Part shown: piece after piece, positions 1-64,000 of the stretch
Numbering within the stretch: position 1 is the stretch's first letter
Layout of the letters: every line of letters starts with the position of its first letter
Assembly (NCBI GenBank): GCA_036821485.1
Contig: DAISJM010000001.1
Location: forward strand, 72,320 to 136,319
Length of the DNA: 64,000 nt
Source: Verrucomicrobiota bacterium
GTDB taxonomy: Bacteria; Verrucomicrobiota; Kiritimatiellia; CAIQIC01; JAGNIJ01
Direction of reading: 5' to 3'
The notes under the pieces: model-generated
Told to the model about the DNA's origin: nothing
Database searches by the model: none
What the model saw: the letters and a program-made list of their open reading frames with translations, nothing else
Made by a program: the position numbers and the translations under genes

Positions 1-296
1 ACACGTTGGTGCCGGCGTTCACGTAGAATTCGAGGTAGTGGCAATTGGTGAGCGTGGTTGCGGGATGATAAAGCGACAGCGCACCCCATGCGAGATAGGT
101 GACCGAGATCGACTTCGTACCGCTGTATTTCGGCGAGGAGTTGTTGAAGTCGCGTGTGCAATCCCATGACCAGTCTGCCCAGTCGGCTCCGAGACTGTCG
201 CCATACACGCTCAGGTTGGACTGTGCCGCAGCGATATGTGCGGAGCCGAACAGCAATACAGCGGCCAGTAGAGGATGAAAGACGTGGCGACGCATG
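1..296 (-). CDS. Secreted protein, N-terminal fragment; runs off window start
   Basis: Minus-strand ATG at 296 opens MRRHVFHPLLAAVLLFGSAHIAAAQSN..., a hydrophobic signal peptide. No stop before position 1, so it is absent from the ORF track. Confidence 0.4.
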
Positions 297-357
297 ACAC
301 CACAAAAATACCGGAAAAGCGGGCTTTGATGTAGGGCGTATCGAAGGGAAGGGCGTG

Positions 358-591
358 TCAGCCGCCGCCGACCGGGAGCGAGAAGACCACCTTGTCGCCA
401 TTGCTCAGCCGATACGGAAGCCGCTGCTGCTTGCCGTTGACGAACGGTACAACGTATTTCTGATGCATGGGCTGCACGTGAAGTTGGGTGAGCAGATCGG
501 CAATGGTGCAGCCGTCCGGGACCTCCACATCGTCCCCGTTACGGACGCCTTCGAGCTGCAGTACGGCGGTATACTCAAGATGAATCTTCAT
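358..591 (-). CDS. MoaD/ThiS-family sulfur-carrier-like protein
   Basis: 77-aa ORF with ubiquitin-like size and a C-terminal GGG (..SLPVGGG). It lies immediately downstream of the nitroreductase on the same strand. Confidence 0.55.
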   Translation of the reverse strand: MKIHLEYTAVLQLEGVRNGDDVEVPDGCTIADLLTQLHVQPMHQKYVVPFVNGKQQRLPYRLSNGDKVVFSLPVGGG

Positions 592-603
592 GACCGTTGC
601 GGT

Positions 604-1113
604 CTACCACTTTTCCAAGTGCAGGATGTCCTTCAGTTCTTTTCTCTTCTTTGGTGCCGGGGCGTTTGCGGCTTTTCCGAGCGGCGTCATGGCGACGGGC
701 TCGACGCCTTCGGGGATGCCGAGCGTCTTCTTGACCTTGGTCGCATCAAAGGCGCCAACCCAGCATGTACCCAGTCCAAGATCGGTCGCGCAGAGCGTCA
801 TATGGTCCATGGCAATCGCCCCATCGACCCAGGCGAAATTCTTTCCGTCGAACCGCGTCCACGCGCGAGCGGGTTCGACACAGACCACGATGATGACCGG
901 CGCCTGCCAGAACCAAGTTTTGGCGTAGGCGTCACCCAGCGCGCGCTGAATGGCCGGGTCGCGTACGACGATGAAATGCCACGGTTGGAAGTTGGCGGCC
1001 GATGGCGCGATGCGACCCGCCTCGAGCACTTTCTGGAGCAGGTCCTCGGGAACGGGGTCTGTGGTGTAGGCGCGTACGCTTGATCTTTTCAAGGCCAGTT
1101 CGAGGAAGCTCAT
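604..1113 (-). CDS. Nitroreductase family protein
   Basis: 169 aa with RSSVRAYT..QKVLEAGRIAPSAANFQPWHFIVV, a typical NAD(P)H nitroreductase fold signature. Confidence 0.8.
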   Translation of the reverse strand: MSFLELALKRSSVRAYTTDPVPEDLLQKVLEAGRIAPSAANFQPWHFIVVRDPAIQRALGDAYAKTWFWQAPVIIVVCVEPARAWTRFDGKNFAWVDGAIAMDHMTLCATDLGLGTCWVGAFDATKVKKTLGIPEGVEPVAMTPLGKAANAPAPKKRKELKDILHLEKW

Positions 1114-1161
1114 AAGAATGTTTTCCGTTATGTCCTAAACACACTATAAACCAAGTTAGCC

Positions 1162-3126
1162 ATGAGTGCCAACCCGGTAGGCCAAGTTGGGGAGACGTTG
1201 AAAGCATGGGTGATGCGCTTGCCCGGCTGGGTGAGGACGCTTCTTCCGCGCCTTCTCGGTTTCTGCGTTGTCGCCTTCATCTTCTACATCATGTCCCTCT
1301 CGAAGTTTGCCACATTGCAGCAGTGCCAGGTGTTCGATCCCAAGGATGACCTGGGCATGTACTGGACGGAGAACGCATTTCACTATCGTTACGCGAAAAT
1401 GGCGGCGCTCGGCGACGGTATCCCCGCGGTCGATCCCAAGATGCAGTATCCCGAGGGCATGCATGTGTTGCGCGACGAGATGCCGATGATGGAGCGCTTT
1501 GCCGGTTTTGCGTGGCGTCATTTCCATCAGCCGGGTATTCCCTTTCATGTCTTCCTCGCGCGGCTGGTCTGTTTCTACTCCAGTCTCATCATCTTTCCGG
1601 CGTACCTGCTTTCCGCTCGGCTTTGGCGGAGCGCATTGGCCGGGGTGGTGACCTGCGCGTTCTATGCGCTGACGTATTCGTTCTTCGGCCCCGTGGTGCT
1701 CGGGGCCTACGTTCGCCAGGATTTCGTGCTGCCGTTTCTTTTTCTCGCAACCTACTTCTTTGTGGGGGCGATCGACTCGGGCGGGGGATGGCGCGCCGTC
1801 GTGGCGGCACTGGTTCTTCTTTTCTCCATGGCCTCGTGGCACCTGTCGCAGTTCTATTACCTGGTCTTCCTCGGCTGTGTGACCGTGGTCTACTTCGCAG
1901 CGCCCGGCGCGCGCGCGGGAATTATCCGCACGCTGGCGGTCGTGACGGCGATGTTGTTCGCCGCGTCGTGGTTCGTACTTCCGCTGCGTAGCGGCGGGCT
2001 GCCGCTGTCGTTCGCCATGCTGGCCAGCTACGCGCTGCTGATTCAGCACGCGGTGTTCCGCAAGCAGGTTGTGAGCAGCACGTGGCGGCGACTGATCGTG
2101 TTTGGCGTATCGCTCGTGGCGCTGGTCGCTCTGGCGGGCGCGCTTCCGGGCGGTCACTACGGCCGCTACTCGCACGTCTACGCGCTGATGATCGACAAGA
2201 TCCGCTTCCTTGGCGTCAAACCCGCCGATCCATCACGCCTGAGTTTTGAATCGCGCGTGATGTGGACATCGTCCTTCCGTAGTCCGGGCTTGTCGGTCTG
2301 GTTTGGGTGGTTGGGCATGTCGTGGCTGGCCGGTACGGCTGGGCTGTTGTTGGCCGCGCGAGAGGCGTGGCGGACGCGTGCAACGCGGGTGGGCGAATGG
2401 GTGGTCGGGGGGGTGGCCGTTGTCTTTGCGCTGCTGTTCGCGCTGATCTGGCGGATGGAAGTGTTCGCGGCCTTTTTTGTGTGCGTGATGGCCGGGGCGG
2501 TGGTGGCCCGCCTTCCGTCCTGGCGCGAACGGGTGGCGGCGCTGATGATCGTGCTGGTTCTGCTGGCCTCGGATTTCAAGAAGCTGAAGAAGTACTACCT
2601 CACGAGCATGGCGCCGCTGGCGTCGGAGTACCGGGGCGTGATCGACTGGCTGCGGCAAAACACCGGGCCGGATGATCCGGTGCTGGCGTTGTTTCAGTTC
2701 AGTCCGGTGATCTGCGCATATGCCGACCGGCCGGTGATCGTACATTCGAAGTTCGAGAACCAACTCGTGCGCGAGAAGGTGGAGGAATTCTACACGCGGC
2801 TCTACGACCCGGAGCCGGCGTTCTATGCCTTCTGCACCCGGTACGGCGCGAGATATGTGGTGTATCAGCCGGCGATGCTGCTAGATACCTCGGCCGACTC
2901 GCTGCGCTACATGGTCAACCGGCTGATGGTGGACATGAACAGCACGGCGGTGCTGATGAACTTCGCGCCGCAGGCACTCCAGCGATTCGAACTCGTGTAC
3001 CAGGACCCGTCACACCGGATCTTCCGCGTGCTGGAAGCCGGCGAGACGCCGCATCCTGCCACGGTCGAGCCGCTGCCGGTCTACAACAGCAAGATGTTTC
3101 GGCGAGAGGATATCGGCCTGCGGTGA
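1162..3126 (+). CDS. Polytopic membrane protein; possible GT-C-fold glycosyltransferase (ArnT/PMT-like) with a C-terminal soluble domain
   Basis: 654-aa ORF with many predicted TM helices over the first ~480 aa and a soluble C-terminal ~170 aa. The coding call is strong; the function is inferred from architecture only. Confidence 0.45.
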   Translation: MSANPVGQVGETLKAWVMRLPGWVRTLLPRLLGFCVVAFIFYIMSLSKFATLQQCQVFDPKDDLGMYWTENAFHYRYAKMAALGDGIPAVDPKMQYPEGMHVLRDEMPMMERFAGFAWRHFHQPGIPFHVFLARLVCFYSSLIIFPAYLLSARLWRSALAGVVTCAFYALTYSFFGPVVLGAYVRQDFVLPFLFLATYFFVGAIDSGGGWRAVVAALVLLFSMASWHLSQFYYLVFLGCVTVVYFAAPGARAGIIRTLAVVTAMLFAASWFVLPLRSGGLPLSFAMLASYALLIQHAVFRKQVVSSTWRRLIVFGVSLVALVALAGALPGGHYGRYSHVYALMIDKIRFLGVKPADPSRLSFESRVMWTSSFRSPGLSVWFGWLGMSWLAGTAGLLLAAREAWRTRATRVGEWVVGGVAVVFALLFALIWRMEVFAAFFVCVMAGAVVARLPSWRERVAALMIVLVLLASDFKKLKKYYLTSMAPLASEYRGVIDWLRQNTGPDDPVLALFQFSPVICAYADRPVIVHSKFENQLVREKVEEFYTRLYDPEPAFYAFCTRYGARYVVYQPAMLLDTSADSLRYMVNRLMVDMNSTAVLMNFAPQALQRFELVYQDPSHRIFRVLEAGETPHPATVEPLPVYNSKMFRREDIGLR

Positions 3127-3139
3127 CGGCGCGCGCGCC

Positions 3140-3175
3140 TTGACAGAATCGGCGCGCGGACGTACCTACAATCGC
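3140..3175 (+). promoter_or_regulatory. Candidate sigma70-like promoter for the response-regulator gene
   Basis: TTGACA at 3140, then 17 nt to TACCTA (or 21 nt to TACAAT). A strong RBS, AAGGAGGA, sits at 3208-3215. Confidence 0.25.
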
Positions 3176-3221
3176 ATAGGGGCTGGCTTGTGGGCATTCC
3201 CAGGCGCAAGGAGGACCACCC

Positions 3222-3626
3222 TTGAGAAAGATACTCTCTGTCGATGATGATCCCAACGTACTCAGGGCTTTCCAAACCACGCTGAAGCAGAAGGGGTACG
3301 AGGTATTCATCACCACCAACCCGAATGAGGCGGCGGACATTCTGGCGGCCCACGAGATCGATCTCATCATGCTCGACATCCGCATGCCGGAGAAGAACGG
3401 GTTCGAGATCTTTGCCGAAGTGAAGAAGAAGTACAGCAAGCTGCCCGTGCTGTTTGTCACCGCGTATCCAAAGTCCTTCACCATGCGATCGAGCGAAATG
3501 GTGCGCATGTGGGAGGAGGATTTTGCGGATGGCCAGACCGACATCCTGTACAAGCCTTTCACGATAGATTCGCTTTACGAAAAGGTCGAAGGACTGATTG
3601 GCAAGGCCGACGAATTACCGTCATGA
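3222..3626 (+). CDS. Stand-alone response-regulator receiver (CheY-like) protein
   Basis: TTG start six nt after the AAGGAGGA RBS. Receiver motifs are present: SVDDDP, IDLIMLDIRMP (phospho-Asp), LPVLFVTAY and ILYKPF. Confidence 0.8.
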   Translation: MRKILSVDDDPNVLRAFQTTLKQKGYEVFITTNPNEAADILAAHEIDLIMLDIRMPEKNGFEIFAEVKKKYSKLPVLFVTAYPKSFTMRSSEMVRMWEEDFADGQTDILYKPFTIDSLYEKVEGLIGKADELPS

Positions 3627-3997
3627 ACCTTTCGCCATTGGAGAGGATCGAGCTGTATCGGCAGGCGCGCATCGTCCTGGTGCGGCACCTGATCGATCTC
3701 GGCCGCGTGACGATCCAGGTGGCGGCCAGCCACCTGCATTTGCGTGGCGAAATGGTCCGTTTGCCCGGCGTCACGGCGAAGCTGACCCCGGACGTGATGC
3801 AGGCCATCATGGCCGAGCTTGGCCGCATCCCCGGCGTGCGCCGCGCTTCAGCGGAACTCAGCAATTGGACGACTGACAACGGCGGCGGTTGGCAGCCGGT
3901 CGAAGCCGCCAAGCATGGGGGCAGCGACGTCTTCATCGACCCGACCCCGCAGACTTTCGATCTCGGGAAGCCGAAGGATCCTGATCCGCCCAAGTAA
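3623..3997 (+). CDS. Hypothetical protein translationally coupled to the response regulator
   Basis: ATG at 3623 overlaps the receiver stop (ATGA). ~124 aa with no recognised domain (MNLSPLERIELYRQARIVLVRHLIDLGRV...). Confidence 0.5.
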   Translation: MNLSPLERIELYRQARIVLVRHLIDLGRVTIQVAASHLHLRGEMVRLPGVTAKLTPDVMQAIMAELGRIPGVRRASAELSNWTTDNGGGWQPVEAAKHGGSDVFIDPTPQTFDLGKPKDPDPPK

Positions 3998-4110
3998 GCC
4001 GCGTAAGACAGCGCCTTTGGGCCGTATTGACGGCCCGGAACCCCCGGCGTACTCTGATTTCCGCATTTCGGTCGTGTTTCGCACGGCCGCGACGCAAGGA
4101 GAATGCATCG

Positions 4111-5598
4111 ATGAGGAAAATCATCACGTCCATCCGGAAAGACGTTGTTGCCAAGAGTATCCAGCGGGCCAGGGAGCGTAAGGTCATTCTCCCGCAATTT
4201 GCGCAGCAGAAGGATCCTTCGAAGATTCCGGCGAAGATCGTGGACAAACTGAAAGGCATCGGTCTTTGGGACATCAACCCCCTGAACCTTTTCCGCATCA
4301 CATGGAAGAACGAGGCGACCCCCAAGGGCGGCGGTTTCAACGAGGGCAACTGGATTGAATTCCCGTCCGAACTGACCGGGGTGGATGCGAAGATCGTCGG
4401 CATCTCCGGCAAGTGGTTCCCGACCGGTGCGCACAAGGTCGGCGCCGCCTACGGCTGCCTCGTGCCGCGCCTTGTGTCCGGCAATTTCGATCCCACCACG
4501 CAGAAGGCCGTCTGGCCATCCACCGGCAACTACTGCCGCGGCGGCGCCTATGACTGCGCCTTGTTGGGCTGCCCCGCCGTGGCGATCCTGCCCGAGGGCA
4601 TGAGCCAGGAACGATTCACATGGCTGAAGTCCATCGGCACCGATGAAATCATCGCCACGCCGGGCACCGAGTCCAATGTGAAAGAGATTTACGACAAGTG
4701 CTGGGAACTGCGTCGTGACCGTGGCGACAAGATCGTCATCTTCAACCAGTTCGAGGAATTTGGCAATTCGGTCTGGCACTACCAGATGACCGGCGGTGTG
4801 ATCGAAGAGCTGTTCGAGAAACACTTCAAGCCGTCCGGCAAGCGCCTCTCCGGCTACATCAGTGCGACCGGCTCGGCAGGAACGATCGCCGCGGGCGATT
4901 TCCTCCGCACGAAACACCCGGCCCTTCGCGTGGTGGCTACCGAGGCGCTGCAGTGTCCGACGCTCTACCAGTTCGGATTTGGCGCGCACCGCATTGAAGG
5001 CATCGGCGACAAGCACGTACCGTGGATTCACAACGTGCGCAACACCGACGCTGTGGCGGCCATCGACGACGAGCAAGTGATGCAGCTTCTGCGCCTCTTC
5101 AACGAGCCTGCGGGTCAGAAGTATCTCGAGCAGCGGGGTGTCAAGAAGGCGGTGATTGATCGCCTGCCCTGGCTTGGGATATCCTGTATCTGCAACCTCG
5201 TGGCGGCGATCAAGACGGCGAAGTTCTTCGACATGGATTCGCGTGACGTGCTCTTCACGCCGCTCACCGACTCCATGGAACTGTACGCCTCGCGCCAGAA
5301 GGAGATGACCGAGCAGCACGGGAAGTACGACGAACTCAAGGCTGCCTCGCACTTTGCGCGGTACCTGGAAGGCACGTCGGTGGACTTCTACCGCGAGCTG
5401 ACCTACTTCGACCGCAAGGCGCTGCACCAGTTCAAGTACTTCACCTGGGTCGAGCAGCAGGGCAAGAGCTCTGAAGATCTGCGGGAGCTGTGGGATGAAG
5501 ACTTCTGGAAGGAACTCTTCGCCGACGAACAGGTGAAGGAATGGGATAAGCTCATCGCCGAGTTCAACGACGCGGCGGGTGTGCTGAAGCAGCTGTGA
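4111..5598 (+). CDS. PLP-dependent fold-type II enzyme (cysteine synthase/CBS family-like) with a long C-terminal extension
   Basis: ATG at 4111 after the AAGGAGA RBS. ..FPTGAHKVGAAYG.. is a candidate PLP-Lys region, and STGNYCRGGAYDCALLGCPAVAILPEGMSQERFTWLKSIGTDEI resembles CysK. The product is ~495 aa. Confidence 0.65.
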   Translation: MRKIITSIRKDVVAKSIQRARERKVILPQFAQQKDPSKIPAKIVDKLKGIGLWDINPLNLFRITWKNEATPKGGGFNEGNWIEFPSELTGVDAKIVGISGKWFPTGAHKVGAAYGCLVPRLVSGNFDPTTQKAVWPSTGNYCRGGAYDCALLGCPAVAILPEGMSQERFTWLKSIGTDEIIATPGTESNVKEIYDKCWELRRDRGDKIVIFNQFEEFGNSVWHYQMTGGVIEELFEKHFKPSGKRLSGYISATGSAGTIAAGDFLRTKHPALRVVATEALQCPTLYQFGFGAHRIEGIGDKHVPWIHNVRNTDAVAAIDDEQVMQLLRLFNEPAGQKYLEQRGVKKAVIDRLPWLGISCICNLVAAIKTAKFFDMDSRDVLFTPLTDSMELYASRQKEMTEQHGKYDELKAASHFARYLEGTSVDFYRELTYFDRKALHQFKYFTWVEQQGKSSEDLRELWDEDFWKELFADEQVKEWDKLIAEFNDAAGVLKQL

Positions 5599-5649
5599 TT
5601 TTTCCAACCCTTGGAAAAGACGCAGCACGATTTTCCAAGGGTTGGAAAC
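5598..5649. repeat. Palindromic element copy A (TTTTCCAACCCTTGGAAAA-N12-TTTTCCAAGGGTTGGAAA)
   Basis: A 19-bp arm and its exact reverse complement, separated by 12 nt. It starts at the stop codon of the upstream PLP gene and ends 14 nt before the ygeY RBS. Related copies lie at 19064-19117 and 47278-47328. Confidence 0.8.
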
Positions 5650-5663
5650 TTTAGGAGGACTCC

Positions 5664-6857
5664 GTGAAAAATAAGTTCTACGAACTGGCAAAGAAGAATG
5701 AAAAGGCCCTGGTCCAGTTCATGGCCGACATTGTATCGATTCCCTCACTGAGCAGCCAGGAAGGCGCCGTCGTCAAACGCATGGCCGATGAGATGAAGAA
5801 GCTCGGCTACGACGAAGTGACGATCGACGGCATGGGGAACCTGATCGGCCGCATCGGCAACGGCCCCATCAAGATTGCGTTCGACGGGCACTGCGACACG
5901 GTCGACGTGGGCAACGCCTCGCTGTGGAAGAAGAAACCCTATCCGGCCACGATTGAGAACGGGATTCTCTACGGGCGCGGCGCGAGCGATCAGAAGGGCG
6001 GCGTGGCGTCGTCGATTTACTGCGCGCCGCTGCTCAAGGAGGCCGGCCTGCCGAAGAACGTGTCCGTCTACGTTGTCGCTTCGGTGCAAGAGGAAGACTG
6101 CGACGGCCTTTGCTGGCAGTACATCGTCAAGGAACACAAGCTGAAGCCCGACGTGGTGTGTTTGACCGAGCCGACCAGTCTCCGGATCTATCGCGGGCAT
6201 CGCGGCCGCATGGAGATCGAGGTTGCGACGTCTGGCATCTCGTGCCACGGCTCTGCGCCCGAGCGCGGCGTGAACGCGGTCTATAAGATGGCGCCGATCA
6301 TCAAGGATATCGAACAGCTCAACGAACGGCTTCAGCCGCGCGCGCCGCTGGGGAAGGGGACGGTCACGATCAGTCACATCCGTTCCACGTCGCCCAGCCT
6401 TTGCGCGGTCGCCGATGGGTGTACCATTCATCTCGATCGCCGGCTCACCGTTGGCGAAACGGAAGAGACCTCGGTGAAGGAGTTGTACGATCTGCCGTCC
6501 GTCAAGGCGGCGGGCGCAAAGGTCACCGTGCTGGATTACGCAGTACCCAGTTGGAAAGGGCTGACGTACCCGACGAAGAAATACTATCCGACGTGGGAGT
6601 TCCCCGAATCGTCACCGCACGTGCAAAAGGCGATTGCCGGTTACGAGGCGACGTTCGGACAGAAGCCGGAGGTCGGCCACTGGACCTTCAGCACCAACGG
6701 CATCGCGACCGCGGGGATGTTCGGCATTCCGTCGCTGGGCTTCGGCCCGGGTCATGAGAAGTTCGCGCATTTTCCGGACGAGCAGATCGAAATTGAGCAT
6801 CTCGTTCGAGCTGCGGCATTCTACGCGGGCTTTGTTTCCGCGTTCGGCGAGCGCTGA
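5664..6857 (+). CDS. ygeY: YgeY-family M20 peptidase/hydrolase (selenium-metabolism-linked hydrolase family)
   Basis: 397 aa. N-terminus MKNKFYELAKKNEKALVQFMADIVSIPSLSSQEG; HCDTVDVG, GASDQKGG and HGSAPERGVNAV match the ArgE/DapE M20 fold. RBS TTAGGAGGAC. Confidence 0.85.
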   Translation: MKNKFYELAKKNEKALVQFMADIVSIPSLSSQEGAVVKRMADEMKKLGYDEVTIDGMGNLIGRIGNGPIKIAFDGHCDTVDVGNASLWKKKPYPATIENGILYGRGASDQKGGVASSIYCAPLLKEAGLPKNVSVYVVASVQEEDCDGLCWQYIVKEHKLKPDVVCLTEPTSLRIYRGHRGRMEIEVATSGISCHGSAPERGVNAVYKMAPIIKDIEQLNERLQPRAPLGKGTVTISHIRSTSPSLCAVADGCTIHLDRRLTVGETEETSVKELYDLPSVKAAGAKVTVLDYAVPSWKGLTYPTKKYYPTWEFPESSPHVQKAIAGYEATFGQKPEVGHWTFSTNGIATAGMFGIPSLGFGPGHEKFAHFPDEQIEIEHLVRAAAFYAGFVSAFGER

Positions 6858-6907
6858 TGCCCGTTTCCGTTTGACTTTGGAATGCCGCTGACTATACGGG
6901 GACGTCC

Positions 6908-8251
6908 ATGATTAATTCATGGATGGGGGTATGGCGGTCGCTGCGGCAGCGCGTAAGAGCTGCCTCCCAATATCCTCTTTTCTCGGCCGTGGTCTCTTTC
7001 CTCATTCTTGGCGGGTGGATCGTCCGTTCCATGGTGGGCGTGGCGTCGATCCGCTGGATGTTGGTCTACGATGTCACGGATGTGCAGACGCTGCGGCAGT
7101 ACCTGCATTTCATCACGAATCTTCGCATTCCGATTCCTCCGGTCATCGCCACGTTGGAGATTCTCGATTACTGGCTTTGCGGCCGGTCGCTGATCATGAC
7201 GGTCTGGATGTATCGGGCCGCGTTGGTGCTCGTGTATGTGCTGGCCTTGGTGCACGCGCGCCGATCGGTATGGCGGCTGCTGGCGGCCTTCGGCCTTTCG
7301 GTAGAGTTCATCTGGGCCACGAGCGTCATTCATCCCTACAACCCGCCGACGTACGACATCTGGTTTCCACTATTTCTGTGGTTGTTCGTGTTGCTGTTGG
7401 ATCAGGCCCGCGGGGTGGATGGGCGGCGGGGCCTGATCTACAGTTGTTGGGCCGGATTCTTCCTGTCGATGGCGGAGTTGACCCGGCCGTACATGGTTTT
7501 GCTCCTGCCCGTGTTTCTGGTGGCAGGCATTGTGTCGCTGAGATCGTGGTGGAAGAGCCGGCTGCCTGTGTTCCTTCTGCCGCTGCTGATCTTTTCCGGC
7601 GCGTGGCATGTGCATCAATACGTCAAATTCGATGAGATCGTGTGGACGAATCACAACGGATTCAACATTCACCGCGCCTGGCAGATGGTCCCTGATCCGC
7701 CGAAGGTTCCCGAGCCGCATAACTGGCCCGTTGCGTTCGGCCGCTGGCGAAACCTGAATACGCCGGAGCATACCGAGAACAACCACCGAATGAGAGCGGC
7801 GGTGGCGGCGTACATCGTGGCTCATCCTGTCAGGAGTGCTTATCATATCATGGATAAGCTTGCCGTTTTCCTGCATCCGCAGACGCACATGCGGCTGCAC
7901 GACGCTGCAGAGAGGCATCCGATGTTATGGACCTATCGGCTGATCTTTCATCTGGCGATGATCTTCTGGGCGGTTCAACTGGCGATGCTGGTCTTCTACG
8001 GCCTGAAGTTCCGGCGTCGTTGTCTGGACCTGCTGGCCGAACCGGACAACATGCTGATCCTCATCATCCTGATGGTGTCCCTTGTCATCGCCATTGGCGA
8101 GGCGGGCGAGGAGGCGCGATTCCTGCTCTCGCTCCTGCCGTTTTTTGCTGCATTGCCTGTGGCGCGAATACCGAAGCCCCGGATTGATTCGATCCCCGGA
8201 ATGGGGGACAATTCGCGGCGGATGTCACACAACGAGGAGGCCATGCCATGA
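6908..8251 (+). CDS. Polytopic membrane protein, unknown function
   Basis: 447 aa, very hydrophobic, with at least 10 predicted TM segments. Its stop overlaps the next gene (ATGA at 8248). Confidence 0.55.
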   Translation: MINSWMGVWRSLRQRVRAASQYPLFSAVVSFLILGGWIVRSMVGVASIRWMLVYDVTDVQTLRQYLHFITNLRIPIPPVIATLEILDYWLCGRSLIMTVWMYRAALVLVYVLALVHARRSVWRLLAAFGLSVEFIWATSVIHPYNPPTYDIWFPLFLWLFVLLLDQARGVDGRRGLIYSCWAGFFLSMAELTRPYMVLLLPVFLVAGIVSLRSWWKSRLPVFLLPLLIFSGAWHVHQYVKFDEIVWTNHNGFNIHRAWQMVPDPPKVPEPHNWPVAFGRWRNLNTPEHTENNHRMRAAVAAYIVAHPVRSAYHIMDKLAVFLHPQTHMRLHDAAERHPMLWTYRLIFHLAMIFWAVQLAMLVFYGLKFRRRCLDLLAEPDNMLILIILMVSLVIAIGEAGEEARFLLSLLPFFAALPVARIPKPRIDSIPGMGDNSRRMSHNEEAMP

Positions 8252-9030
8252 AGTCGCGTAACCTGTTGATTCTGATCGTCATGATGACTGCCGTGCTCAG
8301 TTCCATGGTGTGGGCTCAGCAGGAGGAACCCCGCTGTGTCATCGTCAGCGACAAGGCGGCGGTCGAGGCGTTTCGTTCACCGGACAATCCGGTGGATGCG
8401 GACTACATTGTGATCGAGGCGGGTCTCGCCGAGCTGGGCTCGGAGGCCGCGCAAGTTCTTCGCGACTGGGTGAAGAGCGGCAAGGGCGCGCTGTTGGATG
8501 GCGGCAAAGCGGCTGTGTTGTTCGACGAACCGGTCGGTTACCAGGCGCTTTACCGCGACCCGTTATCACCCGGTGCGCTGGCGCGACTCGTTGCGGCGAC
8601 CGGCGTGCAGCATCCTCTGCTGACGTCGGTTCAGACCGTGCTGTGGTCGGCGCCGCCGATCGCGCGCTTCCAGAAGAATCTCTCTGACATCAACGCCACA
8701 TCGATTCTGCGGACCGAGTACGGCGATGACGTGGTCGTGGCCATTGACTACGGCGCGGGGCGGGTGGTGATGGTGGACAGCGTGGCGCGGTTGCCGCGCC
8801 GGGCGCAGGCCTCCGCAATGAAGATGGGCTATGACAGCTACCGCTTCGTGGTGAATCTTGAGCTCTGGTTGGCCGGCCGCGAAGTGCCCGCGGAACTCCC
8901 TCTGCAGGAACCCGCCGCGGTCCCCGCTATGCCTGCGGAACCTGTCGTGGCAGCGCCAGCGGCGGAAGAGGCACCGGCTGAGATCGCACCTCCAGCCGAA
9001 CCGGCAGCCGAAGAACCCGCTTCTCCGTAG
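8248..9030 (+). CDS. Secreted protein with a Pro/Ala/Glu-rich C-terminal tail
   Basis: Signal peptide MKSRNLLILIVMMTAVLSSMVWAQQ. The C-terminal 50 aa are low-complexity (PAAVPAMPAEPVVAAPAAEEAPAEIAPPAEPAAEEPASP). Confidence 0.55.
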   Translation: MKSRNLLILIVMMTAVLSSMVWAQQEEPRCVIVSDKAAVEAFRSPDNPVDADYIVIEAGLAELGSEAAQVLRDWVKSGKGALLDGGKAAVLFDEPVGYQALYRDPLSPGALARLVAATGVQHPLLTSVQTVLWSAPPIARFQKNLSDINATSILRTEYGDDVVVAIDYGAGRVVMVDSVARLPRRAQASAMKMGYDSYRFVVNLELWLAGREVPAELPLQEPAAVPAMPAEPVVAAPAAEEAPAEIAPPAEPAAEEPASP

Positions 9031-9076
9031 AAGAGCTGCACGTAGGTCGCTCAGGAGGGACGGAGCGGATCCATCC

Positions 9077-9613
9077 CTAGGTCAGATCCTTCTGTGTGAC
9101 GTCGATCCAGCGCAGGAGACGGGTGCGAAGCTGTTCGTCTACATCAAGGGCAGCGAGCCTCTTCCTCAAGGTTGTTCCGCGAATCAATCCCTCTCCAAGA
9201 AGCGTTCGGACGAAATCCCGATCCTTTTCTCGGTAGGCAACCAGCTTGCTTGCCGCAAGGTCGTGTGCCTCGATGCATAAACCCGTCTTGCCCCGTGTCC
9301 CTATCTCGTCCATGACGGGGATCACTCGAGATTGCCAGCCAGAAGGAAGGGAAGCCGCGGCCAGAGAGACTCCATGCACGTAAAACCCGAAGGATTCATA
9401 GAATGAAGAGAGCTCGCCCAAGGAGCCGTCGACTTCATCCACCTTTTCAGGGTGGTTCTTGGGCTGAATATCAACTTCAACAGAAGCGCAGATACTTTTG
9501 GGTGCGTCAGGATACTCCCCCAAGATCGCCTGGGAACCAAAGACCCACACCTCGGTATCGCCAGCGACCTCACAAGCAGCTCTGATCGCATGTTCGAGCT
9601 GGTCCCGCGTCAT
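9077..9613 (-). CDS. Small nucleotidyltransferase-fold protein (AbiEii/MNT-like candidate toxin)
   Basis: 178 aa. ..TEVWVFGSQAILGEY..SVEVDI.. fits the NTase hG[GS]...[DE]h[DE]h pattern. The start overlaps the upstream wHTH gene by 4 nt. Local GC is ~55%, against ~65% for the flanks. Confidence 0.55.
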   Translation of the reverse strand: MTRDQLEHAIRAACEVAGDTEVWVFGSQAILGEYPDAPKSICASVEVDIQPKNHPEKVDEVDGSLGELSSFYESFGFYVHGVSLAAASLPSGWQSRVIPVMDEIGTRGKTGLCIEAHDLAASKLVAYREKDRDFVRTLLGEGLIRGTTLRKRLAALDVDEQLRTRLLRWIDVTQKDLT

Positions 9614-10551
9614 GTCCTATTCCTCCGCTGAAGATCCTGCAAACGCGCCCGTTCTGCATTGCTCAGAACAGCCAAAAATGGACTGCTTTGCCGCAGGCGG
9701 CAAGCTCGAGGTGTGGATGACTCCATAAAACGCAGCAGTCGGCGACGAGGATATAGTTCCAGAATCTTCCGCCATTCGCTCAGATCGCGCTGGGCCGTTC
9801 CCTGGTCGTTCTTGAGCAATCGATCGAGATAAGCACGAGCGCGACGAATAAGGGATGGGTCATCCTCAATTGCGGAGACGAGGGCCTTGGACCATGCGGA
9901 TGAGCGCTCATCGAGATCTCGATGAGAGTTCGGCTTCCACGAGGCTGCCCTCGCCGGGGGTGTGACGGGCGGAACACCTGCAAGCAACAGGAGGGTCTGG
10001 GGATTCAGGTCCGGCAGGTCGGCGCGCGTGTATCCGCTGACTTCAATGGTGACATCAAACTTCTGCTCGATTCCTGCGAAGCGCCGTCGGGCGTCTGACG
10101 TCGTTGCTGATGTGTGTGCGCTTTCGCCCAGAATTCCAATCTCCAATGGGTCGCCAAGCTGCAGGGGGAGATTGCGAATCCAGACGGACTGCGGCGACGG
10201 AGACAGTTGTTGTGATTCCTGCCGTAGCGCGTCCATCAGTTCCTCGTATCGCTGCCGCTCTGCACGGAACAGGCTTGTTGTGATCTTCATCAATGGCTCT
10301 GACTCACGAAGAGCGTATTGCTGCTTGCGTCCGCCGCCGACCAATTCCACGAATCCTGAGTCGACGAGTCGCTCCAGCGCTTTGCGAGCGCCCATAACGG
10401 ACAATCCGGCCCTCTCCGCGATGTCAGGCGCGGAAAGCGAACCCTCGACCTCGTCGGTCAGGACCCGGAGCAATCTCACATTGGCTTCGGTTCCCAAGAT
10501 CTCGTTGAGGGGGTTACGCAAGACGCTTTGAGCAGACGAGATTGGCCTCAT
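9610..10551 (-). CDS. Winged-HTH domain protein (AbiEi-like candidate antitoxin/regulator)
   Basis: 313 aa. The N-terminus, LRVLTDEVEGSLSAPDIAERAGLSVMGARKALERLVDSGFVELV, is MarR-type wHTH. The promoter region is AT-rich and carries a palindrome. Confidence 0.55.
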   Translation of the reverse strand: MRPISSAQSVLRNPLNEILGTEANVRLLRVLTDEVEGSLSAPDIAERAGLSVMGARKALERLVDSGFVELVGGGRKQQYALRESEPLMKITTSLFRAERQRYEELMDALRQESQQLSPSPQSVWIRNLPLQLGDPLEIGILGESAHTSATTSDARRRFAGIEQKFDVTIEVSGYTRADLPDLNPQTLLLLAGVPPVTPPARAASWKPNSHRDLDERSSAWSKALVSAIEDDPSLIRRARAYLDRLLKNDQGTAQRDLSEWRKILELYPRRRLLRFMESSTPRACRLRQSSPFLAVLSNAERARLQDLQRRNRT

Positions 10552-10587
10552 GGTTCAGTTTCCTTTCAAACACTGTAACGTCTATAT

Positions 10588-10601
10588 ATACACTATAGTG
10601 T
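10588..10601. promoter_or_regulatory. 14-bp perfect palindrome TACACTATAGTGTA in the AT-rich promoter of the wHTH/NTase operon (candidate autoregulatory operator)
   Basis: It lies ~40 nt upstream of the 10551 start codon. TATATA/TATAAT-like hexamers flank it, and the RBS AAAGGAAA precedes the ATG. Confidence 0.4.
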
Positions 10602-10629
10602 AGAAAAGTAAACTATAATATATCTTGCC

Positions 10630-10689
10630 AGGACGGTTCGGCGAACCGTCCCTACCAACGACGAAGAGAACCGCTCGCAGAGCGGTTCT
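10630..10689 (-). terminator. Two stem-loops downstream of the molybdoenzyme operon (candidate intrinsic terminators/insulator)
   Basis: GAGAACCGCTC-GCA-GAGCGGTTCTC (10665-10689) is followed on the minus strand by UUCGUCGUUGG. GGACGGTTCG-G-CGAACCGTCC lies at 10630-10650. Confidence 0.4.
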
Positions 10690-10726
10690 CACACTCTCGG
10701 ACGAGAGACGCGGAATGGTCTGTAGC

Positions 10727-13168
10727 CTATGACTTCGCCTTCTTCTGCTTTCCGGGCGAGGTCTTGAATTCGTAGGCTTCGGGTTTCCCGAGGAAGCAGA
10801 GGCCGATGTAGTGGCCTTTCACATCGTCGTACGGGATGTGATTGAGCTCGAGCGCGATCTTCTCCGCGGTCAGCGGCATGCTCTTGATGCGGATCCCCAG
10901 CGCGTCTTCGATCGCGTTGGCGATGACCGGTGCGGCCGGGATCATGGTGTGCTCGCCGACGCCGCGCGCGCCGAACGGGCCATCGGGCTGCGCCACTTCG
11001 ACAATGATCGGCACAATCTCGTCGGGAATATCCAGTGCTGTCGGAATTTTGTAATCCGTAAAATTCGGGTTCAGCAGCTTGCCTTTGTGGTCATACCGGA
11101 TGTCTTCGTAGAGCGCTGTCGCGAGGCCCTGCACCACGCCGCCGGTGACCTGGCCTTTCACGAGGTCGGGGTTGATCGCTTTGCCGACGTCGGCTGCCAG
11201 CACCGCCTTCAGCACATGAATCTTGCCGGTCTTTCGGTCGATCTCCACTTTCACCGCCGAGGCGCCGACCGTGTAATGAACGTTCGGGTGTCCGCCCTGG
11301 CTGGTTTCCGGATCGCCTGTCGCCGAGGTGAATTCGGGCATGAACATGCCACTGCCGAGGATGGGCCCGCCGATGAAGTTCCCGCGCTTCGTCTGGATGC
11401 CGCTGATGACCATGTCCTTCAGCGCCATGGCGAAGTCGGGCTTCGTCCGGCACTTGATGGTCTCCTTTTCCAGGTAGAGGTCGGCGACGGCGAACCCGAG
11501 CGCGCGGTGTACCGTGTCGAAGATCTTCGCCTTTGCGTCAAGCGCCGCGGCCTTTACCGCGTTGCCGCAGCCCCACGTGACGTGCGAGCCGACGGTCTGC
11601 CATTCGTACGCGTTGCGGTCCGTGTCCGGCAACTCGACGCGGATATGTTCAACGGGAACAGTGAGCACCTCGGCCGCGACCTGCGCCATGACGGTAAGGA
11701 AGCCCTGCCCGATTTCCATGCCGGAGACGGTCAGGTTCAAGCTGCCATCTTCGTTGAACTTGATGAACGCCGCCGATGCGGCGTTCGGCGGCATCGCGGG
11801 CGCCTTCCAGAAGCAGGCGAAGCCCTTGCCGATGGCTTTGTTCGGGTCCTTCGACACTTCCTTCTTGCCCCAATCGATTTCCCTCGCAACCTTGTCGATG
11901 GCCTCGACAAGTCCGCTGGGATTCATCTCCGCGCCGTACGGCAGCGTGTCGCCGCCGCAAATGGCGTTCTTGCGCCGGAATTCGACGGGGTCCATGCCAA
12001 TCATCTTGGCGATGCGGTTCATATGCGACTCGAGGCCGAACATGAACTCCGAATAGCCGAAGCCGCGGTAAGGGCCGCCCGGCGGCAGGTTGGTATAGAC
12101 GCACACAGAATCGATTTTCACATTCGGCACGCGGTAGGGTCCGGTCGCGGAGAGGCCGACCGCGTTCACGACGTTCGCGCCGTACTCCACGTAGCCGCCG
12201 GCATCCCAGTGCAGGGTGTGTTCGATTGCGGTGATCGTGCCGTCCTTCTTCACGCCCAGCTTGATGCGGGCGATCACGCCCTGCCGCTGGTAGGTGTTGT
12301 AGAACTCCTGCGCGCGCGACCAGCGGACCTTGACCGGGTGGCCTTTGACCATCATGGCGAGGGCGGCGCCGAGGATTTCCATCGACACGCCTGCCTTGCC
12401 GCCGAATCCGCCGCCGACGTAGGGCGTGACCACGCGGACGTCCTTGTGCTTCAAGCCGAGCGGAGCGAGGGCCTCGGCGAACACGTGGCGCTGCGTGTAG
12501 GGCGATTGCGAGGCGGACCACAACGTGAGGCGGCCGGAGAGGTCGTAGAGGCCGACGATCACGTGCGGCTCGATCGCGCAGTGCGCGTAGCGCGGCACGG
12601 TGTAGGTGTCTTCGAGGATGGTGTCCGCTTCCTTGAATCCCTTTTCCATGTCGCCCTTGCGCGTCTTGCGCCAGTGGGCGATGTTGGTCCCGGCCTGCGG
12701 GAAGAACCACGCGCAGTGGTTGTACTTCTCGAGGTCCGGGTGGACGAGGGTGGCCTTCTCTTTCAGCGCGCCTTCCAGGTCGAGGACGTACGGCAGCTCC
12801 TCGTATTCTACGTGCACGAGCTTGGCCGCGAGCTTGGCTGTTTGCGCGTCGCGCGCGATGACGGCCGCGACCTGTTCGCCGACGAAGCGAACCCGATCGC
12901 GGGCGAAGATCCAGCGGTCCTGCATGTAGAGGCCGAAGCGGTAGGGGAAGTCGTCGCCGGTGACGACCTTGACCACGCCGGGAATCTTCTCGGCTTCTGC
13001 CGTGTCGATGTTCTTGATCCGTGCGTGGGCGAACGGGCTCTCGATGATTTCGGCATGCAGGAGGTTGGGGCCGAAATCCATGTCGTCCACGTACACCGCC
13101 GCGCCGCTGACCTTGTCCAGGCCATCGATGCGGACCGAGGGTTGTCCAACGTGTTTGAGTTCGCTCAT
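10727..13168 (-). CDS. Xanthine dehydrogenase family molybdopterin-binding large subunit
   Basis: 813 aa. GGGFGGK, the aldehyde oxidase/XDH a/b-hammerhead and MoCo-binding signatures are conserved throughout. Confidence 0.9.
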   Translation of the reverse strand: MSELKHVGQPSVRIDGLDKVSGAAVYVDDMDFGPNLLHAEIIESPFAHARIKNIDTAEAEKIPGVVKVVTGDDFPYRFGLYMQDRWIFARDRVRFVGEQVAAVIARDAQTAKLAAKLVHVEYEELPYVLDLEGALKEKATLVHPDLEKYNHCAWFFPQAGTNIAHWRKTRKGDMEKGFKEADTILEDTYTVPRYAHCAIEPHVIVGLYDLSGRLTLWSASQSPYTQRHVFAEALAPLGLKHKDVRVVTPYVGGGFGGKAGVSMEILGAALAMMVKGHPVKVRWSRAQEFYNTYQRQGVIARIKLGVKKDGTITAIEHTLHWDAGGYVEYGANVVNAVGLSATGPYRVPNVKIDSVCVYTNLPPGGPYRGFGYSEFMFGLESHMNRIAKMIGMDPVEFRRKNAICGGDTLPYGAEMNPSGLVEAIDKVAREIDWGKKEVSKDPNKAIGKGFACFWKAPAMPPNAASAAFIKFNEDGSLNLTVSGMEIGQGFLTVMAQVAAEVLTVPVEHIRVELPDTDRNAYEWQTVGSHVTWGCGNAVKAAALDAKAKIFDTVHRALGFAVADLYLEKETIKCRTKPDFAMALKDMVISGIQTKRGNFIGGPILGSGMFMPEFTSATGDPETSQGGHPNVHYTVGASAVKVEIDRKTGKIHVLKAVLAADVGKAINPDLVKGQVTGGVVQGLATALYEDIRYDHKGKLLNPNFTDYKIPTALDIPDEIVPIIVEVAQPDGPFGARGVGEHTMIPAAPVIANAIEDALGIRIKSMPLTAEKIALELNHIPYDDVKGHYIGLCFLGKPEAYEFKTSPGKQKKAKS

Positions 13169-13638
13169 GACCGCTTCCCTGCCTTCCTGCTCACTTCGCG
13201 AACGGCCTCGATGATGGGTTCATAGCCGGTGCAGCGGCACAGGTTGCCGGAAATCGCTTCCTGGATTTCCTTCTTGTCGGGGTGGCTATTGTGCCGGAGC
13301 AGTTCTGTCGCAGCCAGCACCATCCCCGACGCGCAGAAGCCGCATTGGAAAGCGTTGCGGTCGACGAACGCGTGTTGCAGCGGCGTCAGGCCGTCACGGC
13401 CGAGGCCTTCGACGGTGGTAATCTCATGTCCGTCCGCCTCGATGGCGAGGATGAGACAACTCCGGACGGTTTTCCCGTCGTAGAGGATTGTGCAGACGCC
13501 GCAGTCGCCGCGCTCGCAGCCGATCTTCGGGCTCTTGATGCCGAGCTTCTCGCGCAGGACATCCAGCAGGATGTCGGAGGGGGAGACATCGATGCTCCGA
13601 CGTTCACCGTTGAGCGTGATCGATATAGTCTTCTTCAT
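13165..13638 (-). CDS. (2Fe-2S)-binding small subunit of the molybdenum hydroxylase
   Basis: 157 aa with CERGDCGVCT and CGFCASGM cluster motifs. Its stop overlaps the large-subunit start. Confidence 0.9.
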   Translation of the reverse strand: MKKTISITLNGERRSIDVSPSDILLDVLREKLGIKSPKIGCERGDCGVCTILYDGKTVRSCLILAIEADGHEITTVEGLGRDGLTPLQHAFVDRNAFQCGFCASGMVLAATELLRHNSHPDKKEIQEAISGNLCRCTGYEPIIEAVREVSRKAGKRS

Positions 13639-13723
13639 GTGTGCTGCCTCGGAGTTGGAAAATCGAAATGTGAAAGTTGCCGGGAAGAGCCGGAGGTAAG
13701 TTTCCAGTTTCCAATTTCAAACG

Positions 13724-14614
13724 TCATATCAGCTCCTTCCCGTACTCGGGGCCGTCGCCCTCGAATCGTGAATCCGCCGCGCGGAGCGCGCGCTCCAACA
13801 TGACGCCGAGCATGTGCAACCGGTACTCCTTCGAAGAACGGATGTCGGTGATGGGCGACGCGATTTGTGGCACCATGGCAACCGCGGAGGCGACGAGCGC
13901 GTCCGTGATCGGCTTCCCCTCGAGCAGCTTCTCGATGGGCGTCGCGCGGATCGGGGTGGGGGCGACCGAACCGAAGGCGACGCGGTAGCTCTGCCCGTGG
14001 AACAGCATGACCGTGACGCTCGCCTGGGCGAGGTCCTCGCCGCTGTAGCGGCGCAATTTCACGAAGCAGCCCGCATGTTTTCTCCGGGGCTGCGGTATGG
14101 TGATGGCGACCGCGACCTCGCCCTTGTGGAGCGACGTCTTGCGCGGGCCGGTGAACCACTCCGCGATGGGAATCTTCCGCTTGCCCTTCGGGCCGGCCAC
14201 GTGAACCGTGGCATCGTAGACCAGCAGGATCGGGCCGCTATCGCAGCATGGGACGGCGGAGCAGATATTGCCGGCCATCGTCGCGCGATGCCGGATGCCG
14301 TTGGAAGCCACCCAGCCGATCATCTCGCGGATCAGCGGGAACTTCTTGCGGACCACGTTCGACTCGGCGATGTCGCTGAAGGTCGCAAGCGAGCCAATCC
14401 GGAGCGCGCCATCCTTGAGCGATACGCCGTCCAGCCCGCGGATGCCCTTGAGGTCGATCACCGCCTCGGGGCGGACGATGTCCTCCGTCATCAGGCTGAT
14501 GAGGTCGGTACCGCCCGCGAGCAGGCGACCGCGGTCGCCGTAGCGCGCCAGTGCCCGCGCGGCCTCGGCAACCGATGCGGGCTTCAGATAATCAAACGCA
14601 CGAGCAATGGTCAT
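13724..14614 (-). CDS. FAD-binding subunit (CoxM/XdhB-like) of the molybdenum hydroxylase
   Basis: Start trimmed to MTIARAFDYLKP (ATG at 14614) after a GGAAGGGAG RBS. LLAGGTDLISLM is the FAD-binding motif. Confidence 0.85.
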   Translation of the reverse strand: MTIARAFDYLKPASVAEAARALARYGDRGRLLAGGTDLISLMTEDIVRPEAVIDLKGIRGLDGVSLKDGALRIGSLATFSDIAESNVVRKKFPLIREMIGWVASNGIRHRATMAGNICSAVPCCDSGPILLVYDATVHVAGPKGKRKIPIAEWFTGPRKTSLHKGEVAVAITIPQPRRKHAGCFVKLRRYSGEDLAQASVTVMLFHGQSYRVAFGSVAPTPIRATPIEKLLEGKPITDALVASAVAMVPQIASPITDIRSSKEYRLHMLGVMLERALRAADSRFEGDGPEYGKELI

Positions 14615-14649
14615 GATGCTCCCTTCCGCGTTCCGCTCTCCTGATTCAA

Positions 14650-15468
14650 TTACTTGGGCGGCAGCATCGCGACGATGCGACACTGCGCCGATTCCAGTTC
14701 AATTCCGCGCATCGGGAAGCAGCCGATCCAGCAGCGCTGGTTGCTCAGCTTCCCGATCTCGCCGCCGATATTCTCCGCATGCACGAGTTTCTTGGGGAAC
14801 AACTTGAGATGCATGACCTGGTAGTAGTAATCCGGCGGGAACATCTCGTCCCAGCTCTTGCCGTACTTCGCCTTCAGCTTGGCCTCGGCCTCGAGGAACC
14901 GTGCCGGATGCCAGGTGCGGATAATCGTGTTCATGGGGTGATCCGCGCTGCCGCAGTCGACGCCGATCCACTTGATCTTCATCTTCAGCGCCCACTTGTC
15001 GAAGCCGGGGCCGGGGCCAGGATGTTTCACGAAGTAACGGACTTCGTCCGAACCGGGCTGATCCCATGCGTAGCGATTGTAGCCGGTGTTGATGATCAGG
15101 ATGTCGCCCTTCCGGATGTCCGCGCGTTTCATCAGCATTTCGGGCGAATAGAGGTCATAGTCGCCGACGTCTTTTGAAATATCGACGACGACGCCGGGGC
15201 CGATCCACTCCTTGATCGGCACGTTGCCGATCGACCGGCCACTGGCATGGAAATGGATTTCACCATCCATGTGCGTGCCCACGTGGTTGCTCATGGTGAT
15301 GATCTGCCCGTTCGCGCCTTGGCCCATGTGTGCGCCGGCGATGCGCTTGAAATACTGGATGCCCATCGGCATATAGCTCGGCCACGGCGGCGTGTGAATG
15401 CTTAGCCGCTGGGTCAGATCGAACACGCGCGCTTCAGCCATTAATTTGATGAAATCGTTAGTCTTCAT
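14650..15468 (-). CDS. Cyclase-family protein (kynurenine formamidase-like metal-dependent hydrolase)
   Basis: 272 aa. The HVGTHMDGEIHF motif is typical of the putative-cyclase family. Confidence 0.8.
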   Translation of the reverse strand: MKTNDFIKLMAEARVFDLTQRLSIHTPPWPSYMPMGIQYFKRIAGAHMGQGANGQIITMSNHVGTHMDGEIHFHASGRSIGNVPIKEWIGPGVVVDISKDVGDYDLYSPEMLMKRADIRKGDILIINTGYNRYAWDQPGSDEVRYFVKHPGPGPGFDKWALKMKIKWIGVDCGSADHPMNTIIRTWHPARFLEAEAKLKAKYGKSWDEMFPPDYYYQVMHLKLFPKKLVHAENIGGEIGKLSNQRCWIGCFPMRGIELESAQCRIVAMLPPK

Positions 15469-15510
15469 TTTCCCGCACCTCCGGTTTCGTGTTGTTCGTG
15501 TCTTTCGTGG

Positions 15511-16791
15511 TTACTTCTTTAATCCTTTTGCCAATCCTTCAAACGCCTTCCGGAACGGTTCCAGCGGGGCGTTCAGCACGCCCGCGCCGATCTGGCCGAC
15601 ACCCGCCTGCTTGTGCGCGACACCGGTGTCGATGAACGGAAGGATGTTCTTCTCGATGATCTTCACGACGTCGATGCCAGTCGGTGTGCCGCGGAAATTG
15701 AGCGCCGGCACCTGGTACGCGTTATTCTCCCCGGCGGTGATTTCGTACATCTGTGTCGTGTAGCGAATCGAGTCGGCGACCTGGCCGCCGACGAACTGGA
15801 CAATCGCAGGCGCGGCGGCGATGGCGAAGCCGCCGAGGCCGTTGGTTTCCGTGATCGCGCTGTCGCCGATGTCCGGATTCGCGTCGGCCTTCGTGTAGCC
15901 GGGGAAATACAGCGCATCCGGCACGTCGGCAGGCCCGGTGAACCACGCGTTGCCCGTGCCGGCGAGTTGTACGCCGAAGTCGGTGCCGTTGCGCGCCATG
16001 ACGACTGCCACGCTGCTATTGGGGATGTTGCGCGCGGCATCGAGTGTCGCCTTCGATGCGGGCATGGAGAGGTTCAGGAAGAAGTGGTCGTTATGGTTGA
16101 TGAACTCCAGCACGTCGGAAGCGGTCTTCGGATCCGGCGCAGTGGTGATGACGGCCGGTGCAATCGTGCGATAGAGGATGGACGTTCCCGCGCGATTGCG
16201 GTTGTGGACCTCGTCGCCCATATGCAGCGCCTGCGCAATGATGTTCTTCAAATCGATCACGCCGATTTTCGCGATGGCCTTTTTCAGCGTCGGATAGAGC
16301 ACGCGCTCCATCCATTTGAGTCTCGCCACAACATCGTCCCCGTAGGCGCCGTAGCGCAGCACTTTGCCCAGCCCCTCGTTCTGCGTGCAGTAGGCGAAGT
16401 TGCCGAACGTGGCATTCTTCAGGACGAACACGGGCATGGAAGGGGAGATGATGCCGGCCATAGGGCCGACTGATGCGTGCTCGTGGCAGGGCGCATATTT
16501 GATGGTGCCGGATGACGCGAGGGCCTCGGCCTCTGTCGGGTTCTTTGCGCGGCCTTCATAGATCAGTGCGCCCATGATCGCGCCGCGCATCGGGCCGCAC
16601 ATCCGTTCCCAAGTCACCGGCGGGCCGGCGTGCAGGATCAGGTCGCGTTTCATGCCGGGGATGATGTCGATCGCGCGCTCCATGCCCACGAGCTGCGGCA
16701 TGCCGCCCAAGATGATTTCGATCGCCTTGCGGTTGGCCTTCTCAATGGCCGGTCGCCGTGCCGCGATGATCCGCAGAAGCTTGTCATCCAT
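15511..16791 (-). CDS. DUF1116 protein (YlbE homolog; oxamate carbamoyltransferase subunit family)
   Basis: Start chosen at MDDKLLRIIAARRP, giving 426 aa, close to E. coli YlbE at ~419 aa. LHAGPPVTWERMCGPMRGAIMGAL..YAPCHEHASVGPMAG match the family. The alternative GTG at 16932 (GTGA overlap with fdrA) would add 47 aa. Confidence 0.7.
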   Translation of the reverse strand: MDDKLLRIIAARRPAIEKANRKAIEIILGGMPQLVGMERAIDIIPGMKRDLILHAGPPVTWERMCGPMRGAIMGALIYEGRAKNPTEAEALASSGTIKYAPCHEHASVGPMAGIISPSMPVFVLKNATFGNFAYCTQNEGLGKVLRYGAYGDDVVARLKWMERVLYPTLKKAIAKIGVIDLKNIIAQALHMGDEVHNRNRAGTSILYRTIAPAVITTAPDPKTASDVLEFINHNDHFFLNLSMPASKATLDAARNIPNSSVAVVMARNGTDFGVQLAGTGNAWFTGPADVPDALYFPGYTKADANPDIGDSAITETNGLGGFAIAAAPAIVQFVGGQVADSIRYTTQMYEITAGENNAYQVPALNFRGTPTGIDVVKIIEKNILPFIDTGVAHKQAGVGQIGAGVLNAPLEPFRKAFEGLAKGLKK

Positions 16792-16928
16792 GTCCACCGG
16801 TGGCTTCCAGTCCACCTGTACCGCCTGTGCGCCGGAGGATGCCAGCGCATCCTTGAACGACGACAAGCCGAAGTTGACCACCTTGAGGTCCGTTTCAAAA
16901 AGCTGGTTAATGCCGCTCTTCTTCTTGC

Positions 16929-18428
16929 TCACTTCCCACCTGCCTTTGCCGCGTTGCCGGCGTATGCACACGCTGCGGCGTTGCTCGGCATCACGATGGC
17001 TCCAGCAGCCTTCAGGGCTTTGACCACCCGTGAACGATTCTGCGGGTCGCCGTCGGTGCCGGTGACCGAACATACCACCGGAACTTTGCGCGAGGCCGTG
17101 CGGATCACCGGTGCAAGTTCCGCGGCCGGGTCCATGTTCGAGCCGTAACCGAGTACGACGTCCAGCAGGATCACGGCAGTCTCGGGATCAGCCGCCTCCG
17201 CCAGAATCCGTTTGTTGCGTAACGAGAAGTCGATCATCGGATGCGGTCGGCCGACGGTAAACTCGTCCTCGCCCAGATCGACGAACGAGTGCTTCTGGCT
17301 CTTCAACGAATCCTTGAGCCGCTTCGTCCTGCCGGTCGGCGCGTTGGAGTAGAGTTGGCCGAGCGTGTCCTCGAGAATGATTTGCGCTTCTGCGCAGAAC
17401 GTTCCGCCGCTGAACAAGCCCCGGACGTATTTGCGGCGGCCGCGGGCGCGCCGCGGCCGGCTCTGAGATCCGACCCTATCTTGAAGGTCTTCAATCTTGC
17501 GGCCTGTCGCGAGCGCAACTGCTTGCAGCGCAGCCTCTTCCAGCGTCTTTGGTCCGTCTCCTTCCGCGCCGAGAAGTAGCGAGACAACGGGCTTACGGAT
17601 GCGGCGCACTTCACGGCGGACGCGGTTCAGCACGCTGGGGTGGGGCGGTTTGGAGACGAGCAGGATGACCTTCGTCTGCGGGTCGGCGGCGAGCGCCTTC
17701 AGGCCGGCGAGGAACATGATGCCGCCGACTTCCTTCTTTACGTCGCGCCCGCCCGTGCCGATTGCCTGTGAAATACCGGAGCCTTCGTTGGAGATGATGG
17801 TGCTGACTTCCTGGAGTCCGGTTCCGGCGGCGGCGACGATGCCGATCGGGCCGCGGCGAACCACGTTGGCGAAGGCGAGCGGGATGCCGTTGATGATCGC
17901 CGTGCCGCAGTCGGGACCCATGACGAGCAATCCCTTCTTTGCCGCGAACTTCTTGAGTTCGATTTCCTTCTCGATCGGCACGTTGTCGGAAAAGAGCATG
18001 ACGTGCAGGCCCTTCTCAAGACAGCGCATCGCGAGCGAGCCGGCATAACGACCGGCGACGGAGATCAACGCGAGGTTCGCGCCCGGCAGAACCTTCACGG
18101 CGCCGTCGAGATCAGACGGGAGCGTTTCACCGGAGGAAGTCCCGACGGCCGCGGCCTTGCTCTTGAGCGCGGCCTCGGCTGCGTTCAAAGCGGCCTCGGC
18201 TGTCTTGGCATCGCGCGCCTTCACGGCCAGCAGCAGGTCGGTATCGGTTGCCTTGGCAAAATCGGAGATCAGCAGGCCGGACGCCTTGAGGATGCCGAGG
18301 TTCGACTTCGTGCCCATGACAAGCGCGGCTTCGGCGACGCCGTCCGTGCCGGCAATGCTTTTGCCTACGCGCATCAGCGAGACGGAATCGTGGTAGGCGC
18401 CCTTTTTGATTCTGCCGAGGGTAATCAT
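16929..18428 (-). CDS. fdrA: FdrA-family protein (acyl-CoA synthetase/succinyl-CoA-synthetase-alpha-like)
   Basis: 499 aa. MITLGRIKKGAYHDSVSLMRV is a typical FdrA N-terminus, followed by CoA-binding and ATP-grasp-like regions. Confidence 0.85.
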   Translation of the reverse strand: MITLGRIKKGAYHDSVSLMRVGKSIAGTDGVAEAALVMGTKSNLGILKASGLLISDFAKATDTDLLLAVKARDAKTAEAALNAAEAALKSKAAAVGTSSGETLPSDLDGAVKVLPGANLALISVAGRYAGSLAMRCLEKGLHVMLFSDNVPIEKEIELKKFAAKKGLLVMGPDCGTAIINGIPLAFANVVRRGPIGIVAAAGTGLQEVSTIISNEGSGISQAIGTGGRDVKKEVGGIMFLAGLKALAADPQTKVILLVSKPPHPSVLNRVRREVRRIRKPVVSLLLGAEGDGPKTLEEAALQAVALATGRKIEDLQDRVGSQSRPRRARGRRKYVRGLFSGGTFCAEAQIILEDTLGQLYSNAPTGRTKRLKDSLKSQKHSFVDLGEDEFTVGRPHPMIDFSLRNKRILAEAADPETAVILLDVVLGYGSNMDPAAELAPVIRTASRKVPVVCSVTGTDGDPQNRSRVVKALKAAGAIVMPSNAAACAYAGNAAKAGGK

Positions 18429-19420
18429 TTTCGAGCCTTTGTTTTGAGGTTCCCCGTGGGTTCACCCCACGGGGGCCAGAATTCTGCCTCCTGCCGGTCA
18501 AGCCGGCAGGGAGGCAGGAGCATGGAGGCTCCCCGTGGGTTGACCCCACGGGAGCCAGAATTCTGCCTCCTGCCGCGCAAGGTGGCAGGGAGGCTCTTCA
18601 ACATCAACACGAACCCTGCGGTGAGGTCGGCGCCCGACGTTTCGCCGAGGGCAAGTACGCGACGGCCGCAGGAACGAACTTCGCGCGCGCTGCCGTGAAG
18701 CAGCGCGCCGATCAGGTTCTTCATCGGTTCAGCGACGAATCCGTCGCGGGCGAGGCCGAGAAAATGGGCGGAGAGCCGATGCCGAGTCCTCGCTGCAGCG
18801 TGGATCGTGGCAATCGCGCGGGAGTAATCGGTGTTTGTCAGGTTTCCTGCGAGATGCAGGGCCATCATTGCGCCTGCGAGGAAATCGTCGCCGCCCGGTG
18901 TCAGGCCAAAGCCACAACCGGCGAGGAGACGGCTCCCGCGCGCGAGCCGGCGCGGGTTGTTTAATCCGTCGAGCATGTCCTTCGCGCCCGCACGAATGCG
19001 CCGCGCAAACTGGCGGGAGAGCAAATCGGGCCCGGGCGCAGCGTGGGGGTCGAGCAGGAGCAAAAAGTTCCAAGGGTTGGAAAACTGGGGTACCCATTTT
19101 TCCAAGGATTTGAAATTTCGTGCGAAGCGCCGGCCGGGTACCTCATCGCGCGCGAGGTCGGAGCGATAGACCGGAGTCCGGCGGATGACGTGGCGGCGAT
19201 CGGAGAGGGTGACTGAACCGCGGCGGATGATCAGGCGTGGCGCGGCGCCGCAGAAGTCGCGCGCGGAACCTGCGACGACAAGGTTGGCCGGGCCAGCGCC
19301 GATCTCGGCGCTGACGACGGACACAAGGCGGCCGCCGCGGACGAAATTCACGGCACGATCAAAGCGGGAGTGAACGCAATACGTTCCTTCCCGCACTCTG
19401 TCGCCGATACTCAGCAGCAT
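18425..19420 (-). CDS. DUF2877 protein (YlbF homolog) carrying in-frame repeat-derived sequence
   Basis: GFGLTPGGDDFLAGAMMAL is the DUF2877 motif. The ORF is 331 aa against ~270 typical. The last ~60 codons are read from a tandem palindromic repeat, and codons ~101-118 from a TTCCAA palindromic element. Confidence 0.6.
   Translation of the reverse strand: MLLSIGDRVREGTYCVHSRFDRAVNFVRGGRLVSVVSAEIGAGPANLVVAGSARDFCGAAPRLIIRRGSVTLSDRRHVIRRTPVYRSDLARDEVPGRRFARNFKSLEKWVPQFSNPWNFLLLLDPHAAPGPDLLSRQFARRIRAGAKDMLDGLNNPRRLARGSRLLAGCGFGLTPGGDDFLAGAMMALHLAGNLTNTDYSRAIATIHAAARTRHRLSAHFLGLARDGFVAEPMKNLIGALLHGSAREVRSCGRRVLALGETSGADLTAGFVLMLKSLPATLRGRRQNSGSRGVNPRGASMLLPPCRLDRQEAEFWPPWGEPTGNLKTKARK
18449..18597. 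repeat. Two tandem ~78-bp units, each built of three palindromes
   Basis: The units are >90% identical: CCCCGTGGG-TTSAC-CCCACGGG, CAGAATTCTG and CCTCCTGCCGG-N-CCGGCAGGGAGG. They lie at the 3' end of the DUF2877 ORF, just upstream of the fdrA start. Confidence 0.8.
19064..19117. repeat. Palindromic element copy C (TTCCAAGGGTTGGAA-N12-TTCCAAGGATTTGAA), in-frame inside the DUF2877 gene
   Basis: Same family as 5598-5649 and 47278-47328, with the second half degenerate. It is 54 bp (18 codons) and translates as KSLEKWVPQFSNPWNFLL. Confidence 0.7.
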
Positions 19421-19455
19421 GAGCGGTTCCTGTCGGCGCCGCCTTGGGGCAACGC

Positions 19456-19803
19456 CTATTTCACCTCGGAGAAAATCATACCGAGGTGTTTCCGAAGATC
19501 GCTTTGTCTCACCACCGAGACGCTGCCCGTCACGGCCATGCCGGTGCGGGGTTTATCGATGTTGAGTTGGCCCAGGATGCGGAGACCGTTCTCCAACTCG
19601 ACAATGCCGAGCAGGAGCGTGGGCACGTTGAAATCGCCGGGCAGCGTGTGCAGCCGGGTGAAGGTCAGCAGCTTGCCTTTTCTCGGCAGGGGCACGGGTT
19701 CGAATTCATTGTGCTCGTTGGCATGGCACTTCTTGCAGACCATGCGGTAGGGGTAGTGGAGCTGGCCGCATTTCCGACATTTATAGGCATAGATTTCGGC
19801 CAT
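19456..19803 (-). CDS. DUF35 Zn-ribbon/OB-fold protein (thiolase/HMG-CoA-synthase partner)
   Basis: 115 aa. MAEIYAYKCRKCGQLHYPYRMVCKKCH is a C-x2-C...C-x2-C ribbon. RBS GGGAGGA. It starts 2 nt after the thiolase stop. Confidence 0.8.
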   Translation of the reverse strand: MAEIYAYKCRKCGQLHYPYRMVCKKCHANEHNEFEPVPLPRKGKLLTFTRLHTLPGDFNVPTLLLGIVELENGLRILGQLNIDKPRTGMAVTGSVSVVRQSDLRKHLGMIFSEVK

Positions 19804-19805
19804 GG

Positions 19806-20981
19806 CTAATCCTCCCGGATAAAGGTCAGGCAGACGACGTTGTTGCCGAATCCGCCGAAGTTGCAGGTGAAGCCTACCTTCGCATCCTTGACCTGGCGTT
19901 TGCGCGCTTCGCCGCGCAGTTGGGTGACGATTTCGTGCGCCTGCCCGATCCCGGTTGCGCCGACGGGGTGTCCCTTGGCCTTGAGGCCGCCGGACGTGTT
20001 GATCGGGATCTTGCCGCCGATGCGGGTCTCGCCCTTTTCGAGCGCGATGTGACCCTGCCCTTTCTTGAAGAAGCCGACTTCCTCGCTCTCGACGATCTCG
20101 AGGATGGTGAACGCATCGTGCAGTTCGGCCACGCTGACATCGGATGGTTTCACACCGGCCATCTTGAACGACTGCTCGGCGGCGCGGCGCACGGCCAGCA
20201 GGTCCGTCGGGTTCTCGCGCTCGTGTACCGCATGCGTGTCGGTCGCCTGGCCGACGCCGGCGAGGCGGACGAGCGGGCGGCCGGTCTTCTTTGCGACTTC
20301 CTTCGTGGCGAGAATGACGCATGCGCCGCCGTCGGAAACGGGGCATAGATCGAAGAATCGTAGCGGCTCGGCGACGTACGGGTTGTTCGTCAGCGCCTCG
20401 GGTCCGTCGAGGATGCCCTCGATCGTGATCTTCTGGTGCAGGTGGGCGAACGGGTTGAGCATCGCGTTGTCGTGGTTCTTCACCGCGACCATGGCGAGGT
20501 GGCGCGAGGTGACGCCGTACTGCTCCATGTAGAGCCGGGTGAACATGCCCGCGAGGGAGGGCAGGGTCACGCCGTAGATGTATTCCGCGATCTGGTGCGT
20601 GAGCGTGGCGACGAAGTCCGTCGCCTCGAGGTTGTTGGTTTCGCGCATGCGTTCCGCGCCGGTGACCATGACAACGTCGTGGAGGCCGGAGGCGACCGCC
20701 ATGAAGCCCTGCTTGATGGCGGAAGCGCCGGAAGCGGGTCCGTTTTCAATCGTTTCCGCGCCGGCGGGTGTGAGGCTGAGGGTATCGATCACGGCGCTGG
20801 CGAGCGCGGTCTGACCGTTCACGCGGCCGCTGCCCATGTTGGCCACGTAGAGGTGATCGATCTTCGACAGCCCGGCGTCCTTGAGGGCGATCATCGCCGG
20901 ATAGGCGGCGATTTCGGAGATGGGGTAATCGAGCCGGGAGAAGCTCGTGATGCCGATGCCGACGACATAGACCTCGCGCAT
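19806..20981 (-). CDS. Thiolase-like protein (archaeal-type acetyl-CoA acetyltransferase / SCP-x-like)
   Basis: Start at MREVYVVGIGITSF (ATG at 20981, RBS GGGAAGG). The condensing-enzyme fold is recognisable and the C-terminus reads NFGGFGNNVVCLTF. Confidence 0.85.
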   Translation of the reverse strand: MREVYVVGIGITSFSRLDYPISEIAAYPAMIALKDAGLSKIDHLYVANMGSGRVNGQTALASAVIDTLSLTPAGAETIENGPASGASAIKQGFMAVASGLHDVVMVTGAERMRETNNLEATDFVATLTHQIAEYIYGVTLPSLAGMFTRLYMEQYGVTSRHLAMVAVKNHDNAMLNPFAHLHQKITIEGILDGPEALTNNPYVAEPLRFFDLCPVSDGGACVILATKEVAKKTGRPLVRLAGVGQATDTHAVHERENPTDLLAVRRAAEQSFKMAGVKPSDVSVAELHDAFTILEIVESEEVGFFKKGQGHIALEKGETRIGGKIPINTSGGLKAKGHPVGATGIGQAHEIVTQLRGEARKRQVKDAKVGFTCNFGGFGNNVVCLTFIRED

Positions 20982-20982
20982 G

Positions 20983-21756
20983 TTACGCCTTCCCTTCGGG
21001 GCCGTCGGCTTCGCCATGCTCGAGCCTCCAGCGCTGCTGGAGGATCGCGGTGCCGGTGGGGTCCTTCATGGCCCGCGTGGCTGCCATGAGATCCGCGGGC
21101 GGTTTGGGCGGGTTGGATGGCGGAAGAATCTTGTCCTGCGCCTTCTTCAGTTCATCCGGCGGGACGGGGCGGCGGCCGACGACGAGCGTGCTGCGCGCCT
21201 TGTTGAATAATTCCTTGGTCAGCGCCCACGAGGGGACGCCGCCGAGTTCGTGGGCGATGTCGAACCGCTTCTCGAGCTGGTACTCGATCATCCACCGGCG
21301 GAAGCCGATGGGCGATTCGGCGACGATGAGGACCTCCTTCTGGCCGACGATGTCGAGGTGGTACTCCATCTTGGCCGCGAAGGCGTGAGCGCCGACGCGG
21401 AGGCCGCGCCGGAGGGCGAGGGTGTGGTAGGACACGCCGACGTCCTTGCTGGCAAAGCGGCCGTTGACGATCGCGGCGAGCTCGCCGTTGATCTGGGCGA
21501 TCAGCACGTACTCGTCCTGAACGCGATGGCGGTAGTAGCCGAGCAGTTCGGCGTACACGCGTACGGAAACGATGTCGTAGAAATCGCGCTCGACGTGGAT
21601 CAGCGGTTCCACGTGCGGAAGGAGGTCGGGAATTTCTTCGCGCCCCACCTGGCGGACGACCATGTTCTCGCCGCTGGCGAGCTGCATGAACTTGGGTGGA
21701 AACGGCGGCGCGGGGTGATCGATCGGCCGGAGGATTTTCTCGAGTTCTACCGCCAT
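20983..21756 (-). CDS. Hypothetical protein, first gene of the minus-strand catabolic operon
   Basis: 257 aa starting at MAVELEKIL (RBS AAGGGGG). No recognisable motif; an acyltransferase-like alpha/beta pattern is possible. Confidence 0.45.
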   Translation of the reverse strand: MAVELEKILRPIDHPAPPFPPKFMQLASGENMVVRQVGREEIPDLLPHVEPLIHVERDFYDIVSVRVYAELLGYYRHRVQDEYVLIAQINGELAAIVNGRFASKDVGVSYHTLALRRGLRVGAHAFAAKMEYHLDIVGQKEVLIVAESPIGFRRWMIEYQLEKRFDIAHELGGVPSWALTKELFNKARSTLVVGRRPVPPDELKKAQDKILPPSNPPKPPADLMAATRAMKDPTGTAILQQRWRLEHGEADGPEGKA

Positions 21757-21962
21757 AAGACCCCCTTTCAAGGTGCCTCAAGTTATGTACGGCTCGGTGC
21801 CTGAAATGTTAATACGGGCAGGGGGGAAAGGCGAGTGCCGAAACAGTGATCGGTGACCCGTGAGTAGTTGGCGGTTTTTGAGTGACAATGGGCCGGGATC
21901 GGGAACAATAGTCCGGCACGCAGTGCCAAGGTTTCCGTGTTGTAAGCGAAAGGAATCCAACG

Positions 21963-22934
21963 ATGGCCAGGTCCCGAACCGCATCAGGGCTGAAGTCCCG
22001 CGTGAAACGCGTGACGGTTGCCGGCGTACAGGTCTCCCCGCGCCCGAACGATATTCCCCACAACGTGGAGATGGTGATCTCGTGGTTTCGGCGCGCGGTG
22101 CGCGAGACGGATGCGCGACTGGTCGTGTTCCCGGAGAGCATCACCACCGGGTTTCATCCCGGCATGCCGCTGGAGCAATTTCACGATCTGCTGCCGCGCC
22201 GCGTCGAATCGATGCTGGCGCCGATCCAGCAGGTGTGCCGCGAGAAGAAGTCTTATTGCGTGGTACCGACCTATGAGCGCGGGCGCGGGCATCGCACGAT
22301 CTACAACAGCGCGTTCCTGATCGACGGGCGAGGCGATATCGCCGGCGTCTACCGCAAGACGCATCCGTTTCCGACGGAGCGGTTGAGCGCGGGCGGCTGG
22401 ACGACGCCGGGCATGGAGTATCCCGTGATTCCGACCGAGTTCGGCGCCGTCGGCATGATGATCTGCTACGACGGCGATTTCCCGGAAGTGTCACGTATCC
22501 TCGCGATCAAGGGTGCGCAAATCATCGCGCGGCCGTCCGCGCTGCTGCGCGGGTTCGACGTGTGGGAGATGACGAACAACGTGCGTGCCTATGACAACCA
22601 CGTCTACCTCGTGGCGGTCAACGCGGTCGGCACCGATGCGTCCGGCACGCACTACTTCGGCCACAGCATGATCGTCTCGCCGACGGCGCAGGCGCTGGCC
22701 GTGGCGCGCGGCACGGAGGAGATCATCTACGCGGAACTGAATCCCAATCCGCTCAAACGGCTGGGGTTGGGTTCCGATGCGCCGATGCTGTTCGACCATC
22801 TTGAGGACCGCAATGTCGCGTCGTACGGTTCGGTGTTGTCGCGGTCGGTCCGCAGCCCGTTCGAGCCGGCGAAGAGGTTCAGTATTCACAAGCACACGCC
22901 GCAACGCGGGAAGAAGTCCGGGAGGTCCTCATGA
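21963..22934 (+). CDS. Carbon-nitrogen hydrolase (nitrilase-superfamily amidase / N-carbamoyl-amidohydrolase-like)
   Basis: 323 aa. The E-K-C catalytic triad context is present: LVVFPES, YRKTHPF and MMICYDGDFPE. RBS GAAAGGAA. Confidence 0.85.
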   Translation: MARSRTASGLKSRVKRVTVAGVQVSPRPNDIPHNVEMVISWFRRAVRETDARLVVFPESITTGFHPGMPLEQFHDLLPRRVESMLAPIQQVCREKKSYCVVPTYERGRGHRTIYNSAFLIDGRGDIAGVYRKTHPFPTERLSAGGWTTPGMEYPVIPTEFGAVGMMICYDGDFPEVSRILAIKGAQIIARPSALLRGFDVWEMTNNVRAYDNHVYLVAVNAVGTDASGTHYFGHSMIVSPTAQALAVARGTEEIIYAELNPNPLKRLGLGSDAPMLFDHLEDRNVASYGSVLSRSVRSPFEPAKRFSIHKHTPQRGKKSGRSS

Positions 22935-24559
22935 AGTTCGACCGCAACAGGAAGGACTACGAGGAGCGCATCCGCCGGGGCCGCGCGTTCGCCGACGGCA
23001 AGCTGGTGCCGAAGGAGCGCGTGGTGGACCTGCTCAACGCCGTGCTGAAGCGGGGCGACCGGGTGTGCATCGAGGGCGACAATCAGAAGCAGGCCGATTT
23101 CCTCGCAAAGCGGCTGCTCGAGGTGGATCGCAAAAAGATTCGCGACCTGCACATGGTGCAGTCGACGCTCGTGTTGCCGGAGCACGTCGAGCTGTTCCGG
23201 CAGGGCATTGCGTCGCGGCTGGATTTTGCCTACTCGGGCCCGCAAGCGAAGAACCTCTATCAATTGGTGGCCGAGAAGAAGGTCCGCATCGGGGCGATTC
23301 ACACGTACCTGGAGCTCTACGGCCGTTACTTCGTGGACCTTTGTCCGCAGGTGGCGATGCTCGTTGCCGAGGCTTGCGACGACGAGGGCAACATCTACAC
23401 CGGGTTCAATACGGAAGATACGGCGCTGATCAGCGAGGCAGCCCACTTCAAGTCCGGCGTGGTCATCATCCAAGTGAAGGAGAAGGTGCGCAAGCTGCCG
23501 CGCGTGGACATTCCCGCGGGCTGGGTGGACTTCATCGTCGTCACCGGCGAGGAGTATCACCTGCAGGCGCTTTTCACGCGCGACCCGGGGAAGATCACTG
23601 CATCGCAAGTGCTCATGGCGATGATGGTGATGAAGGGTATCTACAAGGAATACCAGGTGCGGTCGCTGAATCACGGGCTTGGCTACGCCACGGCGGCGAT
23701 TGAGCTGCTGCTGCCCACCTACGGGCGCGAGCTGGGCCTGAAGGGCAAGTGCTGTACGCACTGGGTGCTCAATCCGCATCCGACGCTGATCCCCGCGATC
23801 GAGCGCGGCTTCGTGGAGCACATCTATTCCTTCGGCGGCGAGCCGGGCATGGAGGCGTACACGCAGGCGCGGGGCGACGTGTTCTCGATCGGCTCCGACG
23901 GTAACCTGCGCTCGAATCGGTGCTACGCGCACATTGCGGGGTTGTACGCCATCGACTTGTTCATCGGCGCGACGCTGCAGATGGACGGGGATGGAAATAG
24001 TTCCACAGCCATCAAGGGTATGATCGCCGGATTCGGCGGGGCGCCCAATCTCGGCGGCACCCCGCCGGGGCGGCGGAATTTCACCGAGGCGCTGGTGCGG
24101 GCGGGTCGCTGGGACGGGAAGGTGTTCCAGGGTCGCAAACTCGTCGTGCAGATGACGCCGACGGTGAGCGAGAAGAAGCAGATCCCGGTGTTCGTCGAAG
24201 AGCTCGACGCGATGACGCTTTACCGGGACAAAGTTTTTGCGAAACCGCCGGTGATGATCGCGGGCGACCAGGTGACGCACGTGGTGACGGAGCGTGGCAT
24301 CGCGTATCTCGACCGCTGCAAGGATTTGGCGACGCGGCGGCTGGCGATCGCCGCCGTGGCGGGCGACACACCGGTTGGCCGTACGATCAAGAAATCACAG
24401 GTGGGTCCGCTGCGACGCGCGGGCATTGTGAAGACGGCGGAAGACTTGGGGATCGATGTTCAGAAGGCGACGCCGGACCGGTTGGCGGCGCACAGCCTGG
24501 CCGATCTCGTGCGGATTTCGAAGGGCCTGTATTCTGTGCCGCCCGGCGTCACGGGGTGA
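22931..24559 (+). CDS. Malonate decarboxylase alpha-subunit (MdcA)-like acyl-transferase (citrate-lyase-alpha/CoA-transferase fold); orphan, with no mdcBCDE nearby
   Basis: 542 aa. It matches MdcA along its length from memory: GDRVCIEGDNQKQADFL, DLHMVQST, IGAIHTYLELYGRYF, LPRVDIPAGWVDF, TAAIELLLPTYG, GSDGNLRSNR, AGFGGAPNLGG and GRKLVVQM. ATGA overlap with the upstream hydrolase. Confidence 0.6.
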   Translation: MKFDRNRKDYEERIRRGRAFADGKLVPKERVVDLLNAVLKRGDRVCIEGDNQKQADFLAKRLLEVDRKKIRDLHMVQSTLVLPEHVELFRQGIASRLDFAYSGPQAKNLYQLVAEKKVRIGAIHTYLELYGRYFVDLCPQVAMLVAEACDDEGNIYTGFNTEDTALISEAAHFKSGVVIIQVKEKVRKLPRVDIPAGWVDFIVVTGEEYHLQALFTRDPGKITASQVLMAMMVMKGIYKEYQVRSLNHGLGYATAAIELLLPTYGRELGLKGKCCTHWVLNPHPTLIPAIERGFVEHIYSFGGEPGMEAYTQARGDVFSIGSDGNLRSNRCYAHIAGLYAIDLFIGATLQMDGDGNSSTAIKGMIAGFGGAPNLGGTPPGRRNFTEALVRAGRWDGKVFQGRKLVVQMTPTVSEKKQIPVFVEELDAMTLYRDKVFAKPPVMIAGDQVTHVVTERGIAYLDRCKDLATRRLAIAAVAGDTPVGRTIKKSQVGPLRRAGIVKTAEDLGIDVQKATPDRLAAHSLADLVRISKGLYSVPPGVTG

Positions 24560-24614
24560 ACATTTCGTCGAGGCGCAAAGCCTCTCCTTCAGCAGATTGC
24601 CGGAGGACGTGCTC

Positions 24615-25808
24615 CTACCGCTCCCAGTACGTCTTGAGCTTGGCCAGACCTTCCTTGATCAGGGGCAGATCGATGCCGGAGTAGGCGAACCTAATGTACA
24701 CGCGATCCTCGCCGGGCAGGGGTCGGCCGAAGTGGCCGCGGGAGCAGAACGAGATGCCGGTGGCGTGGAGAGTGTCCAGGCGGAACTTCTGTTCGTCGGT
24801 GTATCCGAGCCGATGGAACACGTCGGTGACATCGGGGAAGAGGTAGAACGTGACCTCGGGCTTGTAGACCGTGACGCCCTTGATGCTGTTCAGCGCGTCC
24901 ACGAGCACGTCGCGCCGCTCACGGAGGATGCGGATGATGTCCAAGGGGCCGGACTGATCGCCCTTCAGCGCTTCGACACCCGCGATCTGGACGAATTGGG
25001 GCGTGCATGACTCCTGGTTGACGTTCAGCTTGTTGATCACGTCGATGATTTCCTTGGGTCCAAGCGCCCCGCCGAGCCGCCAGCCCGTCATGGCGTAGCG
25101 TTTGGAGAAAGTCATCAGGATGACGGAGCGTTCCATCATGCCCGGTATGCTGGTGATGCTCTTGCTCTTGCCCGAGTAGCGAGTGTGGAAGTACGGCTCA
25201 TCGGCGAGCACCCACAGGTTGTGGCGCATACAGAAGTCGGCCAGCCATTGCAGTTCGCTGTCGTCCGACTCTGCGCCCAAGGGGTTCTGCCCGTTGTTGA
25301 ACACGATGAACCGCGTGCGCTTGGTGACCAACGACTCCATCTTGTCGCGCTGGAGCCGGAAGCCGTCCTTCGTCATCGTGTAGCCGTACGGCACAGCCGT
25401 GCCGCCGAGGAATTGGATCTGGGACTCGTAAATTGGATAACCCGGGTTCGGGTAGAGCGCCTCGTCACCCTCGTTCATGAGCGCCTGGAAAAACTTGCCG
25501 ATGACCGGTTTGCCGCCCGGCTGGATCGACACGTTCTCTGCGGCGAAGTGTATGCCGCGATTCTTCCCGAGGTCCGCGGCGATGACCTCGCGCAGCTCGG
25601 GGATGCCCGCGGCCGGACAGTAACCGGTCTTGCCATCCAGCAGAGCCTTGTGGGCTGCTTCGATGATGTTCAGCGGCGTGCGGATATTCATGTCGCCGAG
25701 GTGGAACGGATAGACCTTGTTCCCTTTGGCCGCCCAAGCGCGTGCGTCGTCCGAGACGGCAAAAGCAGTTTCGACACCCAAGCGGGATATGCGTGTGGCA
25801 AGGTTCAT
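24615..25808 (-). CDS. PLP-dependent aminotransferase, class I/II
   Basis: 397 aa. FSKRYAMTGWRLG carries the PLP-Lys, and NPGYPIY and LADEPY fit the AAT-family fold. Confidence 0.85.
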   Translation of the reverse strand: MNLATRISRLGVETAFAVSDDARAWAAKGNKVYPFHLGDMNIRTPLNIIEAAHKALLDGKTGYCPAAGIPELREVIAADLGKNRGIHFAAENVSIQPGGKPVIGKFFQALMNEGDEALYPNPGYPIYESQIQFLGGTAVPYGYTMTKDGFRLQRDKMESLVTKRTRFIVFNNGQNPLGAESDDSELQWLADFCMRHNLWVLADEPYFHTRYSGKSKSITSIPGMMERSVILMTFSKRYAMTGWRLGGALGPKEIIDVINKLNVNQESCTPQFVQIAGVEALKGDQSGPLDIIRILRERRDVLVDALNSIKGVTVYKPEVTFYLFPDVTDVFHRLGYTDEQKFRLDTLHATGISFCSRGHFGRPLPGEDRVYIRFAYSGIDLPLIKEGLAKLKTYWER

Positions 25809-26001
25809 CGCGAGGTCCTCCTAGTAACGTAACCCGAGTTAACATACCGACATGGGTCGGGCGTGTTCAGCCATCGCGGAGTCTTTCGACCTATATTTTT
25901 CCGTGCCGGCGCGGTATTGGTGAGCTGTTGGTTCCGTGTTCTTTATGGCGCGGATTACAATTACGAGTACGAGTGCGAACAAGAGCACGAGGAGAGACCC
26001 C

Positions 26002-28365
26002 ATGAGTGTTGCCTTCGGACCCCGCCGCGCTGTAATGATCAACATCGCCGACGAACTCAAGAATGGCCCTGCTCCTGTTTCAGAGGCGGATCTCAAATCA
26101 TTCGAATTCCTCGACTTGGTGTATCGCTGCATGGTGGCGGTGCTCTACAACTACGTCCCGGGCTCCGGTCATCCCGGTGGATCGATTTCCTCCGGCCGTT
26201 TCGTCGAAGGCATTCTCTATGACGCAATGGATTACGATTTCTCGGACCCGGATGCAGCGGGCGCGGACATGATTTCCTACGCCGCGGGCCACAAGGCCTT
26301 GGGGTTGTACGCGATGTGGGCGTTGCGCAACGAGGTGATGCGGATCGCGCGGCCCGACCTGTTGCCCAAGCGCGCCGAGCTTCAGTTCCGGCTCGAGGAC
26401 CTGCTTGGCTTCCGGCGCAACCCGACGAACGACACGCCGCTGTTCAAGCAGTTCAAGGCCCGCGCGCTGGACGGACATCCGACGCCCGCGACGCCGTTCA
26501 TTCGTCTTTCCACCGGCGCATCCGGCGTGGGCGTGGCCGCTTCCTTCGGCCTTGCACTGGGCGCAAGGGACATCTATCGCGCGGATTCGCCGCGCGTGCA
26601 CATTGTCGAAGGCGAGGGCGGGATGACGCCTGGCCGCGTGGCCGAGGCCTTTGCCGCCGCCAGCTCGACGCGCCTTGGCAACATCATCATGCACATCGAC
26701 TGGAACCAGGCGTCGATCGACAGCAACCGGGTATGCCGCGACGGCAATCAGCCCGGCGACTACGTCCAGTGGGATCCGGCCGAATTCGCCTACCTGCATG
26801 ACTGGAATGCGATTCTCGTGCCGGACGGCAAAGATTTCCGCCAGGTGTTTGCGGCGCAGCACCGCGCGCGGGCGCTGGACAACGGGCAGCCGACGGCGAT
26901 TGTCTATCGCACGGTCAAGGGTTGGCAGTATGGCATCGAAGGCCGTGCGTCGCACGGCGCAGGCCACAAGCTCTGCTCGGCGGGCTACATGTCCGCTGTG
27001 ATGCCGCTTACCGTTGAGGCACAGACGCGCCTGCCGCAGTGCCAGAGCGATATGCGCTGTGGCGGCACCGACCGCAATATTATCGAGCAGTGTTACTGGG
27101 ACGCGCTGTTGGTGGTGCGCGAGTCGTTGACGAAGCACCGCGATCGTATCGCGCCGTTGGCCGAACGGATTGCAGCATCACGCGAGCGCCTGCAGAAGCG
27201 CGGCCGGAAGCCGCACGCCGGCGCGCCGAAGATTTCTGCGATCTACGACCGGAAGCAGGTGGACCCGAAACAGGTGCCTGCGGGCTTGGTACTGAAATCC
27301 GGTTCCTCGACGACGCTGCGCGCGGCGCTTGGCGATGTGCTGGGCCATCTCAACAAGCTCAGTGGCGGGGCCATCCTGACTGCGTCTGCCGACCTGCTGG
27401 GTTCCACATCGGCGTCGAACGCTGCCAAGGGATTCCCGGAAGGCTTCTTGCAGTACGATGCGAACCCGGACGCGCGATTAGTCGCGACAGGGGGCATCTG
27501 CGAGGACGCCATGGCCGGCATTCTGTCGGGTCTTTCCACCTATGGTTTCCATGTCGGCGCAGGTTCGTCGTACGGCGCATTCGTTGCGCCGCTCGGGCAC
27601 ATTGCCGCGCGGTTGCACGGCATTGGCAACCAGGCGCGGCAGGCTCTGGTCCCGGACGATCCGTTCAAGCCGTTCATTCTGATCTGCGCACATGCCGGAT
27701 TGAAAACGGGCGAGGATGGCCCGACGCATGCCGATCCGCAGCCGCTGCAACTGCTGCAGGAGAATTTCCCGAAGGGCGTGATGATCACGCTTACGCCGTG
27801 GGACCCGCAGGAGATGTGGCCGCTGGTGATCACGGCGCTGCAGAAGCGGCCGGCCGTGATCGCGCCCTTTGTCACGCGGCCGAATGAGAACGTGCTGGAT
27901 CGTGCGGCGCTGAAACTGTGCCCGGCGGGCGACACTGTCACCGGCCTGTACGCTTTGCGGAAAGCGGATCCGGCCCGCCGCCGTGACGGCACGATCGTGC
28001 TGCAGGAGAGCGCGGTGGCCTATGCCTTTGTCGAGGAAGCGTTGCCGCTGATCGACAAGGCGGGCCTCAACCTGAATGTATTCTACGTTTCGTCGGCGGA
28101 GTTGTTTGATCTCCTGCCCGACGCCGAGCGCGAGAAGATATTCCCCGAGGAACTTGCGCAGGAAGCGATGGGCATCACCGGGTTCACATTGCCGACGATG
28201 CACCGCTGGGTGCGGTCGGCGCGCGGATTGGCGCACACGCTGCATCCGTTCATGCGGGGTCACTTCCTGGGCAGCGGTGCGGGAGCGGCCGTGCTGGCCG
28301 AGGCGCATCTCGACGGTGCAAGCCAGTTCAAGGCGATCGAGAAGTACATCAAAGCGCGCGGATAG
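26002..28365 (+). CDS. Transketolase-family TPP-dependent enzyme (atypically long, ~788 aa)
   Basis: ATG at 26002 after a GAGGAGAG RBS. VPGSGHPGGSISSG is the TK TPP motif. The Pyr and C-terminal domains are present but interrupted by inserts. Confidence 0.65.
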   Translation: MSVAFGPRRAVMINIADELKNGPAPVSEADLKSFEFLDLVYRCMVAVLYNYVPGSGHPGGSISSGRFVEGILYDAMDYDFSDPDAAGADMISYAAGHKALGLYAMWALRNEVMRIARPDLLPKRAELQFRLEDLLGFRRNPTNDTPLFKQFKARALDGHPTPATPFIRLSTGASGVGVAASFGLALGARDIYRADSPRVHIVEGEGGMTPGRVAEAFAAASSTRLGNIIMHIDWNQASIDSNRVCRDGNQPGDYVQWDPAEFAYLHDWNAILVPDGKDFRQVFAAQHRARALDNGQPTAIVYRTVKGWQYGIEGRASHGAGHKLCSAGYMSAVMPLTVEAQTRLPQCQSDMRCGGTDRNIIEQCYWDALLVVRESLTKHRDRIAPLAERIAASRERLQKRGRKPHAGAPKISAIYDRKQVDPKQVPAGLVLKSGSSTTLRAALGDVLGHLNKLSGGAILTASADLLGSTSASNAAKGFPEGFLQYDANPDARLVATGGICEDAMAGILSGLSTYGFHVGAGSSYGAFVAPLGHIAARLHGIGNQARQALVPDDPFKPFILICAHAGLKTGEDGPTHADPQPLQLLQENFPKGVMITLTPWDPQEMWPLVITALQKRPAVIAPFVTRPNENVLDRAALKLCPAGDTVTGLYALRKADPARRRDGTIVLQESAVAYAFVEEALPLIDKAGLNLNVFYVSSAELFDLLPDAEREKIFPEELAQEAMGITGFTLPTMHRWVRSARGLAHTLHPFMRGHFLGSGAGAAVLAEAHLDGASQFKAIEKYIKARG

Positions 28366-28368
28366 AGG

Positions 28369-28632
28369 GTGTCGGGAGCAAGGGCAAGAGCGAGAGCATG
28401 TGCCTTCGGCAGTCGTCTTGCCCCTTGCTTGAAAGGATTCCTTTTCCGTCCCACTCTCTCCCTGTCTTCATTGCAAGTCCCCCTCCTCTCTCTTTTCTTG
28501 CACGTAGAGCAGAGACTTCATGCGCATATGCGCATGAAGTCATATGCGTTGCGAGGGTTGAGGCCTCTGTGAGTCGCGAAAGATGAAATATTCGTGAGTC
28601 GTGAGGGATGAGATCTTCAGCACGGGCGGCGC
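28369..28632. mobile_element. Low-GC (~48%) insert immediately after the transketolase-like stop, containing a 24-bp perfect palindrome
   Basis: The palindrome is CTTCATGCGCATATGCGCATGAAG at 28516-28539. A hairpin AGGGCAAGA...TCTTGCCC and a direct repeat GTGAGTCG x2 are also present. Composition is unlike the flanks. Confidence 0.5.
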
Positions 28633-28721
28633 CAGCCAGTTCGCAGCGATCGAGAAGTACATCAAGGCGCGCGGCTGAAGCCGCGCGCGGTCTTCCGCGT
28701 AAACGCGGAACTCGGGCGGTC
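28633..28721. repeat. Divergent duplicate of the last ~15 codons of the transketolase-like gene, fused to REP copy 1 (double hairpin)
   Basis: 28633-28678 encodes ASQFAAIEKYIKARG*; the gene ends ASQFKAIEKYIKARG*. The hairpins are GCGCGCGGC-TGAA-GCCGCGCGC and TTCCGCG-TAAA-CGCGGAA. Confidence 0.75.
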
Positions 28722-28771
28722 GGAGTCCCGCCTTTAGGCGGAAGCGTTTGGCCACGCTTCAGCGTGGCGAC

Positions 28772-29404
28772 TCACAGGTCAGGCTCGTCCCATCCGTGCC
28801 CCATTTCAAGAACTGGGTATTTCTTCCATGTGCGCTCAGCATAGTCCCTTCCGACCCGATCCAGATATGGGGCTGCACTGGAAAACGGCCAATCGGTCCA
28901 GCGAGCGGCATACCCGTGGCGGACGGCATTGTGGTGAATGTAGTTGAGGGTGGCCCAGCGGTGATCGACAGACCGGACAGGCTTCAGCAGGCAGGCATGC
29001 CAGCATTTGCGACCCGCTGCGTTGTCCTCGACGTTCCATGTGTGAGAAGTGCGCCCATGAAGTTGTCCAAGGGCTTTGCGCAGCCGGGTCACATCAATGC
29101 ATTGGACCAGTGCATGGTAGTGGTTGGGCAGAATACACCATGCCATGGTGACGAGGGTTTCCGCTCTCAGAAACGCATCCAAATCGTTGGAGAAGGATGA
29201 GAGTCGTTGTGGGGTTGATCCGAGCAGCATGGCGTGCTCGTAGCAGGATGCGGCCAGATGAAACCAATTTGTCTCCAGTCCGTGCGGCGGTCGGTGCCAA
29301 GGCTGCTTTGATATCTGGCGCAGCCTGAGAACATCGGCTCGCTGGGCGGGTGTCATCTTGCGCCAGTTGTACATGTGTTTATCCCCGGGTCTAAGGGGGC
29401 GCAT
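28772..29404 (-). CDS. REP-associated tyrosine transposase (RAYT, IS200/IS605-like HUH Y1 transposase)
   Basis: The HUH motif is ILPNHYHALV, and the Tyr motif NYIHHNAVRHGYA matches the RAYT Y(I/V)HxNPVKHG signature. The ORF is flanked by REP copies at 28667-28721 and 29443-29496. The start may be an internal Met (M11 or M17). Confidence 0.7.
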   Translation of the reverse strand: MRPLRPGDKHMYNWRKMTPAQRADVLRLRQISKQPWHRPPHGLETNWFHLAASCYEHAMLLGSTPQRLSSFSNDLDAFLRAETLVTMAWCILPNHYHALVQCIDVTRLRKALGQLHGRTSHTWNVEDNAAGRKCWHACLLKPVRSVDHRWATLNYIHHNAVRHGYAARWTDWPFSSAAPYLDRVGRDYAERTWKKYPVLEMGHGWDEPDL

Positions 29405-29442
29405 GATGTCTCAAACTGTGTCTGCAGCGAAGTCTTTTTTTG

Positions 29443-29496
29443 CGCGCGGCTGAAGCCGCGCGCGGACTTCCGCGTAAACGCGGAACTCGGGCGTCA
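29443..29496. repeat. REP copy 2 (same double hairpin, same orientation as copy 1)
   Basis: GCGCGCGGCTGAAGCCGCGCGCGGACTTCCGCGTAAACGCGGAACTCGGGCG, 50/52 identical to 28667-28718. It abuts the stop of the serine dehydratase gene and follows a T9 run. Confidence 0.8.
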
Positions 29497-30768
29497 GCAC
29501 TGCGCGGCGCCGGTCGGATCTGGCGGTACGGCGGGGGCTTCCTTGCCGGCGCGTTTTCGCCAGAGTTGTGCGAGCCCGCCGAGCGCTGTTTCGCGGTAAG
29601 CTGCCTGCAGGTCGTGGCCGGTTCGGTACATGACCTCGACCACATCATCAAAGCTCACCAGGTGTTTCCCGTCGGTCAGCGTTGCGAACATGGCGCATTC
29701 GAACGCGCGCAGGCAGGCGGTCATGTTGCGTTCGATGCAGGGAATCTGGACGTAGCCCTCCACCGGATCGCACGTGAGGCCGAGGTGATGCTCCATGCCG
29801 ATCTCAGCCGCGTACTCGATCTGCCGGATATTTCCACCCAGGATTTGTGCGCCCGCGGCGGCGGCCATGGACGACGCTGAGCCGATCTCGCCCTGGCAGC
29901 CGACCTCGGCGCCGGAGATCGATGCATTGGCTCGGATCACCGCGCCGAACAACCCCGCCGTGGCCAGCGCCTTGAGGATTGTATCGGTCGGCACCTTCTT
30001 GATCGTTTCGTAATAGTAGAGCAAGCCGGGCACAACGCCCGCGGCGCCGCAGGAGGGGGCGGTGACAATCTGGCCGCCAGCGGCGTTTTCCTCCGCGACA
30101 GCGAGAGCGAAGGCGGAAAGATAGGTCAGCCCGCGATGTGGCGTATCAAGTTCCGCAGCCTTTTCGTAGATGCTTCGGGCGCGGCGTCGCAGCTTGAGAG
30201 AGCCGGGAAGAAACTCTTCCCTGCTTTCGATGCCGCGGACGACGCAGCGCTTCATGGCGTCCCAAATGGGGGTGAGGCGTTGCCAGATGTCTTCTTCCTG
30301 CCGTTCGAGATACTGCCAGAAATTGAGGCCGCGATCTTCGCAGAAGGAGAGGGTGCTGGAGATGGTGCGCGCCGGGTAGCGTTTCACTTCCTTGTCGCCG
30401 GTCAGTCCGTTGGCGTCAACGAGATTGCCGCCGCCGATGCTGAAGACGGTCCACTCTTTCAGGAGTTGGCCTTTGCGATCCAGCGCTTCGAAGCGCAGGG
30501 TGTTGGGATGACTCAGGGCCGTGGTCGTCGTATCCCAGACGAACTCGTGAGGAATAGAGCCGAGCGCCTCGCTGATACTTTTGTCGGTGAGATGGCCCCT
30601 GCCGGTGGCGGCAAGGCTGCCGAAGAGCGTGATACGAATACGGGCGGGCGGCTGTTCCATCATCTTCAGAAACCACTTCGCCGCGCGTTGCGGCCCCATG
30701 CTGTGGGAGCTCGATGGTCCGCTGCCGATTTTGAATATCTCGAAGATGGAACCGACGTAAGGCTGCAT
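29494..30768 (-). CDS. sdaA: L-serine dehydratase, iron-sulfur-dependent, single chain
   Basis: 424 aa. The N-terminus MQPYVGSIFEIFKIGSGPSSSHSMGP is the classic L-serine ammonia-lyase signature; alpha and beta regions follow. Confidence 0.85.
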   Translation of the reverse strand: MQPYVGSIFEIFKIGSGPSSSHSMGPQRAAKWFLKMMEQPPARIRITLFGSLAATGRGHLTDKSISEALGSIPHEFVWDTTTTALSHPNTLRFEALDRKGQLLKEWTVFSIGGGNLVDANGLTGDKEVKRYPARTISSTLSFCEDRGLNFWQYLERQEEDIWQRLTPIWDAMKRCVVRGIESREEFLPGSLKLRRRARSIYEKAAELDTPHRGLTYLSAFALAVAEENAAGGQIVTAPSCGAAGVVPGLLYYYETIKKVPTDTILKALATAGLFGAVIRANASISGAEVGCQGEIGSASSMAAAAGAQILGGNIRQIEYAAEIGMEHHLGLTCDPVEGYVQIPCIERNMTACLRAFECAMFATLTDGKHLVSFDDVVEVMYRTGHDLQAAYRETALGGLAQLWRKRAGKEAPAVPPDPTGAAQC

Positions 30769-30826
30769 GGTGGGTACAGCTTACCCCGGTTTCTCTTGGC
30801 TTTCACGCATATTTGAATGGTAGGAT

Positions 30827-30903
30827 GACCGCCATGGCGGTGGGCTAAACGCCGCAGGCTTTCTTTGGTAGAATACACGCCGTTGACCATGGCGTTTCGC
30901 CGA
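30827..30903 (+). promoter_or_regulatory. Divergent control region: two CCATGG-centred palindromes and an extended -10 (TGgTAGAAT) upstream of ygeW
   Basis: ACCGCCATGGCGGT at 30827-30840, ACGCCGTTGACCATGGCGT at 30877-30895, and TGGTAGAAT at 30866-30874. RBS AAGGAG at 30904. Confidence 0.35.
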
Positions 30904-30920
30904 CAAGGAGCTACGGAGAG

Positions 30921-32132
30921 ATGAAGAAGAAACAGCCCCCCCGACCGAGCATTTCCAGCCTGATCTCAGACATTCGCAAACTCAAGGCCGACCTGTGCGG
31001 GAAAGACTTTCTGCTGACGTGGGACAAGTCCGTCCCCGAATTGAAGCTCGTGGTGCAGGTGGCGGAGGCTTTGAAACAACTGCACGCGAAGAACATTTCC
31101 GCCAAGGTCTTTGAGACGGGGCTGGCCGTTTCGAACTTCCGCGACAATTCGACCCGGACACGCTTCTCCTTTGCATCCGCCTGCAATCTGCTCGGCCTTG
31201 CGGTGCAGGATCTTGACGAAGGCAAATCGCAGATCGCCCATGGCGAAACCGTTCGCGAGACGGCGAACATGATCTCGTTCCTCACCGAGGTGATTGGTAT
31301 TCGTGACGACATGTTCCTTGGCGCGGGTCACACCTACATGCTGGAGGTCGGCGAGGCGTTGGATGATGGATTCAAGCGCGGCGTGTTGAACCAGCGTCCG
31401 GCCATTGTGAATCTGCAGTGCGACATCGATCATCCGACGCAGAGCATGGCGGACTTGATGTGGCTGCGCGAATACTTCGGCGGGATCGAGAATCTGAAGG
31501 GCAAGAAGATTGCCATGACGTGGGCCTACTCGCCGAGCTACGGCAAGCCGCTCTCCGTGCCGCAGGGCATCATCGGTTTGATGACGCGATTTGGCATGCA
31601 TGTCTCGCTCGCGCATCCGGAGGGATACGACCTGATTCCGGATGTGATCGAGGTGGCGAAGAAGAACGCGAAGGCGGCGGGCGGCAGTTTCACGCAGGGG
31701 ACATCGATGGAGGCCGCGTTCAAGGATGCGGACATCGTGTATCCCAAGTCGTGGGCGCCCTACAAGGTCATGGGGACGCGGACAGAACTCCTGCGCGCGA
31801 ATGATCGCGACGGTCTGAAGGAGTTGGAGAAGAAGTGCCTTGCGCAGAACGCCAACTTCAAGAACTGGGAGTGCACGGAACAGAAGATGAAGCTGACGAA
31901 GGGCGGCAAGGCGCTCTACATGCACTGCCTGCCTGCGGACATTTCCGGTGTCTCCTGCAAGGAAGGCGAAGTGGCCGATTCCGTGTTCGAACGGTACCGC
32001 ATCGAGACGTACAAGGAAGCCGGCTACAAACCGTTTGTCATTGCGGCGATGATTCTGACGAGTCGATTCAAGGATCCTGCAGCCATCATTTCCGGCCTTG
32101 CCAGGCAAGGCAACAAGCGGATTGCCGGGTGA
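30921..32132 (+). CDS. ygeW: Knotted carbamoyltransferase YgeW
   Basis: 403 aa, near-collinear with E. coli YgeW from memory: FRDNSTRTRFSFASA, DEGKSQIAHGETVRETANMISF, CDIDHPTQSMADLMWL and ALYMHCLPADISGVSCKEGEV. Confidence 0.9.
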   Translation: MKKKQPPRPSISSLISDIRKLKADLCGKDFLLTWDKSVPELKLVVQVAEALKQLHAKNISAKVFETGLAVSNFRDNSTRTRFSFASACNLLGLAVQDLDEGKSQIAHGETVRETANMISFLTEVIGIRDDMFLGAGHTYMLEVGEALDDGFKRGVLNQRPAIVNLQCDIDHPTQSMADLMWLREYFGGIENLKGKKIAMTWAYSPSYGKPLSVPQGIIGLMTRFGMHVSLAHPEGYDLIPDVIEVAKKNAKAAGGSFTQGTSMEAAFKDADIVYPKSWAPYKVMGTRTELLRANDRDGLKELEKKCLAQNANFKNWECTEQKMKLTKGGKALYMHCLPADISGVSCKEGEVADSVFERYRIETYKEAGYKPFVIAAMILTSRFKDPAAIISGLARQGNKRIAG

Positions 32133-32242
32133 ATGTCCAATGACCAATGCCCGAATGACCAGTGAAGGCGCAGCAGACGGGAGTCTTCTATTATTGGGCC
32201 TTGGTGCTTGGTCAATGGTCATTGCTCAGGAGGGTCCATTGC

Positions 32243-33190
32243 ATGAGTAAGCCTCCTCTTGTCGTGATTGCCATCGGCGGCAACTCACTGATCAAGGATG
32301 CCAAGCACATGACGGTGCTGGACCAGTACCGGGCTGCGGGTGAGACGAGTCATCACATCGCCGCGTTGGTGAAGGAAGGCTACCGCATCGTGGTCACGCA
32401 CGGCAACGGTCCGCAGGTCGGATTCATTCTCATGCGGTCGGAGATCGCAAAGACCCAACTGCACCAAGTGCCCCTGGAGAGTTGCGTGGCCGATACACAG
32501 GGCGCGATTGGTTACCAGGTTGAGCAGACGTTGATGAATGAGTTGCGGCGCCAGAATCTCAAGAAAGAGATTGTTGCCGTGGTTACACAGGTCGTGGTTG
32601 ACGCGCAGGATCCGGCGTTCACACATCCCACCAAGCCGATCGGCCCGTTCTTCTCGGAAGAAGATGCAAAGCACCACCAAGAGAAGGACAAGTGGGCGGT
32701 GAAGGAGGATGCGGGCCGGGGTTGGCGTCGCGTGGTGCCCTCGCCGAAGCCGCTTGAGATTGTCGAAGAGCAGACAATTCGCACGCTCCTCGAAAACGAC
32801 ATCCTGGTCATCGCTGTGGGGGGCGGCGGCATCCCGGTGATTCGTCGGAAGAACGGCAATCTGCAGGGTTGCGCCGCGGTGATCGACAAGGATGCCGCGT
32901 CGAGTCTGCTCGCCCAGCATCTGGCCGCTGACCTGTTTGTGATTTCGACGGGCGTGGACAAGGTGGCCATCAATTTCGGCAAGCCCGATCAGAAGTTTCT
33001 CGACCGGATGACTGTGGCCGATGCTGAACTTTACATGAAGCAAGGGCAGTTTCCGGCAGGCAGCATGGGGCCGAAGATCGAGGCGGCCATTTCGTTCCTC
33101 CGGAACGGCGGCAAGAAGGTGCTGATCACCCAGCCGCACCTGTTGGAAGATGCCATGCACGGCAAGACGGGGACTGTCATTGTTCCGTAG
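32243..33190 (+). CDS. arcC: Carbamate kinase
   Basis: Start at MSKPPLVVIAIGGNSL (RBS AGGAGGG). VVTHGNGPQVG, the C-terminal GGGGIPV and the MGPKIEAA motif are present. Confidence 0.85.
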   Translation: MSKPPLVVIAIGGNSLIKDAKHMTVLDQYRAAGETSHHIAALVKEGYRIVVTHGNGPQVGFILMRSEIAKTQLHQVPLESCVADTQGAIGYQVEQTLMNELRRQNLKKEIVAVVTQVVVDAQDPAFTHPTKPIGPFFSEEDAKHHQEKDKWAVKEDAGRGWRRVVPSPKPLEIVEEQTIRTLLENDILVIAVGGGGIPVIRRKNGNLQGCAAVIDKDAASSLLAQHLAADLFVISTGVDKVAINFGKPDQKFLDRMTVADAELYMKQGQFPAGSMGPKIEAAISFLRNGGKKVLITQPHLLEDAMHGKTGTVIVP

Positions 33191-33200
33191 AATGGGGGCT

Positions 33201-34478
33201 ATGAATTTCAAGGGCTTCAAATGTTTTTCCTGCGGCGCGGAGCAATCCGCCTCGTTTGCCGGCTATGTCTGTCCCGCCTGCGAGGGCAACATCGAAGTCA
33301 CGTACGACTACGCGGCGCTCGCGAGCGACGCGCGGGCGCTGCACAAGACGGCGGCCGGGCGGAACGATATTTTCCGTTACGCGCGATTGCTGCCGGTTAC
33401 ACGATTGGATCTCGCGTCTCCTCTGCGGGTGGGTATGACGCCGCTTTACCGGGCCGACCGCCTTGGCGCCGCCGCGGGGTTGAAGAATCTCTACCTGAAA
33501 GATGACGGTCTGAATCCGAGCGCTTCGTTCAAGGATCGGGCTGGTGCCGTCGCGCTTGTACGGGCGCGTGAGACGGGCGCCAAGGTGATTGCCGGTGCGA
33601 GCACAGGCAATGCGGGCAGTTCCATGGCATGCCTCGCGGCCAGCGTCGGCGTGCCCTGTGTCATCTTCGTTCCCGAGAAGGCCCCAGCGGCCAAGATTGC
33701 GCAGCTCCTCGTGTTTGGGGCGAAAGTACTCGCCGTGCGCGGCACCTATGATGATGCCTTCGAGCTTTGCATGAAGGTTTGTGCGGAACGCGACTGGTTC
33801 AACCGCAACACGGGTCTGAATCCTTTCACGCGCGAAGGGAAGAAGACCTGCAGTTTCGAGATCTGCGAGCAGTTGGAATGGAGCGCTCCGGATAGGGTGG
33901 TGGTGCCCACGGGCGACGGAAACATCATCAGCGGCATTTGGAAGGGGATGCGCGATCTGCATGCGGTGGGCTTGATCGATCGCCTGCCGAAAATCGATTG
34001 TGCGCAATCGGAGCGGAGTGCGGCAATCGTCGGAACGATTGCGAAACTGGAAACTGGAGATTCGAAATTGGGCGGGGTGGATTGGAGCTGCGTTGAAGTG
34101 GAGATGGTTCAGGCGACGACTATCGCGGATTCCATCTCGGTCGACGTGCCGCGCGATGGGCTGGCGGCTGTTCGTGCGGTGGTGGAGTCGGGTGGTGAAG
34201 CGGTAACTGTTTCCGACGAAGACATCCTGGCTGCAATTCCGGAACTGGCGCGTGGGGCGGGCGTGTTTGCCGAGCCGGCCGCGGCCTGTGCCTGGGCCTG
34301 CACGAAGAAGCTGGCGCGCGAGGGGAAGATCAAGCCCGACGAGCGCGTGGTGTGCCTGATCACCGGCAACGGGCTGAAGGATGTCGCCAGTGCGCGCAAA
34401 GCGGCGGGCGAGCCCGTGGTGATCGATCCGACGCCCGAGGCGGCCTCCGCGGCATTGCACCACCTCGGCGTGAAATAG
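33201..34478 (+). CDS. Threonine-synthase-family PLP enzyme with N-terminal Zn-ribbon (possible YgeX-position analog)
   Basis: N-terminal CFSCG...CPACEG ribbon. SASFKDRAGAVAL is the PLP-Lys and GNAGSSMA the glycine loop. ~425 aa. An alternative ATG lies at 33192. Confidence 0.7.
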   Translation: MNFKGFKCFSCGAEQSASFAGYVCPACEGNIEVTYDYAALASDARALHKTAAGRNDIFRYARLLPVTRLDLASPLRVGMTPLYRADRLGAAAGLKNLYLKDDGLNPSASFKDRAGAVALVRARETGAKVIAGASTGNAGSSMACLAASVGVPCVIFVPEKAPAAKIAQLLVFGAKVLAVRGTYDDAFELCMKVCAERDWFNRNTGLNPFTREGKKTCSFEICEQLEWSAPDRVVVPTGDGNIISGIWKGMRDLHAVGLIDRLPKIDCAQSERSAAIVGTIAKLETGDSKLGGVDWSCVEVEMVQATTIADSISVDVPRDGLAAVRAVVESGGEAVTVSDEDILAAIPELARGAGVFAEPAAACAWACTKKLAREGKIKPDERVVCLITGNGLKDVASARKAAGEPVVIDPTPEAASAALHHLGVK

Positions 34479-34554
34479 GATGGGTCGACAATAGAAAAGG
34501 AAAGGCCCCGCGTGAGCGGGGCCTTTCTCTTTGGGAATACAGTTTGATGACGAT

Positions 34555-35166
34555 CTAGCGGCGACGGCGGAGGGCGAGAAGCCCAAGGCCGATGATGCCG
34601 AGCAGCGAGGCCGTACCCGGTTCCGGGATCGCCACGACGTCGAACGTCACGTTGTCCAAGTAGAGAGCGCCGGCGGTGCCGCCGGAATTCTGGAAGTTGA
34701 TCTCGGCGCGTGCGCTGCTGGCGGCCGATGTCACGGTGAGCGACCACGAATTCCACGTATCGATGGTACCCGCGGACCAGGCGACCCGGTTGCTCGCGAG
34801 CTGCGCGCCACCGGCGTCCAGCCAGCGAACCTGGATATCCATGCTGCCGTCATATCCGCTGTCCCACAGCGAGTAAAACGACAGGTTGTAGGCCGTGTTG
34901 GCGGTAACGGTCGGCTTCTGTTCAATGCCATCGCCAGCTCCGAGCCAGTTCTTCATCACCAACGTCTGGCTGCCTTCCTGTGGAGTCTTCCACCCGGAAT
35001 TCACAGCCTCCACATCGCCCCAGCCGAACCAGTTCGTCGTTTCATTTTCCGGTGACCACGACGTCATGACGGGCGCCTCGAACCCGCCGTTAAGCAGCAG
35101 GCTGGCTTGAGTCGTCATTACGCCCGTCAACAGGACAACCATCACAACAAGTAACTTGCGCATCAT
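34555..35166 (-). CDS. PEP-CTERM sorting-domain protein with an N-terminal CBM-like (NGGFE) domain
   Basis: Signal peptide MMRKLLVVMVVLLTGVMTTQA. The C-terminus IPEPGTASLLGIIGLGLLALRRRR is the canonical PEP + TM + Arg cluster. RBS AAGGAG. Confidence 0.8.
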   Translation of the reverse strand: MMRKLLVVMVVLLTGVMTTQASLLLNGGFEAPVMTSWSPENETTNWFGWGDVEAVNSGWKTPQEGSQTLVMKNWLGAGDGIEQKPTVTANTAYNLSFYSLWDSGYDGSMDIQVRWLDAGGAQLASNRVAWSAGTIDTWNSWSLTVTSAASSARAEINFQNSGGTAGALYLDNVTFDVVAIPEPGTASLLGIIGLGLLALRRRR

Positions 35167-35287
35167 CCCTTAACTCCTTCAAAGAATGTTTTGTTCCCTC
35201 TCATACACACAACCCTCAGCATCCTTCTGCCCATCCCTTTGTCTCTCTGCGCCCTCCTTTCCAAAGGTCAAAAACACGTGATTCAAA

Positions 35288-35812
35288 TCACGGGGTGACC
35301 GGAGCAAGTTCGACGCTGTCGATTCCAAGCGCGCCATCGGCACCGATGCCGGACGCTTCAAAGACAACCTGCAGGCGTGTGGTGCCCTCGGGTGCCTTGG
35401 CGGAGACCGACTCCTTGACCCACTTGCCCTCCTTGAGTTTGTCGAGCGAGGAAGATTCGCTGGCGAGGAGTTGATTGGCGTCATCGAAGAATTCGATCTT
35501 CATGAGGCGGGTGGAGGCGGTCCAATTGTTGTCGAAGTAGAAGAGGGCGGAGAGTTGATACTTGGTGCCCGGTATCGCGGGTGCGGACTGGATGATGCCG
35601 CCATTATCGCTTCCGCTCCACGAGCCGCGGAGATACGCGGCATACATGCCTTCCGGTGGATTGTTCCACGTATCGCGAACGAAACTGCCCCACGTGGTGC
35701 TCCAGTTATTCGCGTTGAGGTCGTCCTCAAAACCGGCATTACTCAGCAAATTCGCCCCGGCAACAACTCCTGTCGCGAGGAACATCAATACGGCGAGCCA
35801 TCTCATCTTCAT
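35288..35812 (-). CDS. Secreted CBM-like protein (paralog of the PEP-CTERM protein, but without the PEP-CTERM tail)
   Basis: Start trimmed to MKMRWLAVLMFLATGVVAGA after a GGAGG RBS. The NAGFED motif resembles the neighbour's NGGFEA. Confidence 0.6.
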   Translation of the reverse strand: MKMRWLAVLMFLATGVVAGANLLSNAGFEDDLNANNWSTTWGSFVRDTWNNPPEGMYAAYLRGSWSGSDNGGIIQSAPAIPGTKYQLSALFYFDNNWTASTRLMKIEFFDDANQLLASESSSLDKLKEGKWVKESVSAKAPEGTTRLQVVFEASGIGADGALGIDSVELAPVTP

Positions 35813-36035
35813 TACAGCCTCCATTACGCGTTTTACGGATCGGCCAACCCGACCACATGTTATCGGTAACATATTAATGTTTGCCGTGTGGCTGTCAACG
35901 CGAATTGAAGGGCGTTTTTGGCGGGCGTGGAGGGGGCTGTTTTGTTGGGTGGGAGCCCTATCGCAAGGCATTGGAATGAGGTAAGTTGCTCTTCAAGCAG
36001 GATGGGTCGATGGACCCGCATCAGAAGGTTACATC

Positions 36036-39000
36036 ATGAAATCATTCCTCCTCTCGCTGGGTGTGTTCTCCCTTGCGCTCTGTCTTCCCGCACGGGCTGC
36101 GAGCCAGCGATTCCTGGCCACTTCGGGTGATCGCCACAAATTGCGCGTGGACGATCCTGCCGTAGCGTCACAAATTCTCGCCGATGGTGGTCGGCTGATT
36201 GCCGACTACGGGTCTTTCCAGATGATGGAAGCGAATGCGTCGGCTGAGCAGACCTTCGCCGGGTCGGGCAGTGTAGAGAATCGCGATGAGGACAATCGCA
36301 TCCTGTTGAACGCGGGCGAAGTGGACACAACGACGGACGTCGCGAAGTTCACACGCCGGGCTCCGACGCAGTTCGCGGGACGTCGGCTTCATCTTGTCCA
36401 ATTCGCGGGTCCGGTGAAAGCAGAATGGGTGGACGAGTTGGAGAAGGCGGGACTCCAGATTGTCACCTACATTCCGAACAACGCCTACCTGGTGTATGGC
36501 GATGCGGCCGCGCTCGCGGCGGCGGGAGCCTTGGCCTCCAGCCGTCCCTTTGTGCAGTGGGAAGGTTCCTATTCCGCCGACGACAAGATTCAGCCGCGCG
36601 CGCGCAATCGTGACGCGGCGGGGCAGTACCGGATCCTCGGCACCGATCTCTTTGCCATCCAACTGGTGGACGATGACGTGGGCAATGCGGACACCCTGGC
36701 GCTCATCGATTCCATCAAGCTGGCGCCGTTGCGGCACGAGTCGAGGATGATGGGATACCGCAGCTTCGTTGTGCGTCTGCCACCGGACCAGGTGCCGGTC
36801 ATCGCCGAACAGCCGGATGTGGTGTCGATCAACACCTACGTTGAGCCGAAGAAATTCGACGAGCGGCAGGACCAGATTGTTGCCGGCAATTTGAACGCCA
36901 CGGGCAGCTACCCGACCAACGCGGGCTACCTTGCGTGGCTGTACTCGAAGGGCTTCACGCAGGACCAGTTCACCGCGTCGGGCTTCGTGGTGGATGTGAC
37001 CGACAGTGGTGTGGATAACGGCACGAACGCGCCCAATCACTTTGGCCTCTACGTGCTGGGCAACACCGGCCTCGCCAGCCGCGTGGTGTACAACCGGCTT
37101 GAAGGCACGGCGAACTCGGGGAGCACGATCCAGGGCTGCGACGGTCACGGCAATCTCAACTCGCACATCATCAGTGGCTACAACGATGGCAGTACGTTCC
37201 CGCATCTCGATTCCGCAGGCTACCGCTATGGACTTGGTGTTTGCCCGTTTGTGAAAGTCGGCTCGTCGGTCATCTTTGACCCGGACACCTTCACCGACCC
37301 GGACTACGAGGACCTCATCTCCCGAGCCTATCGCGATGGCGCGCGGATCAGCTCCGACAGTTGGGGCGCGGATACGGCCGGCGACTATGACATTGATGCG
37401 CAGCGGTACGATTATCTTGTGCGCGACGCGCAGCCAGCCAGCGCCGCGGTCGCGACGGCTGGCAACCAGGAAATGACGATTGTATTCGCCGCGGGCAATG
37501 CAGGGTCCGGCACCCAGACGGTCGGTTCGCCGGGCACCGCTAAGAATGTCATCACGGTTGGCGCGGCGGAGAATGTCCACTCACATGCGATCACCAACGG
37601 TGGCGCGAGTGCGATTGGCGATGATGGTTGCACGACGCCGGATTCCGAGGCGAACAACGCGAATGATATCGCCAGCTTTTCGAGCCGCGGTCCGTGTTCG
37701 GACCTGCGGAAGAAGCCGGAGATCGTGGCACCCGGCACACACATCACCGGTGGCGTGGCGCAGCAGACGCGCGGGACGACCAACGGCAATGATCTCGCCT
37801 GTTTCGACGGCACGGGCGTGTGCGGTTTGCCGGGTGGCGGGACGGTGGGCAGCAAGTTCAACTTCTTTCCGACGAACTCGGCCCAGCAATTCTGGACGAC
37901 GTCATCCGGCACGAGCCATTCCACTCCGGCCGTGGCGGGTGGTTGTGCGCTGATCCGCCAGTACTTCATCAACCTGGGCCTCAACGCGCCGAGCCCGGCG
38001 ATGGTGAAGGCCTACCTGATGAATGCCGCCCGCTACATGACGGGCACCTCGGCGAACGATACATTGTGGTCGAACAGCCAGGGCATGGGCGGGATGAATC
38101 TCGGCCTCGCGTTCGATGGTACGCCCCGCATTCTGCGCGACCAGCTCACCAACGATTTGTTTACCGCGACGGGCCAGTCGCGACAGTATGTCGGGACGAT
38201 CAGCGACACTGGTAAACCGTTCCGCGTGACGCTGTCCTGGACCGATGCGCCGGGGCCGACCTCGGGCAATGCCTACAAGAACAACCTGGACCTGACGATC
38301 ACGCTGGGTGGGCTGACGTATAAGGGTAACGTCTTCAGCGGCGCCTATTCCACCAACGGTGGTTCGGCGGATGTGCGAAACAATGCCGAGAGCGTCTTCC
38401 TTCGCGCGGGCCAGACCGGCGTCGTGGTGGTCACCGTTACGGCGGCGAACATCAATTCGGACGGCGTGCCGAACTACGGCACAGCGCTCGACCAGGATTT
38501 CGCGCTTGTCGTTTACAACGTCACCGAGGGCGCTTCCAATCTGCCGCCGGTGCTCGCGTCCATTGGGGACAAGTCGGTGGTGACGAACAACCTCCTGTCC
38601 TTCAGTGTCAGCGCCAGCGATCCGTTCGATGGAGATACGGTCTCGCTGTGGGCGACCGGTGTCCCGCCGTGGGCAACCTTCACGGGGGCAACGAATGCCG
38701 TGGGTGTGACGAATACGTTCTCCGGCACGCCGACGTCGACCGGCACCTGGGTCACGACATTCTACGCGGGCGACAAGGACGGCACGAACAGCGAAACGAT
38801 CACGATCAATGCGAAGGCCGGGGGAGCCCTGGATGTGGGTGGCTACAAGGTCAATCAGTTCAACAGTACCCAGACCTACACGATTCCCAGCGGAACCCTG
38901 GTTGAGCAGGGGGGATATCTCGTGCTGGCGCGCAATGTTTCCCAAGCGCAGTTTGAGGCATATTGGGGCGTGACGCTTGGCGCGAACGTGGTCTTTCTGA

Positions 39001-40409
39001 ATTCGAGCAACAAGGTTCCGCAGATCAACGGGTCCGAGCAGTATGAACTCCTGGATGCCTCATCCACCCTGATCGACGGCCGCACAGCCACGAACTTGGT
39101 CACCGTCAACATGGCGAATCAGCGCGTCAGCACAACGGCCGATGAGACACTGCTGACCAGTTGGAATACGGTGGCCATGGCGTCGGCAACTCCCGGCAGC
39201 GGTGCCGTGGCGGGGGGCGGGGCCGGGTTGGTCATCACTGAATTTTCGGATGCCGGCGCGTTTTCGAACGAGTTTGTCGAACTCTATAACGACAGCGGTG
39301 CCCCGGTGAACACACCGCCGGTGCTGAACGCCATCGGCAATCGGTCCGTGGTGGTGAGCAATACGCTGGAGTTTGCCGTGTCGGCGACGCCGACGGAGAG
39401 CGATGCCGTGACGTTGACGGTGAGCAATGCGCCGGCGGGCACCTACTTCAGCGCGGCGGGTGAGAGCGGCGTGTTCTACTGGACGAACGCGTCACCGGTC
39501 GGCGTCTACACGACCACGTTCTATGCGGCGGACATTGGAGGCGTGGACTTTGAGCAGATACTGATCAGCGTGGTGGCGGCGGGTGGTGGTGGCGGCGGCG
39601 GCACGGAGACGTTCAGCAACTCGACAGCGCCGGCGGCCACCTATGGCAGCGGCAGTTATGTCGGCGATGGCAGCATTCAGTGGACCTACAGTGGCGCGCG
39701 CACGCCGGAGTCGCTCTACTCGATCGATGGCACTTCGCTTGGCTTTGGCGATTCCACGCGCAACCCGCGGGAAGTCTACTCGTCGACGATTCCCGGCGGT
39801 GTCGGCAGCATCGCGATCAAGTACCTTAAGTATTTCACGGGCGCGGGGACGCGGAGCTTCGACGTCTACGTCAACGCGACGCTTGTGGGTTCGGTGTCGG
39901 ATGCGAACAACGCGACGGTGGCCACGCAGACGTTCAGCGCGATCAACATCAGCGGCGACGTGGTGATCAAGGTGGTCGGTACCGGCGGCAAGCAATTCGT
40001 CATCGATACGCTGAACTGGACCAGCTACGCGGGTGGCGGGGATGATTCCGATTTCGACAACATGCCGGACACGTGGGAGCAGGACAACTTCGGCACGTTG
40101 ACCAACACGGCAACCGGCGACTGGGATGGGGACGGTCTGGACAATCTTTCCGAGTATATTTCCGGCACGCAGCCGACCAACGATCAGTCGTATCTGCAGT
40201 TTGAGACCATCTCGATCCAGCCATCGGTGGGCATGCAGTTTGCGACCGTCACCGGCCGCACGTACTGGGTTGATTTCCGTACCAATCTGCTGTCGGGCGA
40301 CTGGACGAGCCTGATTTCTGGACTGATCGGCAGCAACGACGTGCGAACCGTCAGCGACACCAATGAGATTGAGCACCGGGCCTATCGCCTGGGTGTCCAA
40401 AGAAACTGA
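36036..40409 (+). CDS. Giant secreted subtilisin-like serine peptidase (S8) with He_PIG (Ig-like), lamin-tail and TSP3-like repeat domains and a conserved C-terminal beta-domain
   Basis: 1457 aa with signal peptide. The Asp/His/Ser triad sits in VVDVTDSGVDNG, HGNLNSHII and GTSHSTPAVAG. The lamin-tail (LTD) motif is LVITEF...EFVELYN. PPVL..IG(D/N)(K/R)SV He_PIG units occur twice. D-x-D Ca-binding repeats are DSDFDNMPDTWE. The C-terminus is FATVTGRTYWV...YRLGVQRN. Confidence 0.8.
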   Translation: MKSFLLSLGVFSLALCLPARAASQRFLATSGDRHKLRVDDPAVASQILADGGRLIADYGSFQMMEANASAEQTFAGSGSVENRDEDNRILLNAGEVDTTTDVAKFTRRAPTQFAGRRLHLVQFAGPVKAEWVDELEKAGLQIVTYIPNNAYLVYGDAAALAAAGALASSRPFVQWEGSYSADDKIQPRARNRDAAGQYRILGTDLFAIQLVDDDVGNADTLALIDSIKLAPLRHESRMMGYRSFVVRLPPDQVPVIAEQPDVVSINTYVEPKKFDERQDQIVAGNLNATGSYPTNAGYLAWLYSKGFTQDQFTASGFVVDVTDSGVDNGTNAPNHFGLYVLGNTGLASRVVYNRLEGTANSGSTIQGCDGHGNLNSHIISGYNDGSTFPHLDSAGYRYGLGVCPFVKVGSSVIFDPDTFTDPDYEDLISRAYRDGARISSDSWGADTAGDYDIDAQRYDYLVRDAQPASAAVATAGNQEMTIVFAAGNAGSGTQTVGSPGTAKNVITVGAAENVHSHAITNGGASAIGDDGCTTPDSEANNANDIASFSSRGPCSDLRKKPEIVAPGTHITGGVAQQTRGTTNGNDLACFDGTGVCGLPGGGTVGSKFNFFPTNSAQQFWTTSSGTSHSTPAVAGGCALIRQYFINLGLNAPSPAMVKAYLMNAARYMTGTSANDTLWSNSQGMGGMNLGLAFDGTPRILRDQLTNDLFTATGQSRQYVGTISDTGKPFRVTLSWTDAPGPTSGNAYKNNLDLTITLGGLTYKGNVFSGAYSTNGGSADVRNNAESVFLRAGQTGVVVVTVTAANINSDGVPNYGTALDQDFALVVYNVTEGASNLPPVLASIGDKSVVTNNLLSFSVSASDPFDGDTVSLWATGVPPWATFTGATNAVGVTNTFSGTPTSTGTWVTTFYAGDKDGTNSETITINAKAGGALDVGGYKVNQFNSTQTYTIPSGTLVEQGGYLVLARNVSQAQFEAYWGVTLGANVVFLNSSNKVPQINGSEQYELLDASSTLIDGRTATNLVTVNMANQRVSTTADETLLTSWNTVAMASATPGSGAVAGGGAGLVITEFSDAGAFSNEFVELYNDSGAPVNTPPVLNAIGNRSVVVSNTLEFAVSATPTESDAVTLTVSNAPAGTYFSAAGESGVFYWTNASPVGVYTTTFYAADIGGVDFEQILISVVAAGGGGGGGTETFSNSTAPAATYGSGSYVGDGSIQWTYSGARTPESLYSIDGTSLGFGDSTRNPREVYSSTIPGGVGSIAIKYLKYFTGAGTRSFDVYVNATLVGSVSDANNATVATQTFSAINISGDVVIKVVGTGGKQFVIDTLNWTSYAGGGDDSDFDNMPDTWEQDNFGTLTNTATGDWDGDGLDNLSEYISGTQPTNDQSYLQFETISIQPSVGMQFATVTGRTYWVDFRTNLLSGDWTSLISGLIGSNDVRTVSDTNEIEHRAYRLGVQRN

Positions 40410-40472
40410 CGTGTGGGGAGCCTCTATCCCTGCAGCCACCGCCCCGGTACGTTATTCCTCCGGGGAGGAAGG

Positions 40473-43400
40473 ATGCGCGGGCGCTACATGGTCTTGGGTT
40501 GTGTGCTGCTGGCTACCGGGCTTGTCGGGACGGCGCGGGCACAAGTCCGCACGTTGACCGGATCCTCTTTCTCCGTCGACGACGCGGGCATGGTGCGTAC
40601 GCTCGAAGTTGCGACCGATGAAATTGCCGTTCGCCGTTCCGGCGGAACCTGCACCGTCGAAAAGGTGGGGCCCTTCGCCGACGCAGAATCCATCCGTCGT
40701 TCCGCGCTGGCCCGCAAGCAGCTTGCCGACGAGGAGGTCGACCTGGTGCTGTACGAGCCCGGCGTGCCCCGGACGATCTACACGCGGCGCATCCTGACCC
40801 GTGGCGTGCTGGTTCGGTTGGACGCCGGCGCCAACCTTGCCGATGTCGAAGAGGAGTCTGGCGCGGTCGGCCGATGGGCGCCCGGCGGCGGAGGTTGGCT
40901 CATCTTCGATGCCGCGGACGCGGGGGGAGCGTTGATCTTGGCCGACACGCTGCGCGGGGTGAAGGGCGTCGCTTCCGCCGACCCTCTGCTGGCGCGGCAG
41001 CATGAGAAGCGCTACACACCGAACGACACGCTATTCAGTGATCAGTGGCACCTCGTCAACACCGGCCAGATCGGTGGCACGCCGGGCATCGACGTAAACG
41101 TCACGAATGTGTGGGACACGTATCGCGGCTCCGGTGTCTACATCGGCATCTGCGATGACGGCTTGCAGACATCGCACGAGGATCTTTCGGCCAACGTCAA
41201 CACCATCATCGACTGGGACTGGAACGGCGGCGACGGCAGTCCGGATCCCAACACCGCGCAGGACTTTCACGGCTCCGCGTGCGCGGGCGTGGCGGCAGGC
41301 CGCGGGAACAATGCGTTGGGCATCTGCGGCGGTGCGCCGCAGGCAACCCTCGTCGGCATGCGCTTGATTGCCGGCTATGTCGATGATGCCACCGAGGCTC
41401 AGGCGATGCTGCACAGCAACACGATTATCTGGATCAAGAGCAACAGTTGGGGGCCGGTCGACAACGGCTACACGCTTGCCGGGCCCGGTTCAGTGACCCG
41501 GGCCGCGCTTTCCAACGGGGTGCACAACGGGCGGGGTGGAAAGGGGACGATCTACCTGTGGGCGGGCGGCAATGGCCTGCAGTACAACGACAATGTCAAC
41601 TACGACGGCTACGCCAATTCGGTTTACACGATCGCCATCGCTGCGCTCGACAACACGGGGGGGCAGTCCTACTACAGCGAGCCCGGGGCGTGCCTGCTGG
41701 TCACCGCCCCGTCGAGTGGAAGCAACGGGGGTATCACGACTACGGATTTGATGGGAAGCTCCGGCTACAACAGTGGCGCCGGTTGGGATCTCGCCGATCC
41801 CAACTACACGGCCTACTTTGGCGGCACATCTTCCGCGACGCCGCTGGTTGCCGGGATCATGGCGTTGATCCTGCAGGCCAACACCAACCTCGGCTGGCGC
41901 GATGCCCAGGAGATCCTGATCCGTTGCGCCCGGCAGGTCAGTCCGTCGGACAGCGACTGGTCCACGAACAGCGCGGGTTTTCACTTCAACCACAAGTTCG
42001 GCGCCGGCCTGATTGATGCCCGTGCTGCGGTCACGCTGGCGGAGACATGGACCAATCTCGGGCCGCGGCTCTGGTACGAAAGCACGCACACCAATCTGGC
42101 GCAGGCCATACCGGACAACAATACAAACGGTACGACCGTGAGTTTTGTGATCAGCGCCACGAATATGAGGGTGGAGCACGTCGCAGCCACGGTGTACATC
42201 ACGCACCCCGCGCGCGGGAATCTCGCGATTACGCTCACCTCGCCGAGCGGCATGAAGAGCCGGCTGGCTGAAAAGCACAGCGATCTGTCGGCCGACTACC
42301 CGAACTGGACCTTCACCAGCGTGCGGCACTGGGGCGAGGAACTGCAGGGCGCGTGGACGTTGAATGTGGCGGATCGCACGGCTGGCGCCATCGGCACGCT
42401 GCAATCCGTTCGCCTGGATTTCTTCGGCACCGATACGGAGATTCCCTCCAACAGGCCGCCGGTGCTCAGCCGTCTCAGCGACCGGTCCGTTGCGGAAAGC
42501 AACCTGTTGGAGTTCGCCGTGTCCGCGTGGGATACGGTGGATGGCGACACGGTGACGTTATGGGCCACGAACGTGCCGGAGTGGGCCAGTTTTCCGGCCG
42601 TGACCAACGACATTGTCGTGACGAATCTGTTCTCCGGCACGCCCACCAATCCTGAAATGCGCACGGTGTATTTCTTTGCTTCTGACAAGGACGGCACCAG
42701 TACATCGGCTGTGAACATCACGGTCCGGCAGGCGGGCGACAGCGGTTGCGGATTCATCATCTCGGAGTACCTGGAGGGAACCAACGCCACGGCCAAGGCG
42801 CTTGAATTCTTCAATGGCACGGCCTCCGGCATCGATCTCAAATCCAGCAACTGTGTGGTACAGATCTATCTCAACGGGAGCAGCACACCCGGTTCGCCGA
42901 TCAGCCTCACGGGTACGGTGGCGGCGGGGGCCACCTATGTGGTTGCGCATTCCAGCGCCCCCACGGGCCTGACCGCGCGCGCCAACCAATTGGCGAGTCT
43001 GAGCGCGATCGGCGGAGACGATGCCGTGGTCGTAAGGTTTGGGGGGACGAATGGTCCGATCCTGGACCGTGTCGGACAGGTGGGCGTCGATCCGGGTGTT
43101 GAGTGGGGCTCGGGCTCGTACTCCACGTTGAACAACACGTTGCGGCGCAACCCGTCGGTGACGATGGGGGATACCAACGCGTACAGCGCCTTCGACCCCA
43201 CGCTGGAATGGCAGGGCTATGGACCGGACATCTTCGTCGGCTTCGGCGAACACATGATGAATTGCGAGGGCGCGGAGTCGCCACCGATTCTCAATCCGAT
43301 CGGCAACACAGCGACCGAGGTCGGCAGTCTGCTGGAGTTCACGGTCAGCGCGGAGTCGACCGGTGGCGATGTCGTGTCCCTGTCGGCCAGCAATCTGCCG

Positions 43401-44426
43401 CAGGGGGCTACCTTCACATCGAGCAATGAGACCGGCGTGTTCCGGTTCACCCCCACGCCTTCGCAAATGGGCACGCACTCGGTGGGCTTCTACGCATCGG
43501 ACAACGACGGTGTTGATACGGAGACGATCGAGATCAGCGTCTCGGCGCCGCAGGGCGGGGGATCATCCAACGTGTTGGTCTATTTCGATTTCGATGACGG
43601 TGCAAATTTCGAACCGGTTCCGGAATCCGTGGTGCAGCACCTGCAGGTCAGTGCGTTTGAGAGCCGTGATGGAAAATCCACCAATGCCATCGGCAATCCC
43701 GGCCGGGCCATTGCGGACAGCGGATGGACGGGCACGGTTCAGTACTTTGAGTTCACGGTTAATGTGGAGACCGGCTACACCATGGCCGCGGACGGGATGA
43801 CCTTCGACGACCTGCGGTCCTCGACGGGGCCGTTGGGTTGGCGTGTGCGGTACAGCGGAGATGGCTACGGCGCCGACCTCTCGCTGGCGGGCACGCACTC
43901 GTCTTACACGACGAACGTCCCGACCTTGTTCATGCCCGCGGTGACCGGCCAGGTGACGTTCCGGGTTTATGCGGACAACGCCAGCATGGCGGGCGCGACG
44001 TGGCGACTGGACAATGTGAAGCTGCGCGGAGCGGTGTATCTGACCTCTGAGGGGAATGACAGCGACGAAGACGGCATGTCGGACGATTGGGAAACGGCGC
44101 AGTTCGGATCGTTGACCAACGAAGCGGCAGGTGATTGGGACGAGGATGGTGTGGACAATCTGTCGGAGTACATCGCCGGGACCGAGCCGACGAACAACGG
44201 GTCGTACCTGCAGTTTGATGACATCCTGACGCCGGGCGGATTCCAGGTCCGGTTCGCGACGGTGACGGGCCGCACGTATTGGGTGGAATACGCCGAGGAC
44301 CTGCTATGGCCGGGCGCGTGGAGCAATCTGGCGACGGGCCTTTTGGGTAGTAATGATGTGCGTTCGGTGAGCGACACCAACGCCTCCGGCGGGCGAATTT
44401 ATCGCGTGGGCGTGCAGAGGAATTGA
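40473..44426 (+). CDS. Giant secreted kexin/furin-like subtilase (S8B) with P-domain, LTD, He_PIG units, TSP3-like repeats and the same C-terminal beta-domain
   Basis: Start at MRGRYMVLGCVLLATGLVGTARA after a GGGGAGGAAGG RBS. Catalytic motifs are GICDDG, HGSACAGVAAG and GGTSSATPLVAG. The P-domain reads YITHPARGNLAITLTSPSG. The C-terminal 120 aa are ~70% identical to the preceding protein. Confidence 0.8.
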   Translation: MRGRYMVLGCVLLATGLVGTARAQVRTLTGSSFSVDDAGMVRTLEVATDEIAVRRSGGTCTVEKVGPFADAESIRRSALARKQLADEEVDLVLYEPGVPRTIYTRRILTRGVLVRLDAGANLADVEEESGAVGRWAPGGGGWLIFDAADAGGALILADTLRGVKGVASADPLLARQHEKRYTPNDTLFSDQWHLVNTGQIGGTPGIDVNVTNVWDTYRGSGVYIGICDDGLQTSHEDLSANVNTIIDWDWNGGDGSPDPNTAQDFHGSACAGVAAGRGNNALGICGGAPQATLVGMRLIAGYVDDATEAQAMLHSNTIIWIKSNSWGPVDNGYTLAGPGSVTRAALSNGVHNGRGGKGTIYLWAGGNGLQYNDNVNYDGYANSVYTIAIAALDNTGGQSYYSEPGACLLVTAPSSGSNGGITTTDLMGSSGYNSGAGWDLADPNYTAYFGGTSSATPLVAGIMALILQANTNLGWRDAQEILIRCARQVSPSDSDWSTNSAGFHFNHKFGAGLIDARAAVTLAETWTNLGPRLWYESTHTNLAQAIPDNNTNGTTVSFVISATNMRVEHVAATVYITHPARGNLAITLTSPSGMKSRLAEKHSDLSADYPNWTFTSVRHWGEELQGAWTLNVADRTAGAIGTLQSVRLDFFGTDTEIPSNRPPVLSRLSDRSVAESNLLEFAVSAWDTVDGDTVTLWATNVPEWASFPAVTNDIVVTNLFSGTPTNPEMRTVYFFASDKDGTSTSAVNITVRQAGDSGCGFIISEYLEGTNATAKALEFFNGTASGIDLKSSNCVVQIYLNGSSTPGSPISLTGTVAAGATYVVAHSSAPTGLTARANQLASLSAIGGDDAVVVRFGGTNGPILDRVGQVGVDPGVEWGSGSYSTLNNTLRRNPSVTMGDTNAYSAFDPTLEWQGYGPDIFVGFGEHMMNCEGAESPPILNPIGNTATEVGSLLEFTVSAESTGGDVVSLSASNLPQGATFTSSNETGVFRFTPTPSQMGTHSVGFYASDNDGVDTETIEISVSAPQGGGSSNVLVYFDFDDGANFEPVPESVVQHLQVSAFESRDGKSTNAIGNPGRAIADSGWTGTVQYFEFTVNVETGYTMAADGMTFDDLRSSTGPLGWRVRYSGDGYGADLSLAGTHSSYTTNVPTLFMPAVTGQVTFRVYADNASMAGATWRLDNVKLRGAVYLTSEGNDSDEDGMSDDWETAQFGSLTNEAAGDWDEDGVDNLSEYIAGTEPTNNGSYLQFDDILTPGGFQVRFATVTGRTYWVEYAEDLLWPGAWSNLATGLLGSNDVRSVSDTNASGGRIYRVGVQRN

Positions 44427-44480
44427 CCCCTCTTGACGTTCCGGCATGAAACGAATAATGTCGCCCTCGCTTCAACGGAC

Positions 44481-44556
44481 GCCCCCATCGTCTAGAGGCC
44501 TAGGACGCCAGGTTCTCATCCTGGTAACACCGGTTCGAATCCGGTTGGGGGTGCCA
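44481..44556 (+). tRNA. tRNA-Glu (anticodon CUC)
   Basis: Cloverleaf: acceptor GCCCCCA / UGGGGGU, D-arm UCGUCUAGAGGCCUAGGAC (the tRNA-Glu hallmark), anticodon stem CCAGG / CCUGG with loop UUCUCAU, T-arm ACCGG-UUCGAAU-CCGGU, and an encoded CCA. Confidence 0.85.
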
Positions 44557-44693
44557 GGCACCAGAGTTCCTCGCGGGGCTCGGAACACGGTGCCTGGCAG
44601 GCCAGATCCACACGTCAACGACCCCAAGAGGAACTCTGGGGCCTGCGCCGGTCACCGTGTTCGAGGCGAAGCCGAGAACTCGGGTGACCGGGC
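44551..44693 (+). other. Interleaved inverted-repeat cluster immediately 3' of tRNA-Glu (structured RNA or recombination/att-like site)
   Basis: Four arm pairs in the order A B C A' B' D C' D': GCCAGGCACC/GGTGCCTGGC, CAGAGTTCCTC/GAGGAACTCTG, GAACACGGTG/CACCGTGTTC and GCCGGTCACC/GGTGACCGG. Arm A overlaps the tRNA 3' end. Confidence 0.5.
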
Positions 44694-44722
44694 CATATCC
44701 TTCTGATAGCTTCTCGATCCTC

Positions 44723-44998
44723 ATGACAGGAACTCTTCCATACACCGTCTACATCCTCCTCAGCGAAAAGGACGGCAACTTCTACGTGGGTTTCACAACG
44801 GACTTGGCGAAGAGACTTTCAGATCACACCGCGGGCAGAGTTGAATCCACAGCACCTCGCCGGCCATTCAAGTTGGTTCACGCGGAGCAATATCTTTCCG
44901 AGGCAGATGCGATTCGAAGGGAGAAGTACCTCAAGACCACCAAGGGACGCCGTGCCCTCCGCCTCATGCTTCGCGATGCAGCCGGCAATTCTTCATGA
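44723..44998 (+). CDS. GIY-YIG nuclease-domain protein (small, stand-alone)
   Basis: ~91 aa from MTGTLPYTVYILLSEKDGNFYVGFTTDLAKRLSDH. The GIY...YVG and R..H motifs are present. Confidence 0.65.
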   Translation: MTGTLPYTVYILLSEKDGNFYVGFTTDLAKRLSDHTAGRVESTAPRRPFKLVHAEQYLSEADAIRREKYLKTTKGRRALRLMLRDAAGNSS

Positions 44999-46057
44999 TT
45001 TGAGCGAGGCCATGTCGATGACGAATCGATAGCGCACGTCCTGCTTGAGCATCCGTTCGTAGGCATCGTTGATCTTCTGGATCGGAATGAGCTCGATGTC
45101 CGAAACGATTCTGTGCGCAGCACAGAAATCCAACATCTCCTGCGTCTCCGCGATTCCACCAATGCACGAGCCGGCGAAACTGCGGCGCGGAAGCAGCAGA
45201 TTGAAGACATTCACCGGAAGCGGCTGCGATGGCGCGCCCACCTGCACGAGCGTACCGTCCAATTGCAGCAGGCCCAAGTAGGCATTGATGTCGTGCTGTG
45301 CGGAAACGGCGTCGAGGATGAAATTGAAACTGCCGTACTGTTTCTTCATCGCGTCGGCATCTTTGGACACAACGACTTCATGAGCGCCCAACCGCAAACC
45401 GTCGGCGGCCTTACCCGGCGACGTGGTGAACAGGACGACGTGCGCGCCGAAGGCGCGTGCGAATTTCAATGCCATGTGTCCCAGCCCGCCGAGCCCCACG
45501 ACGCCGACCTTCTGGCCGGGGCCGACCTTCCAGTGGCGCAACGGCGAGTAGGTTGTGATGCCGGCGCAGAGCAGGGGAGCGGCGGCGGCCAGATCCAGCC
45601 CGGCCGGCACGCGCAGCACAAACGCCTCGTCCACAACAATGCTCGTGGAATACCCGCCGAACGTGTGCCCGCCCAGGTGCTTGTCGGGGCTGTTGTACGT
45701 GAAGGTGGCGAACGAGTGGCAGTATTGTTCCAACCCCGCCTGGCAACTCGGGCAGGTGCGGCACGAGTCCACCATGCAGCCGACCGCACTCAGGTCTCCG
45801 GGTTTGAACTTCGTGACGCGCGGGCCGACCCGCTTGACGCGACCAACAATTTCGTGGCCGGGCACGCAGGGATAGGCGGTGGCCATGACGGCGCTCCACT
45901 CGTCGCGGACCGTATGGAGATCGGAGTGACAGACTCCGCAGTACAGGATTTCGATTTCGACATCGAGATCGCCGGGCTCGCGTCGGTTGATCCCAAACGG
46001 AGCCAAGGGCGAAGACGCGGTTTGTGCAGCGTAGGCTTTGGCGTGTGTAGTTTTCAT
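44993..46057 (-). CDS. Zn-dependent NAD(P) alcohol dehydrogenase (cinnamyl-ADH-like)
   Basis: Start at MKTTHAKAY. Catalytic and structural Zn sites are GVCHSDLH, GHEIVG and CRTCPSCQAG, with the GxGxxG Rossmann motif in VGVVGLGGLGHMA. Confidence 0.85.
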   Translation of the reverse strand: MKTTHAKAYAAQTASSPLAPFGINRREPGDLDVEIEILYCGVCHSDLHTVRDEWSAVMATAYPCVPGHEIVGRVKRVGPRVTKFKPGDLSAVGCMVDSCRTCPSCQAGLEQYCHSFATFTYNSPDKHLGGHTFGGYSTSIVVDEAFVLRVPAGLDLAAAAPLLCAGITTYSPLRHWKVGPGQKVGVVGLGGLGHMALKFARAFGAHVVLFTTSPGKAADGLRLGAHEVVVSKDADAMKKQYGSFNFILDAVSAQHDINAYLGLLQLDGTLVQVGAPSQPLPVNVFNLLLPRRSFAGSCIGGIAETQEMLDFCAAHRIVSDIELIPIQKINDAYERMLKQDVRYRFVIDMASLKS

Positions 46058-46241
46058 GCCCTTAACATAACCCCGACTCATGCTTTGTCACCAGCAGAAC
46101 ACGCCAATCAACTTGCCGAATACGCCATCGGTCTGCAGCGTCCAGATTGGGCGCCGGAAGGCTTGGATTCCCTGCGTGTCCGGCCTTGCGCGAACACGCG
46201 GCAGGCTTCCATCCCGGTCCCCAATCTGCGATCTTGGGCCC

Positions 46242-47258
46242 ATGATTTCGGTCTATGATCTCGACGGGTTGGAAGCGCTCGTCAGCCGTCTGGGGATTCC
46301 AGAACCGGCGCTGAGACGGTTCCGAATCGCCTATTTCAAAAAGGGGCGATCCGTGGACGAGTGTCTCGATGCGATCCCCGAAACAGCGCGGGCACGGTTT
46401 GTCGCCGGGGTGCGACTGGACCAGCTCGAACTCGTTGAGCGGCACGACTCGAAAAGGGACGGGGCGTCGAAATTGGTTTTCCGCACCGCATTGAACGAGC
46501 GGGTTGAAGCCGTTCTCCTTCGCGTCGCTTCCGGCCGGACCAGCCTCTGCATTTCTTCGCAGATCGGTTGCGCTGCGGATTGCGCATTCTGTGCGACGGG
46601 ACGGATGGGTCTCGTACGCAATCTCTCGACCGCTGAAATCCTCGATCAAATTATTCTCGCCATGCGTGTGCTCCGCGCGGAAGAGCGCGTGCTGCGGAAT
46701 GTGGTGTTCATGGGCATGGGGGAGCCATTCCACAACGAGAAGGCGGTATGTGACAGCCTCGAAGTTCTGCGCGATGTGCGCGGCTGCAATCTGTCCGAGC
46801 GGCATTTGCTCGTCTCCACGGCAGGCGTGCCCAAGTCGATGCTGCGCTTCGTGGAGCGGTTCCCAAAGATCCGCGTGGCGCTCAGCCTGCACAGCGCGCG
46901 GCAGGAAGTCCGGGAACGAATCATGCCCATCGCATCGCATCATTCGCTGAAGCAGTGGTGCAACAGTCTCCCGGAGCTCGCCCGTCACGGGAACCTGATG
47001 ATCGAGATCCTGCTGTTGCAGGGCGTGAACGACGGACCGGCGGACCTGGCTGCACTGATCGACTACCTGCACGGCTTGCCCGTGCACATCAATCTCATCC
47101 AGTTCAATCCGTTCCCCGGCAGCGGATTCGAGCCGGTGCCCCGCGCGGCGCGCGAGGCCTTTGGCGTCGCGCTGCGGAAGGCCGGGTTCAAGGTGACGCT
47201 GCGGTATTCCCTCGGCGACGATATCGCCGCGGCCTGCGGGCAACTGGCGGGAGTCTGA
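46242..47258 (+). CDS. rlmN: Radical-SAM 23S rRNA/tRNA adenine-C2 methyltransferase RlmN
   Basis: 338 aa. CxxxCxxC in SQIGCAADCAFCATG; GMGEP; the C-terminus reads SLGDDIAAACGQLAGV. Confidence 0.85.
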   Translation: MISVYDLDGLEALVSRLGIPEPALRRFRIAYFKKGRSVDECLDAIPETARARFVAGVRLDQLELVERHDSKRDGASKLVFRTALNERVEAVLLRVASGRTSLCISSQIGCAADCAFCATGRMGLVRNLSTAEILDQIILAMRVLRAEERVLRNVVFMGMGEPFHNEKAVCDSLEVLRDVRGCNLSERHLLVSTAGVPKSMLRFVERFPKIRVALSLHSARQEVRERIMPIASHHSLKQWCNSLPELARHGNLMIEILLLQGVNDGPADLAALIDYLHGLPVHINLIQFNPFPGSGFEPVPRAAREAFGVALRKAGFKVTLRYSLGDDIAAACGQLAGV

Positions 47259-47277
47259 GCGCGCCGTGGGCGGCCAG

Positions 47278-47328
47278 ATTTTCCAACCCTTGGAAAATCG
47301 AGCGCTATTTTTTCCAAGGGTTGGAAAA
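47278..47328. repeat. Palindromic element copy B (TTTTCCAACCCTTGGAAAA-N12-TTTTCCAAGGGTTGGAAAAA) between convergent rlmN and the antiporter gene
   Basis: The arms are identical to copy A (5598-5649); only the 12-nt spacer differs. Confidence 0.8.
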
Positions 47329-47350
47329 ATGGGATTCACCCGCCATTCGC

Positions 47351-48568
47351 TTACGCGATCTCGCCAGCCTTCTTCAGGGCGATCTCGGCGGCGATGGGGC
47401 CGATGATTTCGTGAATGACCGTGGCGCCGATGACGATGCCCACCACGCTGTCCGAGATGGATGCAAACGCGGGGTTGGCCTTGATCATCAGGGCCAGACC
47501 AATGACGATCCCGCCCTGTGGCAGAAGACCGAGAGCGGTGTACTTCTTCACGTTGGGCGAGGCGTGCGAGACGAACGCGCCGAATGTGGCGCCAGCGCCC
47601 TTGCCGATCGCGCGGAACACCACGAACAGTGCAACAAAGAGAAGAGAACTGCGAAGCGTCGCGAAGTTGAGTTGCATTCCGCTGAGGGTGAAGAAGAGGA
47701 CAAAGATAAGCTCTTCCGTATACCGCTCGAGCATGCGGAAGATGATCTCCTGGTTCGGATTGAAATTCACAACGATGACCCCCATGGTCATCGTCGCCAG
47801 CAGCTCGTCGACCTTGAGGACTGTGGCGAGGCCGAAACACAGCGAGAGAAGCGCGAACACGAGGACGATGAACGCGCCCTCGGTGTCCCGTTTCATGAAC
47901 CGCGCGAGCTGGTTGAACAGCCACCCGAACGCCGCGCCGGTCAGAACGCCACCAACGATCGACACCGCGGGAGCGACTACGGCGCCGCCCGGGGCGAATC
48001 CCGTGTGCGCAAGCAGGATTCTCGCCGCGGCAACCGCCAGGCTGTAGTTGATGATGCCGAAAACATCGTCAAACGCGGCGACTCCCATGATCGTCGACGA
48101 CACGTCGCCCTTGGCGTGGTACTCGTGGGACACGGCAAGTGTCGCTGACGGGTCGGTCGGCGAGGCGAGGCATCCGAGGAGAATGCCAAGCGGGAGAATT
48201 TTTCCCGCCCACGCCGCGGTCGACCCATGCCCCACAAACGGCGCAAGCGCAAGGAAGCCAAGAACGACGGCCAGCAGGGCAAACTCTGCCTCAAACACCG
48301 TGATCCAGAGAATAGTCTTTCCCAGCTTCTTCAGCCTGCCGGCGAGAAGGGTGCCGCCAACAGAAAACGTGATGAACGAGAGCGCAACATTGGTGATCAG
48401 GTCTGTGTGCGTGGTGAAATCCTGCGGGATCAGGGGAAGCAGCCTGGGATTGATGCAGATGCCGGCAAGGATGTAGCCGGTGACTTTGGGAAGCTTCACC
48501 AACTGCGCCAGTTCGCCGAATAGAAAGCCCGTGATGATCACGAGGCCAACGATGAGAATCGGATTCAT
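47351..48568 (-). CDS. Cation:proton antiporter (CPA/KefB-like Na+/H+ exchanger)
   Basis: Start trimmed to MNPILIVGLVIITGFLFGELAQLVKLPKVTGYILAGI (ATG at 48568). ~405 aa with 11-12 TM helices. Confidence 0.8.
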   Translation of the reverse strand: MNPILIVGLVIITGFLFGELAQLVKLPKVTGYILAGICINPRLLPLIPQDFTTHTDLITNVALSFITFSVGGTLLAGRLKKLGKTILWITVFEAEFALLAVVLGFLALAPFVGHGSTAAWAGKILPLGILLGCLASPTDPSATLAVSHEYHAKGDVSSTIMGVAAFDDVFGIINYSLAVAAARILLAHTGFAPGGAVVAPAVSIVGGVLTGAAFGWLFNQLARFMKRDTEGAFIVLVFALLSLCFGLATVLKVDELLATMTMGVIVVNFNPNQEIIFRMLERYTEELIFVLFFTLSGMQLNFATLRSSLLFVALFVVFRAIGKGAGATFGAFVSHASPNVKKYTALGLLPQGGIVIGLALMIKANPAFASISDSVVGIVIGATVIHEIIGPIAAEIALKKAGEIA

Positions 48569-48725
48569 GGTGCCATGACTTCTCCGCCGCAGAAGACAGG
48601 TTGACCGAAGGATAAGGGAGTCCGCTCGGCGGGCACAAGAACGTTTCCCGCGTTGTCCCATTACAACATTTATGAAACGCGGTCGTTGTCGGGGAAGAAT
48701 GGCGCCGGAGGTGGCAGGTGAGTGG

Positions 48726-48879
48726 GTCGAGGCCATCCTTCTTCGCGTCGCTTCCGACCGAGCCAGCCTCTGTATTTCTTTGCAAATCGGCTGCGCTGCG
48801 GAAAGTCGGGTTCAACGTGACGCTGCGGTATTCCCTCGGCGACGATATCGCCGCGGCCTGCGGGCAGCTGGCCGGCTGA
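48726..48879 (+). pseudogene. Internally deleted, 5'-truncated pseudo-copy of rlmN
   Basis: 48726-48805 matches rlmN 46498-46580 (..VEAILLRVASDRASLCISLQIGCAA). It is joined at a shared GCGCTGCGGA microhomology to a match of rlmN 47177-47258 (GFNVTLRYSLGDDIAAACGQLAG*). It is ~90% identical to rlmN, with no intact ORF. Confidence 0.75.
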
Positions 48880-48894
48880 GCCGCCCAAGACGGC

Positions 48895-49884
48895 CTAGTG
48901 ATGGGTTTGAATCCCCTTGCCGACTTCGGCCAGGATATCCACGCAGGGCTGGGGGATCACGCCGTCGGCCGTCGGGCCGACATTCAGCAGGTAGTTGCCG
49001 CCCCGGCTTGTGCAGGCGGTGAGATTGCTGGTGATAGTGGCGGCTGATTTCCAGTTCTGGTCGTGTGAGTTGTAGCCCCAGTGATCGTTCATCGTCATGC
49101 ACGATTCCCAGGCCCCTTCGGGCGGCGTGTCGGGAATCGTCTGTTCGGGCGTGACGTAATCAAACGATCCGGGAAACTTGCTCGCGCGGTCGTTGACGAT
49201 GATGTCCGGTTTGAGCGAACGGACATGCCGCACCACCTCATCGCCTTCCTCCCAGCTCCAGCCGTCCCAGCCGCCGTCGAACCAGATCAGGTCCGGCTGG
49301 TAGGCGGCGATCAGTTCGCCGAGCTGGCCCTTGGCGTACTCGACATATCGCTTCCTGTCGGGGGCGCCTGTGGCCACATCGTTCCATGCGCGGCGGTTGT
49401 TCCAGTCCGGGTGATGCCAGTCCATGAGCGAGTAGTAGATCCCGAATCGCAACCCCTGTTTCCGGCACTCGGCGGCCAGCTCGCCGAGCAGATCGCGTCC
49501 CGCGAACGGAGTCCGCGCGATGTTCCAGTCGGTGAGTTTTGAGTTCCAGAGGCAGAAGCCATCGTGGTGCTTGCTCGTGATGACGAGGTACTTCATGCCG
49601 GCTTTTTTCGCCACGCTCACCCACGTGGCTGCGTCGAACTCCCGGGGGTTGAACTGCTTCGCCAGCTCCTCGTATTGTGAGACCGGCATCTTCGTTTCAT
49701 CGAGAATCCACTCGCCGTAATGGGTCTTGCCCTCCCATTCGCCGGCGGGGACCGAGTAGACGCCCAGGTGGATGAACATGCCGAAGCGCGCTTCGTGGAA
49801 CCACGCCATTTGGTCGGCCGCGACGGCGGACCACACGCAGGATAGAAAGGCAAGGGCGGTCAGTTCACACAGAAGGCTTCTCAT
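48895..49884 (-). CDS. Alpha-L-fucosidase (GH29 catalytic domain), secreted
   Basis: Signal peptide MRSLLCELTALAFLSCVWSAVAA. The GH29 motifs are YLVITSKHHDGFCLWNS and WFDGGW. Confidence 0.8.
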   Translation of the reverse strand: MRSLLCELTALAFLSCVWSAVAADQMAWFHEARFGMFIHLGVYSVPAGEWEGKTHYGEWILDETKMPVSQYEELAKQFNPREFDAATWVSVAKKAGMKYLVITSKHHDGFCLWNSKLTDWNIARTPFAGRDLLGELAAECRKQGLRFGIYYSLMDWHHPDWNNRRAWNDVATGAPDRKRYVEYAKGQLGELIAAYQPDLIWFDGGWDGWSWEEGDEVVRHVRSLKPDIIVNDRASKFPGSFDYVTPEQTIPDTPPEGAWESCMTMNDHWGYNSHDQNWKSAATITSNLTACTSRGGNYLLNVGPTADGVIPQPCVDILAEVGKGIQTHH

Positions 49885-49928
49885 GATGGCTCCTCCCGGG
49901 AACTATGTTGTTCCCATTCCGTCCGATG

Positions 49929-50324
49929 TCAATGAAACGCGGGCGGGAGGGGACGGGTGCGGCGGCGGTAGAGGGCGGCGAGCCCGACCGCGAGCAGGGC
50001 GAGGATGCTGGGCTCAGGAATGGCCTGCAGCACAAAGACCTCGCCGCTCGCGGCGTCGAATCCGCCGGCGTAGATGCCGGTGATGTTGGTCGAGGTGAAC
50101 GAGCCCGAGTAGCCGCCGGCCGTGAAAACCTGGAACCGCTGGCCGTTCGTCGGCGTGAAGCTGAACGCGATGTTCAGCGTGCCGCCATAGTTGATCGTGT
50201 CCGCTGTGACCTGGTCGTATTCCGATGCGCTGGCGCCGTAGAGTTCGATCAGGGTTTCCGCGTACTGCTCCAGCGTCAGCGAGCCGGCCTCTTGGGTAGG
50301 GCGCGACCGCTGGGCGCGCCGCTT
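49929..50324 (-). pseudogene. Start-less C-terminal remnant of a PEP-CTERM protein
   Basis: The frame is open from a TGA at 50325 to the stop at 49929 and ends ...VFVLQAIPEPSILALLAVGLAALYRRRTRPLPPAFH*. It has no ATG/GTG/TTG start. Its upstream side is the 50290-50470 repeat block. Confidence 0.5.
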
Positions 50325-50470
50325 TCAGTAGAGCCGGGTCTATCCCGGCTACGATACCGGGGTAAAGCTGGTGCGCCGAATTGGCCGTGGCGAAAGCGGG
50401 GCCGCGGCCCCACCCCAATGACTCGGATTCAGAAGGTAGGGCGGGGGCCTCCGGCCCCGCCGCGGACGCA
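50290..50470. repeat. Composite short-repeat block (hairpins plus a GGGGTAAAGCTGGTGCGCCGAATTGGCC motif)
   Basis: Shares three motifs with 58627-59366: GGTAAAGYTGGTKCGCCGAATT at 50359-50386, GTAGGGCGCG..GCGCGCCGCT, and GTAGAGCCGGG..GGCTACGA. The palindrome GGGGCCGCGGCCCC is also present. Confidence 0.6.
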
Positions 50471-50608
50471 AGGTGGCGAGCGGGTGAAGTCGCCACGTCG
50501 GGGGCTGTACCGCCAACCGGGATCGCACACCACTGAACGGCCGGCTTGACGAGCGCGCGTAATGATCATATGTTCATAACCGATCAGACGTCAGAAAGGA
50601 ATCCGACG

Positions 50609-51103
50609 ATGCCAAGGCCATGTTGTCCGAGACGGGTCGGTTTTACGCCGGGAGTCACGTATTTCAAGCCTGCCGGGGTCCCGCTGCGCGAACTGGAGGA
50701 GGTGGTGGTGACCCTGGACGAGCTGGAGGCCCTTCGGCTGGCCGATTTGAACGGGCTCTATCAGGAGAAGGCCGCGGAAGAGATGAAGATCTCGCGGCCC
50801 ACGTTCGCGCGCGTGGTCGAGTCGGCGCGGAAGAAGGTCGCGGACGCATTGATTCACGGGAAGGCCCTGCGCATGGAGGGTGGGGCGATCATCATAAAAG
50901 GAGAAAAGACAATGCCAGGACGAGATGGAACGGGGCCGATGAGTGAGGGACGCGGCAGGGGACGCGGGCGGTGCGGATGGGGGCAGCGACGCCGTTGTGG
51001 CGGGGGAGCGGGCATGGGAGGCGGGCTACGGGGCAAGCGTCACGGTCAAGCCTCCGACATTTCGACAGCCAAGGAGAGCGAGAAGGGAGAACAGCCGTCA
51101 TGA
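50609..51103 (+). CDS. DUF134/UPF0251 predicted DNA-binding protein with a Gly/Arg-rich tail
   Basis: Start at MPRPCCPRRVGFTPGVTYFKPAGVPLRELEEVVVTLDELEALRLADL (RBS AAAGGA). It is a classic partner of NifB/NifX-domain proteins. Confidence 0.7.
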   Translation: MPRPCCPRRVGFTPGVTYFKPAGVPLRELEEVVVTLDELEALRLADLNGLYQEKAAEEMKISRPTFARVVESARKKVADALIHGKALRMEGGAIIIKGEKTMPGRDGTGPMSEGRGRGRGRCGWGQRRRCGGGAGMGGGLRGKRHGQASDISTAKESEKGEQPS

Positions 51104-51477
51104 GAATCTGCATTCCTGTGGTTGAGTACCGCGGGCTCGATAGCCCTGTGAACGGGCATTTCGGGTCGGCTCCGGCCTTCGCGCTCGTGGATTCAGAGAC
51201 GATGAGCGTTGAGCCCGTGGACAATGGCGATCACGGGCATGTTCACGGCATGTGCAGCCCTCTCAAGGCGCTTGCCGGTTCGAAGCCGGATGCCGTTATT
51301 GTGGGAGGGATCGGTCGTGGAGCCTTGTTGGGGTTGCGGGATCTCGGAATCAGGGTGTACCATGGCGCAGGTAGCACCGTTGCCCAAGCCGTTGCGCTGA
51401 TCAAAGCCGGGAAGCTGAGCGAAATCGACGAAAACGCTGTCTGTGGCGGTCACGGCCACGGCGGCGGTTGTCACTGA
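51100..51477 (+). CDS. Dinitrogenase FeMo-cofactor-biosynthesis (NifB/NifX/NafY) domain protein
   Basis: MRICIPVVEYRGLDSPVNGHFGSAPAFALVD is the canonical family start. ATGA overlap with the DUF134 gene. His/Gly-rich tail. Confidence 0.8.
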   Translation: MRICIPVVEYRGLDSPVNGHFGSAPAFALVDSETMSVEPVDNGDHGHVHGMCSPLKALAGSKPDAVIVGGIGRGALLGLRDLGIRVYHGAGSTVAQAVALIKAGKLSEIDENAVCGGHGHGGGCH

Positions 51478-51504
51478 ACGAAACCGAAACGGAGGAGCAG
51501 GACC

Positions 51505-52188
51505 ATGACAGAACCAACCGCGACACATCTTCCGCTGATCGGAGAGCGGGCGCCGCCCTTCAAGGCCAAGTCGACCCAGGGAGAGATCGACTTCCCGGCC
51601 ATGTACCAGGGGAAATGGGTCGTCTTCTTCTCGCACCCGGCGGACTTCACGCCGGTCTGCACGACGGAGTTCATGACGTTCGCGACGATGCAGCCGGAGT
51701 TCGAGAAGCGCAACTGCAAGCTGCTCGGGCTCTCGATCGACAGCATCTACGCGCACATCGCATGGCTGCGTACGATCAAGGAGAAGATCCAGTACAAGGA
51801 TATGAAGAACGTCGAGGTCACCTTCCCGGTGATCGAGGACCTGAAGATGGAGGTCTCGAAGGCCTACGGCATGCTCCAGCCCGGCGCGAGCACCACGCAG
51901 GCGGTTCGCGCGGTCTTCGTCATCGATCCGAAAGGCGTTGTGCGCGCGATCCTGTATTACCCGCTCTCGAACGGCCGGAACGTGGACGAGATCATGCGCC
52001 TGTTGATCGCGATGCAGACCTCCGACGCCCACGGCATCGCCACGCCGGCCAATTGGCGGCCGGGCGACGACGTGATCGTGCCGCCGCCGGGCTCCTGCGG
52101 TGTGGCGAAGGATCGCGTGGAGAAGGCCGACCCGGACGTGAAGTGCCTCGACTGGTTCATGTGCCTGAAGAAGTGCCCGAAGGTGTGA
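51505..52188 (+). CDS. Peroxiredoxin (Prx6-like 1-Cys/typical Prx fold)
   Basis: 227 aa. The active site is FFSHPADFTPVCTTE. RBS GGAGGAGCAGGACC. Confidence 0.85.
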   Translation: MTEPTATHLPLIGERAPPFKAKSTQGEIDFPAMYQGKWVVFFSHPADFTPVCTTEFMTFATMQPEFEKRNCKLLGLSIDSIYAHIAWLRTIKEKIQYKDMKNVEVTFPVIEDLKMEVSKAYGMLQPGASTTQAVRAVFVIDPKGVVRAILYYPLSNGRNVDEIMRLLIAMQTSDAHGIATPANWRPGDDVIVPPPGSCGVAKDRVEKADPDVKCLDWFMCLKKCPKV

Positions 52189-52391
52189 TGAAGACTGACG
52201 CGCCTGTGCCCGGCGGAGTGGGTGTTCGGCTGCTGGCGTTCGGTTGCGCCATCTGTCCCTTGTGCATCTGCGCGCGCCGCTGGCCGGAGAGTCGTTTCGC
52301 GAAGACGATGTTGCGCATCGAGAGGCTGTGCCCAATGTGCCGCGCGTATCGGGCGCTGCACGGAAGGGAAGAGGAATCGCGGGCTACTTGA
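52188..52391 (+). CDS. Small Cys-rich protein (6 Cys: CAICPLCIC..CPMC), coupled to the peroxiredoxin
   Basis: ATG shares its A with the Prx TGA (TGATG). 67 aa. A possible metal- or redox-binding mini-protein; it has no homolog I recognise. Confidence 0.35.
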   Translation: MKTDAPVPGGVGVRLLAFGCAICPLCICARRWPESRFAKTMLRIERLCPMCRAYRALHGREEESRAT

Positions 52392-53103
52392 CGGCGACGA
52401 TCACCTTGAACCACCGGAAGGCCGGCACGGGGTGAATCGTCACGCGTCGGAACCCGGCTTGAAGGCACAAGGCCTTCCACTGCCGGGCGCTGACGCAGTA
52501 CTCGCCCTGATTCAGGATGTGTTTCCTGCCGTTGTCGTACATCCGGCTGAACGCGGCCACGCCGCTCTCCTTCAGAGCGAGGACAATCTCGGCCTTCAGG
52601 AAATCGAGGATCCGCGCCAGGCGTTTCGGATCGGCGTGGTCGCCGGTCGTGTCCACATCCACTTCGCCGATGACCAGCCGGCCGCCGGGCTTCAGGATCG
52701 CGCGGAGGGTCTTCAGCATCGGGAGCTTGTTCTCGACGTGATGCAGCGCGACGGTTGCCGCAGCGATGTCGAACGAGCCGCGGTCGAAACGCAACGTGGT
52801 CGCGTCCTGCCGCAGGCATCGGACACGCGGCTGCAGGTGAAGCTTGTCGACCTTGCCTTGGAAGAGCTTCAGCATATCCACGGAACTGTCCACCGCAGTG
52901 ACGTGGCATTCCGCGCGCTTGAGAAACTTGAGCGAGAGCAAGCCGGTTCCGCATCCCACGTCCAGCACGTGGTCGCCGTCCTTCACGCCGGAAAGACGGA
53001 CCGCGAGGTCCAGCATCTGGTGGTGACGCTTCACCTTGCCCAGCGTCGCATCGTATTCATCCGCCCAGTTGCCGAACCATTTGCGGGTGAGGTGAGTCTT
53101 CAT
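52384..53103 (-). CDS. Class I SAM-dependent methyltransferase
   Basis: 239 aa. Motif I is HVLDVGCGTGLLS; acidic motif II is VTAVDSS. Confidence 0.8.
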   Translation of the reverse strand: MKTHLTRKWFGNWADEYDATLGKVKRHHQMLDLAVRLSGVKDGDHVLDVGCGTGLLSLKFLKRAECHVTAVDSSVDMLKLFQGKVDKLHLQPRVRCLRQDATTLRFDRGSFDIAAATVALHHVENKLPMLKTLRAILKPGGRLVIGEVDVDTTGDHADPKRLARILDFLKAEIVLALKESGVAAFSRMYDNGRKHILNQGEYCVSARQWKALCLQAGFRRVTIHPVPAFRWFKVIVAVK

Positions 53104-53235
53104 GGTGGATGAAGCTTATAGCATCCTGAAGTTGCCGGCAGCAAGGGGAGGGGTACCGGCGCATCGGCCGCTAAAACGCCGCGGATGAAACTTGAAACTT
53201 GAAAGTCGAAACTTGAAACTGGCCCCGGTCATCTG

Positions 53236-53311
53236 GGGCGGTTAGCTCAATTGGCAGAGCGTCAGCTTTACACGCTGAATGTCGGGGGTTCGAGTCCCTC
53301 ACCGCCCACCA
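53236..53311 (+). tRNA. tRNA-Val (anticodon UAC)
   Basis: Acceptor GGGCGGU / ACCGCCC, D-arm UAGCUCAAUUGGCAGAGCG, anticodon stem UCAGC / GCUGA with loop UUUACAC, T-arm GGGGG-UUCGAGU-CCCUC, and an encoded CCA. Confidence 0.85.
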
Positions 53312-53388
53312 TTCGAGCCGCCTTGTCGAGCCACCGAACGGCGCCGTCAACCCACCCAGCCCTGCCAAGGGATCAGCCTTCGGTGATG

Positions 53389-56300
53389 CTATGGCGCCGT
53401 GACGCCGATGCGGTAGAACCGCTTCGGATCCGATCCCGGCGAATCCTCGTAACTCGTCGTCGGTCCGTTGGTCGCGCCGCGCACGGCGGCGCTGATCGGA
53501 TCGAAGGGCAGGGCAAGGTTCGTCGTTGCGTAGACATGGTAGAGCCGCCCCGACACGCTGCTCCACGTCAGCACCCACGCGTCGCCAGTGAGGGAGGGCG
53601 CCGCGCCGATCACTCTGAAGACCGAGGCGATTTGCTGGGGATTCGTACCGGCGACCAGCTCCTCCCGGTTGCTCATCTTGTCGCCGTCCGGATCGCCGGC
53701 TGAGCCGTTGTCGTCGTCCGCGATGACGGCGTCGGTGTTCATGTTCGTGTGGCCGACGATGCCGTCGTCCCACGGTGAGAGTTCGTTGGCGACTTCCCAG
53801 CCGTCCGGCAATCCGTCGCCGTCGGTGTCGGCCTGGCGCGGGTCGGTTTCCCACCACTGCTCGCCGGAATCGTGGAGATAGTTGTTGTTCAGGTCGCCTG
53901 TGATGCGCCCGTCGCGGTTGCCGTCCTCGAACCCGTCGGCCAATCCGTCGCCGTCCGTGTCGGTCGCCTCGAAGTCGGTCTCGTGGACATCCTGCGTCTC
54001 GTTGCGGTTCACGTCCTCCAGCGCGTCGCGGATCCCGTCGCTGTCCGTATCGGGGTTCAGATTCACAACTCGCGATGCCGACAGACTGTAGCCGGAGGTC
54101 GCGTAGAACACCTCGATCGTCCGCGTTCCCGTGCTTGAGTCGCTCCACGAGAAACGAATCTCGTTCATGTGGTCGCCGGCGACCTCGTCCTGGAAGAAAT
54201 AGCCCGCCGCGTTCTGCGTCACGCCGTTGACCTTGAAGGTGAAGGCGTTCGTCAGGGCCGGCAGCGTCTCGGTGAACTGGGCGACCACGGTGTAGGCCTC
54301 GTTGGTGAGGATGTCGATGCGCTGGCTGTCGTAGTTCGGCCACGCGATGCGCGCGCTCGCGTCAGCGCCCTGCTGGTTGAGCAGGATCTGGTAGCTGCGG
54401 CCGATGCTGTTGTTGTCGAGGTCGCGGCCCCAGGAATTCGCCGACACGCCGACATCGCCGCCGAGAACATCGATGCCGTCGTTGTTGCCGTCCGGCGTGT
54501 TGTACGTCGCGTCGCTGCCGGCGTCGTTCCCGCTGCTGCGGAACGAGGCGAGAGACAGCGTCACCTTTTGCGGATAGAACAAGTCGAGGTCGTAACGATT
54601 GATGCGGAACTCGATGCAATCGTTGTCGGCGCTGACCGACACCGCCGAATCATGCGCGTTGGGCTCGTACCATCCGCCGCCGTTGTAGAGCCGGATCTTC
54701 GACGTGCCGCCCGCCGTGTAGACCATGATCTGGCGCGTCGCGTACTGGTCGGCGTTCTCCAGCCCGATCGAGCCCGACGGCGTGGACGAGTCGCCGATCC
54801 ACGGGAAGCTGCTGCTTCCGACATGCGCATTCCACGCGATGCCGATCGCGGGCAGGGCGGCGTTGGTGATGTTCTGCATTCGGACGAGGAAGTAGGCATA
54901 GGTCTCGTCGCAGGTCACGCGGACCTCGGTGATGTCCTCGTCCTGCGATGCGCCCGCGAACGTCCGGTGGTCGTTCGCCTCGCCCTTGTAGATCCACTCG
55001 CCCTGGTCTACCGTCACCGCGTGGATGTCCGTCGGCGCCGTGCCGGCCCATTCGCCCGGCCAGCCGTCGATCTTGATGTCCGTGCGCTTGTCGAGGATGA
55101 CCAGGTCCCAGTACTCCAGCCGCGGCACCGTGAACTCCACGTAGTACCCGCCGCCATCGGTGCCTTCCGTGAAGCTCAGCTCCTGCGCCCGCCCGAGCCC
55201 GTCGTCGGGCGTGGCGACGTACACCTTCTGCACCTTCTTGTCGGCGTAGTACTTCATCGCGACGTTCGTCTGCGCGGGCGGGCGCGCGCTGCGGTTGCGC
55301 CAGACTTCGTCGACGCCGTTGAGGTTCACGAGGTTGAGCGTGTCGAACTCGTCGCGCCAGAGCTTCACGATCGTCCAGATGGAGCCGGACTGCCCGTTCT
55401 TCGAGAGCGTGTGGCTGGAGCTCGAGAGGTTCGCGGCGGCCGTTCCGTCGGACACGTTGCCGAGCGTGTTGAAGAACAGGAGGTTCTCGTACTTCACGAT
55501 GAAGTCGTAGTACTCGCGCATCGCGCGCTTGAGGGTGGGGCGCATCGGCGGCCAGTGCATGGGGAAGTAGTGGTTCGAGAGCATCTCCACGCCTTCGCCC
55601 ATCTCGATATGATATGCGCCGTTCGCGAACACGCAGGCGTCCATGAGCCGCACGGACGCCTCGCTGAGGTAGTTCGTGTAGTCGTTGAGGTTCATGTACG
55701 CGGCCAGCACGACCTGCTTGTTGCCGCGGTCCTTCGCGCGAAGGATCAGGTCGCGCACATCGTTGTAGCGGTCGTAGCCCCAGACCTCGGCGTAGTAGAC
55801 ATCGACGGCCGACGGGGCGATCTGGTCGAGGTAGCCCGCGTAGACGTCGTTGTGGACGACGCGGGCGTCCGGATGGGCGGTCCGGATCGCATCGCGGCAG
55901 CCCGCGATGAACGCGGGGAACGCGTCGCCTTCCCAGATCCCATCGTTGGAGTTGTACTTGTAGGTCCACGACCCGCCCAGGTTGTCGAGGTGGATGCCCT
56001 CGAAGCCCATCTTGAGGATCGCGTCCTTGTACTGGTTGTAGATCCACGCCTTCCAATCCGGGTGGGTGCAGTCCATGACCCAGATCGTGTGGTCGCCCAG
56101 CGGGTGCTGGCGGATATCGACCGGCGAGGTCGACCACGGCCTGTTGTAGGCGGCCCACGACGGGTGCAGCGGCGCCGAGCCGGAGCCACTGTCGCCGTAG
56201 AGGAGGTCGTAGGCCATCGTGAACATGTTCCGGCTCTTGGCGGCAGCGATCTTGTTGGAGACGGTCACGAGCGACTGCACCCGGCCGTCGATCTGAACGA

Positions 56301-58524
56301 ACACGTTTTGCAGGCTGCCGTCGTTGCCGTAGGGGAGGAGCCGGTCGTGCTCCCACATCCAGTCGTAGAACTGCACGGCGTTGATGTGATACTTGCTCAG
56401 CTCCTTGGCCTTCGCCGCCGAATCGCCGGACTGCTCGCCCTCGTAGAAGTCGGAGAAGAAGCCGTAGCGCGGGAACTGGGTCCAGTCGGTGCTGACGTCG
56501 ATGGCCGTCGACCGCCGGTCGTTGGTCGAGCCGCCGACGATGAAGTCGGCATCCACCGCGTAGCCCCGGAAGTCGTCGTTCCGCGTCGCCCACGACAGGT
56601 CCACCGCGAGCCCCGCGCCCGCGCCGACCGTCACGTTCGAGTCGATGACGGTGATCTCGCCGAACAGGTGCGAGATCCGCAGCCGCAAGGTTCCGCTCAC
56701 CGGCGAGCCCGACGAGTTGAACAGCTCCGCGGAGATCACCGCCGTGTCGCCGGGGTTGTACCGCGCCTTGTCGGTGTAGAGGTCGGTCAGGATCGAGTTC
56801 ACGCGGAGATAGAAATCCTCGCCCCCGTTGCTGTCCCAGATCGATGTGCCGTAGGAGTCGATCGCCTCGATGGCGAAACGCACCGTGTCGCCGGCGGAGA
56901 AGCTTCCGATGCTCGCGTGCCAGAGTGTCCGTCCGTTCGCGACCCCGTTCGAGGTCATGTTCGCCGTCAGCCAGCTCACGCCGTCCGTCGTGTACACCAC
57001 GCGCACATTCGTCGCCGCGCCGTCCGGCTCCGTCTCGGTGTTGATCCAGACATCCTCGCCCGCGTCGATGCTTCCGTAGTCCGGCCAATGGTAGGAGTTC
57101 TTGATCGCGGTCAGATGGCGCGGCGAGTTGACGATCGCCTTGTAGTTCGCGCCGCCTGCGGTATCCCAGACGACCTCAGGTCCGGTGAACGTCACCTCGA
57201 CGGCGAACTCGTTCGTTGTGCCGGCCGGGAACGTGCCGAGGTTGACGTGCCACAACGCGTTGTTGCCGTTCGTGCCGTTGGAGGTCATCGGCGTCGAAGT
57301 CCACGCCGCGCCGCCGTTCGTGCTCCAGACCACGCGCGCGGAGACCGAGTTGGAGGCCGGGCGCGATTCCGCGTTGATCCACAGGTCGTCCTCGGGATCG
57401 ATGTCGCCCAGGGCGGGGTAGGTGGTCGTGTTGCCGACCCAGCGCGACGTGGAGACGCTGTTCACGACGGCGAGGTAGTTGGTGCCGCCGGCGGTATCCC
57501 ACGTCTCGCCGCCGTAGCCGAAGTTCACCGCGGCCGCGTACCGGATCTGATCGCCCGCCGAGAACGGGCCGATGCCGCCGCGCCAGACGTCGTTCGAGCC
57601 GGAGCCCGCGTACCACGGCAGGTTTGCATCCTGCCAGGCGCCGCCGTTGACGCTGTACGCGACCTTGGCCGCGACCGCCTTCGTCTGCGGGCGCGACTCC
57701 GTGAAGACGTACAGCGTGTCGCCGGGGTCGATGTCGCCGTTCAGCGGGCTGTGGCGCGTGTTGCCGACCGACTGGCCGTCATGGACCTTGTTGACGATGA
57801 CGGGGTAGTTCGCGCCGTTGCGGGTGTCCCATTCCTTGTCGTTGGGGCCGAAGGTCACCTCCACGGCGTAGAAGTTCGTCGTGCCCGCCCAGAAGCTGCC
57901 GATCGACCCCTGCCACAGATCGTTCGCGCCCACGGTGCCGTTCCTGGCCATGTCGACGGAGGTCCAGTTGTAGCCGTCCGAGGTGTAGACGACGCGCGCG
58001 GCGGTTGCCGTGCCGATGGGGAAGGTCTCGATGGAGACCGTGACGTTCTCGCCCTGGTCGACTTGCTGGTCGGGCGGATCGTGATGCGTGTTCCCGAACC
58101 AGCGCGAGCCGGCCCCGCCGTTGACGTGCGCGAAGTAGTCCGCGCCGCCGTTGTTGTCCCACTGTGACCCGCCGCCGACGGCGAAGACTTCGACGGCGTA
58201 GCGGATGGTCGTACCTGCGGCGAACTTCCCGAGGTTGACGTGCCACCAATCGTGGACGCCGAGGAGTCCGTTGTAGCTCATGTTGGTCGACGTCCAGTTC
58301 ACGCCGCCGTCGGTGCTGTACACGCAATGGGCGCCCGACGCGCCGCCGGTGGGCGAGGACTCCACGTTGATCCAGACGTCGTCCGTCGCTTCGATCAGAC
58401 CCTCCTGCGGGGCCGCCGTGACGTGGCCGATCCAGTCGAGCGCGGCGAGGACGTTGAGCGATGCGGCGAGAAGCGTCGCGGCTGCAAAGGGCAAGACCCG
58501 TGTCGGAGTGATCATTCCGCACAT
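53389..58524 (-). CDS. Giant secreted glycoside hydrolase: ~10 tandem CBM25/26-like starch-binding-type modules, a GH66-like (dextranase/CITase-like) catalytic region, TSP3-like Ca repeats and a conserved C-terminal beta-domain
   Basis: ~1711 aa from MCGMITPTRVLPFAAATLLAASL (alternative ATG at 58515). Repeats of ~95 aa carry WINVES..VVYSTDGG..W..M..NG......W...IG.F.AG..I.YA.E......WDNNGG.NY. The catalytic region has VQFYDWMWEHDR and FEGIHLDNLG. D-rich DTDGDGLPDGWE repeats follow. The C-terminus is LYHVYATTNL...KRFYRIGVTAP. Confidence 0.75.
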   Translation of the reverse strand: MCGMITPTRVLPFAAATLLAASLNVLAALDWIGHVTAAPQEGLIEATDDVWINVESSPTGGASGAHCVYSTDGGVNWTSTNMSYNGLLGVHDWWHVNLGKFAAGTTIRYAVEVFAVGGGSQWDNNGGADYFAHVNGGAGSRWFGNTHHDPPDQQVDQGENVTVSIETFPIGTATAARVVYTSDGYNWTSVDMARNGTVGANDLWQGSIGSFWAGTTNFYAVEVTFGPNDKEWDTRNGANYPVIVNKVHDGQSVGNTRHSPLNGDIDPGDTLYVFTESRPQTKAVAAKVAYSVNGGAWQDANLPWYAGSGSNDVWRGGIGPFSAGDQIRYAAAVNFGYGGETWDTAGGTNYLAVVNSVSTSRWVGNTTTYPALGDIDPEDDLWINAESRPASNSVSARVVWSTNGGAAWTSTPMTSNGTNGNNALWHVNLGTFPAGTTNEFAVEVTFTGPEVVWDTAGGANYKAIVNSPRHLTAIKNSYHWPDYGSIDAGEDVWINTETEPDGAATNVRVVYTTDGVSWLTANMTSNGVANGRTLWHASIGSFSAGDTVRFAIEAIDSYGTSIWDSNGGEDFYLRVNSILTDLYTDKARYNPGDTAVISAELFNSSGSPVSGTLRLRISHLFGEITVIDSNVTVGAGAGLAVDLSWATRNDDFRGYAVDADFIVGGSTNDRRSTAIDVSTDWTQFPRYGFFSDFYEGEQSGDSAAKAKELSKYHINAVQFYDWMWEHDRLLPYGNDGSLQNVFVQIDGRVQSLVTVSNKIAAAKSRNMFTMAYDLLYGDSGSGSAPLHPSWAAYNRPWSTSPVDIRQHPLGDHTIWVMDCTHPDWKAWIYNQYKDAILKMGFEGIHLDNLGGSWTYKYNSNDGIWEGDAFPAFIAGCRDAIRTAHPDARVVHNDVYAGYLDQIAPSAVDVYYAEVWGYDRYNDVRDLILRAKDRGNKQVVLAAYMNLNDYTNYLSEASVRLMDACVFANGAYHIEMGEGVEMLSNHYFPMHWPPMRPTLKRAMREYYDFIVKYENLLFFNTLGNVSDGTAAANLSSSSHTLSKNGQSGSIWTIVKLWRDEFDTLNLVNLNGVDEVWRNRSARPPAQTNVAMKYYADKKVQKVYVATPDDGLGRAQELSFTEGTDGGGYYVEFTVPRLEYWDLVILDKRTDIKIDGWPGEWAGTAPTDIHAVTVDQGEWIYKGEANDHRTFAGASQDEDITEVRVTCDETYAYFLVRMQNITNAALPAIGIAWNAHVGSSSFPWIGDSSTPSGSIGLENADQYATRQIMVYTAGGTSKIRLYNGGGWYEPNAHDSAVSVSADNDCIEFRINRYDLDLFYPQKVTLSLASFRSSGNDAGSDATYNTPDGNNDGIDVLGGDVGVSANSWGRDLDNNSIGRSYQILLNQQGADASARIAWPNYDSQRIDILTNEAYTVVAQFTETLPALTNAFTFKVNGVTQNAAGYFFQDEVAGDHMNEIRFSWSDSSTGTRTIEVFYATSGYSLSASRVVNLNPDTDSDGIRDALEDVNRNETQDVHETDFEATDTDGDGLADGFEDGNRDGRITGDLNNNYLHDSGEQWWETDPRQADTDGDGLPDGWEVANELSPWDDGIVGHTNMNTDAVIADDDNGSAGDPDGDKMSNREELVAGTNPQQIASVFRVIGAAPSLTGDAWVLTWSSVSGRLYHVYATTNLALPFDPISAAVRGATNGPTTSYEDSPGSDPKRFYRIGVTAP

Positions 58525-58626
58525 CCAGCTAAAACGATTTAGATATACTATACAGATACCTGCCGCAAGCCCTTTTGTTAAGAAAGAATACCGCAGGGGC
58601 ACGCCGTGGCTCCACGAGGGCGGGAT

Positions 58627-59366
58627 GGGGGGTAAAGTTGGTTCGCCGAATTCCGGGGTGCTGCGAGAGAGAGGGATTGCGTCCGCGGCCGAGACGCGTG
58701 GCGGCTGAGGCCGCGAGGATCACGCGCGATCCCGGCCCGTCTTCTTCGTTGTCGCCAGCGGCGCGGACATCAGTCCAGCGCCGCCGGCGACGCCTTGAAT
58801 ACGGACCGGTCTGGCGCGTTCCCTCGCTTGGGCTCGCTACGCTCGCCCGACCTCAGCCGCCCCGCGGTATCCGACTCGCGGCTCGGAGGACCTCGCCGCG
58901 AGTGAGAATCCCCGACGGCTGTGATCGTGAGAATCTGGAGTGCGGCGGCTCGACGCCGCTCTTCCGAGCGCCCAACGTCGGAGGGATCGAGTACGAGCAC
59001 GAAAGGGTAGAGCCGGGGGTACATTGGCTACGACAGGTAGGGCGCGCACTCCGTTGCGCGCCGCTATGGCGGGCTGAGGGTCAAATACACGAAGCACACG
59101 AAAAAGGGATTTCGTGTCTCTCGTCTATTTCGTGGTGACCTCTTCTTCTGAGAATCGGCGAACCAACTTTACGAAATCATCGCCTGCGGCCGCTTTGTAG
59201 ACGCGATTTCGAAATCGCGTCTACGCAAACGCAAGGCGTCCCCGGACAAGTCGCGCGACGGAGGACGGACTCTGCACTCCAGTCTTCTCCGTGCCTCCGT
59301 GGTTCGTCTTGTGTTTCTTGTGCCTTTTCGTGGCCAATCCGAATTCGGCGAACCGACCTTACCGGC
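58627..59366. repeat. Upstream repeat cluster: three copies of GGTAAAGYTGGTKCGCCGAATT (two inverted), X/Y motifs shared with 50290-50470, and a 28-bp GTAG...CTAC REP-like palindrome
   Basis: Copies lie at 58627-58658 (+), 59153-59172 (rc) and 59339-59365 (rc). GTAGACGCGATTTCGAAATCGCGTCTAC is at 59197-59224. The region immediately upstream of the giant GH gene is AT-rich. Confidence 0.6.
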
Positions 59367-59446
59367 GATAGTCGGCGTCGCGGGGGGAGCGCCGGGTCGG
59401 TGACCCGGCCTACAGAAGGGCGCATCGTAGATGCGCCCCAACAACG

Positions 59447-60475
59447 TCAGCGCGACGCGGTGGTGCCGCGCACGATGAGTTGGCCGCCGGAGACCAGCTT
59501 GTGGATCGGGGCGGAGCCGGGTTTCTTGAGAAGTTGGATCATGATCTTCGCGGCCTGGAGGCCTTCTTCGCGGACGGGGGCGGAAACCGTTGTGAGGTTG
59601 TAGCCGCGCGGGCCGGCCATCTTCGAGTCGCCCAACGTTGCGACGGCGACGTCGTCGGGTACGCGGATGCCGAGGCGCTCCAGGATGTCCATGGCATCGA
59701 GCGCGGTGTCATCGTAGAGGGCGAACAGGGCGTCGGGTCGTTCGCGGGAGGACTTGAACAGGTTCGTGATCCGCTGCTCGACGGATTCATGCGGCTTGCC
59801 GAGCGAGAACAAGGGCTCGCCCGCGGGCAGGCCGTTCTTCTCCAGCGTCATCCGCACCGCGTCATTGCGCGCGCGGGCGATCAGGCGGCGGTCGTTGAAT
59901 CCGAGATAGGCGATCCGCTTGCGCCCGATGTCGGCCAGGTGCTGGACCGCGAGGGCGACTTCTTTCGGATCCCACGCCGCGTAGCTGACCGCGGGGAGCT
60001 CCTCCAGCGTGTCGCCGAAGAACACGAGCGGCACGCCGTTGTCGATCGCGCGCCGATACGAGGCGACGCTGTCGGCCAGCGGGTTGCAGATGATGCCCTC
60101 GGCCCGCCGCTCGATCAGGAGATCGATCTCGCGCGACTCCTGCTCGGGGCTGTCGCGATGGTTCACGATGAACGGCACGAGCCCGGCTTTCCCGAAGACG
60201 TCGTACATGCCGTCCATGATGTTGTGCGCCCAGTCGTTTCGCAGGTGGGGGAAGATCACGCCCACGACGCCGGACTTCTGGTTGCGCAGGCTGCGCGCGA
60301 GGGCGTTGGGCACGTAGTTGAGCTTCTTCGCCGCGTCGCGGACCTTTTTCACGGTCGCGTCGGCGATGCCGTACTGCTCCTCGAGGCCGTTGAGCACGAA
60401 GGAGACGGTGGTGACCGACAGGCCGAGGTGCTTGGCGATCGTCGAGACGGTGATTCGTTTCTGTCCGCGTGTCAT
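59447..60475 (-). CDS. LacI-family transcriptional regulator
   Basis: 342 aa. The N-terminal HTH is VTRGQKRITVSTIAKHLGLSVTTVSFVLNG, followed by a periplasmic-binding-protein-like sugar-binding core. Confidence 0.9.
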   Translation of the reverse strand: MTRGQKRITVSTIAKHLGLSVTTVSFVLNGLEEQYGIADATVKKVRDAAKKLNYVPNALARSLRNQKSGVVGVIFPHLRNDWAHNIMDGMYDVFGKAGLVPFIVNHRDSPEQESREIDLLIERRAEGIICNPLADSVASYRRAIDNGVPLVFFGDTLEELPAVSYAAWDPKEVALAVQHLADIGRKRIAYLGFNDRRLIARARNDAVRMTLEKNGLPAGEPLFSLGKPHESVEQRITNLFKSSRERPDALFALYDDTALDAMDILERLGIRVPDDVAVATLGDSKMAGPRGYNLTTVSAPVREEGLQAAKIMIQLLKKPGSAPIHKLVSGGQLIVRGTTASR

Positions 60476-60481
60476 GGCGTC

Positions 60482-62188
60482 CTATCCCTTCATGCCGGTG
60501 AGCGTGATGCCCTGGATGAAATACTTCTGCGCAAAGAAGAAGATCACGATGACGGGCAGGGTCATCAGAAGCGAGCCGGCCATCATCATGCCGAAGTCGC
60601 CGCCCTGCTGGACGTTCAGCGCGTACAGGCCGAGCGAGAGCGGGTAAAGCCGCTGGTCGCTGAGGAACACCAGAGGCCCCATGAAGTCGTTCCACACGCC
60701 CATGAACGTGAAGATCGCGATGCAGGCGAGGGTCGGCTTGATGAGCGGCATGATCACATACCAGTAGATCTGCAGGAAGCTGCAGCCGTCGATCTTCGCG
60801 GCGTCCTCCATGTCGCGCGGGATGCCCTTCATGAACTGGCGGAGCAGGAACACGTTGAACGCGTTGGCGCAGCAGCTCGTGATCCAGAGGGGGCTGAGCG
60901 TGTTGTACCAGCCGAGCGATTTCATGATCAGGAAGTACGGGATCATCGTCACCTGCGGCGGGATCATCATGGTCGCGAGCATCACGCCGAAGCTCAGCGT
61001 GCGGCCCGGCCACTGCAGCCGCGCGAAGGCGTACGCGACGATCGAGCAGGAGAAGACCGTGCCGAGGATGTTGAGGATGACGAGCAGCAGGCTCGTCCCC
61101 GCGTAGCGCCAGAACGGGATGTAGCTCAGGACATTGCGGTAGTTGCGGCTGCACTTGGCCCACCACGCGACCGCCTGCGAGCTCTCGCGCAGGACCATCG
61201 TCACTTTCACCTTGTCCGGCCGCGATTCGAATTCCGGGCCGCGGGCGATCTCGCGGTAGGGAATCCACAATCGGATGCGGCTCGAGTCGGCGGCGTCGGC
61301 GGGTCCGAACTCCTGCAGCGTCACGACCTGCGGCTGGAAGCGGCCGGTGTACTCGGGCCGCATGCCTTGATAGCGGACGCCGTTCTTCTCGACGAAGAAC
61401 TCGATCGCGTGCCACGAGTCGTCGGGCGTCAGCGAGATCTGGATGCGGAACAGGCGGTTCGCCGGAAACGGCAGGTCGATCGTGCGCTCGAGGACGATCT
61501 CCTGACGGCCCGGCGCGGTGAAGTCGTACACGAGGTCGGCGGCGGGGACGGTATCGGCGCGGTCGACGAGGTGGGGTGAAGACGCGATCTGGAGATCGCG
61601 TCTACGAATACTCCAGAACTCTGAAATCGGCCGACCCACTGTAACCTCGTCCTCCTGCACATCGAAGCTGCGCACGCGGACGGAGCCGAACGCGAGATGG
61701 CGCTGGATCTGGCGCGTCACTTCCGCGACCAGTGTGGCGTCGACGGCGTTCGAGATCGCGGCGCGGAGGTCCTCCGGCGAGGCCGACCACGCGGCGCGGG
61801 GAAGCGTCTGCTCCAGGCGTTTGAACACGCCGGGTGCGAGCGCTTCCGGATCCGGCGAGTTCTGCAACGCGGGGAGCGAGAGCAGGAACGGGTGAAGGTC
61901 GCGATAGACGGGGTTGTTGCCGGTCTTGAAATAGGCGGTGTCGAGATACGGCGACTTCAGCGCGGGAACCGGGCGCCCCGGCATCAGCGTGATCCGGTCG
62001 CCGAACATCTCGCGGTCGACCTTGAAGCTGCTGCCGATCATCCAGATGAACGGCAGGGCGAAGACGGCCGAGCCGGCGATCAGAAGCGCGTAGATCGCGA
62101 GTCCTCTGGCAACTGCGTAGACGCGCTCTCCAGAGCGCGTTCCGCGAAGCGGTCTAGAGACCGCTTCTACGCTATCATTCCCCTTCAT
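60482..62188 (-). CDS. Carbohydrate ABC transporter permease (MalG-like) with a ~270-aa loop between TM1 and TM2
   Basis: The EAA motif is DAAKIDGCS. The C-terminal five TM helices are typical. REP-like GTAGACGCG palindromes are read in-frame at the N-terminus and in the loop. Confidence 0.8.
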   Translation of the reverse strand: MKGNDSVEAVSRPLRGTRSGERVYAVARGLAIYALLIAGSAVFALPFIWMIGSSFKVDREMFGDRITLMPGRPVPALKSPYLDTAYFKTGNNPVYRDLHPFLLSLPALQNSPDPEALAPGVFKRLEQTLPRAAWSASPEDLRAAISNAVDATLVAEVTRQIQRHLAFGSVRVRSFDVQEDEVTVGRPISEFWSIRRRDLQIASSPHLVDRADTVPAADLVYDFTAPGRQEIVLERTIDLPFPANRLFRIQISLTPDDSWHAIEFFVEKNGVRYQGMRPEYTGRFQPQVVTLQEFGPADAADSSRIRLWIPYREIARGPEFESRPDKVKVTMVLRESSQAVAWWAKCSRNYRNVLSYIPFWRYAGTSLLLVILNILGTVFSCSIVAYAFARLQWPGRTLSFGVMLATMMIPPQVTMIPYFLIMKSLGWYNTLSPLWITSCCANAFNVFLLRQFMKGIPRDMEDAAKIDGCSFLQIYWYVIMPLIKPTLACIAIFTFMGVWNDFMGPLVFLSDQRLYPLSLGLYALNVQQGGDFGMMMAGSLLMTLPVIVIFFFAQKYFIQGITLTGMKG

Positions 62189-64000
62189 AATGCACCCACT
62201 TCTCCGACAGCCGCATCTGGATCACGGTCAGCACCAGCACGATCAGGAAGAGGAACCACGCCATGGCTGCGGCGTAGCCCATGTTGAGATAGCGGAAGGC
62301 GTTGTTGAAGAGGTGGTAGACGTAGAACAGGGTGGAGTTCACGGGGCCACCGGCGGTCATGATGAACGACTGCGCGAAGACCTGGAACGTGCCGATCAGG
62401 CCCATGACGAGGTTGAAGAAGATGTAGGGCGTGAGCATCGGCAGGGTGATGTAGACGAACTGCTGGAAGCCGGTGGCGCCGTCGATCGAGGCGGCCTCGT
62501 AGTAGGACTGGCTGATGCCTTTCAGGCCGGCGATCCAGATGATCATGCCGCCGCCGGCGGTCCAGAGGCCCATCAGGATCAACGCCCACTTGCTGGTTGC
62601 CTCGTCCTGCAGCCAGAGCGGGCCTTTGACTCCGACGAGCGCGAGCATCTGGTTCAGCAGGCCGGCCTGCGGGTTGAAGATCCAGATCCAGAGGATGCTG
62701 GCGGCGACGACAGGCACGATGCTCGGGAGGTAGAAGAACGTCCGCCAGACCGCGACGCCGCCGACCTTCTGCGTGAGCAGGATCGCGATGCCGAGGCCGA
62801 CCGCCATGCCGATCGGAACGCCGACGACCATGAAGAGCGTGTTGAAGAACGACTTCGCGAAGAGCTCGTCGCCCGAGAACATCACCTTGTAGTTGGTCAC
62901 GCCCGTGAAGACCGCGTCGTTGAGGATGTCGAACCGGCAGAAGCTGATGATGAGCGAGAACAGGATCGGGCCGCCGGTGAACAGGACGAAACCGATCAGC
63001 CAGGGCAGGGCGCAGATGACGCCGTCCTTCCATTGCGAACGGAAGTAGGAGCCGGAGCTGCCCTCGAGCACGGCGTCGTGCTTCACGCGCACGCCGAACT
63101 TCCGGCGAAACGAGGGGCTGGTATCCCAGAGGTAGACGCCGGCCACGGTGAGGGCAAGGATCGCGCCGTACAGCCAGAAGAACCACGTCCAGCTGCGGAT
63201 GGGTTTTCCGGCGACAGGGTGGAGCAGCGCGTCGAGGTCGCGCTGGACGATGGCGCCGTAGTAGTCCAGCGACTCCTGCGCGGTCTTCTTGTGGAAGATC
63301 GCGTCCTCCATCGCCCAGATCTGCGCGTTCCAGAGCTTCTGGCCGACGGGGGTGACGGGGCGGTAGCGCGAGTCGGGAAGCAGGTCGTTGAACATCGTCA
63401 TGACCTGCTTGAACTTCGGCTCCAGCGTCGGGTTCTCCATGATGTACTTTTCCTGGAGCCACTCGTTGTGCGCCCGGTTCGGGCGTTGGCGCGGGATGAA
63501 AGGGCGGCCCTGCGCCGCGTAGGTGTATTCCTCCGACACGGTCATGATCTGCAGCGCGCGCCAGCTGCTGAGGAATCGGATCAGCTCCCACGCGCCATCC
63601 TTCTTCGTGGAGGAGGAGGGAATCGCGAAGGCCCAGCCGCCGACCCACGAGATCGGCCTGCGCCCCTTGTCGAGCTCGGCTTGAGGGAGGGGCGGGGGCG
63701 CGGCGGCGACGCGGAGGTCGCGGCCGTAGAGCGCGAGCGAGGACATGATCCAGACGCCGTCGATCTTCATCGCGACCTTGCCGAGGATGAACGGGTCGAG
63801 CGAGTCGCCCTGGAAGGCGCTCTGGAACGCGTAGACTTCCTTCGCGCCGCCGAGCTTGTCGTAGATGCCGGTCATGAAATCGAGCGCGCGGACGATGTTC
63901 GCGTCGTTGAGCGTGCAGCTCGTGCCGGCCGGATTCATGAACTCGCCGCCCGCCTGCCAGCCGTAGAGGTAGAGCCACGAGTTGCCGTAGTTGGGGATGA
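62175..64000 (-). CDS. Single ORF fusing the C-terminal half of a family-1 solute-binding protein to a MalF-like ABC permease (partial; N-terminus beyond window end)
   Basis: The frame is open from the window end (..IPNYGNSWLYLYGWQAGGEFMNPAGTS..) through an SBP-like C-terminus (..TAQESLDYYGAIVQRDL) into a permease with EAASIDGAT. There is no stop between the two parts. Confidence 0.65.
   Translation of the reverse strand, partial: IPNYGNSWLYLYGWQAGGEFMNPAGTSCTLNDANIVRALDFMTGIYDKLGGAKEVYAFQSAFQGDSLDPFILGKVAMKIDGVWIMSSLALYGRDLRVAAAPPPLPQAELDKGRRPISWVGGWAFAIPSSSTKKDGAWELIRFLSSWRALQIMTVSEEYTYAAQGRPFIPRQRPNRAHNEWLQEKYIMENPTLEPKFKQVMTMFNDLLPDSRYRPVTPVGQKLWNAQIWAMEDAIFHKKTAQESLDYYGAIVQRDLDALLHPVAGKPIRSWTWFFWLYGAILALTVAGVYLWDTSPSFRRKFGVRVKHDAVLEGSSGSYFRSQWKDGVICALPWLIGFVLFTGGPILFSLIISFCRFDILNDAVFTGVTNYKVMFSGDELFAKSFFNTLFMVVGVPIGMAVGLGIAILLTQKVGGVAVWRTFFYLPSIVPVVAASILWIWIFNPQAGLLNQMLALVGVKGPLWLQDEATSKWALILMGLWTAGGGMIIWIAGLKGISQSYYEAASIDGATGFQQFVYITLPMLTPYIFFNLVMGLIGTFQVFAQSFIMTAGGPVNSTLFYVYHLFNNAFRYLNMGYAAAMAWFLFLIVLVLTVIQMRLSEKWVHYEGE

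Follow-up and report, generated by a model that had tools for sequence, protein, structure and literature searches.

Introduction

Dockerin type I is the anchoring module of cellulosomes, and FN3 domains of bacterial hydrolases commonly act as passive spacers or binding modules. T9SS is not known outside Bacteroidota and their relatives. Its CTD, a small C-terminal beta-sandwich carried by varied Sec-exported enzymes and adhesins of one supergroup, is described in PMC11285876 as a 3+4 seven-stranded Ig-like domain. Here we describe a C-terminal cassette that recurs in three genes of a 64-kb window (the whole stretch of DNA analysed), namely two adjacent subtilases, A and B, and a GH66 enzyme, C (Table 1). 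In the cassette, a pair of TSP3-type DxDxDG loop-helix motifs leads into a beta-domain of ~75 aa ending in RxYR[VLI]GV.

Each of the closest described systems resembles this cassette in part. Like dockerin type I, it presents paired DxDxDG calcium loop-helix motifs near the C-terminus of secreted hydrolases, the helices here being those of an AF2 model, but its loops are of the TSP3_bac type, a beta-sandwich follows them in cis and Pfam reports no dockerin match; we know of no cohesin partner for the cassette. As in the T9SS CTD, a small beta-sandwich closes varied Sec-exported proteins of one supergroup, although the domain described here resides in PVC bacteria, may occur in tandem copies, is modelled with six strands, and comes with neither a sequence match nor identified PorU/PorV-like machinery. 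The putative Ca-binding part appears to be built from the repeat of bacterial TSP3 (PF18884) proteins, for instance CglD and MtsD of Myxococcus, which do not, however, end in an FYRV beta-domain; the NCBIfam partial matches were to CglD (1.6e-18) and, weakly, to MtsD and Amuc_1099. The PEP-CTERM/exosortase sorting signal is likewise a C-terminal tag on exported proteins and occurs in the same organism, since the neighbouring gene at 34555-35166 (minus strand) ends in IPEP-TM-RRRR, a classic PEP-CTERM signal. By contrast, A, B and C have as their tail a folded domain of 75 aa; the three proteins end in YRLGVQRN, YRVGVQRN and YRIGVTAP, respectively, and lack a PEP motif, a transmembrane helix and an Arg cluster.

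Results and discussion

Three multi-domain enzymes

A and B are adjacent ORFs on the same strand, both longer than 1300 aa, as the earlier note on this DNA had stated (1457 aa for A; for B, 1337 aa if counted from the GTG at 40413 that opens the ORF, or 1317 aa with the ATG start at 40473 used by public gene calls). The product of A matches exactly the public protein HPF98513.1 (NCBI, Kiritimatiellia MAG). Judged by eye, the N-terminus of A (MKSFLLSLGVFSLALCLPARA/AS) appears to be a Sec signal peptide and that of B (MRGRYMVLGCVLLATGLVGTARA/QV) a signal peptide. Both are subtilases of family S8 (PF00082), with Peptidase_S8 scores of 162 and 128 bits, respectively, against a gathering score of 21.8, and both possess the Asp/His/Ser catalytic motifs (VTDSG, GHGN and SGTSHSTP in A; CDDG, HGSACAG and GGTSSATP in B). 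The P domain that directly follows the catalytic domain of B places this enzyme among the kexin/proprotein-convertase-like S8B subtilases, whereas Pfam detects no P domain in A. The proposed pairing of an S8A-like with a kexin-like protease is correct.

Table 1. Features of genes A, B and C and of their products, with window positions
Gene	Feature	Position	Strand	Evidence
A	S8 subtilase, predicted exported, 1457 aa	36036-40409	+	ORF, Pfam
A	Peptidase_S8 catalytic domain, aa 315-685	36978-38090	+	Pfam 2.1e-47
A	Ig-like repeat unit 1, aa 830-930	38523-38825	+	BLASTP vs B
A	Lamin-tail domain (LTD), aa 910-1017	38763-39086	+	Pfam 43 bits, gathering score 34.3
A	Ig-like unit 2, about aa 1086-1185	39291-39590	+	BLASTP vs B
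A	Two TSP3-type motifs, DDSDFDNMPDTWE and DWDGDGLDNLSEYISGTQP	40041-40175	+	Sequence
A	Terminal beta-domain, end RAYRLGVQRN-stop	40182-40406	+	HMM match; AF2
B	Kexin-like S8 subtilase, predicted exported, 1317 aa from ATG	40473-44426	+	ORF, Pfam, public gene calls
B	Peptidase_S8 catalytic domain	41127-42008	+	Pfam 4.8e-37
B	Proprotein-convertase P domain (P_proprotein, PF01483), aa 587-670	42171-42422	+	Pfam 85.1 bits
B	Ig-like unit	42435-42737	+	BLASTP/Pfam
B	LTD	42756-43079	+	Pfam 30.9 bits, under gathering cut-off
B	Big_9 Ig-like unit	43281-43535	+	Pfam
B	Two TSP3-type motifs, DSDEDGMSDDWE and DWDEDGVDNLSEYIAGTEP	44058-44189	+	Sequence; Pfam below cut-off
B	Terminal FN3-like beta-domain, end RIYRVGVQRN-stop	44196-44423	+	HMM match
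C	GH66 enzyme, predicted exported	53389-58524	-	ORF, Pfam; likely start ATG 58524
C	GH66 domain	55099-56775	-	Pfam 4e-132
C	TSP3_bac repeats, DTDGDGLPDGWE and DPDGDKMSNREELVAGTNP	53638-53829	-	Pfam TSP3_bac 42 bits, two stretches
C	Terminal FN3-like beta-domain, end KRFYRIGVTAP-stop	53392-53631	-	HMM 99 bits; BLASTP

A and B had been described as paralogues, but their catalytic domains are barely alignable (41% identity over 61 aa, E 0.003, BLASTP); hence, A and B are mosaics that share accessory modules rather than simple whole-gene paralogues. The Ig-like internal repeats are real, the unit at aa 830-930 of A being 52% identical to aa 675-775 and 45% identical to aa 952-1045 of B (BLASTP), but their assignment to He_PIG was not reproduced at E<=0.01 in either protein. 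He_PIG is precomputed for some homologues. A lamin tail had been claimed for both proteins; the score clears the gathering cut-off in A and falls under it in B. Over their last 124 aa, A and B share 61% identity in BLASTP (E 2e-41) and 63% in a MAFFT alignment, which is below the ~70% originally given for the last ~120 aa, and the DNA is 64% identical.

The ORF of gene C opens at 58602, and its N-terminus is signal-peptide-like, as in A and B. The product matches Glyco_hydro_66 over profile positions 1-545 of 546 (442 bits), which identifies it as a GH66 enzyme, and scores 293 bits against the NCBIfam endo-dextranase equivalog, under the 730 cut-off of that model. That this glycosidase ends with the same architecture as the two proteases was confirmed by BLASTP against A and B (E about 5e-5) and by the beta-domain HMM (99 bits), and a six-frame scan of the window found exactly three copies of the module. 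From their sequences, A, B and C read as Sec-exported multi-domain extracellular enzymes of a Kiritimatiellia bacterium, representing two S8 subfamilies and a GH66 dextran-active enzyme.

Anatomy and affinities of the tail

The TSP3 part of the cassette is unevenly captured by the Pfam model TSP3_bac (PF18884; gathering cut-off 25 bits), with C scoring above the cut-off at 42 bits, B under it at 16.2 bits (E 0.0095) and A without a match at E<=10, although the DxDxDG...E motifs can be read directly from the sequence of A, as can the motifs of B. We infer that this part binds Ca2+. In the AF2 model of the A module (pLDDT 95.6, pTM 0.83), two helices (residues 12-19 and 37-43), each placed after one DxDxDG loop, precede six strands, and six strands were likewise modelled for the A beta-domain alone (pLDDT 91.7). 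In both models the chain stops 1-3 residues past the strand aligned with fn3 strand F; the beta-domain is confidently predicted to be six-stranded and to end on the fn3 F strand, with the G strand absent.

Searches of Pfam-A and NCBIfam at E<=10 gave no relevant match to the terminal beta-domains of A, B and C, which upholds the view that the tail is not a described sorting domain, and in ten proteins with strong matches, likewise, no Pfam family covers the beta-domain. The family is uncatalogued, lying outside both Pfam and NCBIfam. The T9SS CTD models (Por_Secre_tail/TIGR04183) gave no Pfam or NCBIfam match at E<=10, and no T9SS CTD is found among the top 50 Foldseek matches; neither dockerin type I nor PPC (PF04151) is listed by Pfam at E<=10 for any of the three tails, and PEP-CTERM models likewise gave nothing at this threshold. 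The tail belongs to none of these four types.

The earlier note had held that a match to FN3 would speak against its interpretation, and such kinship was found in part: Pfam fn3 (PF00041, cut-off 25 bits) finds nothing in the three tails at E<=10, but profile and fold comparisons do reach FN3. The beta-domain profile matched the PDB Fn3-like protein 3mpc (E 3e-4) and aligned end-to-end with Pfam-confirmed fn3 repeats (10-23 bits per repeat), RFYRVGV of the beta-domain lining up with the fn3 F-strand YYYRVRA. The best Foldseek matches in the PDB were FN3 domains (probability 0.9, TMq about 0.5, E>0.03), a moderate fold similarity, with no PDB match at E<=1e-3. Compared with fn3 (PF00041; 3mpc; the Fn3 domain of CtXyl5A, 5g56), the tail domain is a beta-sandwich of similar size in which the conserved strand B Trp, the strand C G-R-x-Y and the strand F Y-R-V line up, but it is missed by the PF00041 model, is almost always the last domain, and is modelled with six strands ending on F instead of the seven (A,B,C,C',E,F,G) of the FN3-like superfamily. 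The beta-domain is a divergent, G-strand-less FN3 relative and not a fold without precedent.

Distribution and partners

Profile matches amounted to 58,161 cluster representatives at E<=1e-3 (exhaustive search, 1.84e9), an upper bound because long canonical fn3 arrays also score, and to 6,354 at E<=1e-10. Restriction of the module to A, B and C, which would have weakened the proposal made in the earlier note, is thus false; it is common to thousands of independent database proteins, almost always at the C-terminus, and the similarity between A, B and C is therefore far beyond chance. In about 125 of the 150 best matches (~83%), which as listed are skewed towards multi-copy proteins, the last copy lies <=5 residues from the end, and C-terminal copy number varies between 1 and about 12. 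In the 27 genome loci, each of the 29 domain matches finishes 0-2 codons ahead of the stop.

Among 120 homologues of B, 81 end with the domain and a further 27 end in an xF[LVIM]RLxV tail that is possibly related (hhalign probability 70%, E 4e-5), whereas about seven close homologues terminate right after the P domain, so that this enzyme family can do without the tail. No more than 55 of the 81 homologues, and 14 of 28 loci, have TSP3 motifs ahead of the terminal domain, and the complete cassette is therefore not obligatory. The upstream partners are unrelated to each other and include S8, GH66, RHS, LamG, DUF4082, F5/8C, MBG, NosD, chitobiase and beta-helix proteins, with S8 enzymes bearing the tail at loci L013, L024 and L040. 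The tails of A and B are mutually closest (61%), other database matches being <=42% identical over most of the query, near-identical A/B copies aside.

Named carriers and those confirmed in genome loci are almost exclusively from Verrucomicrobiota (an Akkermansia MAG among them), Kiritimatiellia and Lentisphaerae, the remaining loci being from a few further MAGs and one labelled Nitrospirales; in 20 loci from other phyla matched by the same DNA pattern the domain is absent. Lineage specificity, as suggested earlier, applies to the PVC group as a whole (Verrucomicrobiota, Kiritimatiellia, Lentisphaerae), but not to this organism. Neither a partner, sortase or secretion gene near A, B and C nor T9SS genes (PorU/PorV/Sov etc.) were found within the window, no recurrent associated machinery gene was found across 27 other loci, and our search for published experimental localisation of tail-bearing proteins returned none.

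Possible roles of the tail

We tentatively favour the possibility that the tail is a shared C-terminal handle, made of a truncated FN3 fold, for surface retention or export. Such a role fits the strict terminal position of the domain and the promiscuity of its partners, that is, evidence of a positional and combinatorial kind. The enzymes would first be exported by Sec, after which the cassette would fold, its TSP3 part probably being stabilised by Ca2+. The folded tail would then dock the enzyme to a presumed common envelope component, be it a glycan or a protein of the outer membrane or cell surface, and docking would keep these large hydrolases at the cell surface; the tail may also present them to an outer-membrane export route. 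By analogy, the variable copy number (1 to about 12) resembles that of known non-covalent anchoring repeats, such as SLH, LysM and CWB modules.

A serious rival, possible though rather doubtful in our estimation, is a plain accessory FN3-like module with TSP3 linkers that acts as a spacer, a stabiliser or a substrate or glycan binder and became C-terminal by domain shuffling, without any part in sorting. Kinship to fn3 by sequence profile and to FN3 folds, partial profile matches to CBM32 chitosan-binding modules (E 2.4e-5), tandem arrays as in other Ig/FN3 repeats, the machinery gene not found in the window or the 27 other loci and the missing tail of some homologues all argue for it. To our knowledge, however, ordinary FN3, PKD and Ig domains have no need to close the polypeptide, whereas the last copy of this domain lies 0-5 residues from the stop in ~83% of the top matches and in 29 of 29 locus matches, on unrelated enzymes. 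Furthermore, the F and R of the FYRV motif are nearly invariant and, by strand alternation, would face outwards, whereas variation (Y/L/V/I) occurs at the core positions.

It is improbable that the tail acts as a genuine signal for outer-membrane translocation in an undescribed PVC export pathway, a functional analogue of the T9SS CTD for a translocon to recognise, with possible cleavage afterwards. A small beta-sandwich with a conserved terminal motif at the extreme C-terminus of diverse Sec-dependent cargo, confined to one bacterial supergroup, does recall the T9SS CTD concept as set out in PMC4804311 and PMC11285876, but the T9SS CTD models and the top 50 fold matches are silent, up to about 12 copies per protein would be unusual for an export signal, and candidate machinery was not seen in the window or the 27 other loci. 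We give very little credence to a protease-specific pro-domain or intramolecular chaperone, PPC-like and removed on maturation; although two of the three window carriers are proteases, as are many carriers elsewhere, and 81 of 120 homologues of B bear the tail, it also occurs on GH66, RHS, LamG, chitobiase, MBG and beta-helix proteins, and PPC (PF04151) has no match at E<=10. A local remnant of tandem duplication between A and B without wider meaning, to which their adjacency and mutually closest tails (61%) might point, is refuted by gene C, 9 kb away, and by the thousands of proteins elsewhere that carry the domain, and the DNA identity of only 64% excludes recent conversion.

A further reading, which we regard as unlikely, is that the FYRV-terminal, G-strand-less FN3 domain serves as the cargo tag of an undescribed PVC-wide sorting system, in which an anchor protein recognises or completes the incomplete sandwich. 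The putatively exposed F-strand edge and the free C-terminus would be bound by a strand of an outer-membrane or surface anchor protein, a strand completion that may be likened to donor-strand complementation in pilins. If true, a large share of the extracellular enzymes of Verrucomicrobiota, Kiritimatiellia and Lentisphaerae would be exported or tethered in this way.

Two subtilases and a glycosidase end in a common module

The adjacent plus-strand genes A and B encode subtilases, as the earlier note had proposed for these two long ORFs and as Pfam confirmed. A (HPF98513.1 at NCBI, from a Kiritimatiellia MAG, annotated as 'S8 family serine peptidase') matched Peptidase_S8 at aa 315-685 (2e-47) together with a lamin-tail domain, and B matched Peptidase_S8, the proprotein-convertase P domain (85 bits), a Big_9 Ig-like domain and, below threshold, LTD. 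Both have the Asp/His/Ser catalytic motifs and belong to S8, B, with its P domain, being kexin-like, whereas the minus-strand gene C encodes a member of GH66. The N-termini of all three proteins, judged by eye, look like signal peptides. The public gene calls on identical contigs (GCA_964523715.1, JGI 3300009783) begin B at the ATG at 40473, yielding a protein of 1317 aa (MRGRYMVLG...).

A and B had been described as paralogues. However, their catalytic cores barely align (BLASTP, 41% identity over 61 aa only, E 0.003), whereas identity reaches 61% over the final 124 residues (E 2e-41), somewhat below the ~70% first estimated for the last ~120 aa. Accordingly, we consider A and B to be mosaics with common accessory modules rather than whole-gene paralogues; it is the sharing of these modules and of the tail that stands. 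The Ig-like units are indeed true repeats common to both proteins (identities of 52% and 45%, BLASTP), although the He_PIG family to which they had been assigned was not reported by Pfam. Since the DNA encoding the terminal stretch is only 64% identical in the two genes, we rejected recent gene conversion. In both genes the Ig-like units, the LTD and the tail follow in the same order despite the different S8 cores, which suggests that the protease domains took no part in the exchange or co-duplication of the accessory block.

The tail comprises two TSP3-type DxDxDG loop-helix motifs followed by a C-terminal beta-domain of ~75 aa with an RxYR[VLI]GV-type end, referred to here as the FYRV domain. 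The GH66 enzyme proved to end in the same module, as the earlier note had stated (BLASTP against A and B, E about 5e-5; 99 bits with a small beta-domain HMM), and a six-frame scan of the 64-kb window recovered exactly three copies of the beta-domain, in A, B and C.

Features of the window considered here
Feature	Position	Strand	Basis or remark
Small CBM_4_9 protein with a textbook PEP-CTERM end, VVAIPEPGTASLLGIIGLGLLALRRRR	34555-35166	-	
Paralogous small CBM_4_9 protein, ends ...ELAPVTP, without PEP-CTERM signal	35288-35971	-	
Gene A, 1457 aa	36036-40409	+	ORF call
Ig-like units and LTD of A	38523-39590	+	
Gene B, 1337 aa from GTG	40413-44426	+	ORF call
Ig-like units and LTD of B	42435-43535	+	
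Small GIY-YIG domain protein	44657-44998	+	public call, 91 aa
Gene C, GH66 enzyme, likely start 58524	53389-58602	-	Pfam GH66, 4e-132
N-terminal repeats of the GH66 protein	56776-58440	-	by eye
LacI-type regulator and two ABC sugar-permease genes	59447-63998	-	

The terminal domain is a divergent FN3

The final ~75 residues of A, B and C matched nothing in Pfam-A or NCBIfam, even at E<=10, in agreement with the earlier view that the module could not be placed as a described sorting domain. The DxDxDG repeats upstream of the beta-domain were the sole part of the tail to register (TSP3_bac; 42 bits in C, 16 bits in B and none in A). Weak NCBIfam matches on the tails to Amuc_1099, MtsD, FimA and an ice-binding protein (E 0.008-1) lay on the TSP3 part or represented noise, and the best phmmer match of the module against PDB sequences, the Ca-binding region of C2 toxin, was too weak to retain (E 0.09). 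Membership tests for Pfam fn3 (no match), T9SS CTD, PEP-CTERM, dockerin and PPC all failed.

AlphaFold2 modelled the 124-residue module (63-sequence alignment; pLDDT 95.6, pTM 0.83) with a helix after each of the two DxDxDG loops, followed by six beta-strands, which were also present when the beta-domain was modelled alone (pLDDT 91.7). A Foldseek search of PDB yielded no match to the tail model at E<=1e-3; the top matches were FN3 domains (Tencon, fibronectin FN6, contactins; probability about 0.9, TMq about 0.5), and T9SS CTD was absent from the top 50. A profile built from 54 beta-domains matched the PDB 'Fn3-like protein' 3mpc (E 3e-4) and the Fn3 region of 5g56 (E 0.013). The profile also produced partial matches to CBM32 chitosan-binding modules, at profile positions 12-63 only, which we read as a common W...Y...S-D...W sandwich motif; CBM32 membership was rejected.

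Repeats that Pfam assigns to fn3 (E about 1e-100 per protein) could be aligned with the full length of the same profile, RFYRVGV of the tail falling on the fn3 F-strand motif YYYRVRA. Given this alignment, which we regard as decisive, the tail is an FN3-type domain, though a divergent one, whose chain stops at strand F without a G strand, for which the period of the tandem arrays, about 75 residues, leaves no room. The earlier note had named an FN3 match as one outcome that would tell against its reading, and this came about in part: there is no match to Pfam fn3, but the whole-length alignment is there, and a looser FN3-superfamily test is passed on kinship, without the seventh strand. The tail represents a family of FN3-derived, almost invariably C-terminal domains that lack the G strand and belong to the PVC group (here Verrucomicrobiota, Kiritimatiellia and Lentisphaerae), not a categorically new fold, and neither Pfam-A (2025) and NCBIfam 20.0 nor the literature that could be searched gave an account of it.

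Abundance, position and fusion partners

Far from occurring only in these three proteins, as the earlier note had allowed it might, the domain was detected in 58,161 of 1.84 billion cluster representatives at E<=1e-3 and in 6,354 at E<=1e-10 when these were searched exhaustively with HMMER. The larger count sets a ceiling on the size of the family, as long canonical fn3 arrays pass too. In about 125 of the best 150 matches, the last copy finishes in [RK]F[YF]R[VLI] and lies <=5 residues from the C-terminus; among the others, the majority of those checked are internal fn3 arrays. The number of C-terminal copies varies from 1 to about 12, and in none of ten strongly matching proteins was the domain covered by a Pfam family. 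When the single tail of A was used in a word-indexed search, one near-identical fragment was retrieved, and an alignment of the three tails matched 235 proteins, about 70 of the best 120 having a beta-domain that ends 0-8 residues from the C-terminus (e.g. RFYRVGVQ, FYRLxVxP). With this 122-aa query all listed matches were <=256 aa, A's own 1457-aa cluster not being among them despite its presence in the collection; such a search may thus miss proteins far longer than its query, and architectures surveyed with it from short queries are fragment-biased.

Scanning one genome per species with a degenerate DNA pattern for RFYRVGVQ, which samples one sub-motif only, returned 47 loci, 27 of them with a genuine domain, and all 29 domain matches at these loci stop 0-2 codons before the stop codon. 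The 27 loci derive from Verrucomicrobiota (including an Akkermansia MAG and Limisphaerales), Kiritimatiellia, Lentisphaerae, a few other MAGs and one 'Nitrospirales' contig, and the 20 pattern loci from Bacteroidota, Firmicutes, Proteobacteria, Archaea and other phyla, which served as an internal control, contained no domain. The protein of the 'Nitrospirales' contig (L028, CAZOMH010000343.1) closely resembles, along its length, a protein on a Kiritimatiellae contig (L003), which suggests that the label is a binning error. A 'Chloroflexi' S8 protein (P0362), the tail of which is like that of the Verrucomicrobiota protein P0346, may likewise be mis-binned.

The tail is fused to several independent S8 proteases and to proprotein-convertase-like, GH66, chitobiase-domain, RHS, LamG, DUF4082, F5/8C, MBG and beta-helix proteins. 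Among the best 120 homologues of B, the FYRV domain closes 81, about seven end directly after the P domain, and about 27 (e.g. P0369, P0374, P0376, P0378 and P0389) carry in its place a second type of tail, with an xF[LVIM]RLxV / [RK]F[LVIM]RL[RKE]V end 0-3 residues from the C-terminus, which can be related to the FYRV domain only tentatively (hhalign probability 70%, E 4e-5). No swapping of tags, that is, a PEP-CTERM or T9SS tail on the same enzyme core, was seen in these 120 proteins. The cassette of Ca-repeat and beta-domain is frequent, not obligatory, a TSP3-like motif preceding the terminal domain in 55 of the 81 B homologues and at 14 of 28 genome loci.

Genomic surroundings

Housekeeping genes (carbamoyltransferase, amino-acid kinase, PLP enzyme, ADH, radical SAM, Na/H exchanger) surround A and B, together with a fucosidase and two small CBM_4_9 proteins; there are no secretion or sortase genes in this neighbourhood. 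The CBM_4_9 paralogues sit divergently upstream of A, and the PEP-CTERM end of one of them implies that the organism already has another, exosortase-type, C-terminal sorting route beside the FN3-like tail. The GIY-YIG protein is encoded between B and a convergent alcohol dehydrogenase gene.

By eye, the GH66 protein contains in its first ~550 aa about six tandem ~95-aa repeats with the pattern W.G...P..G.ID.GD.LWI..ES.P...A.VV.S.DGG..W....M...G..G.ND.W...LG.F.AGT...YAVEV, for which Pfam gave matches below threshold only (Lmo2446-like_N, GlgE N/S, CBM_56) and which is probably an uncatalogued glucan-binding repeat. The regulator and permease genes lie directly upstream of C on the same strand, and, as read from the translations, the arrangement resembles a locus for the use of dextran or isomalto-oligosaccharides.

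Possible role of the tail

Strict terminal position over unrelated proteins is the hallmark of sorting or anchoring tags, T9SS CTD, PEP-CTERM and dockerin among them. On this positional and combinatorial evidence we tentatively propose that it may be a surface-retention or docking handle. The TSP3 loops would bind Ca2+, and the cassette would act as a shared handle docking exported enzymes onto a common envelope component, which might either hold them at the surface or offer them for outer-membrane export. In function the tail would then come closest to a cargo tag at the C-terminus or to an anchoring repeat; its Ca loops before a truncated FN3 are dockerin-like, even if the Pfam dockerin model does not recognize them. 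From strand alternation, the near-invariant F and R of FYRV should face away from the sandwich core, the positions of which vary, and this hints at a predicted recognition surface.

Alternatively, and only a little less probably, the tail could be a passive accessory FN3-like domain. FN3 domains are often passive modules, some homologues lack the tail, and no partner was found in the window or at the 27 external tail-bearing loci, where an all-against-all BLAST of ORFs revealed no recurrent neighbour, all of which counts against a handle; yet ordinary FN3, PKD or Ig spacers do not show such a strict terminal position. We consider it unlikely that the tail is a dedicated, cleavable export signal, which terminal position might also bring to mind, since the variable copy number favours avidity-based non-covalent anchoring over a translocation signal. 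The original observation is upheld, and its interpretation as a possible secretion or retention signal in part only, the functional role being proposed from position and partners.

In guts, digesters, soils and oceans, complex glycans and proteins are broken down to a large extent by Verrucomicrobiota, Kiritimatiellia and Lentisphaerae, and little is understood of the way in which these bacteria bring very large hydrolases across the outer membrane or keep them on the cell surface. If the tail is merely a passive FN3 variant, it would still represent a missing domain model annotating tens of thousands of 'hypothetical' C-termini. If functional, it would be a candidate display tag. One invariably C-terminal tail common to thousands of exported proteins and absent from Pfam and NCBIfam offers a testable entry to the display or export of large hydrolases in the PVC group. 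It could help to predict which proteins are secreted or exposed at the surface, and phylogenetic profiling or pull-down with it as bait could lead to the component with which it interacts.

What the first reader, a model, noticed from the sequence alone, without database searches (positions are those of the whole stretch)
46242..48879. rlmN pseudo-copy created by microhomology-mediated internal deletion, 1.4 kb downstream of intact rlmN
154 bp at 48726-48879 are ~90% identical to two separate segments of rlmN: the radical-SAM Cys-motif region and the last 80 nt including the stop. The two segments are joined exactly at a GCGCTGCGGA decamer that occurs in both places in the intact gene.

Between the gene and its remnant lie palindromic element copy B and an oppositely oriented antiporter gene. 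This is a clear scar of duplication followed by illegitimate recombination, and possibly of insertion of the palindrome-plus-antiporter segment.
Basis: seen in the sequence. Interest (0 to 1): 0.55.

Follow-up and report, generated by a model that had tools for sequence, protein, structure and literature searches.

The report
Decaying rlmN gene fragment beside antiporter
A 160-base dead fragment of the rRNA-methyltransferase gene rlmN lies 1.4 kb downstream of the working copy in a Kiritimatiellia genome; it is an ordinary scar of DNA rearrangement, not a new kind of element.

Summary
Window 48720-48802 matches rlmN 46497-46579 (70/83). Window 48793-48875 matches rlmN 47169-47251 (78/83). The two blocks are fused at GCGCTGCGGA, the only repeated 10-mer in the intact gene. 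This implies a 599-bp frameshifting deletion.

The fragment is identical in 11 independently assembled contigs, so it is not an assembly artefact.

Using six related rlmN genes to assign each change to a lineage:
- Ten changes are specific to the remnant. They are spread over all codon positions, eight are G:C to A:T, and seven hit invariant residues. This is neutral decay.
- Changes on the intact-gene lineage are all third-position and synonymous.

In the nearest lineage (fucosidase 94% identical) the alcohol dehydrogenase gene abuts the fucosidase, and rlmN, hairpin, antiporter and remnant are all absent. The whole ~2.75-kb block is therefore an insertion in a hypervariable intergenic spot.

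The antiporter's nearest homologue outside this species is only 72% identical. How the second partial copy arose is unresolved: duplication-insertion in place, or one-sided homologous capture of incoming DNA.

There is no sign of function. This is an ordinary gene relic of low interest.

The parts
44993..46081 (-). Zinc-type alcohol dehydrogenase gene, the left flank of the variable spot. Homology to the sister lineage and to the other haplotype of this species stops at 46131/46132.
   Evidence: Pfam ADH_N and ADH_zinc_N. BLAST break at 46131/2 against L096 and L002.
46132..48885 (.). Block of about 2.75 kb that the nearest lineage lacks. It holds a spacer, rlmN, the hairpin, the antiporter gene and the rlmN remnant. 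The sister lineage has an unrelated 122-nt spacer here.
   Evidence: No residual similarity between the spacers.
46242..47258 (+). Intact RlmN/Cfr-family radical SAM methyltransferase gene (338 aa), the parent-type copy.
   Evidence: Pfam Radical_SAM. NCBIfam TIGR00048 RlmN scores 254 bits, below its 290 cut-off. Source records name it RlmN.
46497..46579 (+). Parent segment 1 (codons 86-113), ending at the first Cys of CxxxCxxC.
46570..46579 (+). Upstream copy of the decamer GCGCTGCGGA.
   Evidence: the only repeated 10-mer in the gene.
47169..47178 (+). Downstream copy of the decamer GCGCTGCGGA, 599 nt from the first.
47169..47258 (+). Parent segment 2 (last 30 codons including the stop). Positions 47193-47242 are a 50-nt perfect match to remnant 48817-48866.
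47279..47328 (.). Perfect 19-bp palindromic hairpin flanked by T/A runs, between the convergent rlmN and antiporter genes. It looks like a bidirectional terminator and belongs to a repeat family with three copies in the window.
   Evidence: Fold of -43.2 kcal/mol, z = -4.3.
47351..48571 (-). Cation/proton antiporter gene (Na_H_Exchanger), the cargo between the two rlmN copies. Its nearest homologue outside this species is 72% identical.
48572..48719 (.). 148-nt spacer upstream of the antiporter with no detectable homology to rlmN or to its upstream region.
48720..48802 (+). Remnant block 1, 70/83 identical to 46497-46579. It carries eight remnant-specific changes.
48793..48802 (+). Deletion junction: the single retained copy of GCGCTGCGGA. 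The join shifts the reading frame because 599 is not a multiple of 3.
48793..48879 (+). Remnant block 2 with the stop codon. It keeps the ancestral-type terminus CTGGCCGGCTGA, identical to that of relative L095.
48895..49884 (-). Short GH29 alpha-L-fucosidase gene (329 aa), the right flank. Homology to the sister lineage resumes at about 48885-48888. The sister's gene runs 15 codons further.

Best explanation
The 160-nt stretch 48720-48879 is a non-functional, neutrally decaying relic of a second, partial rlmN copy.

Shown:
1. It consists of rlmN codons 86-113 fused to the last 29 codons. The join is at the gene's only 10-nt direct repeat, which implies a 599-bp frameshifting deletion. This is the signature of slipped-strand, short-homology-dependent illegitimate recombination.
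2. It has no start codon of its own in the rlmN frame, and it has lost two of the three cluster cysteines.
3. Its own substitutions are evenly spread over codon positions, mostly G:C to A:T, and hit residues that are invariant in the family. The intact gene changed only at synonymous third positions.
4. The block rlmN-hairpin-antiporter-remnant is absent from the nearest lineages, where the dehydrogenase gene abuts the fucosidase gene. The block was therefore inserted at a hypervariable intergenic spot.
5. The arrangement is fixed and invariant in every available strain of the species.

Inferred: the partial copy (codon ~86 to the natural stop, with the ancestral terminus) was left behind when the hairpin-plus-antiporter segment became joined to the last two codons of the working rlmN. 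This happened either by a duplication-insertion in place or by one-sided homologous capture of incoming DNA that displaced the 3' part of the resident gene. Once redundant, the copy was shortened by the microhomology deletion and has drifted about 6% since.
For: - Homology and junction.
- Frameshift and loss of motif. No Pfam hit for the mechanical 116-aa ORF.
- Invariant residues hit (R to W, G to D, T to A, S to L, A to V, K to N).
- Changes assigned to lineages: ten are remnant-specific at codon positions 3/3/4, and eight of the ten are G:C to A:T. The five to eight intact-lineage changes are all at position 3. Fisher p = 0.03; third-position excess overall p = 0.004.
- The remnant groups with the window's own rlmN and L108 rather than with more distant relatives.
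- It keeps the ancestral terminus, whereas the intact copy ends in a novel GGGAGTCTGA next to the hairpin.
- The block is absent in the sister lineage and in the outgroup.
- The arrangement is fixed and 100% identical in 11 contigs.
- No Rfam match, promoter or terminator signal, or structure signal in the remnant.
Against: - No pre-deletion allele (a full or longer second copy) and no antiporter-free haplotype was found. The order of events is therefore inferred, not observed.
- A 160-nt useless fragment that survives long enough to accumulate about 6% neutral change, and is invariant in all strains, is somewhat long-lived given the deletion bias of bacteria. However, strain diversity is too low (0.2-0.6%) for the invariance to mean anything.
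- Block 2 is better preserved than block 1 (5 against 13 differences, p = 0.08). This could hint at gene conversion or constraint, or be chance.
- The counts are small: 18 differences in all.
Confidence: 0.8

Rival explanations
1. Duplication-insertion in place. rlmN was already at this site. A single illegitimate event, or a tandem partial duplication of codons ~86-336 that captured filler DNA, placed the hairpin and antiporter between the end of one copy and codon 86 of the next. The second copy then lost 599 bp at the decamer.
For: - The remnant is closest to the window's own rlmN.
- The remnant keeps the native terminus and 3' flank, while the intact copy's last codons are novel. This fits a junction inside the last two codons.
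- The hairpin belongs to a repeat family native to this genome.
Against: - It needs rlmN to have arrived at this spot first, as a separate event, because the sister and outgroup lineages lack it.
- The intact lineage carries more synonymous change (5-7 in about 43 synonymous sites) than the remnant's neutral rate (about 6% per site) predicts. The excess is marginal.
- No intermediate was observed.
Confidence: 0.4
2. One-sided homologous capture (homology-facilitated illegitimate recombination, or allele-carrying incoming DNA). DNA from a related strain carrying rlmN-hairpin-antiporter recombined homologously in or upstream of the 5' part of the resident rlmN and joined illegitimately at codon ~86. 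The resident 3' part was left as the remnant. On this reading the remnant and the intact gene are alleles from different lineages, not sister duplicates.
For: - The antiporter has no close relative in the clade (72% next best, against 85-94% for its neighbours), so it looks foreign.
- Homologous exchange of diverged rlmN alleles at this locus is directly visible. L108 differs by 4.6% across 46214-46959 but by 0.4% from 46960 on.
- Identity to the sister lineage is mosaic: 95% at the fucosidase, 86% at the dehydrogenase, 79% at the peptidase.
- There is an excess of synonymous differences.
- The mechanism is documented in naturally transformable bacteria (PMC2884548, discussion and its refs 67-69).
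Against: - No donor arrangement was found. None of the antiporter's relatives has rlmN next to it.
- The hairpin next to the supposedly incoming gene belongs to a family seen only in this species among the loci fetched.
- The remnant still groups with the window's allele.
Confidence: 0.3
3. Degenerate site-specific integrative element that targets the 3' part of rlmN, in the manner of e14 in E. coli icd. There the element supplies a replacement 3' end and the displaced host fragment (icdC) remains at the far end.
For: - The topology is the same: intact gene, cargo, displaced 3' fragment.
- A 50-nt perfect direct repeat (47193-47242 and 48817-48866) could be an att core.
- The analogy is described in PMC13626634.
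Against: - No integrase, recombinase or any phage gene lies in the insert, which holds only the antiporter.
- The duplicated span would be about 760 nt, far longer than usual att duplications.
- No empty site with an intact rlmN exists in relatives; they lack rlmN at this locus entirely.
- No excised haplotype was found among 23 contigs.
Confidence: 0.05
4. The fragment is retained because it does something. Examples would be promoter or operator DNA for the antiporter, a terminator for the fucosidase transcript, a small protein, or a recombination handle that allows reversible loss of the antiporter.
For: - It is fixed and invariant in all strains.
- It has persisted through about 6% neutral divergence.
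- The 50-nt perfect repeat flanking the antiporter could support RecA-dependent excision.
Against: - Its substitutions are random with respect to codon position and are G:C to A:T biased.
- No structure signal on either strand, z = 0.03 and 0.06.
- No Rfam hit and no promoter- or terminator-like site.
- The ORF through it is frameshifted and has no family hit.
- No antiporter-less haplotype was seen.
- Population diversity is too low for the invariance to be informative.
Confidence: 0.04
5. Chance similarity in GC-rich DNA, or an assembly chimera.
For: None beyond the general GC-richness of the region (about 60%).
Against: - E = 1e-17 and 6e-31 within the window.
- The sequence is identical in 11 contigs from different samples and assemblers.
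- A 10-nt junction is far shorter than assembler k-mers.
Confidence: 0.01

Closest known systems
Bacterial gene remnants made by short-homology-dependent illegitimate recombination (replication slippage between short direct repeats)
   Same: The deletion end-points lie in a direct repeat of 10 nt, and one repeat copy is kept. This is well below the length needed for RecA recombination. The result is a frameshifted, decaying fragment. PMC2884548 discusses this as a significant source of variable segments within bacterial species.
   Different: Nothing essential. Here the deleted gene is a redundant second copy of a housekeeping rRNA methyltransferase, and the pre-deletion allele has not been seen.
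icd - e14 prophage - icdC in Escherichia coli K-12
   Same: A working gene is followed by inserted DNA and then by a displaced C-terminal pseudogene fragment of the same gene. The two copies differ mainly by synonymous or conservative changes and can recombine (PMC13626634).
   Different: e14 is a site-specific element with its own integrase and a defined att site, and it excises. The insert here has no recombinase. It carries one antiporter gene and a hairpin, shows no excised form, and its remnant also has an internal 599-bp deletion.
Homology-facilitated illegitimate recombination (de Vries and Wackernagel 2002; Prudhomme et al. 2002; cited through PMC2884548)
   Same: It explains foreign cargo joined on one side through a homologous gene and on the other through an illegitimate joint. 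It fits the mosaic identity and the allele exchange seen at this locus.
   Different: It is a mechanism inferred from topology only. Neither a donor nor competence of this organism is known.
Small variable segments and insertion hotspots of bacterial chromosomes (Touzain et al. 2010, PMC2884548)
   Same: One intergenic spot shows several alternative contents in close relatives: nothing, rlmN-antiporter, or a 1023-aa protein gene plus rlmN-antiporter. No mobile-element genes are present.
   Different: The contents include a normally conserved housekeeping gene (rlmN). This is unusual for such a hotspot.

Membership tests
Pseudogene / gene remnant | Significant nucleotide homology to a functional parent gene | tested here: met
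   70/83 and 78/83 identities; E = 1e-17 and 6e-31 in the 64-kb window.
Pseudogene / gene remnant | Reading frame disrupted (truncation, frameshift, loss of essential motif) | tested here: met
   The first 85 codons and codons 114-309 are missing. The 599-nt deletion shifts the frame. Two of the three CxxxCxxC cysteines are lost. The overlapping 116-aa ORF has no Pfam hit.
Pseudogene / gene remnant | Substitution pattern of relaxed constraint compared with the parent | tested here: met
   The ten remnant-specific changes fall at codon positions 3/3/4, and seven are non-synonymous at residues invariant in 21 relatives. Changes on the intact lineage are all at position 3. Fisher p = 0.03.
Short-homology-dependent (slippage) deletion | The junction coincides with a direct repeat present at both parental sites, and one copy is retained | tested here: met
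   GCGCTGCGGA at 46570 and 47169, and once at 48793. It is the longest internal repeat of the gene.
Short-homology-dependent (slippage) deletion | The undeleted allele is observed in a relative or in the population | tested here: not met
   All 23 contigs carrying the fucosidase and all 14 carrying the antiporter have the same 326-nt gap. No longer second copy was found.
Site-specific integrative element in the 3' end of a protein gene (e14/icd type) | Integrase or recombinase gene inside the insert | tested here: not met
   Only a Na_H_Exchanger gene and a hairpin lie between the copies.
Site-specific integrative element in the 3' end of a protein gene (e14/icd type) | Identical core repeats (attL/attR) at both ends | tested here: inconclusive
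   A 50-nt perfect repeat exists (47193-47242 and 48817-48866). It lies inside a longer diverged duplication and could simply reflect strong conservation.
Site-specific integrative element in the 3' end of a protein gene (e14/icd type) | Empty site (intact target gene without insert) in relatives | tested here: not met
   The sister and outgroup lineages lack rlmN at this locus altogether. rlmN of relatives sits in other neighbourhoods, without the antiporter.
Homology-facilitated illegitimate recombination product | One end of the insert lies in homology with a donor, and the other is an illegitimate joint with microhomology | not testable with these tools
   No donor sequence was found. Supporting context only: recombination break-points inside rlmN.
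Transposon / MITE / IS-mediated insertion | Transposase, terminal inverted repeats and target-site duplication at the block ends | tested here: not met
   No such genes. No repeats at 46132 and 48885.
RlmN (NCBIfam TIGR00048), for the intact parent gene | Score above the curated equivalog cut-off | tested here: not met
   254 bits against a cut-off of 290. It is the best-scoring family, ahead of the Cfr models (about 194 bits). Radical_SAM Pfam passes, and source records call it RlmN. It is best described as an RlmN-family enzyme.

The most novel reading that the evidence does not exclude
The 3' end of rlmN might serve in this Kiritimatiellia lineage as a recurrent homologous anchor, or attachment sequence, for capturing cassettes without an integrase at a chromosomal hotspot. 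On this reading the 50-nt perfect repeat is kept by gene conversion, so that the antiporter can be lost and regained by recombination between the two rlmN ends.
Probability: 0.05. Interest if true: 0.45.

Novelty: new member of a known kind. Interest (0 to 1): 0.2.

Why it matters
Mostly it does not; this is an ordinary rearrangement scar. It has three modest uses.
- It is a clean natural example of a deletion that used the longest short repeat available in a gene.
- It gives an internal neutral clock of about 6% G:C to A:T-biased decay, and so a glimpse of the mutation spectrum of an uncultured Kiritimatiellia lineage.
- It marks an intergenic hotspot where even a housekeeping rRNA-modification gene has been relocated together with a probably foreign antiporter.

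For annotation, 48720-48879 should be flagged as an rlmN pseudogene fragment and not as coding sequence.

Tried and rejected
- **More homology around the remnant.** I looked for rlmN homology in the 148 nt upstream of the remnant and in the 3' flanks beyond the stop. None exceeded shuffles. Two extra codons ('AG' against 'SG' of some relatives) are not significant.
- **Other rlmN pieces in the window.** None.
- **Conserved synteny around rlmN.** I checked GTDB representative genomes (closest 66% aa, and that contig ends after the gene) and relatives at 85-87% identity. Each has different neighbours.
- **A donor arrangement through antiporter relatives.** A metagenome scan, the protein database and the contig of the 72% relative gave no rlmN or hairpin nearby.
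- **Trace of the insert in the sister's 122-nt spacer**, which would have indicated a deletion there. None.
- **Haplotypes without the antiporter or with a longer second copy.** None among 23 and 14 contigs.
- **Functional readings of the remnant.** Rfam, promoter and terminator scans, and folds of both strands were all negative.
- **Base composition.** It does not single out the antiporter.
- **Xenologue origin of the remnant from a distant lineage.** Rejected, because after remnant-specific changes are removed it is nearest to the window's own allele.
Full report
**1. Observation**

The window is contig CAZGBH010000002.1 of a Kiritimatiellia metagenome-assembled genome, GCA_964523715.1.

The intact gene at 46242-47258 encodes a 338-aa radical SAM protein.
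- RlmN (TIGR00048) is the best NCBIfam match at 254 bits, below the curated cut-off of 290 and ahead of the Cfr models.
- Source records name it RlmN.

BLAST and the repeat finder both recover two collinear matches between this gene and 48720-48879.
- 48720-48802 matches 46497-46579 at 70/83.
- 48793-48875 matches 47169-47251 at 78/83, and the match continues to the stop codon at 48877-48879.
- Against the whole window the E-values are 1e-17 and 6e-31. No other rlmN-like piece exists.

The two matches overlap by exactly GCGCTGCGGA.
- In the intact gene this decamer occurs at 46570 and 47169.
- It is the only repeated 10-mer in the gene, and no repeat of 11 nt or more exists.
- Codon-shuffled versions of the gene carry at least one repeated 10-mer 58% of the time. 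The repeat itself is therefore unremarkable; what matters is that the junction sits on it.

The implied deletion is 599 nt, which is not a multiple of three, so block 2 is out of frame with block 1. The remnant also lacks codons 1-85 and two of the three cluster cysteines.

The 323-nt spacer holding the remnant is 100% identical in 11 distinct contigs from different samples and assemblers. An assembly artefact is excluded.

**2. What the substitutions say**

Of the 18 differences between the copies, 12 are at third codon positions (p = 0.004). I assigned each change to a lineage using rlmN genes from six relatives: L108 (97% aa), L109, L091, L093 and L095 (85-87%), and L011 (66%).

Ten changes are specific to the remnant.
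- They fall at codon positions 1, 2 and 3 in the ratio 3:3:4.
- Eight are G:C to A:T transitions.
- Seven are non-synonymous and hit residues invariant in 21 family members: R to W, G to D, T to A, S to L, A to V, K to N, plus V to I.

The remaining five to eight differences are all third-position synonymous changes.
- At these sites the remnant keeps the state seen in the outgroups.
- The intact gene, together with its 97% relative L108, carries the derived state.
- The contrast is significant (Fisher p = 0.03).

This is what a neutrally decaying pseudogene beside a selected parent should look like.

The remnant groups with the window's own allele rather than with L109 (five sites against two). 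It separated before the window/L108 split.

It also keeps the ancestral terminus CTGGCCGGCTGA, identical to L095. The intact gene ends in a different GGGAGTCTGA directly before the hairpin. The junction with the downstream cargo therefore lies in the last two codons of the intact copy.

**3. Context and direction of change**

Between the copies lie two features.
- A perfect 19-bp hairpin flanked by T/A runs. It folds at -43 kcal/mol (z = -4.3) and has three family members in the window.
- An opposite-strand Na_H_Exchanger gene.

They do not.
- The closest lineage found through the fucosidase (P0121, 94% aa; L096-L099) has the order S8 peptidases, GIY-YIG, dehydrogenase, fucosidase.
- Homology to the window stops at 46131/2 and resumes at about 48885-48888. 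An unrelated 122-nt spacer replaces 2.75 kb.
- An outgroup (P0123, 82%; L100-L103) has the fucosidase next to GIY-YIG, with no dehydrogenase and no rlmN.
- rlmN orthologues 85-87% identical sit in four different, unrelated neighbourhoods, none with an antiporter.
- The antiporter's best hit outside this species, among 5.8 billion proteins, is 72% identical. This compares with 85-94% for its neighbours. None of its relatives has rlmN or the hairpin nearby.

By parsimony, the whole block rlmN-hairpin-antiporter-remnant is an insertion at a spot that has repeatedly accepted DNA.

The same spot is polymorphic within the species. Strains L002-L004, L113, L115, L116 and L108 carry a 3.2-kb segment, with a 1023-aa beta-strand-repeat protein gene, in place of window 46132-46205.

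Homologous exchange is active here.
- L108 differs from the window by 4.6% over 46214-46959 but by only 0.4% beyond that point.
- Identity to the sister lineage is mosaic: 95% at the fucosidase, 86% at the dehydrogenase and 79% at the peptidase.

**4. Mechanism**

Shown:
- A second, partial rlmN copy exists.
- It was shortened by a deletion whose end-points are the gene's longest direct repeat.
- It has evolved without constraint, accumulating about 6% remnant-specific change.
- It lies at the far edge of an inserted block.
- It is fixed in the species.

Inferred: how the partial copy arose. Two models fit.

(a) Duplication-insertion in place. Hairpin-plus-antiporter DNA ended up between the end of one copy (about codon 336) and codon ~86 of the next.

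(b) One-sided homologous capture. Incoming DNA carried rlmN-hairpin-antiporter, with an illegitimate joint at codon ~86 of the resident gene, so the remnant is the displaced resident 3' part.

- Model (b) is favoured by the foreign look of the antiporter, the visible allele exchange and a marginal excess of synonymous divergence.
- Model (a) is favoured by the remnant's affinity to the window's allele and by the hairpin being a native repeat family.
- I cannot separate them with the data available.

A site-specific element like e14 in icd (PMC13626634) shares the topology. It fails on the defining features: there is no integrase, no empty site with an intact rlmN and no excised form.

**5. Function**

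There is no support for function.
- No Rfam match and no promoter- or terminator-like site in the remnant.
- Folding energy on either strand equals that of shuffles, z = 0.03 and 0.06.
- No protein family matches the frameshifted ORF.
- Invariance among strains is uninformative at 0.2-0.6% population diversity.

**6. Verdict**

The object is an ordinary gene relic produced by illegitimate recombination, a new example of a well-known kind. The locally interesting point is that the relic sits inside a small inserted block, including a housekeeping rRNA methyltransferase gene, at a hypervariable intergenic hotspot. Interest is low (0.2).

Noticed in passing
window 5600-5649, 19066-19116, 47279-47328: A family of ~50-nt elements. 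Each is two copies of the palindrome TTTTCCAA(SSS)TTGGAAAA separated by 12-13 variable nt, forming a perfect 19-bp hairpin flanked by T/A runs. Among 110 loci fetched, it is seen only in this species, apart from one half-site in L012. It is probably a bidirectional terminator or a REP-like repeat.
   Followed up: partly
window 47243-47349 compared with L002 and L004: Strains L002 and L004 have 10 differences clustered in about 107 nt around the hairpin (about 9%), against about 0.2% elsewhere in the 2.6-kb region. This suggests local replacement or conversion of the hairpin element.
   Followed up: no
window 46132-46205; L002 1468-4700: Presence/absence polymorphism within the species. A 3.2-kb segment with a 1023-aa gene replaces a 74-nt spacer between the dehydrogenase gene and rlmN in many strains. 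The gene's only family hit is a weak autotransporter beta-strand repeat. The left break (46131/2) coincides with the break against the sister lineage. L002 and the sister share about 12 more nt, so the window's version looks derived.
   Followed up: partly
window 48895-49884: The GH29 fucosidase is unusually short: 329 aa, with its four nearest relatives at 332-347 aa. All other hits at 64% identity or below are roughly 350-580 aa, nearly all above 400 aa. It therefore seems to lack the usual C-terminal domain. Compared with the sister (344 aa), the window's gene stops 15 codons early (GAG to TAG) and its last ~8 residues are diverged, right at the edge of the inserted block.
   Followed up: partly
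window 46214-46959 compared with L108: The rlmN allele of contig L108 (97% aa) differs by 4.6% over the 5' 70% of the gene, yet by only 0.4% over the 3' end, hairpin and antiporter. This marks a homologous recombination break-point near 46960 inside a housekeeping gene.
   Followed up: partly
window 40003-50289 compared with L096: Identity to the sister lineage is mosaic: 79% at the S8 peptidase, 86% at the dehydrogenase and 95% at the fucosidase plus the first 120 codons of the next gene. Homology ends abruptly at 50289, inside the 214-aa ORF (49905-50549). This suggests further exchange break-points.
   Followed up: no
window 47351-48571: The cation/proton antiporter has no homologue above 72% identity outside this species in the 5.8-billion-protein collection. 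Its best named hits come from Sedimentisphaerales and Omnitrophica genomes. It is probably horizontally acquired, although base composition does not mark it (GC 0.58-0.65).
   Followed up: partly
window ~36000-44426 (L001 1-8185): Two large tandem paralogous S8 subtilase genes (about 1457 and 1317-1337 aa), each with P-domain, LTD and Big_9 modules, lie upstream. They are followed by a small GIY-YIG gene that overlaps the end of the dehydrogenase gene.
   Followed up: no
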